A stretch of DNA of 64,000 nt from an uncultured Pseudomonadales bacterium (GTDB lineage Bacteria > Patescibacteriota > Microgenomatia > UBA1400 > PJMF01): assembly GCA_964620965.1 (NCBI GenBank), contig CAZUHV010000003.1, forward strand, positions 12,777-76,776. Direction: 5' to 3'. The notes under the pieces were generated by a model. That model saw only the letters and a list, made by a program, of their open reading frames with translations. It ran no database searches and was not told the origin of the DNA. Both the position numbers and the translations under genes were made by a program. Shown here one piece after another: positions 1-64,000 of this stretch; positions within the stretch are counted from its first letter, which is position 1; the number at the start of each line of letters is the position of its first letter.

Positions 1-351
1 TCTGCAACTTGTGAACCTGCTACAGTTGGACCAATGTGTAAAGATGTTGCAATCCTTTCACAGGATGGCACAGAACTTGATCCAAAACAATCTGGCTCTT
101 TCTATGTTGGACAAATCATTAAATTTAGATGTGCAGCAGATGATCCAACTAACTCACTCATTTCTAAATATCAATTTAGAATTACTGAACCAAGTGGGGC
201 TGTAATCGAAGGAACTGCAATTAATCCTGCAGGATCAAGCGCAGTTTCAAAAGATTATCAAATCAACTTGACTGGATCTTTCAAAGCACAATGTAGGATT
301 TGTCTCACAGACAACACCTGTCAACCTTATATAAATATTGGAGCAAACTAA
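1..351 (+). CDS. C-terminal fragment of a secreted Cys-containing protein; the gene begins upstream of the window
   Basis: Frame 1 is open from nt 1 with no upstream stop and ends TAA at 349-351. The translation contains several Cys. No family recognised. Confidence 0.4.
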   Translation, partial: SATCEPATVGPMCKDVAILSQDGTELDPKQSGSFYVGQIIKFRCAADDPTNSLISKYQFRITEPSGAVIEGTAINPAGSSAVSKDYQINLTGSFKAQCRICLTDNTCQPYINIGAN

Positions 352-369
352 CTAAGGATTAACTGAAGA

Positions 370-2421
370 ATGCAAAATACAACGTCACAACAACAAACTT
401 TTATGACAAAACCAGCAATGCCAGCTCCTGCTCCAACAGTGGATATGCCAAACGGCAACATGCCTCAGGCCCCAAAAAAGAAAATGAGCTTAAAACCTAA
501 ACAAATGTTCGCAGTTGTTGGTTTAGTACTCTTTTTAGTCGTAGCAGTCATGGGAGTCATGATTGCACAAAGACAGGTTGCGCAAAAAGGCGAAGATGTT
601 ACTCCAGTAGCACCAACTGCACCAGATTCCCAACCTTCAGCTTCAACCTACGAACCAAATAACTGTGCAACCATGTTCTTTGTTCCAGGTTCAGAAGGAG
701 TTTGTGATACTAAAAAAGCTCTTACAGACTTCACAGCTAATAAAGGAACCAATATTCCACCTGGAAGTAGCTTTAATGTTGGTGATGAGTTTGTGTTTAG
801 CATTACCATTAAACAACCTTCAAAAGGCACTGCAAAAGACGTCATAGTTGAAGATACCCTTCCAAACTCACTTCAATTTGTAAGCGGGCCTACCGGCACA
901 GTTCCTTACACTATTACTAATAACGGTCAAACAGTTACCGCAACTATCCCAGAAATGGGTCCAGAAAGCTCTGTAAAAGTTGAGTTCAAAGTCAAAGTTG
1001 CTCAAGGTAATTATGGCGACCACGTAAACACAGCTAAAGTTACCTCAACTGACATCGTACCAGAACCAGGTTCTTGTACTTATAGCTTTAAAACATTACT
1101 TGGTGTTACTGAGTGTGTATCCAAAGAATTATATGACACACGAGGACAGCTTGTTCCTGATGGCGGAGCTTTAACTAGAGGCAAAGAATACGAATACCGA
1201 GTTACTGTTAAAGCAACAAATCGATCTCTTGGAGAAGTAAAAATTCTTGATGAACTTCCAGAAGAGTTAGAATATGTCAGACCAGCTGCTGGTAGTGAAA
1301 AATACATTGTTAACGATCCAACAAGTGGAATCTTAACTGCAAACTTTGGAGTTCTTGAAGACGAAGAAATGACTCTTGGCTTCATCATGAAAGTTCCAGA
1401 AGATCTAGAACCTACTAAGTTTGAAAATATTGCAAAAGTATATGCTTTTCCAGTAAATTCAAGACAACCTGAACCACCTGCAAATGCAGACATCTGTTCT
1501 GTTGCACACACTATACTCCCTGTTGGAACTGCAGAATGTGTTTCAAAACAAGCATTTACTCAAAATGGTGTTGAGATTAAATCTGGATCAGAAATCAAAC
1601 CTGCACAGACCTTCATGTATAGAATTACAGTTCTTGCAGAACAAACCACAACTGGACCAGTTACAGTAAGCGACACTCTTCCAGCAGGAATCAACTTCAT
1701 AGAAGATCCTGACAATACTCCAGGAATATCCGAGAGTAATGGGGTTGTCACTATTGAACTTGGTCAAATGCAAAGTGGTGAAAGAAAAGTTGTTGAGTTC
1801 ATGGTTCAAGTTGTTGCTAATCCAACAGCTGAAACCTTCAAAAATGTCGCAACTATCACTACTGGAGGTTCAAGTGAAACAGAACATAAATGTGAGCTTC
1901 CTTTAGACCTGGATGTTGAGTACAGCTGTAACAGTGAATGTGATACCAACGCTGACTGTGCCGAAGCAGGAGATGATTTTATCTGTTACAACACTGGTGA
2001 CGGAAAATACTGTAGATTAGAAGAAAATCCAACTAATGTCAGTTGTCTACCACCTACAGCTCCTCCTACAACACCTCCACCTACTGGTACTCCAACTCCT
2101 ACACCTCCTACTGGTACTGGCACACCAATCCCTACCGGAACTCCAGCACCTACTGCTGTTGTAACTCCAGCACCTGGATGTGATGAGCTCTGTGTACAAA
2201 ACTCAGACTGTAGCAATATCGACCACATCTGTACAACAACAGCAGATGGAAGCATGAGATGTAGATTAGCAGAATACCCAACTTCAAACACCTGTACCAT
2301 TCCTGCTCAGCCTGCATTGCCTCCAGAGCTACCTGCAACAGGTCCTGCTGATTGGTTGAACTGGTTGAAAGCTGGACTTGTAACACTCGGTATAGGAACA
2401 GCACTCTTCTTACTCCTCTAA
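370..2421 (+). CDS. Cell-surface protein with N-terminal membrane anchor, three DUF11-type repeat domains, PT-rich linkers, two 6-Cys modules and a C-terminal LPATG sorting signal
   Basis: 683-aa ORF. A hydrophobic segment FAVVGLVLFLVVAVMGVMIA lies near the N-terminus. Three repeats of pattern V.V.DTLP..L.FV.. follow, each preceded by a C...EC/VC motif. Two modules C-x3-C-x5-C-x7-C-x7-C-R-x-C are present. The protein ends LPPELPATGPADWLNWLKAGLVTLGIGTALFLLL, i.e. LPATG plus a hydrophobic tail. Confidence 0.7.
   Translation: MQNTTSQQQTFMTKPAMPAPAPTVDMPNGNMPQAPKKKMSLKPKQMFAVVGLVLFLVVAVMGVMIAQRQVAQKGEDVTPVAPTAPDSQPSASTYEPNNCATMFFVPGSEGVCDTKKALTDFTANKGTNIPPGSSFNVGDEFVFSITIKQPSKGTAKDVIVEDTLPNSLQFVSGPTGTVPYTITNNGQTVTATIPEMGPESSVKVEFKVKVAQGNYGDHVNTAKVTSTDIVPEPGSCTYSFKTLLGVTECVSKELYDTRGQLVPDGGALTRGKEYEYRVTVKATNRSLGEVKILDELPEELEYVRPAAGSEKYIVNDPTSGILTANFGVLEDEEMTLGFIMKVPEDLEPTKFENIAKVYAFPVNSRQPEPPANADICSVAHTILPVGTAECVSKQAFTQNGVEIKSGSEIKPAQTFMYRITVLAEQTTTGPVTVSDTLPAGINFIEDPDNTPGISESNGVVTIELGQMQSGERKVVEFMVQVVANPTAETFKNVATITTGGSSETEHKCELPLDLDVEYSCNSECDTNADCAEAGDDFICYNTGDGKYCRLEENPTNVSCLPPTAPPTTPPPTGTPTPTPPTGTGTPIPTGTPAPTAVVTPAPGCDELCVQNSDCSNIDHICTTTADGSMRCRLAEYPTSNTCTIPAQPALPPELPATGPADWLNWLKAGLVTLGIGTALFLLL
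2041..2160 (+). repeat. Coding Pro/Thr-rich linker (PTAPPTTPPPTGTPTPTPPTGTGTPIPTGTPAPT) giving a low-complexity DNA repeat
   Basis: Direct reading of reiterated cct/aca/act/cca codons inside CDS 370..2421. Confidence 0.6.
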
Positions 2422-2444
2422 AGAGTAATAGAAATAGAAAATCA

Positions 2445-2474
2445 AAACCCCGAATGAAAGTTCGGGGTTTTTTT
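2445..2474 (+). terminator. Rho-independent terminator after the first surface-protein gene
   Basis: aaaccccgaa-tgaaag-ttcggggttt hairpin followed by a T-run, about 25 nt after the stop codon. Confidence 0.6.
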
Positions 2475-2596
2475 GATACTTCAACCTTTACATAAATTGC
2501 TCGTTGACCTCTAGAGTTTTATTCATGTATCATGAGTACAAGGCTTGTTTTAGCTTGCCAATTTGTTTTGTAAAAAAATAAAAAGAAATTTATAAA

Positions 2597-5161
2597 ATGA
2601 TCAATGCATCCGGAGGTTCTCTTCCAACCCAATCAACAAATTCTAATAGTGATTCAACAACACCTGTTGTACCTACTCCAGGACCGGGCTTTCCAACCCA
2701 CAACCCAGCAGTACAACATAAACAATTTATGACTCCAGCAACTCCTATAGGAGGATCTCCTGCAACAGTTAACTCTGCTCCAAGAAATCCAGCTACCACA
2801 GCTCCTGTTCCAAATCCAATGGGAGCAGTTCCTCCTGCACCTCCAAAATTCCCTGATCCAACCAAAAACCTAGTTAGAGTAACTGATGAAGGAACTGATA
2901 CTGTTCCAGGTGGATCAGATGGCAAAGGTGACACGACCAAACCAAAAAGCAAGTTAAATTTAAAACTTATTATTGGTGTTGCCGTTTTACTTCTTGTGAT
3001 TCTTGGTTCAGGAGTGGGTTTTTACCTTTCTCAACAACAACAAGAAATTAGACAACAGGCATATATTGGAAATACATGTAATGTAGATTTTGATTGTAAT
3101 GGTCCTGGAAATACACTTAGATCAAATATCAATGTGCCTGAATACTGTAACAATGGAGTATGTAGTACTACTCCTCCAGCAGGAGCAACTTGTCCAAATC
3201 CTCCACATCTTCCAAGAGTGTGGTGTGCAACGTTTAACTGTCCAAATGGTGATACTACTGGTGATGGAGAATGTAATGTAGATGACCAAGGAGCTAGCTA
3301 CACAATTGGTGGAACTGAATGTTCAAATCCTTCATCTGGTTGTGGTCAGGTCGACTACTATTCAGGTGGAACACCAGGTCAAAGTTGGGATCAATACTGT
3401 GGACATACATTCCTTGAGCTTGATTGTGGCGGTGGCGGTACCCCTACCCCTACGCCAACTGCTACCCCTACACCTACCCCTACACCTGGTACGCTCTCTT
3501 GTAATAGTGTTTGTACTGTCGGCGGTCAAGCTTGCCCATCTGGTACGCAATGTATGATCACCTATAACTTTAGCCCAGCATTTGAAAATGTCACTTCAAC
3601 AGTTTCTAATGTTGGAACCGGTACTATTACTGGATTTAAATCTTTTGTCAGAAATGGCATCGTTGAACAGTATCTCATCAGAGGTGGCCAAATCTGGTAC
3701 AGACCTAATTTCACAACAGCATGGTCAAACGTAACCTCTAATGTTTCTAACGTTGGTACTGGTACCATAACCTCATTTAGTGCCTTTGTTAATACCTCAG
3801 GTGCTGTTGAACAGTACCTCATCAGAGGTGGTCAAATCTGGTACAGACCTAATTTAACTGCTACAACCTGGCAGAATGTAACAGGAAACGTAACAAATAT
3901 AGGTTCAGGTACTATTGATAGTTACAACGCAGATAAATATGCTCCAGGACATGGAAACATCGTCTCTGCATACCTTATTAGAGGAGGAAAAATCTGGCAT
4001 CACACCAGTTCTAACTGGAACCTTTGGCAAGATGTTACCTCTAATGTTTCAAATGTTGGAACAGGTGCTATGACTGACATCTCTTTCCATGTTAACCCAG
4101 ATGGCAGCTTGAGACACCACTTTGTAAGAGGTGGCCAAATCTGGTCAAGAATTGCACCACAAGCAGCAGAGAACCGTTGTAGACTTGCTACATATCCAAA
4201 CTCAGGTAGTTGTCAACCTCCTGCACCAACACCTACAAACACCCCTACTCCAACACCTACAGCAACGCCTACACCTACCCCAACGGCGACACCTACACCT
4301 ACCCCAACTCCTACGCCTGTACCACTCACTTGTAATGCAACCTGTAACCCAAGTGACCTTGTAGATCAGTGTACATTGGCAAATGCAAGTTGGTCTTGTG
4401 ATGCTACAACAAGTAAATGTAGAAGAACAGATAACCCAACTTCTGCTACCTGTGAGCTGCCTCCATTAACCTGTAATGCAACCTGTAATCCTGAGTCAAG
4501 ACTCGACAGATGTACAGCTGCAAATGACAAGTGGTTCTGTGATCCAGCAACAAGCACTTGTAGATTTGAAGAAAACCCAACCTCTACTACCTGTCAACCT
4601 CCTACAGGAGCAGTTGCATGTAATGGAAGTTGTACTTCAGATGCACAATGTCAATTGACCAGCGACCGTTACAGCTGTGACACAACAACAAATACATGTA
4701 GATTGACCAGTAATCCAACTTCTACTACTTGTGAACCTGTGCCACCAAAATGTAACGAAACCTGTACTTCAAATGCACAATGTATTCAAGGAAATGCAAA
4801 CCATATTTGTGACGAAACAACAGGCACATGTAGACTCAACAGCAATCCAGGAGACGCAAACTGTCAACCTCCTGCAGCTACACCTACCCCAACTCCAACA
4901 GTTGGCTGTAATGATGCTTGTGTAACAAATGCTGACTGTTCAGATACAAATCACATTTGTACCACTACAGAAGATGGCTCTATGAAATGTAGATTAGCAA
5001 GCTACCCAACTTCAACAAGTTGTACCTTGCCAGCTTCTGCAACAGCACAACCTACATTGCCTCCAGAATTACCTGCAACAGGTCCTGCTGATTGGTTGAA
5101 CTGGTTCAAAGCAGGCTTAGTAACACTTGGACTTGGAGCAGCACTCTTCTTCTTACTCTAG
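2597..5161 (+). CDS. Large cell-surface protein: Pro-rich N-terminus, one TM segment, Cys-rich region, four ~50-aa tandem repeats, PT linkers, five 6-Cys modules and a C-terminal LPATG sorting signal
   Basis: 854-aa ORF with TM segment LIIGVAVLLLVILGSGVGFYL. Four repeats match W..VT.NVSNVGTG.I......YLIRGGQIW. Five ~40-aa modules resemble CNATCNPSDLVDQCTLANASWSCDATTSKCRRTDNPTSATC. The C-terminus LPPELPATGPADWLNWFKAGLVTLGLGAALFFLL is nearly identical to that of the upstream paralog. Confidence 0.7.
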   Translation: MINASGGSLPTQSTNSNSDSTTPVVPTPGPGFPTHNPAVQHKQFMTPATPIGGSPATVNSAPRNPATTAPVPNPMGAVPPAPPKFPDPTKNLVRVTDEGTDTVPGGSDGKGDTTKPKSKLNLKLIIGVAVLLLVILGSGVGFYLSQQQQEIRQQAYIGNTCNVDFDCNGPGNTLRSNINVPEYCNNGVCSTTPPAGATCPNPPHLPRVWCATFNCPNGDTTGDGECNVDDQGASYTIGGTECSNPSSGCGQVDYYSGGTPGQSWDQYCGHTFLELDCGGGGTPTPTPTATPTPTPTPGTLSCNSVCTVGGQACPSGTQCMITYNFSPAFENVTSTVSNVGTGTITGFKSFVRNGIVEQYLIRGGQIWYRPNFTTAWSNVTSNVSNVGTGTITSFSAFVNTSGAVEQYLIRGGQIWYRPNLTATTWQNVTGNVTNIGSGTIDSYNADKYAPGHGNIVSAYLIRGGKIWHHTSSNWNLWQDVTSNVSNVGTGAMTDISFHVNPDGSLRHHFVRGGQIWSRIAPQAAENRCRLATYPNSGSCQPPAPTPTNTPTPTPTATPTPTPTATPTPTPTPTPVPLTCNATCNPSDLVDQCTLANASWSCDATTSKCRRTDNPTSATCELPPLTCNATCNPESRLDRCTAANDKWFCDPATSTCRFEENPTSTTCQPPTGAVACNGSCTSDAQCQLTSDRYSCDTTTNTCRLTSNPTSTTCEPVPPKCNETCTSNAQCIQGNANHICDETTGTCRLNSNPGDANCQPPAATPTPTPTVGCNDACVTNADCSDTNHICTTTEDGSMKCRLASYPTSTSCTLPASATAQPTLPPELPATGPADWLNWFKAGLVTLGLGAALFFLL
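3575..4170 (+). repeat. Four tandem ~150-nt coding repeats (VTSNVSNVGTGTIT...YLIRGGQIWYRPN units)
   Basis: Repeated nucleotide blocks gtaacctctaatgtttctaacgttggtactggtacc, with variants starting near 3590, 3731, 3878 and 4036. Confidence 0.6.
4219..4325 (+). repeat. Coding PT-rich linker (TPTPTPTATPTPTPTATPTPTPTPTP)
   Basis: Reiterated acc/cct/aca/cct codons; a shorter copy lies at 3433-3490. Confidence 0.6.
4331..5015 (+). repeat. Array of five tandem ~40-aa six-cysteine modules (coding repeat)
   Basis: Pattern C-x3-C-x5-6-C-x6-8-C-x5-7-C-R-x7-9-C repeated five times. Two further copies occur in CDS 370..2421 (about nt 1921-2046 and 2176-2295). Confidence 0.6.
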
Positions 5162-5186
5162 TGTTCTGAAAAAAATAAAAATATAA

Positions 5187-5220
5187 GCACCTCGAAATGT
5201 ATTTCGAGGTGCTTTTGCTT
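5187..5220 (+). terminator. Rho-independent terminator after the second surface-protein gene
   Basis: gcacctcgaaat-gt-atttcgaggtgc hairpin followed by ttttgctttt. Confidence 0.55.
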
Positions 5221-5290
5221 TTAACACTAAAAATTTCAAAAAAAGACCCTTCACAAACATACATCTGTGAAAGGTCTCCTTTTGAATATG

Positions 5291-5363
5291 TGAGTCGGGA
5301 GGGACTCGAACCCCCGACCAGTGAGGTATAAGCTCACCGCTCTACCAACTGAGCTACCGACTC
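5291..5363 (-). tRNA. tRNA, hand-folded anticodon loop CUUAUAC, anticodon UAU (Ile, AUA-reading)
   Basis: The reverse complement folds as a cloverleaf: acceptor GAGTCGG/CCGACTC, D-arm GCTC-AGTTGGTA-GAGC, anticodon stem GTGAG/CTCAC with loop CTTATAC, and T-arm GGGGG-TTCGAGT-CCCTC. It is 73 nt with no encoded CCA. The anticodon call rests on the manual fold only. Confidence 0.7.
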
Positions 5364-5538
5364 ATAACTTAGTTATTCGCCTCTTATCAATAAAAAATAG
5401 ACGAATGTTGGTAATATCTTCTCTGCTAAAATTCCAGAAAAATCCGCGAAAAAAAACAAAAAAGATATACAAGCATTATATACCACGAAACCACATCTGC
5501 AATTGGCACTGAAGGTTATCCCAGATCAAATTATGTTG

Positions 5539-5544
5539 TATAAT
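5539..5544 (+). promoter_or_regulatory. Possible -10 element (TATAAT) upstream of the efflux operon
   Basis: Exact TATAAT about 45 nt upstream of the ATG at 5590. No convincing -35 was seen. Confidence 0.25.
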
Positions 5545-5589
5545 AAGGTTCTAGAAAAATGTGTACCTCTATACAATTAGAAAATCAAA

Positions 5590-6624
5590 ATGAAATCAAA
5601 GGTTAGATCACTCATTAGTTTACTTAAAAAGAAATGGAAACTCGTTCTTGTCATCCTCATAGTCTTGGGAATTGTGCTACTAGTTGTCAATTCGAAAAAT
5701 AAAAATAAAGTTGTACTCGTTTTTGAAAAACCAATCACCCAATCAATCACAAAAACACTTGATGTTTCTGGACATGTAGATGCAAAAGAAAAAGTAAGAC
5801 TACGTTTTCCTGCAGGTGGGAAATTAACCTATGTGGGCGCAAAAGAAGGTGATACAGTTAAAAAATGGCAAACAGTTGCAGCTATAGACAAAGCAACTTT
5901 ACAGAAACAACTTGATCAAGACTTAAATAACTACATGAAAGAACGCTGGGACTGGGAAGAAGTTGTTGATGAAAACAGAGATCAGGCACTTACTCTTTCT
6001 GAAAGACGCAGCCAAGATAAGGATCAATGGGATCTTACTAACACTGTTCTCACTGTCGAAATTCGTGACTTAGCACTACAAAACACCTCTTTGTACTCTC
6101 CTTTTGAGGGAATTTTAACCACTGCTCCAACGTCTGTCACAGGAATGCAGGTCCTCGCAACTGATTACTTTGAAATTGTTAATCCAAACACATTAGTTTT
6201 TAGAGCTGCAGTAGATGAATCGGATATTTCAAGTATTGTTGTAGGTCAAAAAGCAACTTTAGTTTTAGACGCATTTGAAGATATTGAAATCAATACAGAA
6301 GTCTCTTATGTAAGCTACACAAGCACAGAAGCCAGTAGCGGAACCTCATTTATTGTAGAGTTTCCACTCTCTCAAACAGAAATTGAGCAAATCCTTAGAA
6401 TTGGTATGAATGGAGACATTAAAATTCTTTTGGAAGAAAAAGAAAATGTACTTACAATTCCATCAATCGCTTTGATCGAAAGAGACGGAATAACCTATGT
6501 AATGGTTAAATCTGGTGAAAATAAATCTGAAGAAAGAGAAGTTGAAATTGGATTAGAAACAGACGAAACTGTCGAGGTCATTTCTGGACTTTCTGAATCA
6601 GATGAGGTCGTCATACCTGAATAA
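5590..6624 (+). CDS. HlyD/MacA-family periplasmic adaptor (membrane fusion) protein
   Basis: N-terminal TM segment LVLVILIVLGIVLLVV. A lipoyl-like beta-hairpin segment GHVDAKEKVRLRFPAGGKLTYVGAKEGDTVKKWQTVAAID is followed by coiled-coil and beta-barrel regions. The gene is immediately followed by a MacB-type ATPase and an FtsX-type permease. Confidence 0.65.
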   Translation: MKSKVRSLISLLKKKWKLVLVILIVLGIVLLVVNSKNKNKVVLVFEKPITQSITKTLDVSGHVDAKEKVRLRFPAGGKLTYVGAKEGDTVKKWQTVAAIDKATLQKQLDQDLNNYMKERWDWEEVVDENRDQALTLSERRSQDKDQWDLTNTVLTVEIRDLALQNTSLYSPFEGILTTAPTSVTGMQVLATDYFEIVNPNTLVFRAAVDESDISSIVVGQKATLVLDAFEDIEINTEVSYVSYTSTEASSGTSFIVEFPLSQTEIEQILRIGMNGDIKILLEEKENVLTIPSIALIERDGITYVMVKSGENKSEEREVEIGLETDETVEVISGLSESDEVVIPE

Positions 6625-6625
6625 T

Positions 6626-7348
6626 ATGTTACTAAGCTTACAAGAAGTTTCCAAACATTATCAAATGGGCTCTACTCTAACGAAAGCTCTTAACAAGGTA
6701 AATTTTGAGGTTGAAGAAGGTGAGTTTATTGCAATCATGGGTCCTTCTGGATCTGGAAAATCAACATTCTTGCAGGTTGCAAGCATGCTCGCAGAACCTA
6801 CTTCAGGAAAAATTATTCTTAAAGACAAAGATGTTACTGCTTACAACGAAATAGAGCGTGCACGCCTTCGAAATAAAGAAATTGGCTTTATCTTTCAACA
6901 ATTTAACCTACTTCCAAGAACTTCGGCAATTGATAATGCGCGCTTACCTCTTTTATATGCAAATGTTCCACACAAAGAACAAATGCAACGAGCAATAAAA
7001 ATCTTGGAGGATGTTGGACTTGGAGACAAACTGCAAAACACCCCTGCTCAACTTTCTGGTGGACAACAACAACGTGTCGCAATTGCTCGAGCACTTATAA
7101 ACGATCCTGCTATCATTTTTGCTGATGAGCCAACCGGAAATTTAGATACAAAAAGTGGCCAAGAGATTATGGACATGCTTACAAAGCTCCATTCTGAAGG
7201 AAAAACCATTATCATGGTGACACATGAAGAAGATATTGCAAGTTGTGCTCAAAGACAAATTAAGTTTAAAGATGGACAAATCATCTCTGATACAAAATCA
7301 AAAAATGTAGTTTGTAAGATAGATAAAAAGAAAAAAAAGAGAAAATAA
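6626..7348 (+). CDS. ABC transporter ATP-binding protein, MacB/LolD family
   Basis: Walker [11 protein letters not shown]-loop, ABC signature [15 protein letters not shown], Walker [13 protein letters not shown] and an H-loop. The ORF track starts at 6602 (MRSSYLNN); the ATG at 6626 ([12 protein letters not shown]) matches the family N-terminus better. Confidence 0.85.
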
Positions 7349-7356
7349 AAAAATAG

Positions 7357-8580
7357 TTGAGGCTTTTTACAATGGAAAATATTTTAAAAATAGCTTTAAA
7401 AGCCATTATGGTAAACAAATCCAGATCTATCCTTACGATGCTTGGGGTGATCATTGGTGTTGGTTCCGTTGTATTACTTACATCTATTGGAAATGGATTA
7501 AAAGCATACGTTGCCGACCAATTTGACCAACTAGGTGCAAACACCATTATTATTCTTCCAGGAGACCCATTTGGCGAAGGTGGAGGCTTTAGTAGAGAAC
7601 AACAAATCAGTGCTGTCTCAAACTCAAAACTTGAAATGGAAGACGTGAGCGATATTAAAAAAATCAGGGAATTTGTAAAAACCGCTATTCCATTTACAAC
7701 AATATCAGAAAAAATTTCCTATCGTGGAGAAGAAAAAAGTATTAGCATCATCGGCTCAACGGAGGAATATCCAGAGGTACAATCAAATGTAAAGATCGGA
7801 AAAGGTAGATTTTACACAAAAACAGAAAACAGTTCTAGAGAAAAAGTAATCGTGCTTGGTTTTGATGTCGCTGAAGAACTTTTTGGTAATATTGACCCAA
7901 TTGGAAAAACTGTTCGACTTGGAAGTCAAAACTTTAAAGTCATTGGTGTTCAAGAAAAGGTCGGTGGTGGTTTTGGAGGACCTTCATTTGACACATACGT
8001 CTTTATTCCTATCGAAACATACTTCAAACAATACGATACCAAAAAAATTATTGAAATCATTGTAAAAACAAAATCAACTGAAAATATTCCTGAATCAATC
8101 TCTGCAATTGAAAAACAAATGGGTAAAAAATACGATTCTGATGAGTTCTCTGTTGTTGATCAATCTCAGATTCTAGATACGATTAACGAAATTTTAGGAA
8201 TTTTGACAATTGGACTTGGCGGAATTGCAAGTATTTCTCTAGTTGTTGGCGGGATTGGAATTATGAACATTATGCTTGTTTCTGTCACCGAAAGAACTAG
8301 AGAAATTGGTTTAAGAAAAGCACTTGGAGCAACACCAAACTTGATTTTACTACAATTTTTAGTTGAAGCTGCCATTCTTTCAATTCTTGGGGGCCTTATT
8401 GGTCTTGTAATTGCCTACTTTGGAACCCTAGCAATGCAAATTTACTTCCCAGCAAAAGTTACCACGAGTGCAGTGATTATGGCATTTGGTGTTTCTACTG
8501 CTGTCGGGCTTATTTTTGGAGCTGCTCCAGCAAGAAGAGCTTCACAACTTTCCCCTATTGAAGCTTTGCGATACGAATAA
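7357..8580 (+). CDS. ABC transporter permease, MacB/FtsX family (MacB-type periplasmic domain plus four TM segments)
   Basis: N-terminal TM segment, then a large periplasmic domain, then a C-terminal FtsX-like four-helix bundle (LVSVTERTREIGLRKALGA motif). Confidence 0.8.
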   Translation: MRLFTMENILKIALKAIMVNKSRSILTMLGVIIGVGSVVLLTSIGNGLKAYVADQFDQLGANTIIILPGDPFGEGGGFSREQQISAVSNSKLEMEDVSDIKKIREFVKTAIPFTTISEKISYRGEEKSISIIGSTEEYPEVQSNVKIGKGRFYTKTENSSREKVIVLGFDVAEELFGNIDPIGKTVRLGSQNFKVIGVQEKVGGGFGGPSFDTYVFIPIETYFKQYDTKKIIEIIVKTKSTENIPESISAIEKQMGKKYDSDEFSVVDQSQILDTINEILGILTIGLGGIASISLVVGGIGIMNIMLVSVTERTREIGLRKALGATPNLILLQFLVEAAILSILGGLIGLVIAYFGTLAMQIYFPAKVTTSAVIMAFGVSTAVGLIFGAAPARRASQLSPIEALRYE

Positions 8581-8641
8581 GAACTGCCCTCTGGCATACC
8601 CTCTCGCCAATATCTAGATCAAGCTGTATACTGAAATTATT

Positions 8642-9058
8642 ATGTTTTCGTTCGTAAAAACAAAATTATTTTTATTCATTCTGCTTGCAGCAATAGTTGG
8701 AACTTTTTACTACTTTGGAGATCCTCAAAAACTCATCGGAACTATCGTTCCCAAACTAAAAGCAACTCCATTAGCACCGGCCGTTGAAAAAATAGAACAT
8801 ATTGATACTCAAGAAATAACAAAAAGCTTCCAACAAGGTGTAAAAAACGCAGAATCAGAAATTACTGGTCTTTCGCAAAGAACTACAGAAGTTAGCGAAC
8901 ATGCAGGAAACGTACTAGGATCTTCTATTGAACCAGCCCCTGAAGGAAATTCAACTCCTATTCATGAAAAAGCATTTGAATATGGGAAATATATTTACTG
9001 CAAACAAGTTGTTGATGATTATGAAACAATCAACCCTTCATTAAAAGAGAAAAATTAG
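8642..9058 (+). CDS. Hypothetical exported or membrane-anchored protein
   Basis: 138-aa ORF with N-terminal hydrophobic segment LFLFILLAAIVGTFYYF. No family recognised. Confidence 0.4.
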   Translation: MFSFVKTKLFLFILLAAIVGTFYYFGDPQKLIGTIVPKLKATPLAPAVEKIEHIDTQEITKSFQQGVKNAESEITGLSQRTTEVSEHAGNVLGSSIEPAPEGNSTPIHEKAFEYGKYIYCKQVVDDYETINPSLKEKN

Positions 9059-9124
9059 AACAATTTTTTCACAAATAACCTGCTAAAAAAGCATAACCCA
9101 AGAAAAGCTAAACAATTTTTCGAT

Positions 9125-11458
9125 CTATAAATTGCTTCTGCTCTGAATTTCCGCCTCAACAACATCTCTATCTTTACCATACTTGAGTCTTGAAAGCTCT
9201 TTAATCATTTCCGCTTGTTTAGGATTCATACGTGCATTGATAGAATCCATGTCTTTAAGTAACGACATACTAAATGGAGGAACTGGCTCATTCTTAACAA
9301 TCGTCTTTATATACACATGAAATTTCTCGATATTTGTTAAGTCACCTTCATTGAAAGTTGGCGAGAACTCATGTTGCAAAAAGTTCGCATCTGGAACACC
9401 AACACGAAAGGCAATCATAGTACCAACGTTACCAAACACAGCATTCTTCACCTCTTCATCAATCTGACTCACAAACTGATTTGCAACAATCAAATTAAGA
9501 CGATATTTACGAGCCTCAGACAAAATAACAGCGAAGTCCTCTGTTGCATAGTTCTGGAACTCGTCGACATACAAATAAAAGTCTTTACGATCTGCCATAG
9601 CCATATCTTGACGCGCCATAGCAGCAGTAAGCACTTTCGGAACAAGGATCAAACCTAAAAATTTAGCATCTTCTTCTCCAAGAATACCTTTTGAAAGGTT
9701 ACATAAAATAATTTTTTGTTCGTCCATTGCTTTTCTAATATTAAACGCACTTTCTGGCTGACCAATAATGTTACGCATTGTTTTATTCGTAACAAATCGA
9801 CCAAACTTAGAAACAATGTAGTCCAAAACCTCAGACTTGTGAAAGTCGGAAGTTTGAGCAATCTGGTCTGTCCAGTATCTTCGAACAACTGGGTCTTTTA
9901 CTAAAGGAAGCATCTCATCAACATATTTACTATCGGTTAAAATACGCACCAACTCAATAAAAGTACTGCCTTTTTTGTACATGATAGTAAGCATTGCATT
10001 ACGAATTGCATGCTCAAAACGAGGACCAATAATACCAGTTCTGTGCGGATCATACAGCTTGTACATCAATCCAATAATAGAACCTACAACAAAGTGGCGC
10101 TGTTCTTCGGAATCAGCTTCCATCATGTTTAAACCCATTGGACGATCCAAATCTGAAGGATTAAAGTAAATCACATCATCTGCACGCTCAGGTGGCATTA
10201 ATTGCAAGATATCTTCAATAAACTCACCATGTGGGTCAATTGCACAAACACCTTTGCCATTTTCAATATCTTGCAGAATCATCTCTTTAAGAAACTCAGA
10301 CTTACCTGTACCCGTTTTTCCAATAATGTACATGTGTCTTCTTCTATCATCTTCTCCAATAAAGACTTCACGAACCTCTCCTCTATAGGTAGATTTTCCA
10401 AGATGTAGTCCTTCTTTAGGAATTTTGTTAGGAGCAGGAGCATTTTTTGCGTTCAGCCAACGAATGTGATGCGTTTCAACAGTTTTGTTTGGTAAATGAA
10501 AAATAGTTGCAAGCTCTTCGGTATTAAGAACAAACGTGTCCTTATTAAACATTGGCATATATCGATACAAAAAGTCGATCATAAAAAGATGTTTAAAAAA
10601 TATCAGTTTTGTCTGCTTAAATGAGTTATATGCACCTGTAAACTGAGCAAATGCACCTTTTATATTGTTCAAGTGTGAATCTGCAATATATTCTTCTTTT
10701 GCTGATACAACAACTCTAATTGAAACTCTAAAACCTGGTTTCTCAGCCTTTTGACCAATGACTTCCATCTCTTTTGGATCATGAGAATATGTCGCCTTAT
10801 TTGGGTCAGCCTCACGTTTCTTTTGTGATGAAACATATGACCTACCTTGATTCTGCCATCTTTTTCCTTCTGGTTGCATCAAAATTTGCAAAATCGCACC
10901 CTCACCAGGACCCATTTTAGAAAGTGCAGAAGTAATAGCATTTAAACCATCCACCGGTAAATCTTTGTATGTTTTAATTGGATAATACGAGGCTCTATCT
11001 AAAGATAGCGAAGTAAATGCAACTTTACCCTTTTTGTTAAAAATATTAACTTCGTCGACTTCTTTAATCTCTGCATTTGGATATGACCCATGAATCTGTT
11101 TTTCTACTAAATCACGAATTCTTCGAGGGCAGTTCAGATAAAACGCAATATCTTCTTCAAGTGCAACAATTTCTAAAGAAAACAGATCCTCAGCCTTTGT
11201 GAATGCAAAAAACCCTGTTTTTTTGAGCGAATATAGACCGGCAAACATCTGTTCTGCTGAGTCAATCTTTGTCTCATTGTCTTTTGGAACTCTGATAAGC
11301 AATGTGACAAATTCAAGTGCAGTGTTTTCTTTGTTTCTATATTTATATTTTTGAAACAACATGTAACAAAAAACAATAAAGATCGCTAAAAGAAGCAATA
11401 ATAGTATTGCTGAACTAAAATACTGAACTGCTATAGCAAAAAAATCCTGTTCAAGCAT
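9125..11458 (-). CDS. T4SS ATPase of the FtsK/HerA superfamily (VirB4/TraC/TrbE-like or VirD4/TraG-like), N-terminal TM segment plus C-terminal NTPase
   Basis: 777-aa ORF. TM segment AILLLLLLAIFIVFCYMLF lies at the N-terminus. Walker A is RHMYIIGKTGTGKSEFL, followed by ...GVCAIDPHGE. Walker B region is FYLYVDEFQNY...ARKYRLNLIVANQ. An N-terminal domain of about 350 aa precedes the NTPase, which fits VirB4 topology better than VirD4. Confidence 0.65.
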   Translation of the reverse strand: MLEQDFFAIAVQYFSSAILLLLLLAIFIVFCYMLFQKYKYRNKENTALEFVTLLIRVPKDNETKIDSAEQMFAGLYSLKKTGFFAFTKAEDLFSLEIVALEEDIAFYLNCPRRIRDLVEKQIHGSYPNAEIKEVDEVNIFNKKGKVAFTSLSLDRASYYPIKTYKDLPVDGLNAITSALSKMGPGEGAILQILMQPEGKRWQNQGRSYVSSQKKREADPNKATYSHDPKEMEVIGQKAEKPGFRVSIRVVVSAKEEYIADSHLNNIKGAFAQFTGAYNSFKQTKLIFFKHLFMIDFLYRYMPMFNKDTFVLNTEELATIFHLPNKTVETHHIRWLNAKNAPAPNKIPKEGLHLGKSTYRGEVREVFIGEDDRRRHMYIIGKTGTGKSEFLKEMILQDIENGKGVCAIDPHGEFIEDILQLMPPERADDVIYFNPSDLDRPMGLNMMEADSEEQRHFVVGSIIGLMYKLYDPHRTGIIGPRFEHAIRNAMLTIMYKKGSTFIELVRILTDSKYVDEMLPLVKDPVVRRYWTDQIAQTSDFHKSEVLDYIVSKFGRFVTNKTMRNIIGQPESAFNIRKAMDEQKIILCNLSKGILGEEDAKFLGLILVPKVLTAAMARQDMAMADRKDFYLYVDEFQNYATEDFAVILSEARKYRLNLIVANQFVSQIDEEVKNAVFGNVGTMIAFRVGVPDANFLQHEFSPTFNEGDLTNIEKFHVYIKTIVKNEPVPPFSMSLLKDMDSINARMNPKQAEMIKELSRLKYGKDRDVVEAEIQSRSNL

Positions 11459-12089
11459 TATTTTCTTCCTGTTTATAGATTACTTTTCCAGTAAACATTC
11501 TAATAATCTTATGGCTAAACTCAACTAACCACCTAAAACTGTATTTTGGAGATTTTTTTGCACCTTCTTGTTCTTCTGCTTCCGTAATAGGCAAAACAAT
11601 AACAGGCCTACTTGGATATTGATTTGTAGGTACTTCACTAGTGCCATCTGCAATTACAACCTCTGTTGGAGCAGTATCGTGATGATCTTCGACCCGTTGC
11701 AAAAAGCTCTCAACTTCTACTGGAATCTCTGGATTTTTTTCTGTTTCGATTGCTTGAATTCCACCACCGGCATCTATAATCTGAGCATCTGCAGATTTAC
11801 CTGTTTCCACACGCTCTTTTGCAGTTCTGGCTCCACCTTGTTGTGGATTCAGTGTATCTGTTGCTTGATCAACAGCCTGAACAACTCCATGTGGAACTGT
11901 GTTTTGAATTTCATCCAAAACAGACTCAAACGTATCTAGTTTTTGAGTAGTATCATCTGTCTGAGTTGGATCACTAATAACTTGCCCCCGTTGAGCTTGA
12001 GAAATCTTCGAACCACTAAAAAGCTGGCTCACTCCAGAGAGAACTTGTCCTTTTTGAACTTGTTGTTGATTTTGGGTTTGGTCGTTCAT
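11451..12089 (-). CDS. Hypothetical Gln/Thr-rich protein, co-operonic with the T4SS ATPase
   Basis: 212-aa ORF overlapping the ATPase start by 8 nt, with a low-complexity Q-rich N-terminus. No family recognised. Confidence 0.45.
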   Translation of the reverse strand: MNDQTQNQQQVQKGQVLSGVSQLFSGSKISQAQRGQVISDPTQTDDTTQKLDTFESVLDEIQNTVPHGVVQAVDQATDTLNPQQGGARTAKERVETGKSADAQIIDAGGGIQAIETEKNPEIPVEVESFLQRVEDHHDTAPTEVVIADGTSEVPTNQYPSRPVIVLPITEAEEQEGAKKSPKYSFRWLVEFSHKIIRMFTGKVIYKQEENNA

Positions 12090-12112
12090 TAGCTAGTACA
12101 ATCATAGCATTT

Positions 12113-12685
12113 TTATTGCACTAATTGAACTACATCACCAGGTTGTATATTGAATTTTTCTGCATCACCAGCATTGACTTCTAAAACCATATCAGCATCT
12201 TGATTTGGAGAGTATGTTTCTAATCGATTGTCTGGCGTATCCTGTGGAGGTTTAGGAACATTTTTTGAAATTGCGACTACAATATTATTGTTTATCCAGA
12301 TCATGTCTAAGTCAAACTGCATGTCTTTCATCCAAAAGTATCGGTTTTCGCTTGTTGGAAAAATAAAAAGCATGCCTTCTGCACCGATTTCACTTCGCCC
12401 TGATAAACCCTGAGTAGTTGAATGAGCTGTATTTACAACTTCCACTGTAAGGATTCTTTCTTCTGGTATTGCTGTAAGTAGTTCTTCTGCGTCTGTTGCC
12501 TCTGCTATTTGCAGGGCTTCTAATTCTTTATTTGAGTTAAAAACGATTTCTACAATCTCTCTATCTTGCAAATCAGAAAAACGTCTTTGCTCTTCATCAA
12601 AAAGTGAGTTGCCATTTTTTTGTAAAATAAAATAACAAGTTATAGAAATCGCTAGCAAGAATATAAAAATAACTTTTTTAATCAT
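12113..12685 (-). CDS. DUF192-family protein (COG1430-like), secreted
   Basis: N-terminal signal-like segment. C-terminal pattern ...DMIWINNNIVVAI.....LEVNAGDAEKFNIQPGDVV is typical of DUF192. Confidence 0.5.
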   Translation of the reverse strand: MIKKVIFIFLLAISITCYFILQKNGNSLFDEEQRRFSDLQDREIVEIVFNSNKELEALQIAEATDAEELLTAIPEERILTVEVVNTAHSTTQGLSGRSEIGAEGMLFIFPTSENRYFWMKDMQFDLDMIWINNNIVVAISKNVPKPPQDTPDNRLETYSPNQDADMVLEVNAGDAEKFNIQPGDVVQLVQ

Positions 12686-13500
12686 GTTTTTGTATTATAC
12701 GAAATAATTCTTTCAAACCATATGTGGAAATATTTATGAAATAAATACAAAAAACAAACTAGAGCAATCCCCAGTAAAAATAACTGGTTAAAACCCAGTA
12801 AACCAAATAATACAACTTGTTTATCCAATCTTAAAAAGTCAAGAAAAAAACGAAGCAACGAATAATAAAAAACATAGCTAGTAAAAAGCTTTCCTGTACC
12901 AATTTTTGGGAGCCTTGATTTTTTTAAAAGCAAATAAACCATACTTGCAAAAATACCTGTGCCAATCATTTCATAAAAAAACAGTGGATGATAATAGGAA
13001 AACTGCTGATAACTAGGTAACCGATGCTCAGAATCTATATATATTTTAAAAAACCCGTTTGTTGGAGACCCATATAACTCTTGGTTAAAATAATTTCCCC
13101 AACGTCCAATTGCCTGCCCAACAGGTAATCCAAAAATCGTATAATCTAGAAGTTTCAAAATTTCTTGTTTCTTTTTTTGTAACTCAATTTTTCGCAATTC
13201 TTGAAACAAAAAAAATGAAAAAACTAAACCAAACACTCCTCCAATTACTCCTCCAATAATACTTAAACCTCCATTCCAAATTTGTAGTGTCCCCATTAAG
13301 TTCTCTTCATATAAATGGTAATCTGTGATAACATGCCACAAACGCGCCCCTAGAACTGCAAACAAAAAAGAAAGTAAAGCAACTTTGCTAAAAAATTTCT
13401 GTAAGAGAGGCTCTTTTTCTGTTTGCTTTTCTATAAGTGAAAAACCAACAACTAAGGCGACTCCGATTATCAAACCATACAAATTAAATTGTAATAACAT
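12682..13500 (-). CDS. lgt: Prolipoprotein diacylglyceryl transferase
   Basis: Polytopic membrane protein carrying the Lgt signature GRWGNYFNQELYG. Confidence 0.8.
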   Translation of the reverse strand: MLLQFNLYGLIIGVALVVGFSLIEKQTEKEPLLQKFFSKVALLSFLFAVLGARLWHVITDYHLYEENLMGTLQIWNGGLSIIGGVIGGVFGLVFSFFLFQELRKIELQKKKQEILKLLDYTIFGLPVGQAIGRWGNYFNQELYGSPTNGFFKIYIDSEHRLPSYQQFSYYHPLFFYEMIGTGIFASMVYLLLKKSRLPKIGTGKLFTSYVFYYSLLRFFLDFLRLDKQVVLFGLLGFNQLFLLGIALVCFLYLFHKYFHIWFERIISYNTKT

Positions 13501-13980
13501 TTATCTTCCTAAGAAAATAACTAAAAATGCAAATAAAACTGTTGCTGCAATAAAAACTGTAGTAAAAATGGCATGTTCATCTTGAGTAATGTCACGCTTT
13601 AACTGAGACAAATACCTTTTCTGAAATCCTTGCAAATTATTTCTAAAACTAAAAAATTCAAGTGAAAGAATCGAGATAATTCCCAAAAACATTCCAACTC
13701 CCATTGCACTTCCCGTAGAAGTCAACAAAAATAGTCCAAGTGGCGGGAGTGAAAGTAAAAATAAAAATGAACGTGTGACTAACCTTTTTTCCTCTGGATC
13801 ATAATACTTATAAGCATACTTTTCGTCAGCTTCTAAAAGCGCCATACCTAAAAAAATACCAACACTAAAAAATAAGACACTAAAATAGTTAACTGCCTTA
13901 CCAAAATACGCAGAAACTAAAAATAAAACTGACAAGCTAATTAAAATACCGATTTTTCCGAACAAATTATTCTTTTGCAT
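13501..13980 (-). CDS. Hypothetical integral membrane protein (about 4 TM segments)
   Basis: 159-aa hydrophobic ORF. No family recognised. Confidence 0.4.
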   Translation of the reverse strand: MQKNNLFGKIGILISLSVLFLVSAYFGKAVNYFSVLFFSVGIFLGMALLEADEKYAYKYYDPEEKRLVTRSFLFLLSLPPLGLFLLTSTGSAMGVGMFLGIISILSLEFFSFRNNLQGFQKRYLSQLKRDITQDEHAIFTTVFIAATVLFAFLVIFLGR

Positions 13981-15127
13981 ATTTGTATTGTATTATCTTT
14001 CGAACTGAATTATCAACAAAAGGTTTAAATACCGGATTCGTATCATATTCAGTAACTAAACTAGAAACAATTGCTTGCAAATCTTCTTGAGTAACGGACT
14101 GTCCGTACAAGAGCACATCATTTCCTGCCAAAACTGCTTCTTTAGAAATCGTTGCCAAATCCTTTGGCACTTTTGGATTTTCTATATCATATGCCGCTGC
14201 TGCCATCTCTAGAGCATCAGTAAATACAAGCACATTTGGATATGCTTTATTAAGCTCTGAAACACAATATGGACTGACAGAACAAGGAATATCTTTATCT
14301 TGTGTTATTACTCCGGCATGTGAAGTCATAACTCCAATTTTTTCATTTTGATCAATTATATATTTATACAACTTTACATCATTTTCTAGAACATCTACAA
14401 AATCAAAGCTTGTGTGTAAGTCTTTTGTAGTCAAACCAATGCCAGGAAAATGTTTTAGAACCGGAAGAACTCCAATTCTACTAAATATAGTTGTAAAGTC
14501 CATTCCTCTATCTGCAACAATTGGGTATGAAGTTGTTGAACAAACTCTATCTTTTAAAATTTTATTGTTGCCAACGTCAACTACTGGTCCTAAAACAACA
14601 TCAACCCCGGCATCCTTGAGTTCATACGCACTCCTTTTGAGCTCTGCTTGTCTTTCTTTTTGGTCAAGTTCACAAATTTTTTGCCAAGAATCAAGTTGTG
14701 AAAATCCTTCGCCAGAAAGTCTTTGCACACTGCCTCCCTCATGGTCAACTGCAATCCAGGGTTCCAAACCATAAACTACGTTCTTTTTGAGTTGAGTAAT
14801 CGTGCTTGTTGCACGATTCATTGATATCTCAGTTCCAAATAAAGTGAAAAAACCATATTTTATTTCTGGCACTGTTGCAAGTTCTTCTGAATCCATGTCA
14901 ATAACATATGGTGCAGCAATCATTTGTAATATTTTTTCTTGAGTAGTTAGTGAAGCAAAAATATCCGTATTAGTTTTTTTTGTTTCATCCATTGCCATTT
15001 GATTTTCTGAATCTGTTATACGCTCCGATTCAGGAATTTCAAAAGGACGATACACATAGTTGTAACCCAATATTACAGTTGCAATTAAAAGTAAAACTAT
15101 AAAAAAGTACTGTCTTATTTTTTTCAT
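13967..15127 (-). CDS. Glycoside hydrolase family 3 N-terminal-domain protein (NagZ-like beta-N-acetylhexosaminidase)
   Basis: N-terminal signal anchor and GH3 motifs ...AVDHEGGSVQRL... and KHFPGIGLTTKD. Confidence 0.7.
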   Translation of the reverse strand: MKKIRQYFFIVLLLIATVILGYNYVYRPFEIPESERITDSENQMAMDETKKTNTDIFASLTTQEKILQMIAAPYVIDMDSEELATVPEIKYGFFTLFGTEISMNRATSTITQLKKNVVYGLEPWIAVDHEGGSVQRLSGEGFSQLDSWQKICELDQKERQAELKRSAYELKDAGVDVVLGPVVDVGNNKILKDRVCSTTSYPIVADRGMDFTTIFSRIGVLPVLKHFPGIGLTTKDLHTSFDFVDVLENDVKLYKYIIDQNEKIGVMTSHAGVITQDKDIPCSVSPYCVSELNKAYPNVLVFTDALEMAAAAYDIENPKVPKDLATISKEAVLAGNDVLLYGQSVTQEDLQAIVSSLVTEYDTNPVFKPFVDNSVRKIIQYKYAKE

Positions 15128-15426
15128 TTTTTCTTTTCTGCGTTAATCTGCTTTACTTTCCACATAAATAATTTTGCTTTACTTTTCGCATTGTTTGCAT
15201 CCTTAACAAATGACAGAGATCTTTCTAAGACTGCTCTATCAACTGTTTTCGCCATTTTAATGTATAAACTTTTATGCTTCAAGTCGTTAAGCTCTACGGC
15301 CAATCTATATCCAAAGTCTTGAAATTCCTGAGTAATATATCCACCCTTATCATCAAGTTGGTACGAAGCAAATAAATCTCCCATGTTCTGAAATGATTGC
15401 TTCTTCTTTTTTGTATCATCTGTCAT
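15124..15426 (-). CDS. Hypothetical small basic protein
   Basis: 100-aa ORF that overlaps both neighbouring genes by 4 and 11 nt. Confidence 0.35.
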   Translation of the reverse strand: MTDDTKKKKQSFQNMGDLFASYQLDDKGGYITQEFQDFGYRLAVELNDLKHKSLYIKMAKTVDRAVLERSLSFVKDANNAKSKAKLFMWKVKQINAEKKK

Positions 15427-16645
15427 ATTTTGAATCTTTCATTAATAGACCGACTAAAACACCAAAACTTGCAAGAACATAGAGCGATTTCCATCCCGAA
15501 AAGAAAATAAAAAATAGCCCAACACAAGACCAAAATATAACAGTTGCAATATTCAAAGTCATTTCTCTGTAAATAAAAAACGAATCTGCAGAATGGCCCT
15601 TACCTCGCTTCATGAACATCGTATCAAAATAGACGTTATACACATTCGAAATTAACTTATCAAACATATCTATAAAAGCGATTCCCCAAGTAGTTACAAC
15701 TTGAGTTCTCAGTACAGTAATTATGGATAGAAAACCACCTGAAAGGTAAAATGGCTTCTTACTTTTTTTGTGATGATCAAAATAGTTACCAGCAAAATAT
15801 GTAAAAAGTAGAGCTAAAAAGAGCGACGCAGTATACAAATATCCAACTTTGTCTATTGAACCCAATAGCAGAAAAATGTAAAGTGGCCACAGATAAATTG
15901 CTGCATCATACACATATTTTCCAGCAAAAGATGCACTTAAAGTAATAAACCGAGTTTCTTTAATCCAACTAAAAAATTCTTTATATGAAACTGAGTTTTT
16001 GACAGTATCTATATCCATATGCATCGCCAAAAAACTTGAAATTAAAGTAAGTACTAATCCAATTAAAAACAATACTTCTATACCTGCTAAATATGCAATT
16101 ACACCACTCACTGCAGGGGAAACAACTGCAACTATCTGTAAAAGTGTATACAAAAATCCGACATCTTTACCCATATTACTCTTTTTGGAAATTTTACTTA
16201 AAATGGAATAGTAACCGCCCCAAAACAGTTGTGCATTTATAGCATCTAACAAAGCTGCTGGTATCAAAAATAGTGCAGAATTTCTTGCAAAAAACATTAG
16301 CATAAAGTATAAGGCTCTTAGCAAAAATGAAAAAACAAAACTTTTTTGATATCCAATTTTTCTAAAAACTATACCACTTGGAACACCCATCAAAAAGCTT
16401 ACTATCCCAACAACTATGTAATAAAATGCCAAAGTAAGCATCCCTGTTTGGAATGATGTGAACGGTAAAAATTGCAGATGAACAGTAGTAGACCCAACAC
16501 TAAACAAAAACACTGGCAAAAAAAACATTGCCATTTTATTAACAAGATCTCTAATAACTCTGATTCCATAAAGCAATCTAAAATTCTTTGAATCATCAAA
16601 AGTAATATGAGGCAAATGAAGGTGGTAATCCTTAATTCTAAACAT
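15416..16645 (-). CDS. MFS-type transporter (about 12 TM segments)
   Basis: 409-aa polytopic ORF with two six-helix halves. Family assignment is by architecture only. Confidence 0.55.
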   Translation of the reverse strand: MFRIKDYHLHLPHITFDDSKNFRLLYGIRVIRDLVNKMAMFFLPVFLFSVGSTTVHLQFLPFTSFQTGMLTLAFYYIVVGIVSFLMGVPSGIVFRKIGYQKSFVFSFLLRALYFMLMFFARNSALFLIPAALLDAINAQLFWGGYYSILSKISKKSNMGKDVGFLYTLLQIVAVVSPAVSGVIAYLAGIEVLFLIGLVLTLISSFLAMHMDIDTVKNSVSYKEFFSWIKETRFITLSASFAGKYVYDAAIYLWPLYIFLLLGSIDKVGYLYTASLFLALLFTYFAGNYFDHHKKSKKPFYLSGGFLSIITVLRTQVVTTWGIAFIDMFDKLISNVYNVYFDTMFMKRGKGHSADSFFIYREMTLNIATVIFWSCVGLFFIFFSGWKSLYVLASFGVLVGLLMKDSKYDR

Positions 16646-16652
16646 AAAAAAC

Positions 16653-17198
16653 CTAAACTCTTTGTATCAACTCTTTTACAACATCTATCTTGACTCTGTT
16701 AAAAACTTCCATCTCTTCTGGAGAAAATTTTTCTAACACATATGTTTGTGGAGGAAGCGTTCTATCACCTTCTCTGGTATCTACACCAACCCTTATATGC
16801 CAAAAATTTTGAGTTCCTAAGTTTTGGTATAAAGAAAGCAATCCATTGTGTCCTTTTGGGCCAATTCCATACTGAATCTTAAAAGTACCAAGTGGAATAT
16901 CTAAATCATCATGCACCACGAAAAGGTTATGATATTCACCTGTTTTTTTTGCTTCAACATCCATTTTATAAAATGAAAGAATACTCTGAACTGCTCTACC
17001 AGAATCATTCATAAAGGTCTGGGGTTTCACAAAAATTGCATCCTTAACTTTGCAAGTATCAGAAAAAACTTTTTTATTATGAGTAAACTCTGGGCATTCC
17101 AGAACTTTGCTTAAGTTGTCTAGAACCATAAATCCCGCATTATGTCTGGTAAGTTCATACCTACTACCTGGATTACCTAAGCCAACAAAAATATTCAT
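16653..17198 (-). CDS. pth: Peptidyl-tRNA hydrolase
   Basis: N-terminus MNIFVGLGNPGSRYELTRHNAGFMVLD matches Pth. Confidence 0.85.
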   Translation of the reverse strand: MNIFVGLGNPGSRYELTRHNAGFMVLDNLSKVLECPEFTHNKKVFSDTCKVKDAIFVKPQTFMNDSGRAVQSILSFYKMDVEAKKTGEYHNLFVVHDDLDIPLGTFKIQYGIGPKGHNGLLSLYQNLGTQNFWHIRVGVDTREGDRTLPPQTYVLEKFSPEEMEVFNRVKIDVVKELIQRV

Positions 17199-17240
17199 GT
17201 CTTCTATTGTAGCAGTGTCTTGATATAATTACAGCCAGTT

Positions 17241-18104
17241 ATGCAAAACAAACTATTTTTTTCTATTGTGATTCCAACGTTAAACGAAGAAAACTATTTA
17301 CCATTACTTCTTGAGGACCTTGCAGATCAAACATATACTGACTTTGAAGTTATTCATGTTGACGGAAGCTCAGAAGATCAAACAGTTAAAAAAGCAAAAT
17401 CATTTGAAAAAAAACTTAATCTTTCCACTTACACTACCGACATTAGAAATGTGAGCCATCAAAGAAATATCGGAATAGAAAAATCAAAGGGCAAGTGGAT
17501 TATTTTTATGGATGCAGATAATAGACTTCCTAAATATTTTCTTGATGGAGTCAGATACCGACTAGCACAAAATCCAAAAACCAGTATTTTTACCACTTGG
17601 TTGCAAATTGATAAAGAGAAAACTCTTAATAAACCTATAGAAAGAACACTTAACTATAGTTTGGAACTTGGAAGAATCGCCGGTAAAGAATGGTCTTTTG
17701 GAGCTTTGATCGGTGTGAAAAAAGAAATACTAAAAGACACATCTTCTCAGTTTGATAAAAGTCAAAAGGTTGGTGAAGATGGAATTTTTGTTAAAAATTT
17801 GGTAGCAAAAGGACATGTATTTAGTGTTTTTAGAGATCCAAAATACACCTACTCTGTTCGAAGATTCGATGCCGAAGGCACAATCCAAATGGCAAGAAAA
17901 GGTGCTCTTATTGCACTTAACTATCTGCAAGGAAAAGACTTTTCAGAAAATGATTTCGGTTACAAAATGGACGGAGGTAGTGCCTATAACAAACACCCAT
18001 TTTTAAGTTATTACGGAATTCAATCATTTGTAAAAAGTGCTACAAAAAACCAAATCGAACAAGCAAAAAAATTATTTAAAAGCCTAACCGATTTTGATTT
18101 CTAG
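17241..18104 (+). CDS. Family 2 glycosyltransferase
   Basis: FSIVIPTLNEENYL...HVDGSSED...FMDADN (DxD) motifs. Confidence 0.75.
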   Translation: MQNKLFFSIVIPTLNEENYLPLLLEDLADQTYTDFEVIHVDGSSEDQTVKKAKSFEKKLNLSTYTTDIRNVSHQRNIGIEKSKGKWIIFMDADNRLPKYFLDGVRYRLAQNPKTSIFTTWLQIDKEKTLNKPIERTLNYSLELGRIAGKEWSFGALIGVKKEILKDTSSQFDKSQKVGEDGIFVKNLVAKGHVFSVFRDPKYTYSVRRFDAEGTIQMARKGALIALNYLQGKDFSENDFGYKMDGGSAYNKHPFLSYYGIQSFVKSATKNQIEQAKKLFKSLTDFDF

Positions 18105-18176
18105 TTTGATTATCTCTGTAATTATTTTTCACTTTCAGATATGTAAATCCAAATAAAACTTGGTTTACCGCTAGAC

Positions 18177-19040
18177 TCAAGTTTCTATAAAGTCTAATAT
18201 ATCTTGTGCAACATATCCAACAGAAGAAAACAAAAATAAGTGATCTCCTTCTGGGTACTCTATGAGCTTTGAGTCTTTGATATTCTCGTGAATTGTTTTT
18301 GACCACTTAGTTGGAAATATTTTATCTTTATTTCCAGAAAGTATTAATGTTGGAACGGCAATATTTTTTACCTCTTCTAATAAGTCATAGTTCAAAACAT
18401 ATGAAAGAACCTGTCCATAACTTGCAACAGAAGTATGCGCAATATCATTAAAAATTCTTGGCCAATAAAAATCGCCTGTACCCAAATATTGCCTATGATT
18501 TATTCTACCTTCCATTTTCATGGTAGGAAGCATTTTTTCAAGAATAATTGCTAAATATTTTACAAATTTTGAAAATCCAATGTCTTTAAATAGTGGATAT
18601 GTTATTGGAGTGGAATTTATCAATACTAGTTTTTCCAAACCTTGAGGATTTCCTATAGCAATACTTTGCGCTGTTAGACCACCCAAACAGTGACCAATCA
18701 AAATATAACTCCCAATTTTTTCTGTTTTTAGTATTTCTAAAACATCATTTCCTAGAACGGTAAAATCATAGGAATCTCTTTGTTGCACAGTACTAGACAG
18801 ACCATGACCTCTCAGATCTATTCCTATCGATCTGTAGCCTAAATCAGCAAAATAAACTCTGTAGTCTTCGAATGCTGCTAAATCACCCCCAAGACCATGT
18901 AAAAAGACTAATACTGGTTTTTGTGTATTATTTTGAGTAGTATCACTGTAAGAAATAATTATTTCATCTGTGATTTTGTGTTTTTTTTCTATAAACATAT
19001 CGAATCCTGGTGAGAATATATTATACAAAGTTATATGCAA
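18177..19040 (-). CDS. Alpha/beta-hydrolase fold protein with Cys at the nucleophile elbow (G-H-C-L-G-G)
   Basis: VLVFLHGLGGD oxyanion region and ILIGHCLGG elbow. C-terminal D and H candidates are present. Confidence 0.65.
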   Translation of the reverse strand: MHITLYNIFSPGFDMFIEKKHKITDEIIISYSDTTQNNTQKPVLVFLHGLGGDLAAFEDYRVYFADLGYRSIGIDLRGHGLSSTVQQRDSYDFTVLGNDVLEILKTEKIGSYILIGHCLGGLTAQSIAIGNPQGLEKLVLINSTPITYPLFKDIGFSKFVKYLAIILEKMLPTMKMEGRINHRQYLGTGDFYWPRIFNDIAHTSVASYGQVLSYVLNYDLLEEVKNIAVPTLILSGNKDKIFPTKWSKTIHENIKDSKLIEYPEGDHLFLFSSVGYVAQDILDFIET

Positions 19041-19781
19041 AAATACTTCAGTATTATTATTCCAACACTTAATGAGGAAAAAAATCTTCCAGTTCTACTA
19101 ACTGATCTTAAAAACCAAACATTTATAGACTTTGAAGTAATACATGTTGATGGACAATCAGAAGATAAAACAACTCAAGTTACACAACAATTTTCAGAAA
19201 AAATAGATATAAAAACTGTAACGGCAACAAAAAGAAATGTTTGTTATCAAAGAAATTTGGGATCACAACATGCTACAGGAAAATGGCTTATTTTTATGGA
19301 TGCTGACGTACAAATAAAAAGTACTTTTTTATCGGAAATTCATAAAAAACTTTCTCTTAAAAACCACGATATTTTTATTACTTTTTATGATCCAAATATC
19401 AACAAAATAAAATACAAAATACTAACAAGTTTTATAAATTTTTTAACTTTTTTTTCTCAAAAGTCAGAGCTTCCTTTTGTTACAGAGTCAGTATTTGGGA
19501 TTAAATCAGAAATTTATAGAAAACTTGGTGGTTTTGATGAAACCATTAAAGTAAATGAAGGAAAATTCTTTGTCAATATAGCAAGAAAACAAGGCTACAC
19601 ATTTAGTATTTTTAGAACACCAAAATATCTTAATTCCATGCGAAGAGCAGAAAAAATGGGATTGTTACAGATGCTCAAGAACAACTTCGTTCTTGCATCA
19701 AAAATAATTGCAGGAAAACAAATGAAAGCTGAAGACGTTAAAGATTTATATAAAATGGATGGTGGATCCTCTTATAAATAA
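19035..19781 (+). CDS. Family 2 glycosyltransferase (paralog of 17241..18104)
   Basis: FSIIIPTLNEEKNLP...HVDGQSED...FMDADV, about 50% identical to the upstream GT2 over the N-terminal half. Confidence 0.75.
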   Translation: MQKYFSIIIPTLNEEKNLPVLLTDLKNQTFIDFEVIHVDGQSEDKTTQVTQQFSEKIDIKTVTATKRNVCYQRNLGSQHATGKWLIFMDADVQIKSTFLSEIHKKLSLKNHDIFITFYDPNINKIKYKILTSFINFLTFFSQKSELPFVTESVFGIKSEIYRKLGGFDETIKVNEGKFFVNIARKQGYTFSIFRTPKYLNSMRRAEKMGLLQMLKNNFVLASKIIAGKQMKAEDVKDLYKMDGGSSYK

Positions 19782-19782
19782 T

Positions 19783-21678
19783 TTAGAAATTTTCCAATTC
19801 TACAATTGTTGTTGCATCAGTCCAGTTCTTATCATCTCTAAAATCAATGAGGCGAGGAAAGCGCAAAGCAACCCCAGCAGAATGCGTTGGAGATTTTGTA
19901 ATTTCATCTGCGGCAATTTCTACAACAAGTTCTGGTTTCATCCAAACATCAGGAATGAGACTTTTTTCTACATCATACTCAGCAGGTTTTGCTTGTGTTG
20001 CTAGTTCATCTCCACGTATTTTCAATTCTTTAAATTGTTCATCACTTAAACCCGTTCCAATTTTTGCAATTGTTTTAATTTCTTGTTTATCGTTTAAAAC
20101 TCCAACAAGAAAAGCTCCAACTCCAAACTGAGATCGTTTACCGCGACCAAAATAATATCCCATTACAATTAAATCTAATGTATCTTTTAGCTTTCCGTAT
20201 GTGCCTTCTGTTTCTTTGATTTTGACCCAACTCCAACCCTTTCTGCCACTTTGATAATGGGAATCTACTTGCTTAATAACAGCTCCTTCCAATCCTTCAT
20301 GCAATTTTTTTTCATGGAATTGATGTAGCTCTAAATCATTTGAAGTAACAATATAGTCTGCAAAAATAAGTATTCTATTTTCTTTAAAAAGTCCTTTTAG
20401 TAAATCTTTTCTTCTATGCAAATTTTCATTAATATAAGATGTATTACCCGAAAATAATACGTCAAAAACATAAAACCTAATTGGCACTTTCTGTGAAGCC
20501 TCTGCAACGTCATGCTTACGTTTTCTTGTAATTGTGGATTGAAATGGTAGTAGTTCTCCACTTTGAGAATCATAACCAATTGCTTCAGAATCGAGTATAC
20601 AAGCATCTGTCTTAAGCACAGTTCCAATGTCTAACAATTCTGGAAACATGTGTGTCACTTCCTCTAAGTTTCTCGTAAATGCTCTCACATGCGTACCATC
20701 TTCAAAACCTTTTTTTGAATAATGAATTTGAACTCTTAAACCATCATACTTAGGTTCTGCAATAACGGTTCCCATTTTCTCAATAATCTCTTTTGCAGTA
20801 TTTAAACGCTGACACAATGCAGGAATAACTGGAATTCCAACTTGGACCTGATATTTTTCTGTTAATTTTTCTGCTATTATTTTTTGATTTTCTATACTAA
20901 GCTTATGACTTTTTTCTGAAATCGAGTCTTCTTCTTTAGGCCAATCATCTTGCTGTTGTGCAAGTTCTAGGTAAACTTGCCCCAATTCGCCAACATCAGC
21001 TCGTTTTTGATATGCATCTTCCAAGAGTTTTCTATGCTCTTTTGAATGAGTCACTGCCCAAGAAAAAGCATCTAGAATTGTCATTGCGCTAAACCCAAGC
21101 CGTAATTTTCCAACAATAATTCTAGTAATAAACTTTGCTGAAATTGGAGCAGCAAACTTAAGCAAAGAAATTAATTTCTGTAGTTTTCTTTCTTGTGAAC
21201 CAGTTCCAGATTCTTTTGCAATCTCGACTAATTTTTCGTACACAACTAAAATAGAAAATTCATTTTCATCATTTTTTTCAGATTGCATTGAACTCTCAGA
21301 TTGTATTAAGCTTTCGTGAAAACCTTGCACTATTTCAAAAGCCACTTCCCCAATATCTCCAGAAGACTTGTATTTCTTTGTAACTGTTTCAAGTGAAGAT
21401 GAAATGTCTGTGTCACCAAAAAGACCTAATCCTTCTCCAAAGCTTTCAGAAAACTCTGAATGAATAGTTGCCAAAGCCTTTAACACTGTTTTTATACTTA
21501 ACTGAAATTCAAGAGACAAATATGCAGGGACAAGGCTTCCTTGCATCAAATAACTTGCTGCTTTAATCTCTGAAACATCTATTTGTGTATATAAATCTGC
21601 AAGTTGATACATCATCTCTAAACGAGAATCTGTTTTTTCTAAATTTGCTAATTTTTCTGAGAAAAGTTTAAACTGCAT
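19783..21678 (-). CDS. ATP-dependent DNA ligase
   Basis: Motif I AEPKYDGLRVQIH (KxDG). Downstream adenylation and OB-domain motifs are present. 631 aa. Confidence 0.8.
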   Translation of the reverse strand: MQFKLFSEKLANLEKTDSRLEMMYQLADLYTQIDVSEIKAASYLMQGSLVPAYLSLEFQLSIKTVLKALATIHSEFSESFGEGLGLFGDTDISSSLETVTKKYKSSGDIGEVAFEIVQGFHESLIQSESSMQSEKNDENEFSILVVYEKLVEIAKESGTGSQERKLQKLISLLKFAAPISAKFITRIIVGKLRLGFSAMTILDAFSWAVTHSKEHRKLLEDAYQKRADVGELGQVYLELAQQQDDWPKEEDSISEKSHKLSIENQKIIAEKLTEKYQVQVGIPVIPALCQRLNTAKEIIEKMGTVIAEPKYDGLRVQIHYSKKGFEDGTHVRAFTRNLEEVTHMFPELLDIGTVLKTDACILDSEAIGYDSQSGELLPFQSTITRKRKHDVAEASQKVPIRFYVFDVLFSGNTSYINENLHRRKDLLKGLFKENRILIFADYIVTSNDLELHQFHEKKLHEGLEGAVIKQVDSHYQSGRKGWSWVKIKETEGTYGKLKDTLDLIVMGYYFGRGKRSQFGVGAFLVGVLNDKQEIKTIAKIGTGLSDEQFKELKIRGDELATQAKPAEYDVEKSLIPDVWMKPELVVEIAADEITKSPTHSAGVALRFPRLIDFRDDKNWTDATTIVELENF

Positions 21679-21708
21679 AGTGACCTAAGTGTAGCATCAG
21701 AAAAAAAA

Positions 21709-22806
21709 CTATTCTACTAATTTATAGTGCACACCTTTAGTAACACCGTGTTTGCTGATAATATTTTTTTCAATTAAGTCTTTAACATCACGCAAAATTG
21801 TGTCTACGGAAACATTTGGTAAAACTGCTTTCATATCATCTGAAGTAACTGAATCTTGTTGTTGAAATAGTTCTAGTAAAATAATTTGGCGCTCAGAAAG
21901 AGCAACCTGTTCACCAAGTTGTTTTTTCAGTTTCAGATCTTTAGACAACCTCATGACCTGGTTTTTCACTTTTTCAACTTCAATTGCAAGGCCGTAACAA
22001 AAATATTCTAACCAATAGGTTAAATCAGCATCTTGTGTTTGTTGCACAGATAATAATGCGTTGTAGTAAGCTTCAACATCTCCATCAAAATACTGTTCTA
22101 AAGAAAAGAATCGCTTAAAATCATACTCTGATAAATATAAAAGTAATGTTGCCATCGCACGAGCAGTTCTTCCATTTCCTTCAATAAATGGATGTATGTG
22201 CACAAGTTGATAGTGAGCAATTGCTGCACGTAAAATTGGATGAGTTATATTGAAGTCTTCAGATTTTACCCACTCAAAAAAATCCTGAATTAAAAAGGGA
22301 ATTTCCATAGAAACTGGAGGTCGATACACAATTGCAGAGTTTGTTGCACTACTTACAATAACCTGTTTATCTCTGTATACACCAGAATATGAATCTTCAA
22401 TAACACGAGCAACCGTTAATTTATGTAAAATTTTCAATGTATTTTCTGTGAAAACTGTTTTAATATCTCCAGTTCGTTGTTTTTCTATCCAAGAAATAAC
22501 GTTACGATAATTTAAAACTTCTTGAATATCTCTGTCTCGAGCAAGAATTCCAGCTTTTTGAGCAATTTGTTGTGAATCAACTTCATCTCCCATTCGCACG
22601 ATTTGTTGTGCTTGCTCTTTGGTTAAATCATTTCCTTCAATTTTTGTACCAAAATGAACAGTTCTCGTAAAAGCTTCGTCTCTAAACTTAGCCTCCCATG
22701 CAGGAACTAAAGGAGCATGATCTATCATTGCTTTTGCAGCTTCGATTCTTGAAATATAAGTCAGTAGGTTATTGGTGATTCGAAAATTAGGTTGATACAT
22801 ATCCAT
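21709..22806 (-). CDS. Fic/DOC-family protein (probable adenylyltransferase)
   Basis: Fic motif HPFIEGNGRTARAM. Confidence 0.8.
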   Translation of the reverse strand: MDMYQPNFRITNNLLTYISRIEAAKAMIDHAPLVPAWEAKFRDEAFTRTVHFGTKIEGNDLTKEQAQQIVRMGDEVDSQQIAQKAGILARDRDIQEVLNYRNVISWIEKQRTGDIKTVFTENTLKILHKLTVARVIEDSYSGVYRDKQVIVSSATNSAIVYRPPVSMEIPFLIQDFFEWVKSEDFNITHPILRAAIAHYQLVHIHPFIEGNGRTARAMATLLLYLSEYDFKRFFSLEQYFDGDVEAYYNALLSVQQTQDADLTYWLEYFCYGLAIEVEKVKNQVMRLSKDLKLKKQLGEQVALSERQIILLELFQQQDSVTSDDMKAVLPNVSVDTILRDVKDLIEKNIISKHGVTKGVHYKLVE

Positions 22807-22936
22807 TTTGATGAAGTTATAATTTTTTTGAGGACTTCATATACGCTTGAGAAAGTATACAGTATTGTTGCAAAATTTGCAGGGATAGTTTGTGAAGGTT
22901 GAAAGAAACAAAAAAAGATTTAAAAAGAGATAAAAA

Positions 22937-23743
22937 TTAATCAATAATTTCTTGCCAAAGTGATTTAGGCACTTGCTCTACTAAGTCTGAAGCATTGAAA
23001 AACGGACCAACAGCTTTATATAACTCATCTCCCGCTCTTTTATTTACAAAACTTGCAATTGCAGCAGAAACTTGTGCAGTATTAGTACAATACAAAGCTG
23101 CAACAAGACCAGCCAACACATCTCCTGTACCACCTTTTGTCATGCCTTCATTTCCACCTGTGATAATTACTTGTTTTTTTTCATCATTTTCAAACCAAGT
23201 AACAATATCAGTAACACCTTTAAGTAAAATTGTTAATTTCTTTAAATCCAGCTGAACATCTACAGAATCTGCTTTTTGTAGCAAATCCTCCATTTCTTTA
23301 GCATGTGGAGTAATAATATGATTCGAATTGAACAAACTAGGATCTATCATTTGTAATGCACCTGCATCAATAACAAATTTTTTTTCTGGATATTTTGAAA
23401 CTAAAAGATTTACTAACTGTTCTGTTTCTGCATTTCTTTCCATTCCCGGACCAATCAAAATACAGTCGGCCTCAACAATGTACTCTTCTAAAGAATCCCG
23501 CTCTATTACTATGCCATTCCAAAATTCGCTTTTAGCCATCTGAATAAGCTCATTATTTTCTAAAACTGATGAATAAAAAACCATATCAACAATTTTTGAA
23601 GCAACATCTAAACTCCATTTACTTGCAGCATGAAATAATTTTGAGCCACCAATAAGAAGCAACTTTCCATTCTGACCTTTATGAGAATCTTTTTTTGGCA
23701 AATGAAGCTGCTTGAAGAATTGTTGTATCTCTGATTCGTTCAT
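22937..23743 (-). CDS. ADP-dependent NAD(P)H-hydrate dehydratase (YjeF C-terminal domain, carbohydrate-kinase fold)
   Basis: LLIGGSKLFHAASKW...GPGM...GGNEGMTKGGTGDVLAG motifs. Confidence 0.75.
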   Translation of the reverse strand: MNESEIQQFFKQLHLPKKDSHKGQNGKLLLIGGSKLFHAASKWSLDVASKIVDMVFYSSVLENNELIQMAKSEFWNGIVIERDSLEEYIVEADCILIGPGMERNAETEQLVNLLVSKYPEKKFVIDAGALQMIDPSLFNSNHIITPHAKEMEDLLQKADSVDVQLDLKKLTILLKGVTDIVTWFENDEKKQVIITGGNEGMTKGGTGDVLAGLVAALYCTNTAQVSAAIASFVNKRAGDELYKAVGPFFNASDLVEQVPKSLWQEIID

Positions 23744-23755
23744 ATTTTTATTTTT

Positions 23756-24916
23756 TTATAAATAAATTACTTCAATATTATCTGTTGCTTGCCTAATATC
23801 TTCAAGTACCGCAGGCTCTGTTGTAGTTACTACAGACTGATAATTCTTTAAAACGCTTAAAGCAAGCGCTTTACTATCATCATCAAGCTCAGACAAAATA
23901 TCATCCAATAATAGAAGCGTATTTTCATGAGATTGTTGTTTTAAATATTCCAACTCACAAAACTTGAGCCACAAAACACCAAGACGTTGTTGGCCTCTAG
24001 AACCAAAAGCATCTAAACGAAGTTTGCGTCCATTTTTTTGTAAAAATACAATGATATCGTCTTTATGAGGTCCAATTAACGTATGCCCTGCAGCAATTTC
24101 TTTTTGTTGGTATTCTTGGATACGTGAATCAGAAATAATTGAAGGATCATACTCAATGCTAAAATTAACTGGAAACTCTACATTCGAAAATGAATCTAGA
24201 AACTGTTTTCTGTATTTTTGTAAGACAGTTCCATTTTTAACTAAGTTCATGTTCCAATATTGCAGCACTGTTGCAGGTTGCTTTTTTTCTCTTATTAGTT
24301 GTAACAGTTTGTTACGACGTTTAAGCGTTTGCTCATAATTTTTTAGCGAAACTTCATAGTCTATATATAGTAGTGATAAAACTGTATCTAGATAACTGCG
24401 TCGACGAGCCGGAGAACCTTCAATTAATCTCATATCTTCTGGTCTAAAAACTACAGTATAAAATTTACCTGTCGCATCTTTTTTTCTTCGGCGCACTCCA
24501 TTTACACTAAACAATCTTCCTTGAGTTCTTTTGCCATTCACGACTCCTCTTGTAAGGATTATTTCTACTTCGTCAGTTGGAGTTGAATCTTTACTTGTTA
24601 TTCTTATACTATTTTCTGCATTTGTTTCAATTGCTGTTTTTTCATCTACTAATTTTTCCCCGCCTACTTTTCTATTTTTGGAACTTGTATCTAAAATGAC
24701 GCCTTTCACCCTTGAAAGTTCACTGTCAAACTCAATCATTTCATCAACTTTTCCAGCTCGAAAACTGTTTCCTGTAGATAACAAATTGAGTGCCTCGACA
24801 ATACTAGTTTTTCCAATAGCATTAGAACCAATAATCACAGTCGTATTTTCTGTAAACTTTAAAAAATAGTTTTTGTGAATTCTAAAATTCTGTAAAGCTA
24901 TGCCTGTTAGTATCAT
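23756..24916 (-). CDS. recF: DNA replication and repair protein RecF
   Basis: Walker A GSNAIGKTSIVEAL, SMC-like signature and Walker B LLLLDDILSELD. Confidence 0.85.
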   Translation of the reverse strand: MILTGIALQNFRIHKNYFLKFTENTTVIIGSNAIGKTSIVEALNLLSTGNSFRAGKVDEMIEFDSELSRVKGVILDTSSKNRKVGGEKLVDEKTAIETNAENSIRITSKDSTPTDEVEIILTRGVVNGKRTQGRLFSVNGVRRRKKDATGKFYTVVFRPEDMRLIEGSPARRRSYLDTVLSLLYIDYEVSLKNYEQTLKRRNKLLQLIREKKQPATVLQYWNMNLVKNGTVLQKYRKQFLDSFSNVEFPVNFSIEYDPSIISDSRIQEYQQKEIAAGHTLIGPHKDDIIVFLQKNGRKLRLDAFGSRGQQRLGVLWLKFCELEYLKQQSHENTLLLLDDILSELDDDSKALALSVLKNYQSVVTTTEPAVLEDIRQATDNIEVIYL

Positions 24917-25800
24917 TGCCTATACGGTATCATAAAGCGATTATGAATACACTAGAGATCTCAGCTCAAGAAATCACAGCATTTCAAAACTTCATACTTC
25001 GGTTTTATCAAAAACATGGAAGACATGAACTCCCCTGGAGACAAACTGACGATCCATATTTGATTTTAGTTTCAGAACTCATGCTACAACAAACTCAAGT
25101 CAACAGAGTTGTTCCAAAATATTTGACATTCACCAAAGCCTTTCCTAATATACAAACACTAGCAAATGCACCATTAAGTGAAGTTCTAACTCTCTGGCAA
25201 GGATTAGGATACAATCGAAGAGCAAAATTTTTATGGCAACTTGCACAAAAACTCGTAGAAAAAAAACTTCACAAGAATCAAAACTCAAAAACTAATAGCT
25301 TTCCAGAAACAGAAACTGAACTACAAAAACTTCCTGGAATCGGACCATATACTGCATCGGCAATCACTACCTTTGCTTACAATAATCCGGCAGTAGTTAT
25401 AGAAACAAATATTAGAACTGTTTTTTTGCACCATTTTTTCCCAAACCAAGATAAAATTTCAGATTCAGATTTGCTTCCTTTAATTCGACTGGCAATTCCA
25501 AAAACAAATCCAAAAGAATGGTACTGGGCACTCATGGATTATGGTTCATATTTAAAAAAAGTCTTGCCCAATCCTTCAAGAAAAAGTAAACATCACACTA
25601 AACAAAGTAAGTTTAAGGGTTCACTGCGGCAAGTTCGTGGCGAAATTATTAAATTATTAATAGAGTTTGGCCAATTACCAATTACAGAACTGCAAAAAAA
25701 AATCACTGGAAATAAATTATATTTTCCAGAAGCTTTAGAACAACTACAAACTGAAAAGTTGGTTATTAGTTCTAAAGATGATCTGTTTCGTTTGCCCTAG
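24916..25800 (+). CDS. HhH-GPD DNA glycosylase, MutY-like N-terminal domain, apparently lacking the Fe-S cluster cysteines
   Basis: ELPWRQTDDPYLILVSELMLQQTQV...LWQGLGYNRRAKFL...LPGIGPYTASAI. No Cys residues occur in the C-terminal 120 aa, where the C-x6-C-x2-C-x5-C loop would be expected. Confidence 0.65.
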   Translation: MPIRYHKAIMNTLEISAQEITAFQNFILRFYQKHGRHELPWRQTDDPYLILVSELMLQQTQVNRVVPKYLTFTKAFPNIQTLANAPLSEVLTLWQGLGYNRRAKFLWQLAQKLVEKKLHKNQNSKTNSFPETETELQKLPGIGPYTASAITTFAYNNPAVVIETNIRTVFLHHFFPNQDKISDSDLLPLIRLAIPKTNPKEWYWALMDYGSYLKKVLPNPSRKSKHHTKQSKFKGSLRQVRGEIIKLLIEFGQLPITELQKKITGNKLYFPEALEQLQTEKLVISSKDDLFRLP

Positions 25801-25855
25801 CCTTTTACAAACAACATGCAAATTTGATATTATTTTGATATATCAAAATAATAGA

Positions 25856-26065
25856 ATGCAAAATAAAAACCCAGAAAAAAAGAACTTTAAACAAAAATTG
25901 AAAGAAAAAAAAGTACTTTTACTTCCTGCTGTTGCGCTTGCATTAACACCTGCAATCATTTATCTAATCAACAACCCAGAATTTGCAAAAAATGCTGGAA
26001 AAGTAGCGCTACTTTTTGTAATTGCACTAATCGCCTACGCAAATGCCCAGCGAGGAAATTGGTAA
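25856..26065 (+). CDS. Hypothetical small membrane protein
   Basis: Internal Met of ORF 25778..26065, with two hydrophobic segments. Weak support. Confidence 0.3.
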   Translation: MQNKNPEKKNFKQKLKEKKVLLLPAVALALTPAIIYLINNPEFAKNAGKVALLFVIALIAYANAQRGNW

Positions 26066-26082
26066 CTGGCATTCCTTAATAG

Positions 26083-27849
26083 TTACTTCTTCTCTATATT
26101 AAAAAATGCTCCACCACAACTATTCCCAGACCATTGTGGAATTCTCAAATTACCTGGTGCACGAAGGTTAAATGCTTTACAAAACTGGTCACCACTCATG
26201 CTTACCCCATTAATAGAAATTGAATTCGTTCTACCATCTCCTAAAGTAACAGAAACACTATTTGCAGCAGAAATTCCTCCATACTTACTTGCAACATCTT
26301 TAAGCTCACCTAATGAATATGGGTTTCCTCCCCAACACTCAGTTGTAACAGGGCTAATTCTTTCTGTTTCTCCAGAATTTCCTTTAGTCAAAACCAAGTG
26401 AGCATTCACAATATCTGCCATCTCTTCTGGACTTAACCAAGGATTTGACCTTCCACAAGTAGAACCACTCGCTGTATATCCAGCTCTCCACCAAGCTTTA
26501 TATAACCAAGGTGAGCCTCCAATATTTTCATAGGCTTTATCAATAAAATTACTCCCACCCCCACCATCTGTAGTATCCCAGCTTCCAGTTGTTGACCAAC
26601 CGCCATGTGTTGAGGCGTAGAACGTTGTTACATCTTCCAGAACTTGACCTTTTGTCTGATCAACAGCATCTTTCCATGCTTGGGGAGGATTATCTGATTT
26701 CGACTTATTAAATACCTGGCAGCTCTCTGTTGTACAAATCGTATTTCCATCTTTTTTATATCGCAAAGCAAATGTACGAGCTGCAACAGCCTGAGCTTTT
26801 AATGCCTCACTATGCCAACTTGATGGCATTTCAGCAATTCCATATAAATAAGTTGTTTCAAAATCCATAGATCCATAGCCAGAAACTGAAATATTCCCAC
26901 TAGTTTCTCCAGATTTATCTACTGGTTCCTTTCCAAAATACTCATTGAGAATTTGTTTAAAGTTCTGCCCAGATTCAGCACGACCACGTGCTCCATATTG
27001 ACTCATCCCTTTTCTATGGCTATATGCTCCAAATGAGAAAATTGCAAAATACCCTCCTGGTGCCTGCTCTCTAAATCCTTTGATTGATGCTAAATAGTCA
27101 TCCGCCAACTCAATATCACCTATAGAAGCAGTAAATCCACCACTCCTTGCATTTATAATTTCTTGCTGTCTTGCAGAGAGATCTGCAATCTTTCCTGTTA
27201 ATTCCTGTTGGTAGTCTTTTGCTTTACTAATTTCCACTTTAAAAAACTTCGCTTGTTCGTCTAGTTGTTTTTCTAAAGCAGCAAGCTGCACTTGATTGTC
27301 GGCAAGTTTTTGTTTATCTGCTTGTAAATTAGCAATATCTTCACCAATAGCTTTGATAAACTGATTATCCTGATTTTTCACAGATTCTCTATATGCTAAG
27401 TCTTTTGAAAGGTCTGATGCCGATTCGCTAGCTAAAACCGCAATTAGTGGAGAGTATGTCCTGAGGCGTTTATACTGTCGTGCAATTCTTCTGGAAAAAA
27501 TCTGGTACTGAACTGAAAGATCCTTTTCCCTTTGCTCAATTTGTTCTGCTAAATCCGCTTCTTCTTGTTTCGCTTTTGTAATTGAGAATCGTGCATTTGA
27601 AATTCTTTTTTCTAGTGAACTTACTTCTGCTTCCAAAGGTTTTGTTGCATCTTCAGAAAGTCGCTTGAGTTTTTCTAGTTCGTCAATTTGTTTTTGAAGT
27701 TCTTCAACCTCATCTGCAAAAACTTGTCCAACTAGAGAACTTAAAAAACTAAAATTGAAACGACTTGTTTTAGAGAGAAAACTCAGTTGTATACCTACAA
27801 TAATAAGCAATACCAAAAACAACTGAACCATTCTTTTCAGTTTATCCAT
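26083..27849 (-). CDS. SpoIID/LytB-domain protein with a long N-terminal coiled-coil
   Basis: Signal anchor, then about 200 aa of heptad-rich sequence, then a SpoIID-type region ...SWHSEALKAQAVAARTFALRY. Confidence 0.7.
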   Translation of the reverse strand: MDKLKRMVQLFLVLLIIVGIQLSFLSKTSRFNFSFLSSLVGQVFADEVEELQKQIDELEKLKRLSEDATKPLEAEVSSLEKRISNARFSITKAKQEEADLAEQIEQREKDLSVQYQIFSRRIARQYKRLRTYSPLIAVLASESASDLSKDLAYRESVKNQDNQFIKAIGEDIANLQADKQKLADNQVQLAALEKQLDEQAKFFKVEISKAKDYQQELTGKIADLSARQQEIINARSGGFTASIGDIELADDYLASIKGFREQAPGGYFAIFSFGAYSHRKGMSQYGARGRAESGQNFKQILNEYFGKEPVDKSGETSGNISVSGYGSMDFETTYLYGIAEMPSSWHSEALKAQAVAARTFALRYKKDGNTICTTESCQVFNKSKSDNPPQAWKDAVDQTKGQVLEDVTTFYASTHGGWSTTGSWDTTDGGGGSNFIDKAYENIGGSPWLYKAWWRAGYTASGSTCGRSNPWLSPEEMADIVNAHLVLTKGNSGETERISPVTTECWGGNPYSLGELKDVASKYGGISAANSVSVTLGDGRTNSISINGVSMSGDQFCKAFNLRAPGNLRIPQWSGNSCGGAFFNIEKK

Positions 27850-27978
27850 ATTGTTCGTATTGTACTTAGAATAGGGCTAAATATCTACTTACGTAACTAT
27901 AACAAACATACTCATTTGGTATGCATTTGTACTCTGGCATGTATTTAATTTATACAGTACAATATAACTACTTGAAAT

Positions 27979-29187
27979 ATGAAGAAAATACTACATATTT
28001 TTATTGCTTTTATTTTTCTTAGTTTTGCATTTTTTGGTGGAACAAAACAGGCGTATGCACAATCTGCTTGTACTTCGGCAATCAGAGCAAGCTTTAGTAT
28101 GAGTAACTGGGCTCCTTCATATGGAGGATCTTTTTTGGCAGGAGTAGATGCTTCCCCAGTAAACCCAACATTTTCTGGTTTAACTGCTAACAGCCAGTAC
28201 GTATTAACTTGTCAAAAAAAACAACTGTTTGGTTGGAGTTCTAATTTGGCCTCTTGGAATTTTTCAGCTAATGCAAGTGGAACTGGGACTGTTAATATCT
28301 CTAACAACAGTGTCTGTTGGGAAGACAAAGATGATTATCGGTTAATGATTGTTATCCAGTCAAGCGGTGCCAGTTGTCTAGTCCAAGAATATGAGGTTCT
28401 TGATCAATCAGAGGGAGTACGGTGTGTTACTAAAAGTGCAACAAACGCAAGCGGTCAATCTGGATGTTTTGAACAAAATGAACAAATTAATTGGAGTTTT
28501 GAAGTCGTTAATGGAGACGGAACTCCATATACAGACGAATTAATGGTGAGAACAACAAATGTTTATGGTGGAGGACTTGGGGCAGGCAGGATATTCAGTA
28601 ACCCTTCTGGGGTCATTACCGGCACTGATACTGCGATAGAGCTATATGAAGATGTCCCTGAAGATTACAACACAAGTATTGTTTACACAGTGTTTGCTGA
28701 AGCGGATATTCAAAAACAAATTGCAAGTTGTACTTTATATGCAGGGAATGTAAAACAGGACATGTGTACAGAGGATGACTATGAAAATGGGGCCACTCCT
28801 GGAGTAGACACCTTTTCACTTTGTGACCAAATTCCTGAACAATTTGAGGAACAAAAAACAAGCTGTAAAATCTGTACTGAAGGTGAGGGTGAAAACGAAG
28901 CTAACAAAGGTGTCTGGACAGCAATAGGCTGTATAAAAAGAGAACCTCAAGCGATTATGCAAAGACTTATTACAGTTGGACTAGGTATTTCTGGAGGTGT
29001 CGCCCTTCTCACTTTCCTTGCTGCTGGATTCATCTTTAGTACCTCACAAGGAGATCCAAAAGCTTATGGAAAAGCCAAAGAAATGATGACCGCCGCTATT
29101 GTAGGAATAATTTTTGTAATATTTTCAGTAACAATACTACAATTCATAGGATATGAGGTACTCAAAATACCTGGATTTGGTGGATAA
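27979..29187 (+). CDS. Secreted Cys-rich protein with a C-terminal T4SS-pilin-like (VirB2/TrbC-type, CPR pilin family) two-helix domain
   Basis: The signal peptide ends AYAQ. An ectodomain of about 300 aa follows. The C-terminus ...GISGGVALLTFLAAGFIFSTSQGDPKAYGKAKEMMTAAIVGIIFVIFSVTIL matches the conserved core of the pilin paralogs at 40.7-44.3 kb. Confidence 0.6.
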   Translation: MKKILHIFIAFIFLSFAFFGGTKQAYAQSACTSAIRASFSMSNWAPSYGGSFLAGVDASPVNPTFSGLTANSQYVLTCQKKQLFGWSSNLASWNFSANASGTGTVNISNNSVCWEDKDDYRLMIVIQSSGASCLVQEYEVLDQSEGVRCVTKSATNASGQSGCFEQNEQINWSFEVVNGDGTPYTDELMVRTTNVYGGGLGAGRIFSNPSGVITGTDTAIELYEDVPEDYNTSIVYTVFAEADIQKQIASCTLYAGNVKQDMCTEDDYENGATPGVDTFSLCDQIPEQFEEQKTSCKICTEGEGENEANKGVWTAIGCIKREPQAIMQRLITVGLGISGGVALLTFLAAGFIFSTSQGDPKAYGKAKEMMTAAIVGIIFVIFSVTILQFIGYEVLKIPGFGG

Positions 29188-29189
29188 TT

Positions 29190-29645
29190 ATGAAACTAGT
29201 TTCTAACTTAAAAAAAATATCAATTGTATTACTGTTATTAATTTTAGTTTGCTTTGCATCTCCTGCTGTTTCCTTTGCCCAAGAAGAAAATGGTGAAGGT
29301 AATGTAAACATGCAAGGCACAATACTTGAAGGCCCAAATAATGGCTTTTTCGACGCCATGAACCCACTTAAAACAGAGGGCTCTCCTGTAGCAGAACAAC
29401 TTTCTACACCCGGTGGAATTGTTTCTAGAGTTTTGAACTTCCTCTTTCCACTTGCTGGACTAGTCTTATTTGTAATGTTAGTCTGGGGTGGTTTTGAAAT
29501 TTTATCAAAGTCATCTCAAGGTACAAAAGGGGTCGAAGCTGGCAGAAACAGAATTACCGCAGCAATCGTTGGGTTCATTTTACTTTTTGCTACCTATTGG
29601 ATGGCTCAAATTATTGAGATTGTCTTTGGAATTGTGATCGTTTAA
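29190..29645 (+). CDS. T4SS pilin-like protein (VirB2/TrbC-type, CPR pilin family)
   Basis: The signal peptide ends SFAQ. The core is ...LVLFVMLVWGGFEILSKSSQGTKGVEAGRNRITAAIVGFILLFATYW. It starts 3 nt after the preceding gene. Confidence 0.65.
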   Translation: MKLVSNLKKISIVLLLLILVCFASPAVSFAQEENGEGNVNMQGTILEGPNNGFFDAMNPLKTEGSPVAEQLSTPGGIVSRVLNFLFPLAGLVLFVMLVWGGFEILSKSSQGTKGVEAGRNRITAAIVGFILLFATYWMAQIIEIVFGIVIV

Positions 29646-29744
29646 ATTATTGTCAAAAAAATTTGGCTAAGTAGACAAAAATTGCATCCAGCATTTTTTT
29701 TCTACTAATTTGTGTAACTCAAACTATATTTTTTTAATGAAAAA

Positions 29745-30464
29745 TCAACCTTTTCCAAAACGTCGGTTTCTTCTGTTGAATTCTAGTATCGCCGCATCTA
29801 ATTCTTTTTCATGCATATCTGGAAATGGATAATCCACAAAAATGAATTCCGAGTACTGTTGTTGCCAAGACATAAAGCCAGACATTCTTTGCTCGCCACT
29901 CGTTCGTAATATGAAATCTGGGTCGGGCATATCTGCAGTATCTAAATGACTTGCTACGACTGCATCAGTAATATCTTCTGGCTTTAATTTCCCTTCAAGA
30001 ACTTCTTGAGCAATTTTTTGGGTTGCGCGTCTAATCTCATCTCGTCCACCATAGTTCATTGCCAACGTTACCGTGATTTTAGTATTTTCTTTTGTAAGTT
30101 TTTCACCTTTAACAATTCTCTCTTGAATATCTTCCGCAAACCCAGTGATATCACCAATCATATTAAATCGAACCCCTTTTTCTTTCCAACCATCAATCTG
30201 CTTATCAAAAATATCTCTAAAAAGATTCATTAAGAAATCGACCTCTATTTTGTCACGGTCCCAATTTTCTGTACTAAAAATCCAAAAAGTTAGATATTTG
30301 ACTCCAATTTTTGCAGCATAATCAATGAGCTCTTCAAAGTTTTCTGTAACTGCTCTTTTATGTCCTGCAAAGACTTTTAACCCTCTTGCTTTTGCCCATC
30401 TTCTATTACCATCGCAAATGACTGCAATATGTGTCGGAATTTGACCTAGATCTTCTTTTTTCAT
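29745..30464 (-). CDS. uppS: Isoprenyl transferase (undecaprenyl diphosphate synthase)
   Basis: HIAVICDGNRRWA... Confidence 0.9.
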   Translation of the reverse strand: MKKEDLGQIPTHIAVICDGNRRWAKARGLKVFAGHKRAVTENFEELIDYAAKIGVKYLTFWIFSTENWDRDKIEVDFLMNLFRDIFDKQIDGWKEKGVRFNMIGDITGFAEDIQERIVKGEKLTKENTKITVTLAMNYGGRDEIRRATQKIAQEVLEGKLKPEDITDAVVASHLDTADMPDPDFILRTSGEQRMSGFMSWQQQYSEFIFVDYPFPDMHEKELDAAILEFNRRNRRFGKG

Positions 30465-30551
30465 ACTATTTTCCTTTTTTTGTTTCTCTTAGATTTTTCT
30501 AAAAATTTCATTCTTATAAAAAATCTTCTTTACTTTTCAATTTACTTAAAA

Positions 30552-31130
30552 TTAACTTTTATTCAATCCACGAACCTTAGTATACCTAAAACAACCAATA
30601 GTGTGATCATTAACCATTCCAGTTGCCTGCATATGTGCATAGATAATTGTTGGCCCAACAAAAGTAAAACCTCTTTTCTTCAAATCGTTGCTAATTTTTT
30701 GTGATAGTTCCGTTTGAGCAGGATACTCTGAAACAGATTCCCAGTTATTTTGTATCGGCTTATTGTTCACGAACTGCCAAATATACTTACTAAAACTGCC
30801 AAACTCTTCTTGAACTTTTATAAATGCTCGCGCATTAGTAACTGCAGATTTTACTTTTAATCTATTTCTAATAATTGCTGAGTTTTGCAATAATTTTTCT
30901 ACTTCTTTTTCATCAAACTTTGCAACTTTCTGTACATCCCAATTCGCAAATGCCTTTTTATATCCATCACGGCGTTTTAAAATTGTATCCCAAGATAATC
31001 CTGCTTGAGCTCCTTCTAAAACTAAAAACTCAAATAACGTTACATCATCAAAAACAGGAACTCCCCATTCTGTATCATGATACTTCTCATAAACTTCATT
31101 ATTTTTAGGAACCCAACTACATCGGTGCAT
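30552..31130 (-). CDS. tag: DNA-3-methyladenine glycosylase I
   Basis: RCSWVPKNNEVYEKYHDTEWGVPVFDD... is typical of Tag. Confidence 0.85.
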   Translation of the reverse strand: MHRCSWVPKNNEVYEKYHDTEWGVPVFDDVTLFEFLVLEGAQAGLSWDTILKRRDGYKKAFANWDVQKVAKFDEKEVEKLLQNSAIIRNRLKVKSAVTNARAFIKVQEEFGSFSKYIWQFVNNKPIQNNWESVSEYPAQTELSQKISNDLKKRGFTFVGPTIIYAHMQATGMVNDHTIGCFRYTKVRGLNKS

Positions 31131-31131
31131 A

Positions 31132-31701
31132 TTATTTGAAAAAACTAACTTGTAATTTTCCGTTAATAATTTGTTTTATTATTGGTAAGTATTTTTCGTT
31201 AAAGCTTTCTCCACTAGAAATCATTTTTTCTAACTCAATAAGAGAAACAACTCTCGTTGCAGAAACTTCTGCTTCATCAAATTCTATTTTTTCTCCAGAA
31301 TATTTTCCAATAAAGTAGTACATAAAATGAGATTCATGTGAGTACTCAACATATTGTTTCATTAAAAAATCCAGATGGATATTTTTTAAACCATACTCTT
31401 CTTTTAATTCAATGTACGCAATTTTTTCTGGATTTTCACCTGCTGGGATATGTCCTGCTAAGACAGACCACATATTTGGGTGCACCGTTTTATATGTACT
31501 TCGTTTTTGAATAACAAAATTTTTATTTTCATCAAAAAGCAAGACCGATATTTCACGATGCGTTAACTTGGGATCTTTGTTTGCAATCTCCCTATTAACA
31601 GTACCAATGACTTGATCATTACTATCAACTAAATCTAACAATTCTTTTGGAGAATTTGCTTTTTCGAAATTTTGATCGCTAGTTCTGCTCTTATTACTCA
31701 T
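31132..31701 (-). CDS. Nudix hydrolase
   Basis: Nudix box ...GHIPAGENPEKIAYIELKEEYGL. Confidence 0.6.
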   Translation of the reverse strand: MSNKSRTSDQNFEKANSPKELLDLVDSNDQVIGTVNREIANKDPKLTHREISVLLFDENKNFVIQKRSTYKTVHPNMWSVLAGHIPAGENPEKIAYIELKEEYGLKNIHLDFLMKQYVEYSHESHFMYYFIGKYSGEKIEFDEAEVSATRVVSLIELEKMISSGESFNEKYLPIIKQIINGKLQVSFFK

Positions 31702-31718
31702 TCTTCAAAACCTTTAGC

Positions 31719-32708
31719 TTAAAACAAATGCTCTTGAATTTCTTTTGGCTTATCACCCACTTTTGCAGTTAGTGTTTTTACAACTAAGGACAAATTATTT
31801 AATCGTTCCTGCACTGCATCTTGGAATTTAGGTAAAGTCAAAATATGTAAATTAAAGCCAGTGTTAATAGTAAAATAACACTCAATTCCTTCTTCACGTA
31901 ATTTTTCGACCTCTTGCATTACCTGCAAAGTGCCTGGATACCATAAAATTAAAGGAACCTCACTTGTTAGTAAAATGCTATGAAATTCTAGCGCTTCTGC
32001 TTCAACAATCTTTCCTAGTTTTGTAAAATTCTTTTCTTTGATAGCAGATTTAACTGCTTCAATTTTTGCTTTGATATTATTTTGTCTTACCTCAAAAAAT
32101 GGGCTTGATTGTGCAGATTCATGTCCTTCAGTTGAGCTAATTTTTTTTTGGCCTTCATCTACTACTGCAACAACATCCCTAATATCCCAATGATCTTTGT
32201 CGAAAATTGTATGTGAATATGAAGTTTCTGAAGTATCTCCGTCTAACCATTCAACAAATCCCCCACATGCACATCTGCAAGCTGTTCCAGAAGCTTGTCG
32301 AGACAAAATACTCAATTCTTTTTCAGATAATTCTAAATCCAATGCTTTTGCAGCTGCATAGGTAAGTGCTGCCATACCAGAACCAGAACTAGAAAGTCCT
32401 GTTCCTCTTGGAAAAGTGTTTTTTGAAACAACTTTTGCTTTCAAATCTACGTTTGCTAGTTTTCGCATTCTATCAAGATGTTTTATAACTCGTTTCGCTT
32501 CTCTGGAAATTACTTCAATTTTTTTATCTTGAATGTACACTTCATCTTCAGAGAATGATTCACTAAACTCAACTGTTGTAATGGTATCCATGCCATCTAA
32601 AATGATTGAAATGCTACCATTTTCAGGTAGACGCAAAACTTCATCTTTTTTACCCCAATACTTGACCAAAGCAATATCACTAGAAGCTTTAATTGTCGTT
32701 TTTCTCAT
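31719..32708 (-). CDS. mvaD: Diphosphomevalonate decarboxylase
   Basis: ...IALVKYWGKKDE... The ORF track starts at 32768. The internal Met at 32708 (MRKTTIKAS) has an AGGA Shine-Dalgarno and avoids a 56-nt overlap with the upstream gene. Confidence 0.8.
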   Translation of the reverse strand: MRKTTIKASSDIALVKYWGKKDEVLRLPENGSISIILDGMDTITTVEFSESFSEDEVYIQDKKIEVISREAKRVIKHLDRMRKLANVDLKAKVVSKNTFPRGTGLSSSGSGMAALTYAAAKALDLELSEKELSILSRQASGTACRCACGGFVEWLDGDTSETSYSHTIFDKDHWDIRDVVAVVDEGQKKISSTEGHESAQSSPFFEVRQNNIKAKIEAVKSAIKEKNFTKLGKIVEAEALEFHSILLTSEVPLILWYPGTLQVMQEVEKLREEGIECYFTINTGFNLHILTLPKFQDAVQERLNNLSLVVKTLTAKVGDKPKEIQEHLF

Positions 32709-32712
32709 AAAA

Positions 32713-33714
32713 TTATTCCTCTGTCTTGCTTTCGATTCTGACACCTTCAGCATTAATAGCAACATCAATTACTTTACCATCGATTTTTTCTAATTCTTCT
32801 CTAACATTTTCTAATTTGTCTTCACTAGCAACGGCTAAAATACAGTCCCCACCTGCTGCGCCAGAAGAAGTTGCACCATATGCACCCGCGTCAATGGCTG
32901 TAGAAATGAGCTGTTCAAGTCTATTATTACTCACACCTAACTCTCGAGCACATTCTTGAGATTCATTAAATAAATCTCCAATTTTTTTCCAATCACTATG
33001 TTCTGCAGACTCGACAAAATCTTCTGCAACTGCAGCAATGCGTTTAAAAACTGTGTCAATTTTTTCTGGATTTTTTTCTAATTTACTATTTACAACCCTG
33101 ATAAGGGTTGGAGTATCAGCTTTTTCTCCAGAGTATGCAATTACTAATGGAATGTTTTTTGCCTTTATTTCCTTAACAACTTTCGCAGGACTTACATAGT
33201 ATAGTGAGCCTCCCCAAATTGCGGCAGCCAGATCATACCCAGATCCAACACCTTGAACTTCAATTACTGCTTCATAACATAAGTCAAATAATTCCTGATT
33301 TGTAAGCTCCAAACCATATAAAGTTGTTAGGGCTTTTGCAAATGCTACTGTTACCGCACTACTTGAACCAAAACCATAGGTACTAGAAAAATCACTTCTT
33401 GTTGTGACAATAATACCTTCTTTTTGTGGATGTAATTTCAAAAAATTCTTATACAAAATTTCGATAAATCGAACGGCCTTTGGTAAGTCTTTTTTACCTA
33501 GATCTGCCATGCTTTTTGTATATGACGACAAACCTAAATCTGGAGCGTCTAAATGAAACACATCAACTCCATTCTTTGTAACTGTAGCAAATAAACGCTG
33601 GTCAACTGCTGTAACTACAGTTGGATATCCATGAACAACTGCATATCCAACAGAAAGCATTAATTTTCCAGGAGCAGAAGCAGTAACTTGTTTTATATTT
33701 TTATTTTTGATCAT
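32713..33714 (-). CDS. Phosphomevalonate kinase (GHMP kinase)
   Basis: SAPGKLMLSVGYAVVHG...GFGSSSAVTVA. Confidence 0.65.
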   Translation of the reverse strand: MIKNKNIKQVTASAPGKLMLSVGYAVVHGYPTVVTAVDQRLFATVTKNGVDVFHLDAPDLGLSSYTKSMADLGKKDLPKAVRFIEILYKNFLKLHPQKEGIIVTTRSDFSSTYGFGSSSAVTVAFAKALTTLYGLELTNQELFDLCYEAVIEVQGVGSGYDLAAAIWGGSLYYVSPAKVVKEIKAKNIPLVIAYSGEKADTPTLIRVVNSKLEKNPEKIDTVFKRIAAVAEDFVESAEHSDWKKIGDLFNESQECARELGVSNNRLEQLISTAIDAGAYGATSSGAAGGDCILAVASEDKLENVREELEKIDGKVIDVAINAEGVRIESKTEE

Positions 33715-33731
33715 AATCTAAACAGAACTTT

Positions 33732-34604
33732 CTATTTTACCTCAGTTTCAATATTTTCCCAAGCATTTTCCTTACATAAATTGTTTACACTACTCAAATC
33801 TTTTGAGTATACAAGCAACCAACCAGAACCTGTTTGAATTCCACCAGCTCCGGTAATTTTTACATGAGCATCTGTTTTCCTAATTTCTGCAATCATTTTT
33901 TTTGCAGTTTCTCCAACAACTCCAAGTTTTTCCAGTTCCGTTTGGTTTTTATCTAATAAATCTCCAGAAAATATACCAGTATTGAGTTCTGCATATATGC
34001 TTTTACTAATTTTGCCAATTTTTTGTATGGTTTTTTTTAGTTCAGGCTCCTTTTTAATTTTTCCTGCAACAAACGAAACCATTTCTCCCGTAGACTCTGT
34101 TGCTTTTCCAGAATTGATTAACAAAAAAACATATTTTTTTGGCAAACTCATTTTTCGTTTTTCAAACTTTCCAGTTTCTAAATCTCGTCTAAATGAGTGC
34201 ACTCCTCCATATACAACTGCACAGGGATCAATTCCGCTAGGTTTTTTATGGATAAAAACTTCTGAATCAAGAACTAACTGAAACATTTCATCTTTTGGAA
34301 TAGAAATATTAAAAAAATCAGCCAGTGCTTGTAATACAGCATGTGCAAAAGCAGCAGAAGAACCAAGCCCAGAATTTTCTGGTATTTCTGATTTTACCTG
34401 TAACTTCAAAAATGAAGTATCTACACCATATTCTTTTTCAAATAAATCTAAAATATGTGATTCATACTCAGATCTTTCTGGTTTTATAGCAACTTTAGAA
34501 ACTGTAACAGTAATTGTTTTTTTCAAACTAGAAACTAGAGCTAATTCTCCGTGTACAACACTATGCTCCCCAGTAATAATGAATTTTCCGTAACTTTGAT
34601 TCAT
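33732..34604 (-). CDS. Mevalonate kinase (GHMP kinase)
   Basis: GKFIITGEHSVVHG...GLGSSAAFAHAV. Confidence 0.7.
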   Translation of the reverse strand: MNQSYGKFIITGEHSVVHGELALVSSLKKTITVTVSKVAIKPERSEYESHILDLFEKEYGVDTSFLKLQVKSEIPENSGLGSSAAFAHAVLQALADFFNISIPKDEMFQLVLDSEVFIHKKPSGIDPCAVVYGGVHSFRRDLETGKFEKRKMSLPKKYVFLLINSGKATESTGEMVSFVAGKIKKEPELKKTIQKIGKISKSIYAELNTGIFSGDLLDKNQTELEKLGVVGETAKKMIAEIRKTDAHVKITGAGGIQTGSGWLLVYSKDLSSVNNLCKENAWENIETEVK

Positions 34605-34740
34605 AAAAAAATTCTCAATAAATTGAGATATACATATAGTCGTAAAAAAATCTTAAAATCATGCAAATTACTTATTAAAATTGAACTTGTTGGAGCAAAA
34701 TTTCTATCTAATATAGCAAAAAACTATATTTATAAGAAAA

Positions 34741-35037
34741 CTATAATTTAACAGCCTTGAGGGTATATGGAATTATCGATATTTGATCTGGAATTTCAGC
34801 TTTTCGTAGTTCTAATCGAACCTGATCACCTATTTCAAATATTATTTGAGCCTCTCCCATAACTTCAATTTTTTTTCCAGAATCTAAAACTACAAGTAAA
34901 AAACAGTACGGCAAGAATGGTTCAAGTTCTGGAGTTGTTACCTCGACCTTTGTTACAAACTCAACAACACCAGTTTTACCTAGTAACTTATGCCAATTTT
35001 GACTTTCTCTATAGTACTTTGCAGGATATGCACTCAT
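34741..35037 (-). CDS. DUF35 OB-fold protein, small partner of archaeal-type thiolase/HMG-CoA synthase
   Basis: 98-aa ORF lying immediately downstream of the thiolase. The sequence is OB-fold-like. Confidence 0.5.
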   Translation of the reverse strand: MSAYPAKYYRESQNWHKLLGKTGVVEFVTKVEVTTPELEPFLPYCFLLVVLDSGKKIEVMGEAQIIFEIGDQVRLELRKAEIPDQISIIPYTLKAVKL

Positions 35038-35051
35038 CTTTTACCTCAACT

Positions 35052-36290
35052 TTACTGTTGTATCTCTTTACTCAAAATATGCACTACCGCTGTTGCCCCA
35101 CTTCCCCCAACATTATGTGCAAGTGCATATATTTTTTTACTCGATTTAGATTTATTTTGCGTTGATCCATTTTTTTCATAAGACTTTTCTAGTAATTGTG
35201 CCAAAAATGCAACTTGTTTTACTCCAGTAGCACCAACTGGATGTCCGCATGCTTTTAAACCTCCAGATGGGTTTATCACAACAGAACCACCATAGGTTGT
35301 TTGCCCATCAGCAACAGCCACCCCTCCCTTACCCTTTTTGAAAAAACCTAAGTCTTCGATTGCCAAAATTTCTGCAATCGTAAAACAATCATGAACTTCA
35401 GCATACGAAATATCTTTCGCAGATATATTGGCTTGTGTATATGCCTGTTGTGCCGCCAGCTTTGTTGCTCGTAACTCAAGTAACGACTCTCTGTCTGCAA
35501 GAGCTAGCGTGTCTTGGGCATGGCCAACAGCTTCAATTACAACTTTCTTGGAATATTTTTTGATATCTTTTGTGGTTAATATAACTGCAGCGGCACCATC
35601 AGAAATTGGTGAACAATCAAAAATTCGCAGAGGTTCTGCCACCATAGTACTTTTGCTAATCACTTCAACAGGAATTTCTTTTCTAAACTGAGCAGTTTTA
35701 TTTCCTAAAGCATGTATGTGATTTTTGTGTGCAACTTGAGAAAGTTGTTCCCTCGTTGTGCCAAACTCATTCATGTGAGCTTGAGCAAGTAATCCATACA
35801 ATGCAGGGAAAGTACTCCCAAACTCTTTTTGATACTCACTGGCTCCTGCAAGAATTTTTGTGGATTCTCCGACAGAAACATCTGTCATTTTTTCTGCACC
35901 AACTACAAGTACTGTTTTGTATTTGCCAGCTTGTAAGGCTGTTTCTGCTAGTTCAAGTGCAATACTTCCAGATGCACAAGCTGCCTCAACCCTAAATGCT
36001 GGCGGATTATGAGGTAACATCTGAGAAACTAGTGCATTTAAGTGGGATTGGTTCGCAAACTCACCTCCAGACATGTTTGCAACAAATACTGCATCAATCT
36101 CCAAAGAATTAAACTTCGACTGAGGCAACTTTATTCCATATTCATGTGTAACTACTCTATTTTTAAACGTAACACCATCTATCGAGTTTAGAGCTCCAAA
36201 CACAGCTTCTTCAAACAAACTCTCTAACGACCTCTGCCACAGCTCGCCAAACTTTGTTATATAGCTGCCAATTATTCTAATTTTTTTCAT
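35052..36290 (-). CDS. Acetyl-CoA C-acetyltransferase (thiolase, archaeal/SCP-x-like type)
   Basis: Thiolase fold with active-site Cys near AACASGS and C-terminal ...GHPVGATG. Confidence 0.8.
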   Translation of the reverse strand: MKKIRIIGSYITKFGELWQRSLESLFEEAVFGALNSIDGVTFKNRVVTHEYGIKLPQSKFNSLEIDAVFVANMSGGEFANQSHLNALVSQMLPHNPPAFRVEAACASGSIALELAETALQAGKYKTVLVVGAEKMTDVSVGESTKILAGASEYQKEFGSTFPALYGLLAQAHMNEFGTTREQLSQVAHKNHIHALGNKTAQFRKEIPVEVISKSTMVAEPLRIFDCSPISDGAAAVILTTKDIKKYSKKVVIEAVGHAQDTLALADRESLLELRATKLAAQQAYTQANISAKDISYAEVHDCFTIAEILAIEDLGFFKKGKGGVAVADGQTTYGGSVVINPSGGLKACGHPVGATGVKQVAFLAQLLEKSYEKNGSTQNKSKSSKKIYALAHNVGGSGATAVVHILSKEIQQ

Positions 36291-36333
36291 GTATTACTTT
36301 TTTGCTTAACTTCCGCCTGTGCATTTTTACCTA

Positions 36334-37434
36334 TTAGCTTTTCTTTTGCCAACTCTTTCTTGCTAAAACTAACTGTTTTGTAGTCTCAAAAATAAATGCA
36401 TCACTCCCAGAACCAGATCCATATGATGCAACCAATATTTTTTTATTCTCTTTTGCTACTTCTAATGTATTTGCCAATCCCAACATACTCGCACCAGCAT
36501 ACGTATTTCCAATAGTCTTTACTAACAAACTAGGCTCTAATTTTTCTAATGGTATTTCCATTTTCTTTGCAAAAGCTGTTGGGAACTTTTCATTTGGAGT
36601 ATGAAACACAAAATAATCTATATCTGAAATTTTCAAACCAGTCTCTTGTAAAATTTGTGAAACAGAAAGAAAAATATGTTTAAAATATCCCGGTTCTGCG
36701 GTAAACCTTCCCGCATGTTCAGGATGTTCTTGTTGTGGTCTTCTCCAAAAATCAGGTGTATCTGTTGCAACTGAAGTTGTTGCTAATAACCTTGCAAGCA
36801 ATCTATTTTCTTTTTTACCACTCGATTCTGAACCTAAAATAAATGCCGCTCCACCGGCAGATGCTGTATATTCAAGTACATCTCCAGATTTTGCCTGAGC
36901 AGTATCTGCTCCTATCGCTAATGCATAATCAGAAAAACCAGAAAGTACATATAGAGCAGAAATTTGCAAAGCTTGAGTTCCAGCCTTACACGCAAACTGT
37001 AGGTCTGCTAAAGCAAGTGGTTTTACAAGATTACTAGAATTATCACTTACAAAGCCTTCATTTTCAATAAAACTGTCTGATGCAATTCCAAGTGCTTGAG
37101 CTACGACTGTTCCCGAAGGCTTAACTGCATACGGATGACTTTCACTCCCAATAAAAATTGCTCCAATTTGCTTTTTTACAGCGCCAACTAAGCCGCCTCT
37201 GTTACCAACTAAACCTTCTAACCTTTGGATCGCTTCAAATCCAGCCGCTGTTGCAATAGTAATAGTGTCTTCATCACTGTTTGGAACGCTTTTAGAAATA
37301 ACTCCTAAAGATGCGTAAATCTTTTGGGTTTCTTTTCCTTGTTTTTTGGCAATTTTTGCACCAGTTATTCTTTCCTTTGGAATTCTCAGTCCATACGAAA
37401 CAATGCCAACTGGTTTTTTACTAGTAAAAATCAT
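36334..37434 (-). CDS. Hydroxymethylglutaryl-CoA synthase (archaeal-type)
   Basis: Thiolase-like condensing-enzyme fold. Position between the thiolase and HMGR genes. ...GSESHPYAVKP... Confidence 0.7.
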   Translation of the reverse strand: MIFTSKKPVGIVSYGLRIPKERITGAKIAKKQGKETQKIYASLGVISKSVPNSDEDTITIATAAGFEAIQRLEGLVGNRGGLVGAVKKQIGAIFIGSESHPYAVKPSGTVVAQALGIASDSFIENEGFVSDNSSNLVKPLALADLQFACKAGTQALQISALYVLSGFSDYALAIGADTAQAKSGDVLEYTASAGGAAFILGSESSGKKENRLLARLLATTSVATDTPDFWRRPQQEHPEHAGRFTAEPGYFKHIFLSVSQILQETGLKISDIDYFVFHTPNEKFPTAFAKKMEIPLEKLEPSLLVKTIGNTYAGASMLGLANTLEVAKENKKILVASYGSGSGSDAFIFETTKQLVLARKSWQKKS

Positions 37435-37442
37435 ATATTTTT

Positions 37443-38735
37443 CTAAGATTTTGTAAGTTTTGCTCTTCCAAGTTTTTTGTGAGCACTTGCCAGAGTGTCT
37501 GTTGTTAGAGCAGCCAAACCAGAAATTTCTCCGGCAAGAGCTGCTATACCTGCCCCTATCGCTAAGTCTTCTGCTTTTACTTCAATTTGTTTTTTTATTG
37601 TTTTTCCATTATTTTTTTCTACTTCTTGTATGTCTTCTTGCCCTGAAAAATTTCTCAGCAGAAACCTTGCCTGAGTTTGTTTTGGTAACCAAGTTCCACC
37701 TCCTACACTTCCAACACTTACATTTGGTAAAGTGAGCGCTACATACAAAAAATCATCAACTACTTCAAAATGAACACTTGCTTCACTCCCTGCAACTACA
37801 TGTGCAATATCCTGGCCAGTTGCTAGATAAAAGGCTCCTAAAGCATTCGCTACGTGCATATTTTGAGCAAACGAACCTGCAACATTACTCCCAATCACAT
37901 TTTTTACTAAATGTGTTTTTACGAGTCTCTTTGCGTCAACTTTTAGTAAAGGCTCTACATCAATAAGCTTAATTTTTGTTTCGACTGTTACAAAATATCC
38001 ACGTCCCTTGATTCTATTGATCATTGAATCTTTTTTATCTGTACACACATTCCCGGAAACAGTTAGTAAAGAAACCCAAATAGAATCGGGAAGTTGACGC
38101 TTAAACTTATCCCAGGCATATGAAAGTGCAATTGTAACCATGTTCATCCCCATTGCCTGATCTGTATCAAATACAAATCGGTAGTACAAAAGCTTATCTC
38201 GCATATATGATTCATAACTTAAAAATTTTAGGTGAGAACTCGTTTCTTCACAAAATTGAGCAAAAAGTGAGATGTTTTTTGAAAAATATTCCTCAAAAAT
38301 GACCGCGTCCTCTATTGAACCGCACTCGAAAACTACCGATCTACTCATGCCAATTTTCTTAACAATCACGGTTGTTTTTCCAGAATTTAAAACTTTAACT
38401 CCTCGTTGTATCGAAGCAACAAGTGCTCCTTCTGTTGTAGCAAGAGGAATAAAAAATGTCTTTTTTTCTTCTGATTTATCAGATTTAGTTGCATCAGAAA
38501 TATAAACTGATGTAACTGTGACTGGACCAGCAACTCCAACAGGAACCTCTACAGACCCAATATAATTTTCGCAGTTTTTTGTTCCAACTTCCTGAGGTAA
38601 ACTCGTCTCAAACAAAACATTCAGTTCTTTTTTAGAAATATCTGTAGCATCACAAATAAATTCTTGCCTTAATTCGCGTTTTTGATCTTCAGATAGTGTT
38701 TTGTCTCTAATATACAAAGACTGAGTTTTCGTCAC
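37443..38735 (-). CDS. Hydroxymethylglutaryl-CoA reductase (class I type)
   Basis: ...TTEGALVASIQRG..., DQAMGMNMV and GTVGG motifs. Confidence 0.85.
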   Translation of the reverse strand: MTKTQSLYIRDKTLSEDQKRELRQEFICDATDISKKELNVLFETSLPQEVGTKNCENYIGSVEVPVGVAGPVTVTSVYISDATKSDKSEEKKTFFIPLATTEGALVASIQRGVKVLNSGKTTVIVKKIGMSRSVVFECGSIEDAVIFEEYFSKNISLFAQFCEETSSHLKFLSYESYMRDKLLYYRFVFDTDQAMGMNMVTIALSYAWDKFKRQLPDSIWVSLLTVSGNVCTDKKDSMINRIKGRGYFVTVETKIKLIDVEPLLKVDAKRLVKTHLVKNVIGSNVAGSFAQNMHVANALGAFYLATGQDIAHVVAGSEASVHFEVVDDFLYVALTLPNVSVGSVGGGTWLPKQTQARFLLRNFSGQEDIQEVEKNNGKTIKKQIEVKAEDLAIGAGIAALAGEISGLAALTTDTLASAHKKLGRAKLTKS

Positions 38736-38839
38736 AAAACATTAGTCGGAAAAACAAACAATATTCACGCAAAATTTAAATCATTACTCAAAACTAATTA
38801 AGTAAAAAAAACCAATTTTCACTTTGTTTTCAGCGAATA

Positions 38840-39514
38840 CTATGAAAAAAGTTCTTTAAAAGCATCAAAAAGTCGTGCGTTTTTTAACATTAAAACTGTC
38901 CAAGGAGCTAATAAAAATTCTTTTTCAGAAACAATGACTTGTACCGTTGGTGTTTTTTCTTTTAATTCCCGAGTATCAAGAATAGCAAGCGTTTGTTCTG
39001 CGGCTATGTACTCCATTGTTGATACTGTTGAATATAGTTCTTTGAAATCAACCCAGCACACTTCACTTACTTCTTCCTTATTTATATGAAGCTGTTGGTT
39101 TAATAAACCAACATACACTTGGTCTATTTCGTGTTCACCATAGATATCATTTCCATATGCTTTATAAGAAAACTTAAAAGTTGGCTTTACAGAAACTCCT
39201 TTTAATCCTAACTCTTTATCCAGCCTTCTGTTTACACAATCATAAAAGGTTTCAGTTGGCCAAGCGTTTCCACAGGCAGAGTTTGCCCACCATCCGGCAC
39301 CAACAATTTTTTTATCACTTCTTTTTTGTAATAATACTTCACCCTTTGAATTAAATAACCAAACAGAAATTGCTAAGTGCAGTTTTGAAGGGTATTTATG
39401 AGCCTCAAATTTATCTTCTGGACCAATAAATGTGCCATCTGGCTCGACCAAACTTACTTCATCTTTTGCTATGAGTATCTCTCGTATTGTTTTATTTTGT
39501 GTGTCTGTATTCAT
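38840..39514 (-). CDS. idi: Isopentenyl-diphosphate delta-isomerase, type 1 (Nudix fold)
   Basis: ...SVWLFNSKGEVLLQKRS...WANSACGNAWPTE...RRLDKELGL. Confidence 0.7.
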   Translation of the reverse strand: MNTDTQNKTIREILIAKDEVSLVEPDGTFIGPEDKFEAHKYPSKLHLAISVWLFNSKGEVLLQKRSDKKIVGAGWWANSACGNAWPTETFYDCVNRRLDKELGLKGVSVKPTFKFSYKAYGNDIYGEHEIDQVYVGLLNQQLHINKEEVSEVCWVDFKELYSTVSTMEYIAAEQTLAILDTRELKEKTPTVQVIVSEKEFLLAPWTVLMLKNARLFDAFKELFS

Positions 39515-39519
39515 AAAAA

Positions 39520-39858
39520 CTAATCCTTATAGACAACTGTAAACCTCAATAATAAATACAATAACAAGATTTGCCAATAAATACAAAAAAAAGTAATAAC
39601 ATTGGAAATAAAGCTGATCCAATCACAAGCAAAAAAGTGAGTTGCAGAACAACTGAAAAGCAGTTGCACTGTTGGAACCAAAACCGATTTCCAAAAAACT
39701 GTTAAAAAGCTCAGAAAAAAACTAGGGAGCAGTGTCATCCAAACAAATAGCTTTTGCTTCACAAGAGACTGCATTGTTTGATATGGGTGCAATAAAAGAC
39801 CAGTTGTAATTTGTCCTAAAGAATACACTACAGAAAAAAAGACTCTTCTTGTTTTCAT
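39520..39858 (-). CDS. Hypothetical membrane protein (possible anti-sigma component)
   Basis: 112-aa ORF with 3-4 TM segments. It is translationally coupled (4-nt overlap) to the upstream small gene and the ECF sigma gene. Confidence 0.35.
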   Translation of the reverse strand: MKTRRVFFSVVYSLGQITTGLLLHPYQTMQSLVKQKLFVWMTLLPSFFLSFLTVFWKSVLVPTVQLLFSCSATHFFACDWISFISNVITFFCIYWQILLLYLLLRFTVVYKD

Positions 39859-40046
39859 AGTTTTTTAACGACCTCAACAATAACTGCAGAAAATATAGAA
39901 ATGAGGGATAAACTTAACAATGTATTTTCACCTATAAAAGAGGTAATTGGATCAAATGCTTTTGGAATAACTCTAGAGTTATAGAGCTTTTTTTGCAGTA
40001 CTGCTTCTTGTTGTAATTTTTTTAAAAAATCATCATTCATACTCAA
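39855..40046 (-). CDS. Hypothetical small single-TM protein (possible anti-sigma factor)
   Basis: 63-aa ORF lying 4 nt downstream of the ECF sigma gene. Confidence 0.3.
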   Translation of the reverse strand: MSMNDDFLKKLQQEAVLQKKLYNSRVIPKAFDPITSFIGENTLLSLSLISIFSAVIVEVVKKL

Positions 40047-40049
40047 AAC

Positions 40050-40574
40050 TTAAATTACTAACCATAGTTCCTTAAATTCTTTGCGAGCCCTAAAAAGATC
40101 TGACTCTATAGATTTGCTACTCTTCCCTAATTCTTTTGCAATGACAGCAACTTTCTTTTCATCTGCATATTTCAAAAGTAGTAATTCACTATAGTCTGCT
40201 CGCATATGTGAAAGCACTTGTCTCACCTTTTGAGAAACTTCATCACTATCAGAGATTTGATTTATCGGAATTAACTCAGAGAGCGGAATTGTTTTTAATG
40301 CTTTTTTTGCGTACTTCTTCCTAAAGTAATCTGATATCTCATGCCGAGCAATAGAGTTCATCCAAGTCCAAATACTTGATTTTCCCAAAAAAAGTGGCAA
40401 ATGCTTAAGACAATTTAAAAATGTCTGTTGAGTAATTTCTTCAGCATCTTTTTTATTAGAAACCTTGACCTCAACAATTCGTAGTAACCTAATAAAATAA
40501 AGGTCAAACCAAGTTTTAACCGCAGATTCATCACCAGTTTTTAGCTGAGCTATAAGTTCTGTATCTTCTATCAT
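40050..40574 (-). CDS. RNA polymerase sigma factor, ECF subfamily
   Basis: Region 2 (...DLYFIRLLRIV...ITQQTFLN...) and region 4 helix-turn-helix (YSELLLLKYADEKKVAVIAKELGKSSKSIESDLFRARKEFKEL). Confidence 0.65.
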   Translation of the reverse strand: MIEDTELIAQLKTGDESAVKTWFDLYFIRLLRIVEVKVSNKKDAEEITQQTFLNCLKHLPLFLGKSSIWTWMNSIARHEISDYFRKKYAKKALKTIPLSELIPINQISDSDEVSQKVRQVLSHMRADYSELLLLKYADEKKVAVIAKELGKSSKSIESDLFRARKEFKELWLVI

Positions 40575-40672
40575 TGATAGTTATTCTACATCAAAATTGA
40601 ATAAATATTCATCTTCCAGATCAAAGGCGATACTTTTCATCAAGTAAAGCCTGCTATATAATAGTCATATAT

Positions 40673-41047
40673 ATGTTTTTTGGAATAATACCTACAGTAT
40701 TTGCTCAAGAGGAAGTCAGCCCTTGTGGTGCTGGCAACGGAGGTATTAATCTTGGAAACTGTCTCAAACTTTCTGATAGTACTAGAGTTAGTGCTACCTA
40801 CGATACACCAGCATTTTTAGTTAATCTTATTATTAGTAACTTATTTGTTGTTGCTGGAGTAATTTTTTTCTTAATGTTAATTGTTGCAGGATTCAAGTTT
40901 ATTACTGGTGGCCAAAAAGGTGCTGAAGAAGCAAAAAATATTATAACTACTTCTCTAATCGGTTTTATTATTATGTTTGCAGCCTACTGGATTATCCAAA
41001 TTGTTGCATTGTTAACTGGTATTACAATTCCTGGAGTAAGCACCTAA
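40673..41047 (+). CDS. T4SS pilin-like protein, paralog 1 of 8
   Basis: Short leader MFFGIIPTVFAQ. Core LFVVAGVIFFLMLIVAGFKFITGGQKGAEEAKNIITTSLIGFIIMFAAYW. C-terminus GITIPG. Confidence 0.6.
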   Translation: MFFGIIPTVFAQEEVSPCGAGNGGINLGNCLKLSDSTRVSATYDTPAFLVNLIISNLFVVAGVIFFLMLIVAGFKFITGGQKGAEEAKNIITTSLIGFIIMFAAYWIIQIVALLTGITIPGVST

Positions 41048-41048
41048 T

Positions 41049-41456
41049 ATGACATTTTTTAAAATTCCAACCGTCTACGCTCAAACTGATCCCAACGAAC
41101 TTGTCGGAGATTTGGAAATTCCTAAGGGTGTAGATCTCATAAACCAAGATGCTGGTGGAATTGGAGTAATTTTATTTATTTCAAACATGATCAAGTTTGT
41201 CATTATTCTTGGAGGAATCTGGGCATTAATTAACATTATTTTTGCTGCATTTGCATATCTTACAGGAGGTGGGAAAGCAGACTCACACACTAAAGTTAAA
41301 GATAGATTTACTATGAGTATTATCGGGCTTATCTTAATGATTGTAGCGTATACAGTCGCTGCACTGGTTGGACAAATTTTCTATGGAGATCCAAACTTTA
41401 TTTTAAACCCAACATTAGAAGCTATTGCACAACCAACACCGACCCCAACACCATAA
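41049..41456 (+). CDS. T4SS pilin-like protein, paralog 2 of 8
   Basis: Leader MTFFKIPTVYAQ. Core ...ILGGIWALINIIFAAFAYLTGGGKADSHTKVKDRFTMSIIGLILMIVAYT...FYGDPNFILNPTLEA. C-terminus is a PT tail. Confidence 0.6.
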   Translation: MTFFKIPTVYAQTDPNELVGDLEIPKGVDLINQDAGGIGVILFISNMIKFVIILGGIWALINIIFAAFAYLTGGGKADSHTKVKDRFTMSIIGLILMIVAYTVAALVGQIFYGDPNFILNPTLEAIAQPTPTPTP

Positions 41457-41457
41457 T

Positions 41458-42057
41458 ATGAAAGTACTACTAATAAAAACACTTAGAAACTTTATACTTA
41501 CCTTCTTTACAGGACTTCTGTTTGCAGGAGTATTTTTTTCGGCAACTCTTATTTCTCCAAAACCTACTCTTGCTGCTTGCAGATATGCAGGCCAATGTGA
41601 TGATAATAGTATTTGTAGATGCCGAGAAGATTTAAATCCAATCGCTTGTTACTACATGGTTCGGTATGGAGATCCAGAGTCTGCATTAGTTCATAGTGAC
41701 GAAGCTTGTGGTTCTGCAATTATCGGTGGGGTTGAACCACCAGATGCAGTTGCAGCAATTAACCAGCAATCTGGCGGAGATATTGGCTTAATTTTCTTTA
41801 TTTCCAGAATAATAAATTTTGCCAATATTATAGCTGGGATCTTGGTCATGATTAATTTTGTCTACTCAGGATTTCTGTATGTTACAGGGGCTGGAAATGC
41901 TTCAAATATGTCTAAAATTAACGAAAGAATGATGTGGAGTGTTGTTGGGATATTAATGATCGTTGGATCTTATACACTTGCAGCAATTTTTGGATTGGTA
42001 TTCTACGGAGACCCAACATTTGTTATCAACCCAACTTTAACAGGAGCACTTAACTAA
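41458..42057 (+). CDS. T4SS pilin-like protein, paralog 3 of 8, with a Cys-rich N-terminal insertion
   Basis: The start is taken at MKVLLIKT; the ORF track starts at 41425, overlapping the previous gene. A 6-Cys segment CRYAGQCDDNSICRCREDLNPIACYY...EACGS precedes the pilin core. The C-terminus FYGDPTFVINPTLTG is shared with paralog 2. Confidence 0.55.
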   Translation: MKVLLIKTLRNFILTFFTGLLFAGVFFSATLISPKPTLAACRYAGQCDDNSICRCREDLNPIACYYMVRYGDPESALVHSDEACGSAIIGGVEPPDAVAAINQQSGGDIGLIFFISRIINFANIIAGILVMINFVYSGFLYVTGAGNASNMSKINERMMWSVVGILMIVGSYTLAAIFGLVFYGDPTFVINPTLTGALN

Positions 42058-42087
42058 TTACTTGGTATATAATAGAAAAGAATACAT

Positions 42088-42465
42088 ATGATACTACCTA
42101 CACTTATCGCACAATTTGGGGAAGGATTTAAATCTCAATCCCCTCTTACAGACGGAGCAGAACTAGATCCAGGAAAAAACCTTGAACTTATTCTTTCTAA
42201 TGTCTTTGGATTTTTCACTATTATTGGAGGAATTTTCTTTATCGTATACTTTTTAATTGCAGCAATGGAATGGATTACCTCTGGTGGTGATTCTGGGAAA
42301 CTAACCAACGCAAGAAACAAAATGATGCAAGGAATTCTTGGTTTAGTTATTTTGGTTGCTGCATATGGAATACTTGGAATCATTGGTAGCTTAATTGGTA
42401 TCAACCTACTAACTCCTGCAGCACTTTTGGATACAATCACTCCAGGACAAGGAGGAGGAAACTAA
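42088..42465 (+). CDS. T4SS pilin-like protein, paralog 4 of 8
   Basis: Leader MILPTLIAQ. Core IGGIFFIVYFLIAAMEWITSGGDSGKLTNARNKMMQGILGLVILVAAY. Confidence 0.65.
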   Translation: MILPTLIAQFGEGFKSQSPLTDGAELDPGKNLELILSNVFGFFTIIGGIFFIVYFLIAAMEWITSGGDSGKLTNARNKMMQGILGLVILVAAYGILGIIGSLIGINLLTPAALLDTITPGQGGGN

Positions 42466-42470
42466 ACCCT

Positions 42471-42905
42471 ATGAAAATAACAAAAAAAATATCAGCTCTC
42501 GCACTATCTGCAACAACATTTTTAGCCATTACCCTCCCTGTTTTTGCACAAACCGAAGGCACCGGAATTACTAATCCTGTGATTGGAGGACTTGGAGATA
42601 ATCCAGAAACAGCTGCCACTGGAGAACTAGCAACAAACTATTTCGTAGATATTTGGAATACACTTATTAGTATAGGTGGATTGGTAGTCATTGTTATGTT
42701 CCTTTGGGGAGCTCTCGAATGGATTACCGCAGGCGGGGATTCTGGAAAAATAGAAAAAGCTCGAAACAAAATTACTCAAGCTATCATAGGTTTAGTTATT
42801 TTAGTTAGCTCATTTGTAATTCTTGGCTTTATCAGTCAAGTGTTCTTTGGAGATGAGTTCTCTATCTTGAATTTAACATTCACAAGGCCAGGAGGAACTG
42901 AATAA
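42471..42905 (+). CDS. T4SS pilin-like protein, paralog 5 of 8
   Basis: The signal peptide ends PVFAQ. Core WGALEWITAGGDSGKIEKARNKITQAIIGLVILVSSF. Confidence 0.7.
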   Translation: MKITKKISALALSATTFLAITLPVFAQTEGTGITNPVIGGLGDNPETAATGELATNYFVDIWNTLISIGGLVVIVMFLWGALEWITAGGDSGKIEKARNKITQAIIGLVILVSSFVILGFISQVFFGDEFSILNLTFTRPGGTE

Positions 42906-43342
42906 TGAAAAAATTACTTATAGCTTTTTTAATTGGTTTAGGTATTTTCTTTAGCTATACAACGTTGGCAAGCCACTCTTATTCACAAGTATTTGCACAA
43001 GCAGATGTCCAACTTGATTTTGGGGGCATTGCAAAAGATAAAGAAGTCATTGGCACTGCAGATTATAACCCAGCAGACGGTGGGGCTGGTTTTGGAGCTC
43101 TAATTGGAAGAATTTTAAACATCGTAATAGTAATCGCAGCACTCATGCTATTCTTAATGCTTCTTTGGGGTGGCTTTGAATGGATTACCTCTGGTGGTGA
43201 TAAAGGTAAAGTTGAAAAAGCAAGAAACAGAATCACTCAGTCAATTATTGGAATGATTGTTTTGGCGGCAACTATTGCAATTTTTGCAATACTACAAACA
43301 GCACTTGGATTTGAAGTGCTTACCTTTACTGCAGGAGCATAA
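42905..43342 (+). CDS. T4SS pilin-like protein, paralog 6 of 8
   Basis: The signal peptide ends QVFAQ. Core WGGFEWITSGGDKGKVEKARNRITQSIIGMIVLAATIA. TAATG overlap with paralog 5. Confidence 0.7.
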   Translation: MKKLLIAFLIGLGIFFSYTTLASHSYSQVFAQADVQLDFGGIAKDKEVIGTADYNPADGGAGFGALIGRILNIVIVIAALMLFLMLLWGGFEWITSGGDKGKVEKARNRITQSIIGMIVLAATIAIFAILQTALGFEVLTFTAGA

Positions 43343-43385
43343 ATACTAAAACATAGCGCCTTATTTAAAATAAAAAATTACAAAC

Positions 43386-43414
43386 TTGCAGTATGTATCA
43401 AGTACAAGTATAAT
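43386..43414 (+). promoter_or_regulatory. Near-consensus sigma-70-type promoter (TTGCAG-17 nt-TATAAT) upstream of pilin paralog 7
   Basis: TTGCAG at 43386-43391, a 17-nt spacer, then TATAAT at 43409-43414. The RBS AGGAAA lies about 8 nt before the ATG at 43463. Confidence 0.45.
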
Positions 43415-43462
43415 TAAATAATAAGTAGTCAGTAATAAACTGAAAAGTAATAAAGGAAACAT

Positions 43463-43840
43463 ATGAGAAACAAACTCAATGGTTTAGCACTAAGTGCAGC
43501 AGCATTTGTCACTGCAGTTCCAGCTGTGTTTGCACAAAACACAAATGTTAGTGACATCGAAACTCCAGACTTCTTCTTTACAGATGTTGGTGTTTTAATC
43601 AACAAGGCACTTAACTTCGTTATGGTTCTTGGTGCTTTATTAGTATTCATGTACCTCATCTGGGGTGGTATTGAATGGATTACCTCTGGTGGTGATAAAG
43701 GTAAGACAGAGTCTGCACGTAACAAGATTACAGCTGCAGTTCTCGGTTTGATCGTCCTCGCAGCTGCATGGGCAATCTTAGGATTAGTCCTCAAATTCTT
43801 AGGTGCAGGAGACTTGAACTCATTAATCGATCAACTTTAA
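43463..43840 (+). CDS. T4SS pilin-like protein, paralog 7 of 8 (candidate major pilin)
   Basis: The signal peptide ends AVFAQ. Core WGGIEWITSGGDKGKTESARNKITAAVLGLIVLAAAWA. Codon usage is distinct and C-ending-rich. The gene has its own promoter and a strong terminator. Confidence 0.7.
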   Translation: MRNKLNGLALSAAAFVTAVPAVFAQNTNVSDIETPDFFFTDVGVLINKALNFVMVLGALLVFMYLIWGGIEWITSGGDKGKTESARNKITAAVLGLIVLAAAWAILGLVLKFLGAGDLNSLIDQL

Positions 43841-43867
43841 TACAAATTAATTTTTGATTTTAAAAAA

Positions 43868-43890
43868 GCCCCTCTTTTGAGGGGCTTTTT
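43868..43890 (+). terminator. Rho-independent terminator after pilin paralog 7
   Basis: gcccctc-tttt-gaggggc hairpin followed by ttttt. Confidence 0.65.
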
Positions 43891-43924
43891 GGTGTAAAAA
43901 ATAATGATATAATCAACTCTAGAT

Positions 43925-44347
43925 ATGATACTAGAAAAAAAATTAAATAAACTCGAAAAACTTTTTACTGTTATAGTTGCGTATCTATACTCAACCTCTC
44001 CTGCGTTTGCACAAACTGTATCTTGGTCTGGAGTCTGTGTTGGTGGAGCTGGAAACGATGTTGCAACTATTCAAGGACTTGAATGTTTAATTGCAAATGT
44101 CTTTACAGTTATCATTACCCTTATTGGTCTAGCCGCATTTGTAATGCTTATTGTTGGCTCAGTTAGATGGCTCATGTCTGGCGGAAATTCTTCTGCTTTA
44201 GATAAAGCAAGAAGTACTATGACATACGCAATCATTGGAATTGTTGTTGCACTCAGTGCCTTTATTGTCTTAAACCTGATTTCTGGATTTACCGGAGTAG
44301 ATACTATTCAAGAATTTAGAATTCCTACTTCAGACGAAGGCTTGTAA
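43925..44347 (+). CDS. T4SS pilin-like protein, paralog 8 of 8
   Basis: The signal peptide ends PAFAQ. A Cys pair (GVCVGG...GLEC) precedes core LIGLAAFVMLIVGSVRWLMSGGNSSALDKARSTMTYAIIGIVVALSAF. Confidence 0.6.
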   Translation: MILEKKLNKLEKLFTVIVAYLYSTSPAFAQTVSWSGVCVGGAGNDVATIQGLECLIANVFTVIITLIGLAAFVMLIVGSVRWLMSGGNSSALDKARSTMTYAIIGIVVALSAFIVLNLISGFTGVDTIQEFRIPTSDEGL

Positions 44348-44405
44348 AAAAGTATTCAGTAAAAACATCCCTGAAAAAATACTCTTCACAAGGTATAATA
44401 TTGTT

Positions 44406-47400
44406 GTGCACATAAAGTTTTTAAAACTGCTAGCAACACAGTTGTCTATTTTGTTCTTCTTAGCAATGTCTCTTGTTATTCCGAAATTTGCTCTTGCGTC
44501 TGAACTAATTGGAACACATCTTGGTGAAGGAGACGTTGGTTATCAAATTAATATCATTAGAAACGTTCTTATTCCGAACGGCTTAGAACCTGGAAGCCCT
44601 GTCACTGTCATGGTTCCTGTTACCATGATTCAAGACAGCCAACTAGGAACTGTCCAAGAGTTGGCAAATGCTGTGAGTTCTGCTGGATACTTTCCAATTG
44701 TGAGAATAAATGGAGTTTGTTCAAATTTTTCTGCTGAAACAGGAAAGGGACCGGGAGAAACTGTAGATGCTGTCAGAAGCATTTTTGGTTCTCAGGCACT
44801 CATTGTTTGGGGAAACGAAATCAACAACAAAGAAAATGAGTGTAATGACTGGCAAAAATATCTTTCCGACTATATTCAAATCGAAGGCAGACCAAACGTT
44901 AGCCCTGCTGCACTAGATTATTACATGGGTAACCCCGACTTTACCGTAAGCAAGATGTTTGCAGATACTCCAGGTATGGAGGCAATTTTCAATACATCCC
45001 CACGAGCTGCGAATGCTTATGGTTGTGTTGGTTCAAATAGCGCAGACTGTGATCCTAGTTCAACCACAACTCAAGAAGTTGGATATGGATCTGTAGGAAA
45101 CCCTTTTTATTTAACTGAGTTTTCTTTGTCTCCAGGAGGGAATGCTAGTGATGCTCCAGACACAGATATTGCAAAAGTCCTAGAATTTATTGCATCTCGA
45201 GCTGGAGAAACAGGAGCTCAAAAAGTTACACCACTTGTAAGAAATGTTTGTAATAATGACAGCGCTTGGCTTATCTACATCAACGGAAAACTGTTTACAC
45301 CTCAAGGGAATGAAGTCAGTGAAAACTGTGAGGGAATTTCTGGTGGTTCTGGATATGACTTAAGTAGGTATCCCGAATATGGAGTTGATGAAACGAAATC
45401 ATACATTACTCCAATAAGAAACTTAATAGACGGAGCAAGTACTCAATACACAGTTGCAGCACTTAGAGAAGAATTAGCAAAACAAGGATATGAAGCATAT
45501 TGTGCCAGTGAAAATATCAAAATTGATCCTAAATATGACACAGAAGAACTAATCAATAGGTATTTTGAATTATACCCAGATGGAGTTCAAATACTTGAAG
45601 CTGACTCTGTTGAGACTTTAAGCACTACCAATGCTCAGTATCCCCTTTGGCGTGACGTTAGTAATAAACAATTTTTACTAACTTCCCTAGAAGAATATTT
45701 TGGATTTAAAGATATTTATCAATCAGATCCTGGAGCAAGTGTCCTTACCAGTGCTCCTATAAATTCCCTACTCTCTGAGCCTCAAATGTGTGTACAAGGC
45801 TGGAAAAATTTAGTTGCACAAGAACTCGCTTGTGAACGTTTACAAAATCCAGGAGAATGTGAGCTTTTTACCAGACCAATTCCAGGAACCAGCTATACTG
45901 TTAAAACATTATTAGATGCTCTTAAAGCATATGAACCAGGATATAGAGAAGGAATGGCAACTAAAGGTTGTACAAACCTAGTAGCTGGGGATCGTCTGTT
46001 AAACCCAAAACTATTTGAGGGACTTATTAATACTCCAACATATTTTGACAGAGCGTATAGATACGGCTTTATTGTTGCTGTTATTCATGCAAAAAGCCCA
46101 TTGACTGATTCTGGAAATATCGCAGCAAGAATCTTCAACTTTTTCACAGAAAGCACCAGAACAGAAGAACCAAGAGACGAAGTATTGGTAGCTGCATTTA
46201 AATTACCAGATATAGCAACAAACAAATTCCAAGATGAGACTAACGGTGTACAGTTTTGGGATGATCCACTCTCTTTAACAAGATTAGTTCTTTCTAATCA
46301 TGAAAGAAATGAATTGCATGCTAAAGATTTTGATAAAACAAATGCTGTACGGTCTCGTACAGAAACTGCAGCAGATTTATTTGAAAATGCAAATGACGCA
46401 AAAGTTCAAAACTCTGGTAGTAAAATCTTCTGTTCTATTTCTTCTGAAGATGGAGATGGAAACCAAGTCATCACAAAAGCAAGTACTTCATGTAGAAATA
46501 ACATGACAAAAGCACTCACTGATATTATCAATGGAAATGCACAAGGATGTGGAGACGTTGAAGCTGTCAATGTTATTAAAGATATTGCAGGACTTGATAA
46601 TCCAGAAGAAAAATATGGAAGAGTTTTTAATGGCGACAATGGTTTAGAAGTAATTCTTAATCTATTTAAAGGTGATAAAACTCATCCAGCTGCTGGAAGT
46701 GGACAACAAACCGATCCGCAACGTGCTGAAACTAATGATCCTGCAGAAAAACTCAAATCTTTATTTACCCTCTCAAAAGACACTTGGGGTTCACGCGAAG
46801 GTGGCACAACTGTAGATTTTTATGTAGTCTACCCTATGGGATTTGAGCTTAATGCAGTAGAAGATGCTATGAAGGGTGCTTTCTTTACGAAAGCGCAAAT
46901 TGCTGCTCTTGATAGTCAACAAATTGTAGATGGATTTCCACTTACCGGACAAAGCATGAGTCTTTCTGCTGGTAGTGATGGATTTGAATATATTGATCCA
47001 GAAAAAACTGCCGCTGGAGATTGTGGAACAGAACAACCTGTTGATCCAATTACAGGTCTTCCAGTTGGAACTCCAGTTCCAAAGCCGTGTACCCAAGATG
47101 TAAGTGTTACCCTTTCTCAAGAAAGTGGTGGAGTTGGAATTCTTGGTGCAAAACTTGGCTTCTGGATGAGAAAAATTCAAACTCAACTCAGTTCTAGAAC
47201 AGGTGAAGCATGGAAATACTTTTCTTCTTGCAAAACAACTGAAGAATTTATGTTAGGAAAATGTACTGGAGGTAGCTTCGCAGGTTCTGATGATAATACT
47301 GGAGATGGATCTCCGGGAACCTCTGGAGATGATCTTGTTTCTGTTGCTCAATGTAATGGAGGCCCAAGAATAACTGCAGGAGGAGATGCTGAACATGTTT

Positions 47401-47927
47401 CTACTACTGGAACTGGAGCCTGTGCAGGAAAAGAAACAAATGAGTATGTTCCAAGTATTCATAACGTTTCAAATTGGAAAAGTCCTGGTGATGCTGTAAT
47501 CGATTGTGAAGACCTCTACTCCTATGCCGATTGTACATATCCTGAGTCACTTGTTCAGAACCCTGTTAATAGTTCTGGAAAATTTGTTGAGAATGGTAAT
47601 GTCACTGCATGCCAGTATGTGGTAAACAAAGCAAAAGAACTTGGAGTTAGCCCTCGCCTAGCTCTTGCAATGTGGGGAGAAGAATCTGGGTTTAGTCACT
47701 ATAGAGTTCCAGATTTAGGGGTTATTTCACAACCAGCTCAAGACCTTGAGGCTCAAGTAACTAGCTTTGCAAACACTTTAAAGTCATACAGTAATTATAT
47801 AGACTTTTTGGAAGCTTATTCTGGTGAAGAAAGAGGAGATAACGACCCAAGTCCAAATCAATTCTGTAATAATCTGTACTTCCTAGCAAGACTAAAAGTC
47901 TTCTATGACTCTCTAGGACCTAGATAG
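44406..47927 (+). CDS. Large secreted protein of unknown function (1173 aa), in the T4SS-like locus
   Basis: Signal peptide MHIKFLKLLATQLSILFFLAMSLVIPKFALA. No TM segments after it. Cys-containing. No family recognised. Confidence 0.55.
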   Translation: MHIKFLKLLATQLSILFFLAMSLVIPKFALASELIGTHLGEGDVGYQINIIRNVLIPNGLEPGSPVTVMVPVTMIQDSQLGTVQELANAVSSAGYFPIVRINGVCSNFSAETGKGPGETVDAVRSIFGSQALIVWGNEINNKENECNDWQKYLSDYIQIEGRPNVSPAALDYYMGNPDFTVSKMFADTPGMEAIFNTSPRAANAYGCVGSNSADCDPSSTTTQEVGYGSVGNPFYLTEFSLSPGGNASDAPDTDIAKVLEFIASRAGETGAQKVTPLVRNVCNNDSAWLIYINGKLFTPQGNEVSENCEGISGGSGYDLSRYPEYGVDETKSYITPIRNLIDGASTQYTVAALREELAKQGYEAYCASENIKIDPKYDTEELINRYFELYPDGVQILEADSVETLSTTNAQYPLWRDVSNKQFLLTSLEEYFGFKDIYQSDPGASVLTSAPINSLLSEPQMCVQGWKNLVAQELACERLQNPGECELFTRPIPGTSYTVKTLLDALKAYEPGYREGMATKGCTNLVAGDRLLNPKLFEGLINTPTYFDRAYRYGFIVAVIHAKSPLTDSGNIAARIFNFFTESTRTEEPRDEVLVAAFKLPDIATNKFQDETNGVQFWDDPLSLTRLVLSNHERNELHAKDFDKTNAVRSRTETAADLFENANDAKVQNSGSKIFCSISSEDGDGNQVITKASTSCRNNMTKALTDIINGNAQGCGDVEAVNVIKDIAGLDNPEEKYGRVFNGDNGLEVILNLFKGDKTHPAAGSGQQTDPQRAETNDPAEKLKSLFTLSKDTWGSREGGTTVDFYVVYPMGFELNAVEDAMKGAFFTKAQIAALDSQQIVDGFPLTGQSMSLSAGSDGFEYIDPEKTAAGDCGTEQPVDPITGLPVGTPVPKPCTQDVSVTLSQESGGVGILGAKLGFWMRKIQTQLSSRTGEAWKYFSSCKTTEEFMLGKCTGGSFAGSDDNTGDGSPGTSGDDLVSVAQCNGGPRITAGGDAEHVSTTGTGACAGKETNEYVPSIHNVSNWKSPGDAVIDCEDLYSYADCTYPESLVQNPVNSSGKFVENGNVTACQYVVNKAKELGVSPRLALAMWGEESGFSHYRVPDLGVISQPAQDLEAQVTSFANTLKSYSNYIDFLEAYSGEERGDNDPSPNQFCNNLYFLARLKVFYDSLGPR

Positions 47928-47973
47928 GTTGCACTCCTAACTTAAATTTTATTTTAGAATGGAAAATTTATCT

Positions 47974-64000: not shown

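Follow-up and report, generated by a model that had tools for sequence, protein, structure and literature searches.

Genes A (370–2421, + strand; 683 aa) and B (2597–5161, + strand; 854 aa), which lie side by side in the window (the whole 64,000-nt stretch of DNA analysed here), are likely to form, together with a third paralogue upstream (gene 0), a tandem cluster of modular cell-surface proteins of an ultra-small CPR bacterium with sortase-type anchoring, most probably adhesins. Little is known of the means by which CPR/Patescibacteria, whose life is spent attached to other cells, recognize and hold their hosts; judged by their architecture, A and B probably attach the cell to other cells, and the locus provides a concrete parts list for such host attachment. 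Gene A was characterized by ORF, profile and hydropathy scans, and gene B by its ORF, hydropathy, homologue comparison and AlphaFold2 modelling. The initial annotation had described two neighbouring ORFs that are built from shared modules and carry PT-rich linkers; both ORFs were found with this architecture, and six-Cys modules, PT linkers and a common tail cassette are present in both proteins.

The two genes form a trio with the upstream paralogue rather than a pair. The 3′ end of gene 0 occupies positions 1–351 (+ strand), where the ORF at 34–351 is identical to the C-terminus of P0009, its complete 794-aa protein. An exact look-up in the contig index returned no entry for A or B, and the entry for P0009 gave the upstream extension: positions 1–1886 of the window are 100% identical to locus L009, which adds 2324 nt upstream. 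In P0009, an N-terminal anchor is combined with six-Cys modules and with a propeller inserted into a split module, and a C-terminal ~105-aa four-Cys domain takes the place of the LPXTG tail. A related locus, L008, shows synteny with the trio and its neighbours, and tail-bearing genes occur two or three side by side in 15 of 62 loci.

N-terminal leader and putative export segment

In the putative export segment, which lies 45–123 residues from the N-terminus, a hydrophobic stretch of ~21 aa follows a basic patch. In A, the hydropathy scan places it at aa 46–66 (505–567, + strand), preceded by KKK...K.K and followed by IAQRQVAQ, whereas in B the hydrophobic segment (aa 124–144), identified by hydropathy, is followed by a conserved post-TM motif, YLSQQQQEIRQQA, found by regex and reaching A155 (2966–3061, + strand for segment and motif together); the first ectodomain Cys of B stands six residues past A155. 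The leader is stereotyped (MINA...FPTHNP...KFPDPT...TM-YLSQxxQDxRQQA), its conservation being based on regex counts in 189 fetched proteins, and a word-indexed search with aa 1–159 of B yielded nothing at E ≤ 1e-3, possibly reflecting low-complexity bias. The hydrophobic segment, coming after the long low-complexity leader and the basic patch, would drive Sec-dependent export. The conserved candidate cleavage site, RQQA, has Gln at –3; the N-terminal segment may therefore remain uncleaved, which could leave A and B tethered at both ends.

Protein A combines CLIPPER domains with six-Cys modules

From the N- to the C-terminus, A comprises the leader, the TM segment, three CLIPPER/DUF11 domains, a six-Cys module, a PT linker, a terminal six-Cys module and an LPATG tail. 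The three DUF11-type repeats proposed from the sequence were borne out by profile searches: PF01345 matched three stretches with 93.1 bits (cut-off 24.6), delimiting Ig-like CLIPPER domains at aa ~112–236, 249–376 and 390–508 (703–1893, + strand), TIGR01451 matched with 55.4 bits (cut-off 24; E = 4.5e-15), and TIGR04226, an isopeptide-forming domain, with 50.3 bits (cut-off 30). 9IFR, a crystal structure of CLIPPER, is matched weakly (E = 6e-4), in an alignment spanning the Asp and Asn regions. As read from the sequence, each domain has C-x-[ST]-K at its start and [IV]-x-[DE]-[TE]-LP and x-N-[TIV]-A-x-[VI] within, motifs that are candidate Lys/Asp/Asn isopeptide positions, and Cys pairs lie between successive domains. 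CLIPPER has been demonstrated experimentally to be an isopeptide stalk domain of fibrillar adhesins (PMC12617251); A resembles these proteins (PDB 9IFR) in its three tandem CLIPPER domains, its sorting signal, its stalk layout and the presence of Lys, Asp and Asn at the expected motif positions, and differs from them in that CLIPPER is joined to uncatalogued six-Cys modules and a CPR-type tail, and in that its isopeptide bonds are putative. Intramolecular isopeptide bonds in the three domains, as suggested by the conserved residues and by what is known of the family, may add stability to A. The Cys pattern defines the first six-Cys module at aa 520–559 (1927–2046, + strand) and the terminal one at aa 604–642 (2179–2295, + strand); the latter is of the type C-x3-C-x2-N-x-D-C-S-x3-H-I-C, which is found family-wide before the tail.

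Protein B carries a predicted propeller nested in a cysteine module

The N-terminal half of B consists of the long leader, the TM segment, the RQQA motif, a Cys-rich head, a PT linker and a split module with a propeller, and the C-terminal half of a PT linker, four six-Cys modules, a further PT linker, the terminal module and the LPATG tail. The head (aa 161–277; 3077–3427, + strand) contains 12 Cys, including WCATFNCPNGDTTGDGEC...CGQVDYY, and is common to B, P0010, P0012, P0020 and P0021; it has no Pfam match.

The four ~50-aa NVSNVGTG repeats noted earlier in B (3554–4177, + strand) are real, but they do not form a free-standing array: AlphaFold2, Foldseek and the underlying DNA repeats point to the blades of a four-bladed, hemopexin-like beta-propeller inserted into a Cys module. 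The halves of this module, recognized by their Cys pattern and by homologues, flank the repeats on the + strand, with C302, C306, C313 and C319 on the N-terminal side (3500–3553) and C528-R-L...C539 on the C-terminal side (4178–4213). All six Cys are invariant among nine homologues, and the propeller sits in the C4–C5 loop. The model (pLDDT 91.6, pTM 0.87) has four repeated strand groups, and its top Foldseek matches are the hemopexin domains of vitronectin and MMPs (7u68, 7rj9, 6o5e, 3c7x; E about 1e-6, TM 0.44–0.58), whereas at a limit as lax as E ≤ 10 the hemopexin repeat model PF00045 matched neither B nor its repeat region searched separately. At the DNA level, repeats D3, D5 and D7 underlie the four protein repeats and repeat D1 the PT linkers. 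The predicted propeller has in common with those of vitronectin, MMPs and hemopexin the four ~50-aa blades and, putatively, chain ends tied by disulfide-bonded Cys; it differs in that hemopexin domains close by a single disulfide, whereas in B the halves of a whole six-Cys module flank the nested propeller.

The repeats of B had also been described as rich in N-x-S/T sequons. The protein as a whole is not enriched in them: its composition predicts 13.8 ± 3.2, and 16 are present (P = 0.29). Within the repeats, 10 are found against 4.2 expected, the excess coming from one motif that recurs in each blade and is D-x-T in most homologues. We therefore rejected an N-glycosylation reading, given that there is no overall excess and that the blade sequon is not conserved.

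The nested propeller and the Cys-rich head are candidate host-binding domains. In the proposed layout, the wall-proximal C-terminal part, made of PT linkers and six-Cys modules, would act as a stalk presenting distal N-terminal binding domains, a role that would fall to the CLIPPER domains in A and to the head and propeller in B.

An uncatalogued six-Cys module

Seven copies of a ~40-aa six-Cys module had been counted across the two genes. The seven complete copies stand (A aa 520–559 and 604–642; B aa 579–619, 626–666, 675–712, 719–756 and 771–809), and the count overlooked an eighth, the split module of B, with four Cys at aa 302–319, two at aa 528–539 and the four repeats in between. The first four of the five complete modules in B form a tandem array, supported by the Cys pattern and the model (4331–4864, + strand), and the fifth is the terminal module, assigned by its Cys pattern (4907–5023, + strand). 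The pattern C-N-x2-C-x5-C-x6-9-C-x4-9-C-R-L-x2-[NY]-P-x-S-x2-C occurs in 394 copies in the 189 proteins, adding an uncatalogued ~40-aa stalk module to the parts list, and no Pfam or NCBIfam model fits its Cys spacing and its C-R-L-x2-N-P-x-S-x2-C signature. A model of five modules gave no significant Foldseek match (best E = 2). The modules resemble knottin and EGF-like arrays in length (~40 aa), in having six Cys and in their tandem, stalk-like arrangement, and the predicted short helix and beta-hairpin superpose locally on knottin toxins (TMt 0.5–0.65 over ~30 residues, non-significant), whereas the Cys spacing and the C-R-L signature are the module's own. Conserved residues and family knowledge suggest that the ectodomain folds outside the cell, where disulfides in the six-Cys modules and in the Cys-rich head would stabilize it.

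A probable C-terminal sorting signal shared by a protein family

Hydropathy segments and LPATG motifs were found where an N-terminal TM anchor and an LPATG-plus-hydrophobic C-terminus had been claimed. In both proteins LPATG stands 25 residues before the C-terminal end, which finishes in LLL; LPATG and tail together span 2329–2418 in A and 5069–5158 in B (both + strand), the 25-aa tail being PADWLNWLKAGLVTLGIGTALFLLL in A and PADWLNWFKAGLVTLGLGAALFFLL in B. The Kyte-Doolittle 19-aa window exceeds 1.6 at residue 665 of A and 836 of B, and the hydrophobic stretch proper after the Gly of LPATG is only ~16 residues long. The tail's hydrophobic consensus is AGLVTLGIGAALLLLL, with DWxNWLK before it, and tail-motif peptides such as QPTLPPELPATGPADW and QPTLPPELPATGPADWLNW are putative sortase substrates.

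On the basis of sequence, the tail is a feature of a protein family, not a peculiarity of the A/B pair, and represents a variant, particular to this lineage, of the LPXTG signal by which Gram-positive proteins are anchored to the cell wall. LPx[T/S/A]G followed by 22–28 residues, mostly exactly 25, ends 120 of the 189 related proteins, with the consensus PxDWxNWLKAGLxxLGxGAxLLLLL-COOH and a conserved upstream QPxLPxx. Within the pentapeptide, L, P and G are 100% and T/S 96% conserved. The terminal Cys module, QPxLPxxLPxTG and the 25-aa tail together make up a cassette common to hundreds of proteins: used as query in a word-indexed search, the C-terminal cassette (87 aa) gave a single match, whereas an exhaustive HMMER search retrieved 1041 representatives. 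A and B resemble Gram-positive LPXTG proteins (TIGR01167/PF00746) in LPx[T/S]G followed by a hydrophobic C-terminal segment, in a putative N-terminal export signal and in the stalk-plus-head adhesin layout. The family differs from them in ending ...LLLLL-COOH without a positive tail, in a nearly fixed post-Gly length of 25 aa, in a conserved spacer (P-[EA]-D-W-x-N-W-L-K-A-G) and upstream Q-P-x-L-P-x-x, and in having a single Lys before, not after, the hydrophobic stretch. The tail had been called atypical for LPXTG in lacking basic residues, and rightly so: neither A nor B has K/R past the hydrophobic end, K/R occurs among the last eight residues in only 3 of the 122 tails of the family, and TIGR01167 aligns to the tails over model positions 1–28 of 34 only. 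Canonical basic tails are nevertheless found at the same position in P0155, P0173 and P0183.

The sortase-type reading of A and B is supported by TIGR01167 (LPXTG_anchor), which scores 16.9 bits for the isolated tail of B and 14.9 bits for that of A (cut-off 15.9), and by the tail of the relative P0015, which scores 21.5 bits against PF00746 (cut-off 20). A match of the C-terminus to an exosortase-type system was looked for as well; PEP-CTERM, GlyGly-CTERM, PGF-CTERM and the other sorting-domain models of NCBIfam and Pfam do not match the isolated tails at E ≤ 10. In whole-protein scans of A and B, no LPXTG model was found at E ≤ 1. The cassette is thus widespread yet missed by current profiles in such scans, so that proteins of the A/B type are under-annotated as wall-anchored; with a profile built from the cassette, the wall-anchored proteins encoded by CPR genomes could be counted.

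QPxLPxxLPxTG and the 25-residue hydrophobic tail would hold the protein at the membrane until a housekeeping sortase, presumably encoded elsewhere in the genome, cuts after the Thr and links the protein to peptidoglycan. A sorting signal that functions without a cationic tail would bear on how sortase substrates are retained.

Search for a sorting enzyme

The statement that the window holds no sortase gene agrees with our searches: the real ORFs of the 64-kb window are free of TLxTC-type motifs, and PF04203 is absent from the Pfam matches of 30 window ORFs. Likewise, the Pfam labels of neighbouring genes in five related contigs include no sortase, and clustering of the neighbours in 62 loci revealed no recurrent candidate for a dedicated sorting enzyme. 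The absence of TLxTC-type motifs from about 740 kb flanking 78 tail-bearing genes (61 related metagenome loci) is uninformative, because only ~0.7 would be expected by chance. More than half of CPR genomes are reported to encode a sortase, which is near-ubiquitous in Microgenomates (PMC6744442), and the same study describes DsbA-like and VKOR families for CPR genomes.

The missing basic tail and the failure to find a sortase in the window or in related-locus DNA would also fit a C-terminal segment that stays uncleaved as a permanent membrane anchor, possibly in proteins tethered at both ends, with LPxTG serving as a hinge or partner-binding motif. The fixed 25-aa length, the Trp-rich interfacial residues and the strongly conserved G-x4-G-x-G would then have a structural role. 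We regard this as decidedly unlikely, given that the pentapeptide is conserved as in a sortase motif, that LPXTG profiles score the tails at or close to the curated cut-offs, that three relatives carry canonical basic tails at the same position, and that sortase is common in CPR (PMC6744442). Still less probable, to the point of being very improbable, is that the tail is read not by sortase but by another, possibly CPR-specific enzyme (exosortase-, rhombosortase- or archaeosortase-like, or of unknown type). The signal is indeed stereotyped far beyond the pentapeptide (QPxLPxxLPxTG-PxDWxNWLKAG...LLLLL) and is missing an element normally required of sortase substrates, but neither the sorting-domain models nor the neighbour clustering provided a candidate for such a system.

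A more far-reaching, and rather doubtful, proposal is that the stereotyped C-terminus without a cationic stop-transfer signal marks a sorting pathway specific to the CPR lineage, and that the six-Cys module is a new fold with cargo docking in its C4–C5 loop. If so, retention and recognition would be unlike classical Gram-positive sorting, the sortase may read an extended signal or use an acceptor other than lipid II, and the pathway may work together with the stereotyped N-terminal leader.

Shared 3′ ends, gene conversion and module exchange

A 35-nt run identical in the two genes had been reported near their 3′ ends. It is present in both, with exactly two occurrences in the window; the approximate positions reported were off by 7 nt and 1 nt (2332–2366 and 5072–5106 are correct), and the maximal match found by exact search is 37 nt (2330–2366 = 5070–5106, + strand), encoding most of LPATGPADWLNW. 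Identity between the genes is 84% over their final 116 nt and 70% over the 167 nt before these, and BLASTN aligned A and B with 76.5% identity over 264 nt, finding no DNA similarity outside the last ~270 nt.

How this similarity arose bears on a further claim of the initial annotation, that the proteins evolve by duplication or gene conversion. Sequence comparison suggests that the near-identity of the A and B 3′ ends is mainly conservation of the family's C-terminal cassette. Whether purifying selection on this cassette accounts for it entirely, with no conversion between A and B in this genome, appears evenly balanced. The same cassette, often > 60% identical, ends hundreds of proteins, DNA similarity is confined to the last ~270 nt, and the hydrophobic ends pair with orthologues rather than with each other, that of A with the L008 A-orthologue and that of B with P0006 (GIGTALFLLL vs GLGAALFFLL). 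Against this, all synonymous sites in the 37-nt run are identical between A and B, and a run of this length has a probability of about 0.003 (270 nt, 76% identity) to 0.02 (116 nt, 84%) under independent sites. Codon identity at identical residues is, moreover, 0.69 for A and B, compared with 0.41–0.54 in five other pairs, among them the same-genome pair of L008 with 0.48. The 37-nt patch alone is suggestive of a short conversion tract between A and B. In the family at large the sequence evidence for gene conversion is clear, the gene 0 and gene B paralogues of the syntenic relative L008 sharing 752 nt at 97.2% identity, whereas the propellers of B and P0006 share only about 32% protein identity. 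Exchange as proposed is thus real in the family, whereas the A/B 3′ ends, which had prompted the proposal, mainly reflect cassette conservation.

Among orthologues of B, the middle domains vary between a conserved leader and head and a conserved C-terminal module array. The family would diversify as cassettes are swapped, duplicated and converted from one paralogue to another, up to the nesting of a whole propeller in a module loop, against a constant background of leader and terminal module/tail cassette. Cargo domains that differ in orthologues and are exchanged by paralogues are typical of host- or ligand-facing proteins under diversifying pressure, and such exchange through gene conversion could plausibly give rise to variation in host range. 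These observations also speak against A and B being structural envelope components (S-layer-like or a wall-spanning scaffold) instead of adhesins, an alternative that we consider unlikely. It would explain why the locus keeps one syntenic position across many related genomes, as housekeeping envelope genes do, and why stalk-like repeats make up most of the sequence; however, middle cargo domains that vary in orthologues and swap between paralogues are at odds with it, and fibrillar adhesins typically have CLIPPER stalks and heads of a propeller or lectin-like kind (PMC12617251).

Known relatives and genomic neighbourhood

A and B are novel in their details, yet belong to a familiar kind of protein. 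Large Cys-rich extracellular proteins, for which a role in attachment has been proposed, are known in CPR from Peribacteria (PMC4736985), and the resemblance extends to the CPR lineage and to the clustering of exported Cys-rich genes; the Peribacteria genomes also exhibit strain-level variation in these proteins and contain sortase. The Peribacteria proteins, compared here by description only, are larger, averaging ~1,655 aa, and neither a common module nor a variant sorting signal has been defined for them (PMC4736985).

A GC-rich hairpin followed by a T-run (2444–2474, + strand), 23 nt past the stop codon of A, is the likely intrinsic terminator of this gene, and a 13-bp hairpin followed by TTGCTTTT (5185–5214, + strand), found by hairpin search, is the likely terminator of B. 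The promoter-like TTGACC-18-TATCAT upstream of B (2504–2533, + strand) is a 10/12 consensus match only, and promoter-consensus sites are no commoner here than in shuffled sequence. With the 1173-aa ORF at 44406–47927 as query, the nearest genomic matches are Patescibacteria MAGs (up to 66% identity); an assignment of this ORF as rpoB was rejected, there being no Pfam match. Clustering across the 62 loci identified as recurrent neighbours an MFP/ABC/MacB trio, PGK, an S1 protein, a DUF87 ATPase and small uncharacterized ORFs. In the window, terminator-like hairpins and an opposite-strand tRNA gene lie between B and the MFP/ABC/MacB trio, so that the association of the latter with B is one of synteny, not of a shared operon.

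A sortase-type sorting signal without a charged tail

Genes A (370-2421, + strand, 683 aa) and B (2597-5161, + strand, 854 aa) from the ORF listing are accompanied by a hairpin with a T-run 3' of gene A (2444-2474) and a promoter-like site 5' of gene B (2504-2533). As proposed in the initial annotation, both products contain an N-terminal transmembrane (TM) segment, one strongly hydrophobic stretch at approximately residues 46-66 of A and 124-144 of B, and a hydrophobic C-terminus; 25 residues follow the LPATG in each, and neither protein has Lys or Arg beyond the C-terminal hydrophobic stretch. With B as the query of an exhaustive HMMER search, a cut-off of E ≤ 1e-3 gave 1041 representative proteins and one of E ≤ 1e-10 gave 197; the alignments mostly run through the C-terminal modules up to the final residue. 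The pattern LPx[T/S/A]G followed by 22-28 C-terminal residues was present in 120 of the 189 fetched proteins; with a broader pattern set, exactly 25 residues followed the Gly in 99 of 122 tails, and Lys or Arg fell within the last eight residues in 3 of 122. The tail consensus is Q-P-x-L-P-x-x-L-P-[QE]-[TS]-G-P-[EA]-D-W-x-N-W-L-K-A-G-L-x-x-L-G-x-G-A-x-L-L-L-L-L-COOH, with the pentapeptide's L, P and G conserved at 100%, the two W positions at 78% and 90%, K at 82% and the terminal Leu at 95%.

Against TIGR01167 (cut-off 15.9), the isolated tails, comprising the pentapeptide and the last 25 residues, scored 16.9 bits for B and 14.9 for A, the alignments breaking off at position 27 or 28 of the 34-position model, where the charged tail would lie; one relative's isolated tail passed PF00746. 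The alternative that the C-termini belong to a different sorting system, such as an exosortase-type one, found no counterpart, as no non-LPXTG sorting-signal model matched the isolated tails. Judged from sequence, the signal of A and B is thus recognisably sortase-type, yet without one defining classical feature, the charged tail.

No sortase was detected in the window, either by motif scan or by Pfam on 30 ORFs, in agreement with the first reading, nor in the neighbouring-gene annotations of five related contigs, and no TLxTC-type motif was found in ~740 kb around 78 tail-bearing genes. Assuming ~1 sortase gene per ~1-Mb genome, fewer than one would be expected by chance in the scanned DNA; these negatives mean only that the enzyme gene is not linked to its substrate genes. 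A sortase family is reported to occur in over half of the CPR genomes and to be near-ubiquitous in Microgenomates, with DsbA-like and VKOR families likewise described for CPR genomes (PMC6744442); sortase is also described in individual CPR genome papers (e.g., PMC4736985).

The leader of B (2597-3061, residues 1-155), also seen in family proteins P0002-P0016, contains the conserved motifs MINA.., FPTHNP and KFPDPT and a basic patch, followed by the TM segment ...GSGxGFYLSQ and by Q-[DE]-x-R-Q-Q-A directly before the first ectodomain Cys. Its GSGAGFYLSQ form occurs in 17 of 189 family proteins, and the leader by itself, used as a database query, gave no matches. The conserved leader may represent a specialised export or cleavage signal.

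CLIPPER domains, six-Cys modules and a predicted nested propeller

The DUF11-type repeats suspected in A were recovered by Pfam DUF11 (93.1 bits, three stretches), and scores for A against two NCBIfam models, TIGR01451 and TIGR04226 (isopeptide-forming domain), exceeded the cut-offs. DUF11 now carries the Pfam name CLIPPER. CLIPPER is a CnaA-like Ig domain (PMC12617251), and A matched the solved CLIPPER domain 9IFR weakly. In each of the three copies, the expected sequence motifs supply Lys, Asp/Glu and Asn as candidate isopeptide residues. Two six-Cys modules of A, at residues 520-559 and 604-642 with a PT linker between them, precede the tail.

No Pfam family was found in B, and NCBIfam gave a FliL match only, far below threshold. 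The initial annotation counted seven six-Cys modules, of which two complete ones in A and five in B stand, but B has a sixth, overlooked on account of its split layout: four ~50-aa repeats separate C302, C306, C313 and C319 from C528-R-L...C539. All six Cys and the signature N, R and L are invariant in nine homologues. The AlphaFold2 model of the repeat segment, built on the nine-homologue alignment, showed four repeated strand groups (pLDDT 91.6, pTM 0.87), and its best Foldseek matches in the PDB were hemopexin-like four-bladed propellers (vitronectin 7u68, 7rj9 and 6o5e; MMP-14 3c7x) at E ~1e-6 and TM ~0.5. The model, these matches and the flanking split-module Cys together indicate that the four repeats, previously described as NVSNVGTG repeats, are blades of a predicted hemopexin-like propeller nested inside a six-Cys module, in the loop between C4 and C5. 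This loop is among the spacings most variable in length across 394 module copies. The N-x-S/T sequons noted initially as frequent in the repeats are not enriched in B overall, with 16 observed versus 13.8 ± 3.2 expected from composition; the excess within the propeller is a single motif occurring once per blade, which is D-x-T in most homologues, and the hint of glycosylation was rejected on both counts.

Upstream of the propeller, B has a 12-Cys head (residues 161-277) common to several relatives and without a Pfam match. In the model of the five-module segment, local pLDDT was ~80-88; the low pTM (0.39) suggests that the modules have no fixed arrangement relative to one another. Each module is modelled as a short helix and a beta-hairpin. 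Foldseek found no significant PDB match for the module segment, and the best local superpositions were with knottin toxins.

A third paralogue and exchange among family genes

The window starts inside a third paralogue, gene 0 (+ strand; window 1-351, L009 291-2675). Its partial ORF (34-351) encodes exactly the C-terminal end of the 794-aa protein P0009, and the Logan contig L009, 100% identical to window 1-1886, runs further upstream and covers the whole gene. In P0009, a family-type leader is combined with six-Cys modules and a nested propeller, and the C-terminus is not an LPXTG tail but a four-Cys domain of ~105 aa (MCKDVAIL...CRICLTD.TCQ) without a Pfam match. The same domain closes P0008 and P0016, and a similar one closes P0020. 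The gene order is conserved in the JGI contig L008, where PGK and gene 0 are followed by an A-orthologue (two CLIPPER domains versus three in A) and the B-orthologue P0006.

The 35-mer noted as shared by A and B occurs exactly twice in the window (2332-2366 and 5072-5106), within a longest exact repeat of 37 nt (2330-2366 and 5070-5106). Identity between the genes is 84% in the final 116 nt and 70% in the 167 nt before these; BLASTN aligned 264 nt at 76.5% and no further DNA similarity between A and B. A four-way comparison paired the hydrophobic end of each protein with that of its own L008 orthologue, and the likeness of the A and B 3' ends, initially ascribed to duplication or conversion, reflects mainly a conserved terminal cassette. 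Nevertheless, the probability of the 37-nt run (P ~0.003-0.02) and the codon identity at identical residues (0.69 for A-B versus 0.41-0.54 in other pairs) make a short conversion tract plausible, though unproven.

Exchange is seen more sharply in L008, in which gene 0 (6110-8269) and gene B (10001-12646) share 752 nt at 97.2% identity, a clear signature of a recent gene-conversion or domain-copy event; the tract spans both split module and propeller, and identity is ~85% in its flanks. The propellers of B and P0006 share only ~32% protein identity, and B orthologues have differing middle domains between the conserved leader and head and the conserved five-module and tail region. Within B, propeller blades 1 and 2 (3662-3714 and 3806-3858) match over 53 nt at 94%, far above other blade pairs, suggesting a recent intragenic duplication or conversion.

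Proposed surface display and relation to known systems

Taking composition, conservation, predicted folds and conversion as observations, the best-supported reading is that the Sec pathway would export the A/B family proteins, disulfides (in A together with isopeptide bonds) would stabilise them extracellularly, and a sortase would cleave them and anchor them to the wall. PT linkers and six-Cys modules would form a wall-proximal stalk displaying the N-terminal head, propeller or CLIPPER domains distally, presumably for adhesion, and cassette exchange would diversify the family. CPR sortase and CLIPPER stalks are already known, as are large Cys-rich extracellular CPR proteins with a proposed attachment role (PMC4736985). 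Nothing in Pfam, NCBIfam or the searchable literature matched the fixed-length signal lacking a basic tail, the six-Cys module, the nested propeller or the conserved RQQA-containing leader.

Gene neighbourhood

Directly downstream of B, Pfam confirmed a membrane-fusion protein (MFP; HlyD_3), an ABC ATPase and a MacB_PCD/FtsX permease (5590-8580, + strand), and then a DUF87/TrwB-like (VirB4/VirD4-type) ATPase (9125-11458, - strand); in L008, P0006 is followed by the MFP, ABC ATPase, MacB-type permease, a small ORF and the DUF87 ATPase. Of 62 related loci, 30 have the MFP/ABC/MacB trio near tail-bearing genes, 23 the DUF87 ATPase and 22 PGK. Since terminator-like hairpins and an opposite-strand tRNA gene separate B from the trio, the association is probably conserved synteny, not an operon. 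The tRNA gene lies just 3' of B (5291-5363, - strand), and the 77 nt across it (5289-5365) are 100% identical in L008 (13392-13468), amid strongly diverged protein genes.

Together with the DUF87 ATPase, two T4SS_pilin-matching ORFs (29190-29645 and 41425-42057, both + strand; E = 1.7e-7 and 0.0037) suggest that the window has dispersed type-IV-secretion-like envelope machinery. Four large ORFs matched no Pfam family at E ≤ 1e-5: 44406-47927 (+, 1173 aa), 51040-54054 (-, 1004 aa), 55489-57711 (+, 740 aa) and 57755-62200 (+, 1481 aa). The first was considered as rpoB and dropped, having no Pfam family; among species-representative genomes, its relatives occur in Patescibacteria-type MAGs only (best, BroJett025, 66% identity). 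G+C content is 30-42%. The public MAG contig CAZKVV010000003.1 (L002/L011), labelled 'uncultured Pseudomonadales bacterium', encodes P0010, a protein with the CPR-type tail, along with a relative of the window's 1173-aa ORF, in the same PGK-linked synteny; its Pseudomonadales label is probably wrong.

Follow-up and report, generated by a model that had tools for sequence, protein, structure and literature searches.

A DUF8128- and VirD4-type ATPase of Patescibacteria, candidate coupling protein of a T4SS-like machine encoded elsewhere in the genome

The window, by which is meant the whole stretch of 64,000 nucleotides analysed, carries on the minus strand a large ATPase gene, last in a packed run of nine co-directional genes. 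A T4SS-like cluster lies 30-50 kb from the ATPase, and the PrgI-like gene of this cluster is about 51 kb away. The relevant features are the following.

9125-11458, minus strand: ATPase ORF, 777 aa; DUF8128 plus a VirD4-type P-loop motor; T4CP-like, of the main clade found in Patescibacteria
11342-11443, minus strand: N-terminal transmembrane anchor, residues ~6-39 (hydropathy and AF2 helix H6-39)
10424-11326, minus strand: DUF8128 N-domain, residues ~45-345, alpha/beta, in models similar to the VirB4 N-terminal domain
9128-10411, minus strand: motor domain, residues ~350-777 (motif positions, invariant residues, secondary structure)
10298-10321, minus strand: Walker A, residues 380-387, placed by motif position in the motor domain
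9734-10111, minus strand: all-alpha insertion in the motor, residues ~450-575, by position a possible counterpart of the T4CP all-alpha domain
9548-9580, minus strand: Walker B, residues 627-637, placed by motif position in the motor domain
11451-12089, minus strand: Q-rich partner ORF, 212 aa; its last 8 nt overlap the start of the ATPase ORF
12113-12685, minus strand: DUF192 gene (PF02643, E 2.3e-25)
12682-13500, minus strand: lgt (PF01790, E 1.9e-45; TIGR00544, 135.8 bits, cut-off 118.9)
13501-17198, minus strand: upstream rest of the packed run, TM159, GH3, hyp100, MFS and pth (ORFs, profile searches)
40673-44347, plus strand: array of T4SS_pilin (VirB2-like) genes (PF18895 matches), part of a candidate machine which the ATPase may serve in trans
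62967-64000, plus strand: PrgI/VirB3-like gene, 392 aa when complete, continuing past the window end

A preliminary description of this DNA had recognized at 9125-11458 a 777-aa ATPase of the FtsK/HerA superfamily with an N-terminal TM segment, and reading frame and motifs bear this out. GKTGTGKS starts at residue 380, DPHGE at 408, DEFQNY at 632 and ARKYRLN at 649. Residues ~6-39 are the sole strongly hydrophobic segment by hydropathy, are modelled by AF2 as one helix (H6-39), and have a comparable counterpart in 75 of 77 orthologues. A basic stretch, KYKYRNK, follows this anchor, which predicts a cytoplasmic location for most of the protein. In 22 sequences sampled across the phylum, Walker A K386, Walker B D632 and E633, R650 and Q661 never vary; all catalytic residues are conserved, and the P-loop motor is intact. 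The N-domain spans ~300 aa (residues ~45-345). In precomputed annotation every close homologue, one of them 99% identical, carries PF26449 (DUF8128), and the membership of the window protein is taken from these assignments. A purpose-built N-domain HMM recovers paralogues, as well as homologues from Bacillus and Halorubrum. The full-length AF2 model reached a pLDDT of 81, the N-domain model a pLDDT of 82.5 and a pTM of 0.84.

The comparison of VirB4 with VirD4 profiles that had been proposed at the outset favours VirD4. The ATPase scores 29.8 bits against Pfam TrwB_AAD_bind (cut-off 20.5) and weakly matches TraG-D_C. Three orthologues match T4SS-DNA_transf over 300 residues (38.3, 30.7 and 26.0 bits, cut-off 20.1), the highest score coming from L066 (positions 35-357 of 468), and orthologue L038 matches TrwB_AAD_bind over positions 11-314 of 387. 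In NCBIfam, TraD and the VirD4-like CD1115 family come out best (residues 369-684 against 20-355 of the 442 of the model). All the equivalog cut-offs were missed by far, and the ATPase is therefore not an equivalog of any named T4CP. When a family profile was run against PDB sequences, TrwB (8e-7) and DotL (7e-6) ranked first, and neither VirB4 nor FtsK chains appeared at E<=10. VirB4 models were unmatched: TIGR00929 (VirB4_CagE), whose cut-off is 643 bits, gave 18.4, and CagE_TrbE_VirB (PF03135) gave no match. The generic DUF87 central domain scored 34.8 bits. By its sequence, the motor is of VirD4/T4CP type within the FtsK/HerA superfamily. In the predicted model it superposes on the TrwB structure (TMt 0.57-0.63, rmsd ~6 A, ~430 columns), and the AF2 secondary structure places a helical insertion (residues ~450-575) between motor strands, a possible equivalent of the T4CP all-alpha domain. 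HerA was considered and rejected: NF040819 reached 19.2 bits where 970 are required, the N-domain has VirB4 rather than HerA chains as top matches, and no NurA-like gene was seen among the neighbours of the ATPase.

Structure comparisons call attention to VirB4. The best Foldseek match of the full-length model is TrwK/VirB4 (E 9e-15, ~850 aligned columns), and the top 14 matches of the N-domain alone are all TrwK/VirB4 chains (E 2e-7, TMq 0.42-0.49), suggesting that the N-domain fold resembles that of the VirB4 N-terminal domain. Layout (N-domain followed by motor) and size (~780-800 aa) are also shared with TrwK of R388. The relocated VirB4 that the preliminary description had envisaged, as an alternative to a second, coupling-protein-like ATPase, would be the principal T4SS ATPase displaced from its cluster. 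At the sequence level, in contrast, no link of DUF8128 to VirB4 or TrsD was found, and hhalign gave a probability of 1% against the VirB4-N-like ORF of the cluster. That ORF was found by looking beyond nt 64000, as had been suggested: contig L087 continues through the PrgI-like gene into a TrsD/VirB4-N-like ORF (VirB4_plasma 8.7e-8, TrsD 7e-4, CD1110 VirB4-like 6e-3). The PrgI call itself falls below the Pfam cut-off (23.7 against 27 bits), but the identity of the gene is supported by its context, the pilin array and the ORF that comes next. The place beside PrgI/VirB3 is hence taken by the genome's own TrsD/VirB4-type gene, and the window ATPase is, for this reason, a second ATPase. Together with the VirD4-type profile matches, this upholds the coupling-protein-like reading, and leaves the relocated VirB4 extremely unlikely.

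The gene run closing with the ATPase had been described as a four-gene operon, lgt, DUF192, Q-rich ORF and ATPase. Order and tight packing were verified, but the run comprises nine genes, pth-MFS-hyp100-GH3-TM159-lgt-DUF192-Qrich-ATPase, with successive gaps of 7, -11, -4, -14, 0, -4, +23 and -8 nt. Overlaps of 4 and 8 nt thus hold for lgt/DUF192 and Q-rich/ATPase, and not for DUF192 and the Q-rich ORF, separated by 23 nt. A promoter and terminator scan yielded nothing beyond chance level, and operon therefore denotes here a matter of packing. L001 and the P0019 contig, both from relatives, keep this order. In L001/L002, Lgt and DUF192 are fused. The idea of a functional tie between the ATPase and lipoprotein maturation, for example in exporting or assembling lipoproteins, draws on this co-directional packed run, kept in close relatives. 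Yet, iterated HMM searches over 83 loci placed Lgt next to the ATPase in 3 of them, and DUF192 in 6. A tblastn re-check confined the adjacency to genomes with at least 72% ATPase identity (L001/L002, L004, L005); it is gone from L006 onward, being absent in relatives with 62% identity or less and in all other classes. The run, moreover, also holds unrelated housekeeping genes (pth, MFS, GH3). The presence of lgt and DUF192 here is synteny of one lineage, and the two genes do not belong to the ATPase system; the coupling to lgt, remarked on earlier as unusual, is contradicted as a functional link by gene distribution, and is hardly credible.

The gene immediately upstream of the ATPase behaves differently. 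The Q-rich 212-aa protein has a low-complexity N-terminal part, a conserved C-terminal region of ~135 aa and no TM segment. A small same-strand gene precedes the ATPase in 65 of 79 loci, at a distance of 30 nt or less in 47 of them. These small genes are homologous within Microgenomatia (hhalign 99.8%), and between classes hhalign falls below 1%. Only one neighbour of the ATPase recurs phylum-wide, a small upstream gene that evolves fast and is represented here by the Q-rich ORF; the other recurrent neighbours are each confined to one class.

Full-length homologues of the ATPase were found in every major class of Patescibacteria. In three genomes the ATPase is 76%, 75% and 72% identical, where shared neighbours reach 32-67%; no other gene around it is as conserved, and neighbouring housekeeping genes stay far below. 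The main clade branches roughly along class taxonomy in a neighbour-joining tree built without support values and with three paralogue sequences only. Genes of the same kind have been catalogued by Quinonero-Coronel et al. 2025 (PMC12102498), who found T4CP homologues phylum-wide, in ~2 copies per genome and far from virB4 (148 of 5,713 near it), so that their remoteness from virB4 is already published. The window ATPase falls in the clade containing, by synteny, SEML1_0142 of Southlakia epibionticum (Wang et al. 2023, PMC10633639). Neither paper separates the two paralogous clades, and neither describes the small upstream partner or the VirB4-like DUF8128 N-domain.

Membership in the FtsK-HerA superfamily and the membrane anchor would also fit a functional analogue of FtsK, serving to segregate chromosomes or resolve dimers at division, and neighbours in the phylum include an XerC/D-type recombinase (13 loci), DivIC (9), DnaX (15) and GyrB. 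Each of these DNA-related neighbours is limited to one class, however, and plausibly reflects inherited gene order. FtsK_SpoIIIE (PF01580) reaches 17.7 bits, below its cut-off of 24, over the P-loop only, the family profile matches no FtsK chain, and gamma and 4TM domains are lacking. S. epibionticum encodes, as a separate gene, a canonical FtsK, SEML1_0096, which is essential and comprises alpha, gamma and 4TM domains. For Saccharimonadia the hypothesis is largely refuted, and overall it is very improbable.

T4CPs (VirD4/TrwB/TraD, including DotL and Cag-beta) are the known proteins closest to the motor, with which they share the N-terminal membrane anchor. Classical T4CPs usually have two TM helices; the window ATPase has one, and bears between anchor and motor the ~300-aa DUF8128 that they lack. 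Unlike them, too, it is chromosomal and vertically inherited, is much better conserved than accessory genes of conjugation, and has no adjoining T4SS or relaxase genes. Pilin genes were found within 10 kb of the ATPase in 1 of 79 loci, PrgI or VirB4-N in none of the 79. The preliminary description had named two findings that would speak against it, best matches to ATPases outside T4SS and missing T4SS association in relatives; the best matches are of T4SS type, while genomic association with T4SS is almost nil in relatives, so that one of the two is borne out, and the term T4SS ATPase, used in the preliminary description, is consequently a statement of homology, not of shown function. Relaxases are nearly absent as well (109 homologues in 103 of 3,035 genomes; PMC12102498).

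An alternative is a T4SS-independent essential translocase, in which ATPase and small partner would make up a membrane machine of their own, taking up or exporting, for example, nucleic acids or proteins, and descended from a conjugative coupling ATPase and no longer working with VirB4/VirB6. The lack of linkage to T4SS genes, here and in PMC12102498, fits this scenario, as does the high conservation of the ATPase compared to its surroundings, in a phylum in which VirB6 and like T4SS parts are extremely diverged in Microgenomatia (PMC12102498). T4CP-like genes occur in 2,918 of 3,035 genomes and VirB4 in 2,417 (96% against 80%; PMC12102498), hence at least 501 draft genomes have a T4CP-like gene without a detected VirB4, and the authors leave exaptation possible. 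Full-length homologues, N-domain included, also exist as DUF87/DUF8128 ATPases in plasmids and large phages of Bacillus and in megaplasmids of haloarchaea (N-domain HMM E 9e-42 and 3e-30). They are 23-28% identical, lie on mobile elements and lack the TM anchor, and some are greatly extended (2,407 aa in Halorubrum). One in a Bacillus plasmid (BLASTP E 9e-55, N-domain covered) lies directly upstream of the conjugation genes TcpC/TcpD/TcpE, a position that speaks for the role in a T4SS preferred below. As anchor-less homologues are found in phages and in plasmids mostly typed as non-mobilizable, the family is not tied to conjugation. On the other hand, no alternative channel or partner is conserved beside the ATPase, missing VirB4 in draft genomes (>50% complete) may reflect incompleteness or divergence, and T4CP genes of ordinary conjugative systems often sit away from virB4 (PMC12102498). 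An independent translocase descended in this way is a serious alternative, yet on balance doubtful.

The account preferred here is that of an intact DUF8128 and VirD4-type ATPase that feeds, with its small partner, a T4SS-like machine in trans, a reading to which we assign about even confidence. By homology to TrwB, DotL and VirB4, the ATPase would form a membrane-associated hexameric ring that spends ATP on passing a polymer, either DNA or unfolded protein, into a channel in the membrane. The likeliest channel would be the pilin/PrgI/TrsD-VirB4 machine encoded 30-50 kb away, in a cluster that lacks a coupling protein of its own. The small protein encoded just upstream (the Q-rich ORF in this DNA), fast-evolving and presumably coupled in translation to the ATPase, may act as adaptor or docking subunit. 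In S. epibionticum, too, the T4SS lacks a recognisable coupling protein, and T4SS genes are essential (Wang et al. 2023, PMC10633639). SEML1_0142 is the putative orthologue of the ATPase by five-gene synteny, size, naming and membership in the tree clade. Published Tn-seq data score it ES/ES/ES, and the small upstream gene SEML1_0141 GD/ES/ES; this pair, presumed orthologous, is essential, like the T4SS genes. Both PMC12102498 and PMC10633639 call the t4cp homologue of ML1 non-essential, a description which fits the paralogue SEML1_0293, not SEML1_0142. The ATPase family is probably essential in one cultivated species, S. epibionticum.

A 777-aa ORF is present at 9125-11458 on the minus strand in the six-frame ORF list, and the preliminary description had placed it correctly. 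The motif residues lie at positions 380 (GKTGTGKS), 408 (DPHGE), 632 (DEFQNY) and 649 (ARKYRLN) of the protein, and residues ~6-39 form its only strongly hydrophobic segment. The gene is the last in a run of nine packed same-strand genes (pth-MFS-hyp100-GH3-TM159-lgt-DUF192-Qrich-ATPase), separated by successive gaps of 7, -11, -4, -14, 0, -4, +23 and -8 nt. The genes preceding the ATPase are:

11451-12089, minus strand: Q-rich ORF, 212 aa
12113-12685, minus strand: DUF192 gene (PF02643, E 2.3e-25)
12682-13500, minus strand: lgt (PF01790, E 1.9e-45; TIGR00544 above cut-off)

An operon of four overlapping genes had been proposed. The four do belong together, as part of a run of nine, and lgt/DUF192 and Q-rich/ATPase do overlap, but a 23-nt gap separates DUF192 from the Q-rich gene. 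Scans for consensus promoters and terminators gave no signal exceeding shuffled expectation, and we therefore infer co-transcription of the run only from its packing. The GC content of the window is low (~35%).

The catalytic site of the protein is intact, a membrane anchor is present, and the motor is of the coupling protein (T4CP) type. Pfam matches all centre on the P-loop, and include DUF87 (34.8 bits) and TrwB_AAD_bind (29.8 bits, cut-off 20.5), along with weak matches to TraG-D_C and FtsK_SpoIIIE. TraD and VirD4-like models are the top NCBIfam matches, the CD1115 VirD4-like model covers residues 369-684, and VirB4_CagE, at 18 bits, stays far below its cut-off of 643. A profile built from 22 diverse members of the family and run against all PDB sequences retrieved TrwB (8e-7) and DotL (7e-6) at the top, HerA far lower, and no VirB4 or FtsK chain at E<=10. 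Orthologues from other classes give long above-cut-off matches to T4SS-DNA_transf and TrwB_AAD_bind. The comparison of VirB4 and VirD4 profiles, suggested earlier as a check, is thus in favour of VirD4. The N-terminal ~300 residues of all close homologues correspond to PF26449 (DUF8128) in precomputed Pfam annotation. The family is catalogued but uncharacterised, and the ATPase is an unexceptional member of it. In the predicted structure the N-domain takes a VirB4-like fold. A link at the sequence level between DUF8128 and the N-terminus of VirB4/TrsD was rejected (hhalign probability 1%), and an NCBIfam search with three N-domains returned zero matches.

Genes of a T4SS-like cluster, or possible members of it, reside elsewhere in the window:

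27979-29187, plus strand: 402-aa protein with a pilin domain at the C-terminus only, ~12 kb from the pilin array
40673-44347, plus strand: T4SS_pilin (VirB2-like) array of seven to nine small paralogues; the three tested all match PF18895
57755-62200, plus strand: 1,481-aa protein with a weak C-terminal CHAP domain (22.6 bits)

The CHAP protein, whose gene directly precedes the Big_5 and PrgI-like genes, may serve the cluster as cell-wall hydrolase. The PrgI-like gene runs off the window end (62967-64000), and is continued in a public contig carrying the same genes (L087, 10750-12754), which extends ~2 kb beyond nt 64000. The complete product is 392 aa long and combines PrgI with a C-terminal CarboxypepD_reg domain. 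The inspection of the sequence past the window end, proposed in the preliminary description, revealed a second ORF, truncated at the end of the contig and no shorter than 264 aa, which matches VirB4_plasma (8.7e-8), TrsD (7e-4) and CD1110 VirB4-like (6e-3) models. The arrangement suggests a split TrsD and VirB4 layout resembling SEML1_0009/0008 of Southlakia epibionticum. The cluster thus carries its own VirB4/TrsD-type gene. The notion that the ATPase is a relocated VirB4, for which its VirB4-like fold might be invoked, is therefore rejected and retains a negligible probability, while the alternative of a second, coupling-protein-like ATPase is borne out.

Close relatives keep the pth...GH3-TM-lgt-DUF192-partner-ATPase order and the convergent HlyD/ABC/MacB block. 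In two of the relatives' loci Lgt and DUF192 are fused in one 446-aa ORF (PF01790 plus PF02643; L001 7868-9208, L002 5285-6625); in the window the two stay separate genes with a 4-nt overlap (12113-13500, minus strand). The fusion is a Rosetta-stone hint at joint action of DUF192 and Lgt in which the ATPase would have no part. A hydrophobic segment ending in LAISITC is present at the N-terminus of the window DUF192 protein. Among 83 loci examined by iterated HMM searches, Lgt lies beside the ATPase in three, DUF192 in six and the Q-rich family in 12, and adjacency to lgt/DUF192 is lost once ATPase identity falls to 62% or less. The coupling to lgt had been regarded as unusual; it is rejected as local synteny, has no functional meaning and is without importance, and a role of the ATPase in the lipoprotein pathway, which the gene order might evoke, is most improbable. 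Unbiased clustering of neighbours singled out DnaX, a XerC/D-type recombinase, DivIC, RNR, CysRS, ComM and GyrB as recurrent. DnaX, XerC/D and DivIC could speak for an FtsK-like role. However, each recurrent neighbour is restricted to one class, which points to inherited gene order, and in S. epibionticum ML1 an essential FtsK of canonical build, complete with alpha, gamma and 4TM domains, is encoded by SEML1_0096 (PMC10633639, Table S1). An FtsK analogue is hence hardly credible. No conserved link of the ATPase to T4SS genes, or to lgt, exists: an HMM built from the window pilin paralogues found a match in one of 79 neighbourhoods, PrgI and VirB4-N-like ORFs in none of the 79.

The sole phylum-wide feature of the context is a small same-strand gene directly upstream of the ATPase, present at 65 of 79 loci, and overlapping the ATPase or lying within 30 nt of it at 47. 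This small partner gene is translationally coupled to the ATPase. It falls into sequence families particular to each class, with homology within Microgenomatia (hhalign 99.8%); across classes hhalign detects none (<1%), position alone being conserved.

The family is large. More than 7,000 clusters (90% identity) match the ATPase at E<=1e-5, and 5,755 representatives (50% identity) at E<1e-30. When GTDB species genomes were scanned, full-length relatives that are 38-75% identical across residues ~10-777 turned up in Microgenomatia, Dojkabacteria/WWE3, Saccharimonadia, Berkelbacteria, ABY1, Paceibacteria and Gracilibacteria, and the N-terminal hydrophobic anchor is found in 75 of 77 orthologues. 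The window ATPase is 76%, 75% and 72% identical to its counterparts in three relatives, and tops the conservation of the neighbourhood in all three comparisons, where identities are 40-50% for Pth, 38-42% for Lgt, 50% for DNA ligase, 59-66% for the ABC ATPase, 51-56% for MacB and 58-67% for hyp100. The gene is vertically inherited and under strong purifying selection. The runner-up in conservation within the run is hyp100 (15124-15426, minus strand), which encodes a 100-aa basic hypothetical protein devoid of Pfam matches. Two variant types occur, exemplified by P0138, P0145, P0156 and P0163 and by P0197, P0203, P0210 and P0214. Proteins of the first type (1,400-2,000 aa) carry long C-terminal extensions; in the second (~1,450 aa) an unrelated ~980-aa N-terminal region precedes the motor alone, at the C-terminus, ~50% identical to query residues ~315-774.

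Full-length homologues (23-28% identity, tblastn) reside in 322 plasmid and 54 phage records. Plasmid hosts include Bacillus, Streptomyces, Staphylococcus, Clostridium, haloarchaea and Sulfolobus; the phage homologues (H26-H40) include those of large Bacillus phages (phage G gp156, SPO1-like). A 65-kb B. subtilis plasmid (CP120602.1; L084 8830-11571) encodes a 913-aa homologue (BLASTP 9e-55 over residues 93-774) directly upstream of conjugation genes of the TcpC, TcpD and TcpE families, and the Halorubrum megaplasmid pHAR01 (L085 8854-16077) a 2,407-aa homologue. Both match the N-domain HMM (9e-42 and 3e-30), which makes DUF8128 a module of older standing, from the mobile elements of monoderms and archaea; this accords with the origin of the Patescibacteria T4SS in monoderm conjugation systems, as published. 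Unlike the Patescibacteria family, plasmid and phage DUF8128 ATPases lack a TM anchor.

The dispersal of coupling proteins is a general phenomenon already published. In 3,035 Patescibacteria genomes VirB4 was found in 2,417, and 5,713 VirD4-like T4CP homologues in 2,918, only 148 being near virB4; relaxase homologues were only 109, in 103 genomes, and in Microgenomatia just 22.6% of the VirB3 homologues lie close to virB4 (PMC12102498). The t4cp homologue of ML1 was reported as non-essential, so that exaptation "cannot be ruled out" according to the authors (PMC12102498), and the essential T4SS of S. epibionticum lacks recognisable coupling and relaxase proteins (PMC10633639). Literature searches found no paper mentioning DUF8128 or SEML1_0142.

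The Tn-seq data set (PMC10633639, Table S1) includes two candidates. SEML1_0293, a 921-aa "T4SS DNA-binding domain" protein, is NE/NE/NE (non-essential), and the published statement on t4cp fits it. SEML1_0142, a 1,019-aa "TraM recognition domain" protein, core and Patescibacteria-enriched, is ES/ES/ES (essential), insertions falling from 114 in the input to 9-11 post-selection; the preceding SEML1_0141, a 139-aa hypothetical, is GD/ES/ES (insertions from 9 to 0). Saccharimonadia orthologues among the loci examined are 935-1,108 aa long, in the arrangement ~120 aa (plus), 137-148 aa partner (plus), ATPase (plus), 186-194 aa (minus), ~500-630 aa (minus), and sizes and strands of SEML1_0140-0144 fit it. 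The PGAP name is explained by one relative's locus (L056), where no T4SS Pfam family but TraG-D_C exceeds its cut-off; close homologues bear the name "ATP-binding protein", which the Cell supplement also uses. No Southlakia entry is among the best 120 homologues listed. Three genomes host two DUF8128 ATPases each, in tandem or a few kb apart, both copies with N-domain and motor:

L036: 1128-3587 and 3587-6163
L042: 9938-12505 and 15639-18566
L044: 9741-12113 and 13972-17193

In a neighbour-joining tree without support values, the second copies (three paralogue sequences) form a separate basal clade, and the window protein groups with the main clade, whose branching mirrors class taxonomy and which includes the partner-associated Saccharimonadia proteins. 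Synteny, size, naming and tree, rather than comparison with the ML1 protein sequence itself, make a strong circumstantial case, short of proof, that SEML1_0142 is the orthologue of the window gene. If so, the published non-essential t4cp is a paralogue, and the orthologue of the window gene is essential.

The most economical assignment, about evenly balanced in our judgement, is that of a coupling or energising ATPase encoded in trans to the T4SS-like machine and assisted by the small protein as adaptor. The ATPase would form a hexameric ring at the membrane, and ATP would drive the hand-over of DNA or unfolded protein to the channel. The main rival, an essential translocase independent of the T4SS, is a real possibility if not a probable one; it draws its support from the missing T4SS linkage, a distribution wider than that of VirB4 and the unusual conservation. 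Tentatively, and with slightly more doubt than confidence, we propose that main-clade DUF8128 ATPase and fast-evolving partner make up an essential phylum-wide machine, overlooked because lumped together with a dispensable paralogue: either the coupling ATPase still missing from the essential T4SS-like apparatus, a hybrid of VirB4 fold and VirD4 motor, or an independent translocase on which reduced cells depend.

What is added here to the catalogued family is that its paralogues are told apart, that the gene is probably essential, that the N-domain resembles VirB4 and that the small partner is conserved; taken together, these points yield a testable hypothesis. If true, it corrects the published impression of a dispensable T4CP homologue. 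Patescibacteria account for much of bacterial diversity and rely on host cells, and the route by which they obtain host material is the question at stake. The only species tested cannot do without its T4SS-like machine, and the lack of a recognisable coupling ATPase in the T4SS-like cluster has been used as an argument against DNA transport. If the DUF8128 ATPase turns out to fill this gap, or to be a separate translocase that is itself essential, it would represent a defined, testable target for the epibiotic lifestyle.

Follow-up and report, generated by a model that had tools for sequence, protein, structure and literature searches.

The protein called BIGPIL here is made from a signal peptide, two Ig-like domains, a conserved connector of the disulfide type, a helical hairpin of the pilin family PF18895 and an invariant IPGFGG tail. 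Its gene and that of a second pilin, PIL2, are the conserved first two genes, the 5' head, of the Microgenomatia-type T4SS pilin operon. BIGPIL may well be a pilin-family T4SS protein with its own surface-exposed recognition module, and PIL2 its dedicated partner pilin, a reading whose chances we would put at about even. The fusion of a VirB2-like PF18895 pilin with an Ig-like ectodomain is without a description in the literature searched. We know of no VirB2-type pilin with a large extra domain, nor of any account of a VirB2-type hairpin that bears a large folded one.

Patescibacteria account for a large part of bacterial diversity, and those in culture live attached to the cells of a host. 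The BIGPIL gene comes from an uncultured ultrasmall bacterium of this group and was found in a stretch of DNA of 64,000 nucleotides, referred to below as the window. The T4SS and its pilin array are essential for the host-attached lifestyle in the one system tested, the cultivated relative Ca. Southlakia (PMC10633639). A survey of Patescibacterial T4SS loci detected no adhesin (PMC12102498). A pilus has yet to be observed with a T4SS of Patescibacteria, and reviews give one as a possibility only.

The BIGPIL gene (27979..29187, plus strand; 402 aa) was delimited from the ORF call, the PF18895 match and an AF2 model. A total of 383 homologs were found, nearly all of them 380-440 aa in length. 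Residues 1-27 (27979..28059, plus strand) form a Sec-type signal peptide, read by eye from the sequence, that has an MKK n-region, a hydrophobic core and an A-x-A motif, with a cut predicted between AYA and QS. A27 is conserved in at least 90% of the family, and residues 2-19 are helical in the AF2 model. Then come two tandem Ig-like β-sandwich domains at approximately residues 28-143 and 144-262 (28060..28764, plus strand), which were recognized by AF2 and Foldseek and are hypervariable. They are followed by a conserved, Cys-rich connector of 58 aa (residues 263-320; 28765..28938, plus strand), defined by the family alignment and the model, in which it appears as a β-hairpin with short helices. 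The connector includes the motifs F.LC.QIP and GVWTAIGCI and the cysteines C263, C282, C296, C299 and C318, all invariant in the BIGPIL family apart from C263, which is conserved in at least 90% of it.

The PF18895 hairpin (residues 321-394; 28939..29160, plus strand), delimited by Pfam, AF2 and hhalign, is modeled as a helix at 323-355, the polar, basic loop STSQGDPKAYGKAKE and a second helix at 360-394. K367 is conserved to at least 90% and corresponds in the alignment to the R of the "ARN" motif in the array pilins. The protein closes with the tail EVLKIPGFGG (29161..29184, plus strand), near-invariant in the family alignment, in which P398, G399, F400 and G401 are the same in 111 of 111 sequences. 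In a preliminary description of this DNA, the last ~85 aa had been taken for a pilin ending in a hydrophobic helix. The pilin is present, but the module is about 80 aa long with the conserved Cys-rich connector in front of it, and the terminus is not a helix: an 8-residue conserved tail (KIPGFGG) follows the second one. With about 375 aa in its mature form, including the two Ig-like domains, BIGPIL contrasts with the small single-module subunits VirB2, TrbC and TraA.

Membership of the pilin family was assessed by profile searches. BIGPIL residues 323-390 match PF18895 (T4SS_pilin) with 32.3 bits (E = 1e-7), and PIL2 residues 76-135 do so with 31.7 bits, both above the gathering cut-off of 26.6 bits; the family is matched by 109 of the 111 BIGPIL family members. 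Profiles were also built for the BIGPIL family (A1, 111 sequences), for the array paralogs (A2, eight from the window and seven from the related locus L009) and for PIL2 (A3). With hhalign, A1 aligned to A2 with a probability of 97.2% and E = 3.5e-11 over 71 columns (residues 321-391), and A3 aligned to A2 with 99.2% and E = 1.8e-19. The pilin core proposed for the C-terminus of the 402-aa protein has thus withstood a formal alignment against the array paralogs. A signal peptide, read from the sequence, and a hairpin of two long helices joined by a short polar loop are present in both BIGPIL and PIL2.

Searches were also made for proteins from other T4SSs. The TrbC profile PF04956 gave no match in BIGPIL and a sub-threshold one in PIL2 (E = 0.72), and its best value in the BIGPIL family was E = 0.0033, in one of the 111 members. 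The PDB returned no VirB2 or TraA chain when searched with profiles A1, A2 and A3, and the weak intimin match given by A1 stood alone. Foldseek with the PIL2 model found nothing significant in the PDB; the hairpin is too simple to discriminate the VirB2 fold. BIGPIL has no VirB5-family match in Pfam or NCBIfam, and its model is a β-sandwich protein with a hairpin, not a helical bundle.

Two other classifications were considered and rejected. Type IV pilins were set aside because BIGPIL lacks the G-F-x-x-x-E motif, has an A-x-A signal peptide and carries its hydrophobic helices at the C-terminus. Anchoring of the sortase or PGF-CTERM kind does not apply, since IPGFGG comes behind the final helix and closes the protein, with no TM segment following.

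The ectodomain is predicted with good confidence to consist of two Ig-like β-sandwiches. The BIGPIL model has a pLDDT of 84.9 and includes, besides the sandwiches, two helices of about 33-35 residues each. A secreted, Cys-rich ectodomain of about 300 aa fused to a pilin had been suggested before, and residues 28-320 indeed hold 12 Cys (4.1%, against 0.96% in the 37 other proteins of the window), with PF18895 behind them. Foldseek matched the model to MG domains of complement C3, intimin D0-D1 (6tpl) and RbmA, with E values of about 1e-6, and also to 1f00; the A1 family profile matched intimin 6tpl with E = 0.018. Three of the 111 BIGPIL relatives match Pfam Big_1 (PF02369; best E = 1.2e-9), and the window protein itself has no match. 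A BFVD viral fold search gave generic Big-1/Ig matches alone. The Ig-like fold is common in adhesin stalks, and Ig-like domains are generic. The ectodomain alone yielded only 35 matches among 1.84 billion representatives, nearly all of the same architecture, which indicates that it is not a promiscuous domain. The sole outlier, a 1607-aa cadherin-repeat protein, is probably a compositional or Ig-strand match. Neither a binding site nor a ligand is predicted for the ectodomain.

PIL2 (29190..29645, plus strand; 151 aa) is a second conserved pilin, identified by ORF call, PF18895, hhalign and AF2 (model pLDDT 85.2). It had already been noted that a pilin gene follows directly, but the spacer is 2 nt (TAA at 29185-29187, ATG at 29190) and not 3; GGTGGA lies 5 nt upstream of the ATG. 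The protein has a signal peptide at residues 1-30, cut between SFA and QEE, a short N-terminal segment and hairpin helices at 74-106 and 112-146. Its mature length of about 121 aa makes it a small subunit without an extra globular domain. PIL2 has 198 homologs and adjoins BIGPIL in at least 69 of 76 species loci. "Stand-alone pilin", as it was first called, is correct in that it is a second pilin, but it is a distinct conserved ortholog that ranges from 82 to 543 aa in relatives and often carries a Cys-rich ectodomain of its own. The first array member (40673-41047) is a paralog of PIL2 (35% identity, E = 1e-21), and a gradient from BIGPIL through PIL2 to the array is seen in gene order and in similarity alike.

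At least 153 species genomes encode a BIGPIL relative, and 80 loci were examined for gene order. A SpoIID gene on the minus strand, followed by BIGPIL and PIL2 on the plus strand, is nearly universal among them. In 18 species loci, the pair is directly followed by the genes for a 1173-aa protein and a polytopic membrane protein, and in seven loci (L022, L023, L025, L044, L060, L061 and L085) directly by the pilin array. An opposite-strand uppS block comes after the pair in 39 loci, as it does in the window, and the array resumes past the block in many. Altogether, the pair forms an unbroken same-strand series with either the array or the 1173-aa/polytopic-membrane genes in 25 of the 64 assessable species loci. 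It is this contiguity, together with the nearly universal order, that identifies the pair as the operon head.

The main array of the window comprises eight PF18895 pilin paralogs found with Pfam (40673..44347, plus strand) and starts 11.0 kb after PIL2; the gap is filled by an opposite-strand block of uppS, a mevalonate operon and an ECF sigma gene (40050-40574). To call the pair a satellite outside the main locus, as was originally done, is misleading in view of the 25 contiguous loci, which also show it next to T4SS genes in relatives. Beyond the array lie the 1173-aa secreted protein (44406..47927, plus strand), recognized by synteny and with no Pfam or NCBIfam match, and a 555-aa polytopic membrane protein (49248..50915, plus strand), whose gene is 3' of the 1173-aa gene in relatives and which has no Pfam match. 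From its position, the latter is a candidate VirB6/PrgH analogue. A VirB4/T4CP-like ATPase of the same dispersed T4SS (9125..11458, minus strand; DUF87, 2.3e-8; TrwB_AAD_bind, 3.7e-7) is located about 17 kb from the pair.

On the other side, the divergent neighbour (26083..27849, minus strand) encodes a protein of 588 aa that combines a signal/TM segment and a coiled coil with a SpoIID/LytB domain (PF08486, E = 1.6e-19; TIGR02669), a peptidoglycan-remodelling family. This gene and the Prenyltransf/UppS gene at the opposite end are the flanks named in the preliminary description. The SpoIID neighbour is divergent and adjacent to the pair in at least 60 of 67 species loci, and may be functionally tied to it. 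The conserved divergent arrangement leaves an intergenic region (27850..27978) that presumably holds the promoters of both genes; a promoter and terminator scan of 27700-29900 gave matches not above shuffle expectation.

Conservation is very uneven along BIGPIL. Family members share, as a pairwise mean, 62.5% identity in the hairpin, 41.6% in the connector and 19% in the Ig domains. The idea that the hairpin is far more conserved than the array pilins is only partly true, with a conservation of 60% for BIGPIL against a mean of 49% for the array members and 61% for the best of them. When the window is compared with the related locus L090, the flanks are 95-100% identical at the nucleotide level, but the Ig domains are only 48-53% identical in nucleotides and 20% in amino acids. 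For another locus, L093, the signal peptide and hairpin have a dS of 0.05-0.13 and the Ig domains one of 1.3-2.5. The dN/dS of the ectodomain is 0.09-0.84 and is below 1 in every region, so the variability represents the import of old, divergent alleles and not demonstrable positive selection; positive selection was dropped as an explanation and recombinational allele replacement retained. The ectodomain is swapped by recombination between near-identical strains and constitutes a recombination hot spot. Strain-to-strain exchange of this kind suits a surface specificity determinant, although its driver could be the avoidance of phages or predators instead of host targeting.

The best reading of these data is that BIGPIL acts as a low-copy, pilus-presented specificity or adhesin subunit, putatively located at the tip and putatively binding a target, with PIL2 as its adaptor. 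After Sec export and cleavage by signal peptidase, the hairpin would reside in the membrane in the manner of VirB2, with the N-terminus out, the basic loop in and the C-terminus out, and the Ig domains would then be outside the cell. The T4SS would pull the hairpin from the membrane into a pilin polymer. In the T-pilus, which has a diameter of 76 Å and five subunits per 13.4 Å, the ends of the pilin are turned outward, the tip is formed by VirB5, and Arg91 of VirB2 faces the lumen and binds phospholipid (10.1101/2022.09.25.509369). The loop has a conserved basic residue (K367 in BIGPIL, R in the array pilins), which by analogy with Arg91 would fit a helical tube of pilin and phospholipid outside the cell.

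Because the termini of such pilins point outward in the polymer, the Ig domains would project from the fibre. The outer surface per T-pilus subunit, about 640 square angstroms, is close to the cross-section of one Ig domain, which suggests a low copy number for BIGPIL. If its number is limited by sterics, BIGPIL would most likely be incorporated first and hence be distal; the proposed tip location thus rests on analogy and on this steric estimate. PIL2, whose sequence resembles the array pilins more closely, would connect BIGPIL with the shaft, and the ectodomain would bind the surface of a host or partner cell and set the specificity. BIGPIL would thereby supply the adhesin function that belongs to VirB5 in diderms and to PrgB in monoderms, neither of which was found in Patescibacteria, and it is the strongest candidate so far for the host-attachment subunit that the Patescibacterial T4SS has been missing.

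A more far-reaching scenario, which we hold only tentatively and with some doubt, is that a VirB2-like lineage gained a receptor-binding ectodomain and became the host-recognition subunit in place of VirB5/PrgB. Exchange of the cassette through recombination arms in the signal peptide and hairpin would retarget the epibiont, and PIL2 would be a co-evolving adaptor that provides a second module in some lineages.

It is unlikely, but worth serious consideration, that BIGPIL is a non-polymerising component of the envelope. The hairpin would then anchor it or dock it to the T4SS membrane complex, and the Ig domains would form a collar, a stalk, a wall-spanning scaffold or an adjacent surface adhesin, with no pilus involved. 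Monoderm T4SSs are generally without pili, and a pilus in Patescibacteria is a matter of speculation. The high conservation of hairpin, connector and IPGFGG tail would also suit a fixed contact to conserved parts of the machine, just as a wall-spanning assembly would fit the conserved cell-wall enzyme of the SpoIID type next door, and no link from BIGPIL or PIL2 to structurally proven pilins was found. Yet the hairpin is the same PF18895 module that the multi-copy arrays are made of, its two helices of ~33-35 residues exceed what a simple membrane anchor needs, and the swapping of outer domains between near-identical strains is unexpected for a fixed scaffold.

The low copy number that the best reading calls for would be reversed if BIGPIL and PIL2 were the core, stoichiometric subunits of an Ig-decorated filament and the array pilins lineage-specific, variable accessories. 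We regard this as improbable: by the geometry of the T-pilus, the surface available to each subunit is estimated at about one Ig cross-section, little room if every subunit bears an ectodomain of two domains, and the array itself is essential in Ca. Southlakia (PMC10633639). The proposal draws on the 18 species loci in which the pair are the sole PF18895 genes beside the 1173-aa/polytopic genes, with no array within 8 kb (CP011212 is an example), although arrays might lie elsewhere in those genomes. BIGPIL in these lineages is about 290 aa long with one Ig domain, which would pack more easily, and the pair is single-copy and conserved more widely than array members on average. Finally, that BIGPIL is a generic secreted membrane protein outside the T4SS, with a chance hydrophobic hairpin and mere housekeeping synteny, is extremely improbable and close to refuted: housekeeping genes (recF, uppS, mevalonate pathway) surround it in the window, in a region syntenic across relatives, and hydrophobic hairpins do yield spurious weak matches (e.g., MatE, E = 1e-4), but PF18895 is above cut-off in nearly the whole family, the profile-profile match has E = 3.5e-11, and in 25 species loci nothing separates the pair from array or T4SS genes on the same strand.

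BIGPIL, a conserved, single-copy protein of the pilin family with strain-variable Ig-like domains, provides a concrete candidate for a recognition element. Residues 28-320 represent a soluble domain that could be expressed to probe host envelopes, and ectodomain alleles could serve as a marker that links symbiont strains to hosts in metagenomes. BIGPIL also extends the known range of the T4SS pilin fold. Homologues of VirB6 and VirB3 are not easily found in the T4SS locus of Microgenomatia, which can be redefined around the conserved divergent SpoIID gene and BIGPIL-PIL2 head.

Among known systems, the closest are the VirB2-like arrays of Patescibacteria (PF18895; Wang et al. 2023, PMC10633639; Quinonero-Coronel et al. 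2025, PMC12102498), from the same phylum and locus, which share with BIGPIL the signal peptide, the two long hydrophobic helices and the polar basic loop. The array pilins occur in multiple copies that share ~25% identity and measure 120-210 aa, whereas BIGPIL is single-copy and about 400 aa, with ~235 aa of Ig-like sequence and the 58-aa Cys-rich connector before the hairpin, the invariant IPGFGG tail behind it and a position, with PIL2, upstream of the array. Neither PMC10633639 nor PMC12102498 mentions the ectodomains, the BIGPIL-PIL2 pair or the SpoIID neighbour. VirB2, TraA and TrbC resemble BIGPIL in predicted topology and helical hairpin, and the basic loop residue is reminiscent of VirB2 Arg91, but no significant match to solved pilins in sequence or fold was found. 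At the outward termini of the T-pilus, a fused N-terminal domain of the BIGPIL type would be exposed. The role proposed for BIGPIL resembles that of VirB5 as tip protein, although VirB5 is a separate helical protein and not a pilin fusion.

The intimin/invasin Big_1 domains have in common with the BIGPIL ectodomain the fold class and a weak sequence signal. BIGPIL differs in that it has neither the C-type lectin tip domain nor the β-barrel anchor, and its Ig domains are Cys-rich. The tip adhesins of chaperone-usher pili (FimH, PapG, CfaE) join an N-terminal receptor-binding domain to a C-terminal pilin domain that fits it into the fibre, the same logic as is proposed for BIGPIL; a FimH-type subunit enters the fibre first and therefore comes to lie at the tip, and the adaptors FimG and FimF are encoded beside it, as PIL2 is beside BIGPIL. 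This is an analogy only, since chaperone-usher pilins are themselves Ig-like and are assembled by donor-strand exchange at an outer-membrane usher, while the BIGPIL hairpin would be lipid-embedded and belongs to the T4SS of a monoderm. CofB, TcpB and GspK of type IV pili and the T2SS are likewise low-copy tip initiator pilins with bulky added domains, encoded in a conserved set beside the major pilin. They come from another pilin superfamily, with a class III signal peptide, an N-terminal helix and the extra domain at the C-terminus, whereas BIGPIL has an A-x-A signal peptide and carries its hairpin at the C-terminal end.

BIGPIL, the 402-aa pilin-ectodomain fusion (ORF call at 27979..29187, + strand), starts with a Sec-type signal peptide that can be read from the sequence (MKK, a hydrophobic core and AYA/QS). 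In an AlphaFold2 model built from the family alignment (mean pLDDT 84.9), this peptide is modelled as a helix and is followed by two β-sandwich domains (approximately residues 35–141 and 147–259), a small connector with five conserved cysteines (265–320) and two long helices (323–355 and 360–394) separated by the loop STSQGDPKAYGKAKE. Foldseek matches to the PDB are of a generic tandem Ig-like kind (E ~1e-6, with low TM scores) and include complement C3 MG domains, intimin D0-D1 and D1-D3, RbmA and Fabs. The family profile matches intimin (6tpl) weakly (E 0.018), and Pfam Big_1 is matched by 3 of 111 relatives (best E 1.2e-9), while others match Invasin_D3 or MG4. The mature ectodomain contains 12 cysteines, or 4.1% compared with 0.96% across the 37 other proteins of the window.

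Residues 323–390 match PF18895 (T4SS_pilin) at 32.3 bits in Pfam, where the cut-off is 26.6 bits. The second pilin of the pair, PIL2, matches at 31.7 bits, and the eight paralogs of the pilin array (40673–44347) at 17.8–43.4 bits. When profiles of the BIGPIL family (111 sequences) and the array pilins were compared with hhalign, residues 321–391 aligned at a probability of 97.2% (E 3.5e-11). All four of the features examined for PF18895 membership were found, and BIGPIL is a member of that family. The preliminary description, which had read the C-terminus as a pilin unless a formal alignment showed otherwise, is thereby borne out, as is its Cys-rich ectodomain, for which it had proposed the structure prediction that yielded the two β-sandwiches.

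PIL2 (ORF call at 29190..29645, + strand; 151 aa) begins after a spacer of 2 nt, not 3 nt as first described, and GGTGGA is found 5 nt 5' of its ATG. Both of the neighbours originally named are present: upstream and divergent, a SpoIID-like gene (26083–27849, − strand) encoding 588 aa with a coiled coil and a SpoIID/LytB domain (PF08486, E 1.6e-19; TIGR02669), and downstream and convergent, uppS (Prenyltransf). The SpoIID-like protein could be a cell-wall-remodelling partner of the T4SS (a VirB1 analogue), or its position may be mere conserved housekeeping synteny. Elsewhere in the window (57755–62200, + strand) lies a gene for a 1481-aa protein that is similar to cell-wall hydrolases of the PrgK/TraG type from monoderm T4SSs; its membrane segments are rich in Gly, and its C-terminus matches CHAP weakly (PF05257, E 1.6e-4, below cut-off). 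At 370–2421 and 2597–5161 (+ strand) are genes for two large, Cys-rich secreted proteins (19 Cys in 683 aa and 48 Cys in 854 aa). Both contain Pro/Thr linkers and repeated Cys modules, and at their C-terminus an LPATGPADWL motif precedes a hydrophobic tail, which looks like an LPXTG-type sorting signal.

BIGPIL is real and formally confirmed, and its family is widespread. There are 383 homologs at E ≤ 1e-3, nearly all 380–440 aa long and from Patescibacteria labelled Pacebacteria, Woesebacteria or Microgenomates, and at least 153 GTDB species genomes encode one. Mean pairwise identity is 19% in each Ig domain, 41.6% in the connector and 62.5% in the hairpin formed by the two helices. Invariant positions include C31, C133, C163, C282, C296, C299, C318, a GVWTAIGC motif and P398-G399-F400-G401, and K367 in the loop, which aligns with an Arg of the array pilins, is at least 90% conserved. 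An ectodomain-only search of 1.84 billion representatives returned only 35 proteins, almost all with the same architecture, indicating that the module is specific to this family and is not a promiscuous one. A near-invariant [KRQ]IPGFGG tail (29161–29184 in the window; none of the 111 sequences departs from its P, G, F and G) closes the family beyond the last helix, at the C-terminus or a few residues short of it, and may be a processing or docking signal.

The ORFs of 80 species loci were classified by profiles and phmmer. PIL2 comes after BIGPIL in at least 69 of the 76 loci that could be assessed, and the SpoIID-like gene is adjacent and divergent in at least 60 of 67, most of the seven misses being visible over-extensions of ORF starts. 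It is clearly absent only from L054 and L079, two exceptions that also lack a detectable PIL2 nearby; L054 (7509–9772) has tandem BIGPIL-type genes (296 and 443 aa). Three downstream arrangements are found. In 39 loci, as in the window, the pair is followed by an opposite-strand block with uppS first and often an ECF sigma factor last, with the array beyond wherever the sequenced flank suffices. In 7 loci, the array comes straight after the pair, followed by the gene for a 1173-aa protein of the T4SS locus. In 18 others, that gene and a polytopic-membrane gene come straight after the pair, with no array within 8 kb. BIGPIL lengths are bimodal across loci, at ~290 aa (one Ig domain, mostly in this last group) and 380–510 aa.

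Conservation beside the T4SS, which the preliminary description had left to be checked, is thus found in relatives, and its view of the pair as a satellite outside the main locus must be given up: the downstream arrangements show that the pair forms the conserved start of the pilin operon. In the window, the 11 kb between the pair and the array are taken up by an opposite-strand block of uppS, a NUDIX gene, a mevalonate operon and the ECF sigma factor gene. The mevalonate operon looks complete (31719–39514, − strand), with HMG-CoA reductase, HMG-CoA synthase-like, thiolase, three GHMP-kinase-fold genes (including an MVD-like decarboxylase) and one NUDIX/IDI-like gene. Relatives such as L009 have no such operon at the corresponding position, and the array lies only ~5 kb from the pair. 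Some database labels are odd. A full locus typical of Microgenomatia (SpoIID, BIGPIL, PIL2, 1173-aa and polytopic genes) occurs in a complete genome, L066 (CP011212.1, 33061–49480), titled 'candidate division TM6 bacterium GW2011_GWF2_28_16', so that either the title is wrong or the locus exists outside Patescibacteria. Many MAGs with the Patescibacteria-type locus (L011–L087), including HK-STAS-PATE isolates, are titled 'uncultured Pseudomonadales bacterium', which looks like a systematic taxonomic mislabel.

PIL2 has 198 homologs. In its model (pLDDT 85.2), a signal peptide and a short, flexible N-terminal stretch lead into the same hairpin as in BIGPIL. By hhalign, it is closer to the array pilins (99.2%, E 1.8e-19) than BIGPIL is; BIGPIL and PIL2 align at 84% (E 7e-6). 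The first array gene (40673–41047, + strand) is paralogous to PIL2 (35% identity, E 1e-21) and shares its AAYWI.QI motif. In several relatives, too, the first array gene scores as PIL2-like, which suggests that the array grew by duplication of PIL2. PIL2 ranges from 82 to 543 aa, the 151-aa protein of the window being among the shorter forms. Taken over all PIL2 proteins of 200 aa or longer, cysteine makes up 7.2% of the N-terminal extension, and in four loci the extension gives a match to the first BIGPIL Ig domain (i-E 3e-12 to 1.7e-6). In array-less lineages (L066 and L089 orthologs), it consists of repeated Cys-rich units with C.C ... CCGW ... C motifs. A 210-aa array pilin (41425–42057, + strand; its longest ORF overlaps the end of the preceding gene) has its own N-terminal Cys-rich extension of ~100 aa, and small ectodomains are therefore present inside the array as well.

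The ectodomain is exchanged between strains. L090, a contig from another sample (SRR11524805), was compared with window positions 26083–29744. The SpoIID gene, the intergenic region, the BIGPIL signal peptide, the C-terminal two thirds of PIL2 and the downstream spacer are 95–100% identical in nucleotides, compared with 48–53% in the two Ig domains (20% in amino acids), 65% in the connector, 81% in the BIGPIL hairpin and 59% in the PIL2 N-terminus. This divergent tract of ~1.3 kb (48–81% identical), from BIGPIL residue 28 to PIL2 residue 55, is a recombination cassette spanning both genes. For L090, dS rises from 0.06 in the signal peptide to 1.4 in the hairpin, even though the two hairpins are 93% identical as proteins. 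For L093, the signal peptide and the hairpin have low dS values (0.13 and 0.05), whereas the two Ig domains reach 1.34 and 2.53. dN/dS is below 1 throughout. Divergent alleles have replaced one another by recombining at conserved arms, and point mutations arising in a burst were rejected as the source. Surface molecules that are under diversifying or frequency-dependent selection typically show patterns of this kind. A conserved hairpin is combined with a swapped ectodomain.

In solved T-pili, the VirB2 chain is U-shaped, with both termini outside and the loop in the lumen, where Arg91 binds phosphatidylglycerol; the pilus is 76 angstroms wide, has 5 subunits per 13.4 angstroms rise and carries VirB5 on its tip (10.1101/2022.09.25.509369). 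The layout of BIGPIL matches that of VirB2, with K367 in its loop comparable to Arg91, which suggests that the N-terminal ectodomain would be displayed outside such a fibre. The outer surface per subunit, calculated from the T-pilus dimensions, is ~640 square angstroms, about one Ig-domain cross-section, arguing against a two-Ig domain on each subunit and for sparse or terminal incorporation. Since such fibres grow from the base, the first subunit to be incorporated would end up distal. A gradient of similarity runs from BIGPIL through PIL2 to the array in parallel with gene order, which suggests an adaptor role for PIL2. The chances are about even that BIGPIL is a pilus-presented, low-copy specificity or adhesin subunit; its placement at the pilus tip, as first proposed, is perhaps possible but doubtful.

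Somewhat less probable still is that the hairpin serves only for anchoring or docking, with the Ig domains making up a fixed envelope structure. A Patescibacterial T4SS pilus has never been seen in the literature, and PDB profile and Foldseek searches do not tie PF18895 to proven pilins, but swapped outer domains would be unexpected in a fixed scaffold. That BIGPIL and PIL2 form a stoichiometric fibre, with the arrays as accessories, would suit the 18 array-less loci, but is disfavoured by the sterics and seems improbable. A chance hairpin without any T4SS link is very hard to reconcile with the profile statistics and the same-strand contiguity.

Patescibacterial T4SS pilins are described as small and arranged in arrays (PMC10633639, PMC12102498), and no adhesin has been detected in this T4SS (PMC12102498). 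Full-text literature searches returned no description of the pilin-ectodomain fusion, the BIGPIL-PIL2 pair or the SpoIID neighbour, and the architecture is, as far as these searches went, undescribed. In this essential but mechanistically opaque machine, the element that recognizes the host has been missing, and BIGPIL is a candidate for it that can be tested; the function is one that we infer for uncultivated organisms. Pfam and PDB profile searches gave no sequence homology to VirB2/TrbC/TraA, so that BIGPIL is not demonstrably one of them; VirB5, type IV pilins and sortase- or PGF-CTERM-anchored proteins were also rejected as identities. In design, and by analogy only, it comes closest to the two-domain tip adhesins of chaperone-usher systems (FimH, PapG) and to the bulky initiator minor pilins of type IV pili (CofB, GspK).

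Follow-up and report, generated by a model that had tools for sequence, protein, structure and literature searches.

Eight consecutive ORFs occupy 40673-44347 on the + strand of the window, the 64-kb stretch of DNA analysed here (Table 1). They are real same-strand genes of 124-199 aa, as the preliminary description had held. The gaps between them measure 1, 1, 30, 5, -1, 120 and 84 nt from gene 1 to gene 8; the earlier figure of 0-30 nt thus survives for the tightly packed part of the array, including the one-base TAATG overlap of genes 5 and 6, but not for the two longer gaps.

Table 1. Coordinates of the pilin array, its sequence signals and the surrounding genes (positions in the window).
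Feature	Position	Strand	Details
VirD4/T4CP-like ATPase	9125-11458		
Satellite pilin pair	27979..29645	+	PF18895 32.3 and 31.7 bits
Satellite 1	27979-29187	+	402 aa
Satellite 2	29190-29645	+	151-aa pilin
Conserved divergent trio	39520..40574	-	
Membrane protein	39520-39858	-	112 aa; syntenic in 53 loci
Candidate anti-sigma protein	39855-40046	-	63 aa, single TM
ECF-type sigma factor	40050-40574	-	Sigma70_r2, Sigma70_r4_2, Sigma70_ECF; syntenic in 56 loci
-10 box TATAAT of gene 1	40657..40662	+	within invariant CTATATAATA; 10 nt 5' of gene 1 ATG
Pilin paralog 1	40673..41047	+	124 aa; PF18895 26.3 bits vs cutoff 26.6
Pilin paralog 2	41049..41456	+	135 aa; PF18895 25.9 bits
Pilin paralog 3	41458..42057	+	199 aa; PF18895 17.8 bits, below threshold yet best match
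Pilin paralog 4	42088..42465	+	125 aa; PF18895 43.4 bits
Pilin paralog 5	42471..42905	+	144 aa; PF18895 41.3 bits; PF04956 TrbC 17 bits, below threshold
Pilin paralog 6	42905..43342	+	145 aa; PF18895 36.5 bits
Gene 7 promoter and 5' UTR	43386..43462	+	alignment with six relatives
Gene 7 -35 TTGCAG	43386-43391	+	followed by 17-nt spacer
Gene 7 -10 TATAAT	43409-43414	+	
Gene 7 UTR hairpin TCAGT..ACTGA	43429-43443	+	
Gene 7 Shine-Dalgarno AGGA	43454-43457	+	
Pilin paralog 7	43463..43840	+	125 aa; PF18895 43.3 bits
Intrinsic-terminator-like hairpin AAGCCCCTC-TTTT-GAGGGGCTT, then T-run	43866..43895	+	directly 3' of gene 7
Pilin paralog 8	43925..44347	+	140 aa; PF18895 35.7 bits
Secreted protein	44406..47927	+	1173 aa, signal peptide; syntenic in 30 loci
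Soluble protein, acidic/basic disordered tail	47974..49104	-	376 aa; syntenic in 35 loci
VirB6/DotA-like polytopic membrane protein	49248..50915	+	555 aa; VirB6/DotA-like fold; syntenic in 31 loci

[quoted passage not shown] PF18895 (T4SS_pilin) is the best Pfam match of all eight genes, of satellite 2 and of the C-terminus of satellite 1; five of the eight array genes pass its gathering threshold (26.6 bits), while genes 1, 2 and 3 fall below it. The feature lies far beyond chance: its lowest Pfam E-value is 4e-11, and the complete array is found again in 80 further genomes. A search with gene 7 found 859 homologs; among the 120 listed, all carry PF18895 and several also PF04956 (TrbC/VirB2). 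The PF04956 threshold, that of VirB2 proper, is reached by no array gene in Pfam (best 17 bits vs 27.9). The NCBIfam model NF045849, a mycoplasma-ICE pilin-like family, is matched by eight of the ten paralogs (eight array and two satellite genes), all below its cutoff of 40; gene 7 scores 37.8 bits (E 1e-9, 73/80 model positions).

The common C-terminal core described earlier is likewise present in every array gene, as a pair of hydrophobic helices with a short polar loop between them, and both alignment and Pfam recover the same core in the two satellites. A single Gly is invariant across the alignment of all ten paralogs. The succession of acidic N-region, helix, neutral-to-basic loop and helix is that of VirB2, and the charge distribution and Cys pairs are consistent with an N-out topology. 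The eight paralogs are small membrane proteins of VirB2 architecture, with an extracytoplasmic acidic N-region, a transmembrane helix, a cytoplasmic loop, a second transmembrane helix and a short tail. The block WIT[SA]GGDxGK...ARN, described earlier for several of the genes, is confined to genes 4-7. Paralog identity within the window is 22-60%, and the N-regions of different paralogs cannot be aligned to each other. The AlphaFold2 model of gene 7 is a helix-loop-helix hairpin (pLDDT 79.7); a helical hairpin is uninformative in fold comparison, which explains why a PDB fold search with the pilin returned nothing significant (best relevant hit, an A. pernix conjugation pilin, E 2.4). A profile search with the pilin found no VirB2 among PDB sequences.

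The preliminary description attributed to all eight genes a cleaved leader ending P-x-[VL]-[FY]-A-Q with an invariant +1 Gln, and these claims stand only in part. The motif as written occurs in genes 1, 2 and 7; relaxed to [VLA]-[FYI]-A-Q it covers seven of eight, gene 3 (PTLAA|C) being the exception. Full signal peptides precede the sites of genes 3, 5 (LPVFA|Q), 6, 7 (PAVFA|Q) and 8 (SPAFA|Q, an exact PAxAQ). Genes 1, 2 and 4 have none, with only 11, 11 and 8 residues before the Gln (MTFFKIPTVYA|Q in gene 2, MILPTLIA then Q in gene 4), and a longer leader is precluded by in-frame stops in genes 2 and 4 (in gene 2, four codons 5' of the ATG) and by a conserved -10 box in gene 1. The +1 Gln is not invariant: it is Gln in 37, Ala in 26 and Glu in 11 of 116 gene 7 orthologs, and Gln in 71 of 77 orthologs of paralog 8. 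An N-terminal pyroglutamate formed from this Gln, as suggested earlier, would be hypothetical; cleavage at A|Q has a nearer parallel in Agrobacterium VirB2, which needs its PAxAQ processing motif both to lose the signal peptide and to cyclise head to tail (PMC4074166).

Loss of the signal peptide is recurrent among related loci, and the A|Q motif is often retained. At most 17 residues are possible before the site in 40 of the 69 loci with a paralog 1 ortholog, many paralog 6 orthologs have no signal peptide (for example L006, L011, L039 and L064), and orthologs of paralog 2 with a full one occur in L007 and L006. Genes 1, 2 and 4 could be read as decaying, non-functional copies whose A-Q is a relic of a lost signal peptide, as their leaders of 8-11 residues and the scores of genes 1 and 2 just under the Pfam threshold might suggest. 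That is highly improbable, given that the reading frames are uninterrupted and kept in 52-75 genomes, that group 4 conserves its short N-terminus (in 63/75 no more than 17 residues fit before AQ|FG, and TLIAQ|FG is the best-conserved N-terminal segment) and that the start of gene 1 is fixed by its conserved -10 box.

Sequence signals suggest that the array is divided. No Shine-Dalgarno site lies upstream of gene 1; among its 69 orthologs, TAnAAT ends 4-14 nt before the start codon in 44 and an SD-like site occurs in none. With its -10 box so close to the ATG, the gene 1-3 unit is predicted to yield a leaderless or near-leaderless mRNA, and the TAAtATG junction of genes 1 and 2 suggests translational coupling. 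TATAAT boxes also lie 14 nt upstream of gene 4 and, without an SD site, 11 nt upstream of gene 8; gene 5 is preceded by a GGAGG Shine-Dalgarno site. Judged by such signals, the array is probably transcribed in about four units. Genes 1-3 would form a leaderless one with stop/start junctions, genes 4-6 a second and gene 7 a third of its own; gene 8 would belong to the fourth, possibly shared with the 1173-aa secreted protein.

Gene 7 stands apart from its neighbours. Alignment with six relatives shows that TTGAC[GT], GGTATAATT, both hairpin arms and the Shine-Dalgarno site are kept upstream of it. Of 77 related loci, 33 have a perfect-stem hairpin between genes 7 and 8, equivalent to the one that follows gene 7 here. 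Median gaps flanking gene 7 are 88 and 71 nt, and those inside genes 1-6 are at most 18 nt. Its core, with WITSGGDKGK, is better conserved (0.62) than that of any other array gene. In a gene of only 125 codons, codon usage is an outlier among 54 ORFs, with NNC/(NNC+NNT) of 0.60 vs a window median of 0.25, ATC/Ile of 0.67, GGT/Gly of 0.83 and the highest GC3 of the 54. Genes of this type are duplicated in many genomes, with one to three copies per genome. A conserved promoter and Shine-Dalgarno site, a separate terminator, deviating codon usage, the best-conserved core and frequent duplication together make gene 7 the probable major, abundant structural subunit.

Comparison with related genomes, which had been proposed earlier, finds the whole array in 80 of them, with variation in the copy number of the gene 7 type. 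In nearly all of these loci, best-match labels ascend as 1-2-3-4-5-6-7(-7)-8, and identity to the orthologs of the nearest genome (L002) is 58-82%. Each paralog is an orthologous group that keeps its array position across up to 80 species-level genomes. Within these groups the N-regions of the eight array genes have mean identities of 0.27-0.46, and each position has its own N-terminal signature kept between genomes. Paralog 1 has a conserved Cys pair (PCGAG...LGNCLKLSD), paralog 3 a Cys-rich N-domain of ~67 aa (6 Cys) whose CxYxGQCxNNxxC is kept in orthologs, and paralog 8 a conserved WSGVCVGG...DVATIQGLECLIANVF with a Cys pair; paralog 2 ends in a C-tail of the form GDPxFxxNPTL. The array turns out to be a long-established collection of distinct subunits in fixed order and not a recently diversifying adhesin family. 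Of the two ideas offered in the preliminary description, a composite pilus is thereby favoured, and ancient collinear one-to-one orthologs with conserved N-regions speak against adhesin diversification.

The same evidence bears on whether the paralogs are interchangeable variants, serving as alternative major subunits or adhesins that would widen host range or evade recognition, as has also been proposed for virB2 paralogs of Bartonella and Anaplasma. Such variants would account for the low identity between paralogs, their unalignable N-regions and the changing copy number of gene 7, and PMC12102498 suggests this reading for Patescibacteria. We nevertheless consider it improbable: positional orthologs occur in invariant order, position-specific motifs and Cys pairs are conserved within groups, the signals of high expression fall on one gene only, and the close spacing of stops and starts implies joint production of genes 1-6, not a choice among them.

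The surrounding genes offer candidate partners. The VirB6/DotA-like protein, a conserved neighbour, carries a Cys-containing domain outside the cytoplasm in addition to multiple transmembrane helices, and its signal peptide ends in SFA|Q. Between its gene and that of the 1173-aa protein sits the 376-aa gene, whose product has no family match in Pfam or NCBIfam. The 1173-aa protein, a candidate cell-wall-active or tip-associated partner, has no Pfam or NCBIfam match of its own; among its homologs, precomputed annotation places a lysozyme-like domain (PF18896 SLT_3) at the C-terminus of eight, GH5 in one and a C-terminal PF18895 pilin module in one, and neither end of the protein encoded here aligns to these domains. 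Upstream, the sigma/anti-sigma/membrane trio comprises possible regulators of the array. Satellite 1 joins a signal peptide and a ~300-aa N-domain with 12 Cys to a C-terminal pilin core, and a large-plus-small satellite pair lies 5' of the array in about 19-20 related loci. A link to a secretion apparatus is supported by the VirB6-like neighbour and by the VirD4/T4CP-like ATPase elsewhere in the window. No VirB4 was found anywhere in the 64 kb, and in none of the 80 related loci does one lie up to 10 kb from the array, which makes the tie to a T4SS motor indirect.

VirB2 homologs exist in T4SSs where no pilus is seen, and the array may likewise form no filament but a membrane channel, stator-like or lipid-handling assembly with the VirB6-like protein, 'pilin' being a family name only. 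Consistent with this are the several paralogs that have no signal peptide, the missing VirB4 and, in the portions of the literature considered, the lack of any observed pilus in Patescibacteria and the general lack of pili in related monoderm T4SSs. We hold it to be unlikely, though less so than the other alternatives. The VirB2 architecture and VirB2-like A|Q site argue against it, as does one subunit geared to very high expression, as a polymer subunit would be; Cys-rich extracytoplasmic N-domains of up to ~300 aa fused to the pilin core suggest display outside the membrane.

The region is a chromosomal VirB2-like pilin operon of Patescibacteria, of the Microgenomatia type (Pacebacteria/Woesebacteria), in which the host is an ultrasmall bacterium. 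With a probability of about 60%, we interpret it as encoding a composite pilus or pseudopilus, built on a VirB6-like platform from one major VirB2-like subunit and several minor ones. A mechanism can be sketched from two analogies, the R388/T-pilus system and the minor pilins known from type IV pili and type II secretion. The pilins would insert into the membrane, those with signal peptides being cut at A|Q by signal peptidase I and those without inserting through the hairpin while the acidic N-tail crosses the membrane. On the VirB6-like platform, paralogs 1-6 and 8, present at low abundance, could then make up a heteromeric complex for priming, the tip or the base, standing in for the missing VirB5, and pilin 7 would polymerise into a pilus or short pseudopilus that crosses the wall and touches a host cell for uptake or delivery. 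The division into major and minor roles, the heteromers and the insertion route of the members without signal peptides are all inferred.

Type IV pili and type II secretion pseudopili also encode one abundant subunit together with conserved low-abundance paralogs, minor subunits thought to prime assembly or cap the fibre. Their fold and processing are unrelated to those of the array, which has no class III G|F leader, PilD or N-terminal alpha1 with Glu5, and the resemblance concerns a possible working mode, not family membership. The virB2 expansions of Bartonella, Anaplasma and Rickettsia share tandem virB2-like genes with divergent exposed regions, read there as antigenic or host-interaction variation within a lineage, whereas here the groups are ancient, orthologous and conserved in order. 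The Mbov_0395 family (NF045849) of mycoplasma ICEs is the best named NCBIfam relative of most paralogs, and its source, a monoderm system of the MPF-FATA type, agrees with the ancestry proposed for the T4SS of Patescibacteria; every score stays below its cutoff, the operon here is chromosomal and not in an ICE, and we know of no eight-gene array in the ICE version.

With VirB2/TrbC (PF04956; A. tumefaciens T-pilin, R388 TrwL) the array shares small size, two hydrophobic helices, a short cytoplasmic loop, both termini outside, an associated VirB6-type platform and a site ending A|Q, gene 8 having the PAxAQ of that family (PMC4074166). It differs in missing the PF04956 threshold, in having eight paralogs and no VirB5 where a classical VirB2 system has one pilin gene and VirB5, and, from Gram-negative systems, in its monoderm host and its three members without a long signal peptide; for the array, cyclisation and pilus formation are hypothetical.

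Tandem arrays of divergent VirB2-like pilins have been published, and the kind is therefore already known. Two papers describe 441 arrays of 2-11 genes in Patescibacteria, especially abundant in Microgenomatia (Quinonero-Coronel et al. 2025, PMC12102498), and an essential pilin series in the saccharibacterium Southlakia epibionticum ML1 (Wang et al. 2023, PMC10633639). The present array resembles the published ones in PF18895, tandem same-strand order, phylum and low within-array identity (~25% on average in PMC12102498). The ML1 array lies inside a VirB4-containing T4SS cluster, whereas here a divergent VirB6-like gene is the closest partner that can be recognised. The passages of the two papers considered here make no mention of fixed-order orthology, a single high-expression member or members without signal peptides. 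New here are the fixed paralog order in relatives, a probable major pilin in gene 7, the recurrent loss of signal peptides and the VirB6/DotA-like neighbour.

Proteins encoded by the eight consecutive plus-strand ORFs of the array, and by the satellite pair upstream of it, are members of the T4SS pilin family, as the preliminary description had proposed from sequence motifs. PF18895 (T4SS_pilin; gathering threshold 26.6 bits) is the best Pfam match for all ten. Genes 4–8 and both satellite proteins score above the threshold, and genes 1, 2 and 3 score below it, the first two by less than 1 bit; these three align across the same core despite their scores. The related family PF04956 (TrbC/VirB2; threshold 27.9 bits) reaches its threshold in none of them, the top match being gene 5 with 17.0 bits (E 0.007) and the rest being weaker or absent. 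Similarly, NF045849, the NCBIfam model for pilin-like conjugal transfer proteins of mycoplasma ICEs, is matched by eight of the ten paralogs, always below its cutoff (37.8 bits for gene 7, cutoff 40). With gene 7 as query, 859 homologues were retrieved from the database; PF18895 is present in all 120 among the matches listed, and PF04956 is precomputed for several of these that are 62–71% identical to gene 7. A tblastn of gene 7 against plasmids gave chance-level matches only, and no VirB2 was among the PDB sequences matched by its profile.

Membership in the type IV pilins would imply a class III leader ending in G|F/M, a Glu5, a hydrophobic N-terminal alpha1 helix and processing by PilD. None of the eight proteins carries a short basic leader ending in G|F/M; where leaders are short, they are non-basic and terminate in A|Q, unlike class III signal peptides, and no type IV pilin family appears among their Pfam matches.

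Features of the array and its surroundings (positions in the window; PF18895 scores in bits; SP, predicted signal peptide)
Feature	Position	Strand	Remarks
tRNA gene	5291-5363	-	Rfam match
VirD4/T4CP-like ATPase, 777 aa	9125-11458	-	DUF87, TrwB_AAD_bind, TraG-D_C matches
ATP-dependent DNA ligase, 631 aa	19783-21678	-	all three DNA_ligase_A domains
Satellite protein, 402 aa	27979-29187	+	32.3; pilin core C-terminal
Satellite protein, 151 aa	29190-29645	+	31.7
Isoprenoid gene run	29745-39514	-	directly upstream of array
ECF-type sigma factor, 63-aa single-TM ORF, 112-aa membrane protein	39520-40574	-	divergent from array
TATAAT upstream region, gene 1	40657-40672		box 10-14 nt before start codon; no Shine-Dalgarno
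Gene 1, 124 aa	40673-41047	+	26.3; no SP
Gene 2, 135 aa	41049-41456	+	25.9; no SP
Gene 3, 199 aa	41458-42057	+	17.8; SP
TATAAT upstream region, gene 4	42069-42087		box 10-14 nt before start codon; no Shine-Dalgarno
Gene 4, 125 aa	42088-42465	+	43.4; no SP
Gene 5, 144 aa	42471-42905	+	41.3; SP
Gene 6, 145 aa	42905-43342	+	36.5; SP
Gene 7, 125 aa	43463-43840	+	43.3; SP
GC-rich hairpin and T-run	43866-43895		after gene 7; equivalent in 33/77 loci
TATAAT upstream region, gene 8	43907-43924		box 10-14 nt before start codon; no Shine-Dalgarno
Gene 8, 140 aa	43925-44347	+	35.7; SP
Secreted protein, 1173 aa	44406-47927	+
VirB6/DotA-like protein, 555 aa	49248-50915	+	4.9 kb downstream of array
Four large ORFs	51040-62200		1004, 402, 740 and 1481 aa

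The array described at the outset is real, and several of its details were imprecise. Alignment of the eight proteins with the 151-aa satellite and the C-terminus of the 402-aa satellite bears out the shared core, with a single Gly as its invariant residue, and confines the WIT[SA]GGDxGK...ARN block to genes 4–7. Intergenic gaps measure 1, 1, 30, 5, -1, 120 and 84 nt, so that the reported spacing of 0–30 nt does not hold on either side of gene 7; genes 5 and 6 do share the TAATG overlap. The strict leader P-x-[VL]-[FY]-A-Q is found in genes 1, 2 and 7 and not in the other five, and a relaxed [VLA]-[FYI]-A-Q matches seven genes, gene 3 being the exception with PTLAA|C. The start of gene 3 was placed at ATG 41458 because the resulting TAAtATG junction matches that between genes 1 and 2. 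Antisense ORFs at 41081-41290, 42135-42440 and 43429-43794 were discarded as coding-strand shadows, and an Rfam scan detected no RNA family in the array region, its sole match in the 64-kb window being one tRNA gene.

Hydropathy places two C-terminal hydrophobic helices of ~30 residues each, joined by a short polar loop, in all eight proteins, and by the positive-inside rule their termini are predicted to lie outside, which is the architecture of PF18895. An AF2 model of gene 7 (pLDDT 79.7) consists of a signal-peptide helix, a disordered stretch of ~24 residues and a helix-loop-helix whose helices (42-74 and 79-112) have pLDDT above 90. Foldseek found nothing significant in the PDB for this model, with an A. 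pernix conjugation pilin at rank 5 (E 2.4); such a search is uninformative because helical hairpins match many unrelated proteins. The N-regions are acidic (net charge -1 to -6) and the inter-helix loops neutral to basic (0 to +2). Cysteines occur in even numbers in the N-regions of gene 1 (2), gene 3 (6) and the 402-aa satellite (12), and a Cys pair is conserved in gene 8. This pattern of charges and cysteines fits the VirB2 topology, with both termini outside and the loop inside.

Comparison with related genomes points to an ancient fixed set of pilins rather than a recent diversification. A scan for EWIT[SA]GGD with one genome per species yielded 152 confirmed relatives, from which 80 loci were kept, and a core HMM identified 621 pilin ORFs in these and the window, each labelled by its best-matching window paralog. 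Most loci contain 6–10 tandem copies, and the labels ascend 1-2-3-4-5-6-7(-7)-8 in nearly every one, the sole exceptions being two loci in which a large-type gene follows position 8. A large-plus-small pair like the satellites often lies a few kb upstream, and precedes the array in about 20 related genomes. Orthologues in the nearest genome are 58–82% identical to their window counterparts, compared with 22–60% among the window paralogs themselves (pairwise local), and mean identity within the eight orthologous groups is 0.27–0.46 for N-regions and 0.44–0.62 for cores. N-terminal signatures are also kept across genomes: PCGAGxGGINLGNCLKLSD at position 1, the Cys-rich CxYxGQCxNNxxC at position 3, LPTLIAQFGxG at position 4 and WSGVCVGG..DVATIQGLECLIANVF at position 8. 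Because orthologue order, identity and these signatures are conserved, eight distinct roles are favoured over interchangeable variants. The same observation argues against the earlier suggestion of adhesin diversification, as orthologues retain position, order and N-terminal signature across nearly all of the 80 loci.

Where informative, the database labels of the relatives are Pacebacteria/Paceibacterota, Woesebacteria and Microgenomates. Many public MAGs with the array are labelled 'uncultured Pseudomonadales bacterium', 'Vitreimonas sp.' or 'candidate division TM6 bacterium' (CP011212.1, locus L064); those labelled outside Patescibacteria are probably errors of taxonomy label rather than true occurrences.

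Several sequence signals single out gene 7 as the probable major subunit. It is the outlier in codon usage among the window's 54 ORFs, in a small sample of 125 codons: NNC/(NNC+NNT) is 0.60 against a window median of 0.25 (sd 0.10), and ATC/Ile (0.67), GGT/Gly (0.83) and GC3 (0.34) are each the highest in the window. The 120-nt spacer 5' of the gene is alignable with six relatives, and three elements are conserved in it: TTGAC[GT] and, beyond a spacer, GGTATAATT, which together make up a near-consensus promoter; the hairpin TCAGT..ACTGA in the UTR; and a Shine-Dalgarno site, AAGGA(G). Median gaps across loci are at most 18 nt within genes 1–6, 88 nt before gene 7 and 71 nt after it. Its core is the best conserved among the eight array genes, and the gene is duplicated in many genomes. 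Together these signals suggest an expression hierarchy with gene 7 above the others.

The TATAAT boxes close to genes 1, 4 and 8 suggest leaderless or near-leaderless mRNAs. Upstream of gene 1, an invariant CTATATAATA lies 10 nt 5' of the ATG with no Shine-Dalgarno site; such a box occurs in 44 of 69 orthologues, and a Shine-Dalgarno-like site upstream in none of the 69. A leaderless mRNA is therefore predicted for gene 1, which fixes the short N-terminus of pilin 1. An alternative, non-canonical start farther upstream (in-frame INIHLPDQRRYFSSSKACYIIVIY..., signal-peptide-like) was ruled out, as the conserved -10 box falls inside that stretch.

Contrary to the preliminary description, not every gene has a leader long enough for a signal peptide: genes 1, 2 and 4 have only 11, 11 and 8 residues before the Gln and no predicted signal peptide, and in-frame stops lie 4–6 codons upstream of genes 2 and 4. 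Among the 75 orthologues of gene 4 (group 4), 63 have room for no more than 17 residues ahead of AQ|FG, and some begin at the mature part; the same limit applies to 40/69 orthologues in group 1 and 18/52 in group 2. Group 6 often lacks the signal peptide in other genomes and has it in the window's copy. The recurrence of short N-termini in groups 1, 2, 4 and 6 across genomes indicates that signal-peptide loss is recurrent and tolerated, and argues that they are not annotation artefacts of the window's genome.

Despite this loss the A|Q segment, the predicted cleavage site with Gln at +1, is often kept, and no N-terminal stretch of group 4 is better conserved than TLIAQ. Of the 621 pilin ORFs, 119 have the pattern P.{2,3}AQ within their first 60 aa, compared with 13 of the 773 other ORFs. 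Nearly all orthologues in group 8 have the +1 Gln (71/77); its supposed invariance does not extend to the gene 7 group, where Q accounts for 37, A for 26 and E for 11 of 116.

Beyond the pilins, the divergent trio is kept beside the array in 53–56 genomes: the ECF-type sigma factor (56 loci), the 112-aa membrane protein (53 loci) and the 63-aa ORF, a possible anti-sigma factor. Control of the array by the ECF sigma factor was considered and set aside: the link is unproven because the conserved element 5' of gene 1 resembles a housekeeping -10 box, TATAAT, and not an ECF-type -10. On the other side of the array, the 1173-aa secreted protein (30 loci), a 376-aa protein (35 loci) and the 555-aa VirB6-like protein (31 loci) are syntenic with it. 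The last is a polytopic inner-membrane protein with a fold match to solved VirB6. The 1173-aa protein in the window has no domain recognisable in Pfam or NCBIfam, and neither database supports an SLT/GH-like reading of its 'MWGEESGF' and 'WGNEINN' segments. Among its homologues, SLT_3, a lysozyme-like domain, is C-terminal in eight, GH5 occurs in one, and P0289 has a T4SS_pilin module at its C-terminus. A wall-degrading role is a family-level hint only, because the termini of the window protein do not align to the SLT_3 and GH5 regions of these homologues. Across the family the central part is conserved and the termini are swapped.

VirB4 is absent from the window and from 10 kb around all 80 related arrays, where P-loop ORFs of at least 450 aa are tRNA synthetase, IF-2 or proteins without a Pfam match. 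The T4CP-like ATPase is 29 kb away from the array; its NCBIfam TraD and CD1115 matches all fall short of the cutoff, and none of the genes beside it is recognisable as a T4SS component. The 402-aa satellite protein, 11 kb upstream, fuses a ~300-aa Cys-rich (12 Cys) extracellular domain to a pilin core and may act as an adhesin presented by a pilin anchor.

CHAP hydrolases accompany Gram-positive T4SSs. Of the four large ORFs downstream, which have almost no family matches, the 1481-aa one has a Gly-rich TM segment and a C-terminal CHAP match below cutoff (22.6 bits, cutoff 26); the other three are charged and helical. None of the four is syntenic with the array in related loci. The isoprenoid run encodes HMG-CoA reductase, an HMG-CoA-synthase-like protein, thiolase, three GHMP-kinase/decarboxylase genes, NUDIX proteins and undecaprenyl-diphosphate synthase; in L002 and L044, the nearest relatives, parts of this run share synteny with the array. 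The DNA ligase is of the ATP-dependent type, here in a bacterial genome.

The best-supported reading is that the array encodes a multi-subunit VirB2-type fibre or pseudopilus on a VirB6-like platform. The major subunit would come from gene 7, the other paralogs would provide minor subunits specific to their positions, and the pilins would assemble on the 555-aa protein. By analogy with known systems, heteromers may form, the subunits may be processed and a filament may exist.

A bolder joint reading, unlikely to hold in full, is a heteromeric T4SS-type pilus, to our knowledge undocumented for any T4SS. Here the seven position-specific minor pilins beside gene 7 would take over the priming or tip role of the absent VirB5, the platform would be a highly divergent VirB6, and the pilin genes would be uncoupled from virB4. 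Some minor pilins would have dropped the Sec signal peptide and retained the VirB2-type A|Q; its retention without a signal peptide would imply a processing or recognition step independent of signal peptidase I, for example a cyclisation-type transpeptidation or a dedicated peptidase.

The array of pilin paralogs as such is already in the literature. Across 383 Patescibacteria assemblies, Quinonero-Coronel et al. 2025 (PMC12102498) count 441 VirB2 arrays, each of 2–11 pilin genes. These are especially common in Microgenomatia and Saccharimonadia, identity within an array averages 25%, and a role in adaptation to different hosts is proposed. Their definition, at least two pilin genes of low mutual identity in tandem or with one non-pilin gene between, describes the eight contiguous window genes as well. 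Wang et al. 2023 (PMC10633639) place a predicted pilin series inside the essential T4SS cluster of Southlakia epibionticum, and a 2025 review counts six divergent VirB2-like pilins there and regards a pilus in a monoderm as a possibility. The one patescibacterium that has been both cultivated and tested cannot grow on its host without the T4SS and its pilin series.

If the array does encode distinct subunits in a fixed set, one of them the major pilin, host-range variation is no longer the question; the new one is how a multi-subunit fibre or channel assembles in a monoderm without VirB5. The analysis supplies targets for it: gene 7 for imaging and antibodies, and the signal-peptide-less members with their A|Q site for processing. 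VirB6 is reported to be scarce in Microgenomatia, and the VirB6-like gene is a candidate for it. For the A|Q site itself, the closest precedent is the Agrobacterium-type VirB2, whose PAxAQ motif is needed for signal-peptide removal and cyclisation (PMC4074166); in a likeness of sequence only, gene 8 reads exactly SPAFA|Q.

Follow-up and report, generated by a model that had tools for sequence, protein, structure and literature searches.

A probable major pilin gene with its own conserved expression signals in an eight-gene VirB2-like array of Patescibacteria

The seventh gene (P7) of a tandem array of eight pilin-like genes (P1-P8) probably encodes a conserved, separately transcribed and highly expressed subunit, for which 'major pilin' is the best reading. 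P7 is the only member of the array with a predicted promoter of the canonical sigma-70 type, a leader (about 40-50 nt) that contains a strong Shine-Dalgarno (SD) sequence, an intrinsic terminator and codon usage resembling that of ribosomal-protein genes. It is the retention of these signals across 78 related loci that points to such a subunit. The array lies in a 64-kb stretch of DNA, here called the window. We are fairly confident, judging from signals in the DNA, that P7 is highly expressed, while the chances that it has a role in a filament appear about even. On the whole we find it likely that P7 is the high-output major subunit of a filament or conduit resembling those of type IV secretion systems (T4SS), and that the other seven proteins are low-copy parts. 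A preliminary description of the same DNA had already proposed P7 as the highly expressed major pilin; comparison of sequences supports the proposal.

Introduction

Arrays of pilin-like genes are of interest because such an array is essential for epibiotic life in the sole Patescibacterium that has been tested genetically. The genetic work was done in Southlakia, where a series of six pilin genes is essential (Wang et al. 2023, PMC10633639). A survey of these loci (Quinonero-Coronel et al. 2025, PMC12102498) counts 441 VirB2-like arrays of 2-11 genes with a mean identity of about 25 %, which are commonest in Microgenomatia and Saccharimonadia. In its sections on pilin arrays the paralogues are treated as variable, and it is suggested that they aid in adapting to different hosts. 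According to a metatranscriptome of Paceibacteria, the top five secreted genes of unknown function in two Minisyncoccaceae MAGs, ranked by expression, include T4SS pilins (PMC10936435). A named major pilin of a Patescibacterial T4SS pilin array was not found in the literature searched.

Materials and methods

Related loci were obtained by scanning species-representative genomes with P7 peptides, which gave 78 loci, each taken with 20 kb of context. Pilin-like open reading frames (ORFs) in these loci were collected with an HMM of the eight window paralogues and then assigned to the best-matching window paralogue. Membership of PF18895 (T4SS_pilin) was judged by its gathering score of 26.6 bits. 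Genes other than P7 with a downstream gap of at least 60 nt (n = 393) served as controls for terminators.

Codon usage was expressed as C/(C+T) at Phe, Tyr, Asn, Ile, His and Asp codons, as a stand-in for the codon adaptation index. The preference for C or T at two-fold codons is also the basis of Sharp's S, which uses Phe, Tyr, Ile and Asn. Comparison genes were taken from the same strand, since the window has a strong third-position strand skew. Loci with five or more pilin genes, 71 in all, entered the comparison across loci. The ribosomal codon reference was small, consisting of the only six ribosomal-protein genes in the related loci, from six other genomes; a motif scan of the loci for further reference genes found only infB.

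Results

The array and its relatives

The window has 35 % G+C and one tRNA; rRNA, ribosomal-protein and elongation factor genes are absent from its 64 kb. The array consists of eight consecutive ORFs of 124-199 aa on the plus strand (Table 1). All eight match PF18895, five of them above the gathering score and P1 and P2 within 1 bit below it. Any two of P1-P8 share on average 34 % local identity and at most 60 %, over 57 residues. The array thus agrees with the published definition of a Patescibacterial VirB2 pilin array, i.e. 2-11 genes of low identity that stand in tandem or have one other gene between them (PMC12102498).

Table 1 Positions of the features discussed, counted from the first nucleotide of the window
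Feature	Position	Strand	Remarks
VirD4/TraG-like ATPase	9125-11458		Only recognisable T4SS ATPase in the window, about 30 kb from the array
ECF-type sigma factor	40050-40574	-	Sigma70_r2, Sigma70_r4_2, Sigma70_ECF; divergent from P1
Candidate -10 box of P1	40657-40662		TTTTCA-17-TATAAT, 10/12
Array P1-P8	40673-44347	+	Eight pilin-like genes
P1	40673-41047	+	PF18895 just below cut-off
P2	41049-41456	+	PF18895 just below cut-off
P3	41458-42057	+	PF18895 17.8 bits, below cut-off
P4	42088-42465	+	PF18895 above cut-off
P5	42471-42905	+	PF18895 above cut-off; weak PF04956 match
P6	42905-43342	+	PF18895 above cut-off
Gap P6-P7	43343-43462		120 nt, 77.5 % A+T
P7 putative -35 element	43386-43391	+	TTGCAG; 17-nt spacer to -10
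P7 putative -10 element	43409-43414	+	TATAAT; ends 48 nt before ATG
P7 putative SD	43452-43457	+	AAAGGA; 5 nt before ATG
P7	43463-43840	+	125 aa; T4SS_pilin/VirB2-like; PF18895 43.3 bits
P7 predicted intrinsic terminator	43866-43895	+	AAGCCCCTC-TTTT-GAGGGGCTT, then T-rich tail; dG -16.8 kcal/mol
P8	43925-44347	+	PF18895 above cut-off; TATAAT at 43908-43913, 11 nt before ATG; SD absent
1173-aa secreted ORF	44406-47927	+	Downstream of the array; counterpart in 29 related loci
555-aa multi-pass membrane ORF	49248-50915	+	Conserved neighbour in 32 related loci

The order P1-P2-P3-P4-P5-P6-P7-P8, with one-to-one best matches, recurs in most of the 78 loci, and the deviations are an occasional missing member or an extra P7-like copy between P7 and P8. 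This collinearity of one-to-one orthologues indicates that the array is an old, position-conserved putative operon of eight different proteins. P7 is its most conserved member, with a median identity of 57 % compared to 40-53 % for the others and the first rank in 34 of 56 loci. This ranking is biased upwards, as P7 peptides had been used to find the loci. PF18895 is present in all of the best 120 listed P7 homologues (97-56 % identity), and the named homologues among the matches listed are Patescibacteria labelled Woesebacteria, Pacebacteria or Microgenomates. The species-representative genome closest to P7 is 'Patescibacteria group bacterium BroJett025' (82 % identity), in which the array lies at about 1,100,500-1,104,300 of BOKR01000001.1. 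The exact P7 sequence occurred once, on a Logan contig of 3.9 kb. Short contigs with P7 homologues were also considered as assembled transcripts, an idea that was rejected: they contain neighbouring genes as well and are metagenome fragments of low coverage.

The neighbourhood is partly conserved as well. The ECF-type sigma factor gene beside P1 keeps its position and strand in 49 related loci. The 1173-aa and 555-aa ORFs downstream of the array had no match in Pfam or NCBIfam, and no array neighbour matched the VirB4 or VirB6 models; it is possible that the 555-aa protein is a VirB6-like channel component. That no VirB4 was recognised near the array, and that the sole T4SS-type ATPase is about 30 kb away, are points against the proposed role of P7 in a T4SS-like machine.

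Promoter and leader of P7

A near-consensus promoter had been described for P7. The hexamers, their spacing and their positions are confirmed, but 'near-consensus' is too generous for the window itself: TTGCAG agrees with TTGACA at 3 of 6 positions and the whole site scores 9/12 (3 + 6, spacer 17). It therefore misses the rule of four matches per hexamer in the consensus scan and is absent from the list that the scan returned. With 37 promoter-like sites in the region compared to 35.2 in shuffles, the P7 promoter does not rise above chance on the window alone.

The relatives give a different picture, and the conservation of the hexamers that the preliminary description had expected was borne out. 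Sites with at least 10/12 matches occurred within 110 nt upstream of the P7 orthologue in 54 of the 78 loci, and sites with at least 11/12 in 41. The corresponding counts were 34 and 3 among 357 control upstream intergenic regions of the same loci, and at least 10/12 was reached in 86 of 1580 shuffled P7 upstream sequences. The usual promoter of the orthologues is TTGAC[T/G]-18-TATAAT with the -10 element ending 40-50 nt before the ATG, and a perfect or 5/6 -10 box is found at about this distance in most of the loci. The spacer and the flanks of the hexamers vary freely among the orthologues and the hexamers are conserved. Thus P7 is preceded by what a sigma-70-type promoter should look like, i.e. 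hexamers 16-18 nt apart that are conserved above their surroundings. When the loci were compared position by position, a promoter of at least 10/12 was present at 70 % of P7 orthologues, compared to 1-21 % at the other seven positions and at the extra P7-like copies.

The putative TTGCAG-17 site of the window is a derived, degraded form of TTGAC[T/G], after loss of the A of TTGAC, which leaves one base fewer between TTG and TATAAT and accounts for both the hexamer TTGCAG and a spacer of 17 instead of 18. It is shared with two contigs at 97 % identity (L082, L083), whereas a contig at 86 % identity (L080) has TTGACG-18.

The ribosome-binding site of P7, called good in the preliminary description, is present at 5 nt before the ATG (Table 1). 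An SD core of at least 5 nt from AAGGAGG, usually TAAGGAG, precedes 79 % of the P7 orthologues, compared to 1-19 % at other positions. Both the promoter (TTGCAG) and the SD (AAAGGA) of the window's own P7 are weaker than those of the relatives. The extra P7-like copies in other loci have neither promoter nor SD, and the signals therefore belong to the position in the array and not to the type of sequence. A candidate hairpin in the 5' leader, TCAGT-N5-ACTGA, was rejected as a conserved element: its energy is -3.9 kcal/mol (z -1.45) and the median z of the orthologues is about 0.

Terminator and transcription units

The AT-rich gap of 120 nt in front of P7 and the strong intrinsic terminator behind it were both found as previously described (Table 1). 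In the 78 loci the P7 orthologue is set apart by median gaps of 90 nt on its upstream side and 85 nt on its downstream side, compared to 4 nt between other pilin genes. Just past the stop codon of P7 stands a GC-rich stem-loop with a T tract, GCCCCTC-TTTT-GAGGGGC followed by TTTTT, with a stem of 7 bp (9 bp with the flanking A-T pairs) and a loop of 4 nt. Of the P7 orthologues, 71 of 79 have a GC hairpin and T tract that start 17-36 nt downstream of the stop codon, with stem sequences unrelated to each other, and of the 393 control genes 38 have such a structure.

According to these predicted signals the array is split into three putative units: P1-P6, with a short leader or none, P7, and P8 together with downstream genes. 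P1-P6 are probably co-transcribed from the -10 box ahead of P1, and P8 and the 1173-aa ORF, which has a TATAAT box 6 nt before its start codon, form a predicted separate downstream unit. The scan of the window found no terminator-like site on the plus strand between P6 and P7, and read-through from P1-P6 into P7 is therefore possible.

P7 is not, as had been claimed, the only gene of the array with a promoter, since P1 has a candidate of 10/12 and P8 also has a TATAAT box. A TATAAT ending 4-14 nt before the ATG is present at the P1 orthologue in 73 % of the loci and at the P8 orthologue in 49 %, compared to 24 % of all ORFs; the P1 and P8 orthologues have no SD. Since rpsT of this lineage is itself served by promoters of the leaderless type, those of P1 and P8 cannot be assumed to be weak.

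The monocistronic layout of P7 would allow independent regulation, and with a conserved ECF sigma factor beside the array one may ask whether P7 is a pilin variant under separate control that is made only under particular conditions, for example on contact with a host, instead of a constitutive bulk subunit. Its promoter and terminator would then serve independent control and not high output. The survey of the arrays favours functional versatility of the paralogues (PMC12102498), in line with such a variant. We nevertheless consider it quite improbable. The promoter of P7 in the relatives is a near-perfect housekeeping-type TTGACx-18-TATAAT and not an ECF-type motif, the spacer and leader of P7 showed nothing resembling a conserved operator across the orthologues, and the ribosomal-protein-like codon bias described below indicates sustained heavy translation.

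Codon usage

Preference for C over T in two-fold boxes, with GGT raised and ATA lowered, is the usual signature of translational selection in bacteria of low G+C content. In P7, C/(C+T) was 21/32 = 0.66, compared to 83/281 (about 30 %) in the other seven pilins (Fisher OR 4.6, p = 1e-4) and 683/2148 in the other plus-strand genes (p = 1.6e-4), and P7 had the highest C3 of the 56 ORFs of the window. Gly was encoded by GGT in 10 of 12 cases, compared to 28 of 114 in the other pilins, and none of the nine Ile codons was ATA, which makes up 17-22 % elsewhere. The distinct codon usage that had been reported for P7 therefore stands for the C-ending codons and for GGT; a preference for CGT does not, as there is only one CGT codon. 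The effective number of codons was uninformative (Nc 42.8, rank 39 of 54), as the selection for C runs counter to the mutational bias towards A+T.

The same bias recurs in the relatives. Mean C/(C+T) over the 71 loci was 0.49 for the P7 orthologue, 0.35 for the other pilins and 0.36 for other genes of the same strand; the P7 orthologue was higher in 60 loci and ranked first in 44 (Wilcoxon p = 4e-11). GGT made up 0.53 in P7 compared to 0.34 (62 of 71 loci) and ATA 0.06 compared to 0.13. With a median protein identity of 57 % and saturated synonymous sites, the bias must have been maintained in each lineage and not merely inherited. Five rpsT genes and one rpsO gave 45/78 = 0.58 against backgrounds of 0.25-0.42, with five of the six in the predicted direction. 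The codon bias had been expected to be elevated when set against ribosomal-protein genes, and this was found in terms of C/T preference and with the six genes of other genomes as reference, P7 deviating in the same direction. The codon usage of P7 thus bears the apparent signature of translational selection in the direction of ribosomal-protein genes. This suggests that translational selection is detectable in slow-growing bacteria with small genomes, at least in P7 and a few ribosomal-protein genes.

P7 is richer in G+C than its neighbours (0.41 compared to about 0.37), as is its GC3 (0.34 compared to about 0.22), as would be expected if its codon usage were an artefact of composition, owing to a recent horizontal transfer or to gene conversion with a source of higher G+C content, and had no bearing on expression. 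This origin is very hard to reconcile with the rest of the pattern, and we give it hardly any weight. Only the choice of C over T at two-fold codons, GGT and ATA are affected, and the C:T ratio at four-fold codons is unchanged (9:29 in P7 compared to 62:190). G3 is not raised, and in the relatives four-fold C and G are even slightly lower in P7 than in the other pilins. When P7 genes at least 80 % identical in DNA were collapsed into 57 clusters, the bias was seen in 47 of them (p = 1e-8), i.e. it recurs independently. The divergence values of P1, P4 and P8 rise with those of P7 (rho about 0.6), as vertical co-inheritance predicts. On the codon pattern and its recurrence, horizontal transfer was rejected as an explanation of the distinct codon usage.

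Counting against high expression of P7 are the degraded -35 element and SD in the window, the probable location of the array on the lagging strand, which is read from the third-position skew and is unusual for very highly expressed genes, and the about 15 % of loci without P7 codon bias, including one at 72 % identity (L044).

The P7 protein

P7 aligns with PF18895 over residues 43-109 (profile positions 6-71 of 71), well above the gathering score, and is a member of this family. Residues 1-24 form a Sec-type signal peptide, MRNK followed by a hydrophobic stretch and VFA|Q, whose last residue, Ala24, is invariant in 45 aligned homologues. In this alignment the mature N-terminus is variable and the core LLVFMYLIWGGIEWITSGGDKGKTESARNKITAA almost invariant. 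The AlphaFold2 model shows two long helices (42-74 and 79-112; pLDDT >90) that the SGGD turn connects, and block pLDDT values range from 81 to 96 over residues 41-110. The signal peptide and the predicted hydrophobic hairpin of two helices, here with the loop WITSGGDKGK, are those expected of a T4SS_pilin. The preliminary description credited P7 with the cleanest WITSGGDKGK core of the array, which is incorrect, as P6 carries the same ten residues.

'Pilin' would be a misnomer if P7 were an abundant T4SS-like membrane protein of another kind, such as a lipid-embedded ring or channel lining or a shed or secreted hairpin, and not a filament subunit. The fold search leaves room for such proteins, as it cannot separate the P7 hairpin from other helical hairpins: Foldseek of the P7 model against the PDB returned no significant match, and the second-ranked entry, the Aeropyrum pernix conjugation pilin 8dfu (E = 2.5), is compatible with a VirB2-type hairpin without being diagnostic of it. 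The best NCBIfam match of P7 is the 'pilin-like' protein of mycoplasma integrative elements (NF045849; E = 1e-9, residues 40-112 on profile positions 7-79 of 80), at 37.8 bits below the curated cut-off of 40, which places P7 outside the family. To our knowledge, no pilus is known for that mycoplasma family. Monoderm T4SSs are normally without pili according to the survey (PMC12102498), and no pilus has been demonstrated in Patescibacteria; a review raises a pilus in these monoderm bacteria as a possibility (PMC12857230). P7 is on the other hand related to VirB2/TrbC at the family level, through PF18895 in P7 itself and weak PF04956 co-matches in several of its homologues, and one abundant subunit accompanied by seven conserved subunits with low signals is the pattern of a filament system. 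A non-filament role for an abundant P7 is in our view unlikely, though it deserves to be kept in mind.

Discussion

Proposed role of P7

The reading of P7 as a major subunit would work as follows. Transcription of P7 would start at its own promoter, supplemented by whatever read-through comes from P1-P6, and its short mRNA would stop at the terminator. The protein would be translated efficiently and exported by Sec, with the signal peptide cut after Ala24, and the helical hairpin of about 100 residues would accumulate in the membrane as a pool. From this pool a T4SS-like machine would build a filament or conduit. The seven other pilin-like proteins, weakly signalled and individually conserved, may serve as low-copy subunits for priming, for the tip or the base, or as adaptors. 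The four sequence signals of P7 (promoter, SD, terminator and codon bias) each recur at its position in most of the related loci and point to higher expression of P7 than of the other pilin genes, so that the comparison with orthologous arrays proposed in the preliminary description favours P7.

More tentatively, and with somewhat greater doubt than belief, we put forward a heteromeric VirB2-type structure, in which P7 is polymerised in bulk and the seven others are non-redundant minor subunits for priming, tip, base or host contact. If this is true, there would be a major/minor pilin architecture in a T4SS of monoderm ultra-small bacteria. Such an architecture is, as far as we know, known so far only for type IV pili, type II secretion systems and fimbriae. 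The heteromeric reading would also replace the suggestion of antigenic or host-range variation for the paralogues. The evidence from P1-P8, as far as gene order and sequence can tell, argues against the variation model for this array: the strict position-by-position conservation argues that the seven other pilins are fixed parts of one machine and not interchangeable variants.

As the probable bulk subunit, P7 is a target for antibodies, tagging and purification and for modelling as a homopolymer. Its expression cassette, TTGACx-18-TATAAT with a leader of about 45 nt containing TAAGGAG and a tight terminator, is a candidate strong expression cassette, which is relevant for the phylum as genetic tools for Patescibacteria are only beginning to appear.

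Comparison with known systems

Type IV pili, the pseudopili of type II secretion systems and chaperone-usher fimbriae each combine one heavily expressed major subunit gene with several genes of low expression for minor subunits of the same fold. In operons of the pap/fim type the stoichiometry depends on a terminator or attenuator immediately behind the gene of the major subunit. The P7 array resembles these systems in expression logic only; folds and assembly machines are unrelated.

The VirB2-type pilin is expected to be the most abundant component of a T4SS, and we know of no set of seven conserved accessory VirB2-like proteins. The VirB2, TrbC and TraA pilins of diderm bacteria are, like P7, small proteins with a signal peptide, a hydrophobic two-helix hairpin and a relation to PF18895. 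They differ from P7 in their hosts, as that of P7 is monoderm, and known T4SS pili consist of a single VirB2-type pilin with VirB5 at the tip (PMC12857230).

The Mbov_0395/MMCAP2_0565 family (NF045849), encoded on integrative and conjugative elements (ICEs) of mycoplasmas, shares with P7 a wall-less or monoderm host and machinery of the MPF-FATA type. As far as we know, proteins of the Mbov_0395 type are encoded by single-copy genes on mobile elements, unlike P1-P8, which form a chromosomal array.

Closest to P1-P8 are the Patescibacterial VirB2 arrays, which likewise consist of small tandem PF18895/VirB2-like genes of low identity in genomes of the Microgenomatia type. In the accessible sections of the published accounts no major subunit is named for these arrays, whereas the present one has eight fixed one-to-one positions, one of them with signals of its own. 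The type of array is thus already published, and what appears to be undescribed so far is the fixed synteny of eight positions together with a dedicated high-output P7 unit.

Expression signals and possible regulators of the pilin array

P1 and P8, the first and last of the eight consecutive pilin genes, and the 1173-aa ORF that follows them have start codons without a Shine-Dalgarno sequence, and in each case a TATAAT box ends just 6-14 nt upstream of the start. Such a start-proximal TATAAT was kept at P1 in 73 % of the loci and at P8 in 49 %, the value for all ORFs being 24 %. The ribosomal gene rpsT of five related genomes (loci L065, L067, L069, L072 and L074, near position 12,300) similarly has TGnTATAAT 8-10 nt upstream of its ATG. 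These sequence patterns suggest that genes of this lineage are commonly expressed from leaderless or near-leaderless mRNAs.

An ECF-type sigma factor gene and a gene for a 112-aa membrane protein are divergent to P1. Since their position was kept in 49 and 46, respectively, of the 78 related loci, some of the array genes may be under their control. The leader of P7, the likely major pilin gene, contains a small inverted repeat, TCAGT-N5-ACTGA, which is weak (-3.9 kcal/mol). The closest relatives retain it, the loop differing among them, but it was not a general feature of more distant orthologs.

Features within and around the pilin array (window positions)
Feature	Position	Strand	Remark
683-aa DUF11-repeat protein	370-2421	+	
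tRNA-Ile (anticodon UAU)	5290-5363	-	
777-aa VirD4/TraG-like coupling-type ATPase	9125-11458	-	
402-aa protein	27979-29187	+	PF18895 domain at C-terminus (32.3 bits)
151-aa pilin-like ORF	29190-29645	+	directly 3' of 402-aa gene
Mevalonate-pathway cluster	31719-39514	-	adjoins pilin array
112-aa membrane ORF	39520-39858	-	possible anti-sigma factor; beside P1
ECF-type sigma factor	40050-40574	-	adjoins P1
TATAAT box of P1	40657-40662	+	
N-terminal coding stretch of P1	40673-40708	+	
N-terminal coding stretch of P2	41049-41084	+	
N-terminal coding stretch of P4	42088-42114	+	
Inverted repeat in P7 leader	43429-43443		
TATAAT box of P8	43908-43913	+	
TATAAT box of 1173-aa ORF	about 44394-44399	+	
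1173-aa secreted ORF	44406-47927	+	3' of array; kept there in 29 related loci
555-aa multi-pass membrane ORF	49248-50915	+	3' of array; kept there in 32 related loci
1481-aa protein	57755-62200	+	weak C-terminal CHAP match, below cut-off

Pilin N-termini and further pilin-like genes

The (F/Y/I)-A-Q motif marks the end of the signal peptide in P5-P8; in P1, P2 and P4 it is preceded by merely 8-11 residues, as in MFFGIIPTVFAQ, and no extension of these three ORFs further 5' was possible. A normal Sec signal peptide is longer than these N-termini of P1, P2 and P4, which also have no charged n-region.

The 402-aa and 151-aa genes form a second pilin-like pair apart from the main array, and the pair is also found 5' of the array in several related loci. 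Many relatives (L005, L006, L010-L015 and many others) have an extra, longer P7-like gene right after the P7 terminator and before P8. This copy, which has neither promoter nor Shine-Dalgarno sequence and lacks most of the codon bias, is absent from the lineage of the window.

Codon usage and strand composition

The + strand is C-rich at third codon positions throughout the window in genes of both orientations (third-position skew, read on the own strand of each gene, -0.31 for + genes and +0.25 for - genes), and thus this strand, which bears the pilin array, is probably the lagging strand. The DUF11-repeat protein also has a significantly raised C-ending codon preference, 63/132 compared to a background of 0.31 (p = 5e-5), and could thus be another surface protein made in abundance. 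The window has a single tRNA gene, for tRNA-Ile, whose product decodes ATA directly with its UAU anticodon and not via a lysidine-modified CAU.

Neighbouring genes and candidate secretion components

The mevalonate cluster encodes HMG-CoA reductase, thiolase, two GHMP kinases, diphosphomevalonate decarboxylase, a condensing-enzyme-fold ORF occupying the position of HMG-CoA synthase, and a NUDIX-type ORF, which may be the IPP isomerase. Synteny was seen for the NUDIX gene in 37 related loci and for the reductase gene in 16.

The 1173-aa and 555-aa ORFs, neither of which matched any Pfam or NCBIfam model, are candidate components of the secretion machine. The 1481-aa protein, with its weak match to CHAP, a peptidoglycan hydrolase domain, and the coupling-type ATPase may be further parts of this secretion machine, dispersed across the window. 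With respect to known secretion systems, the ATPase is VirD4/TraG-like and the 555-aa membrane protein could be VirB6-like.
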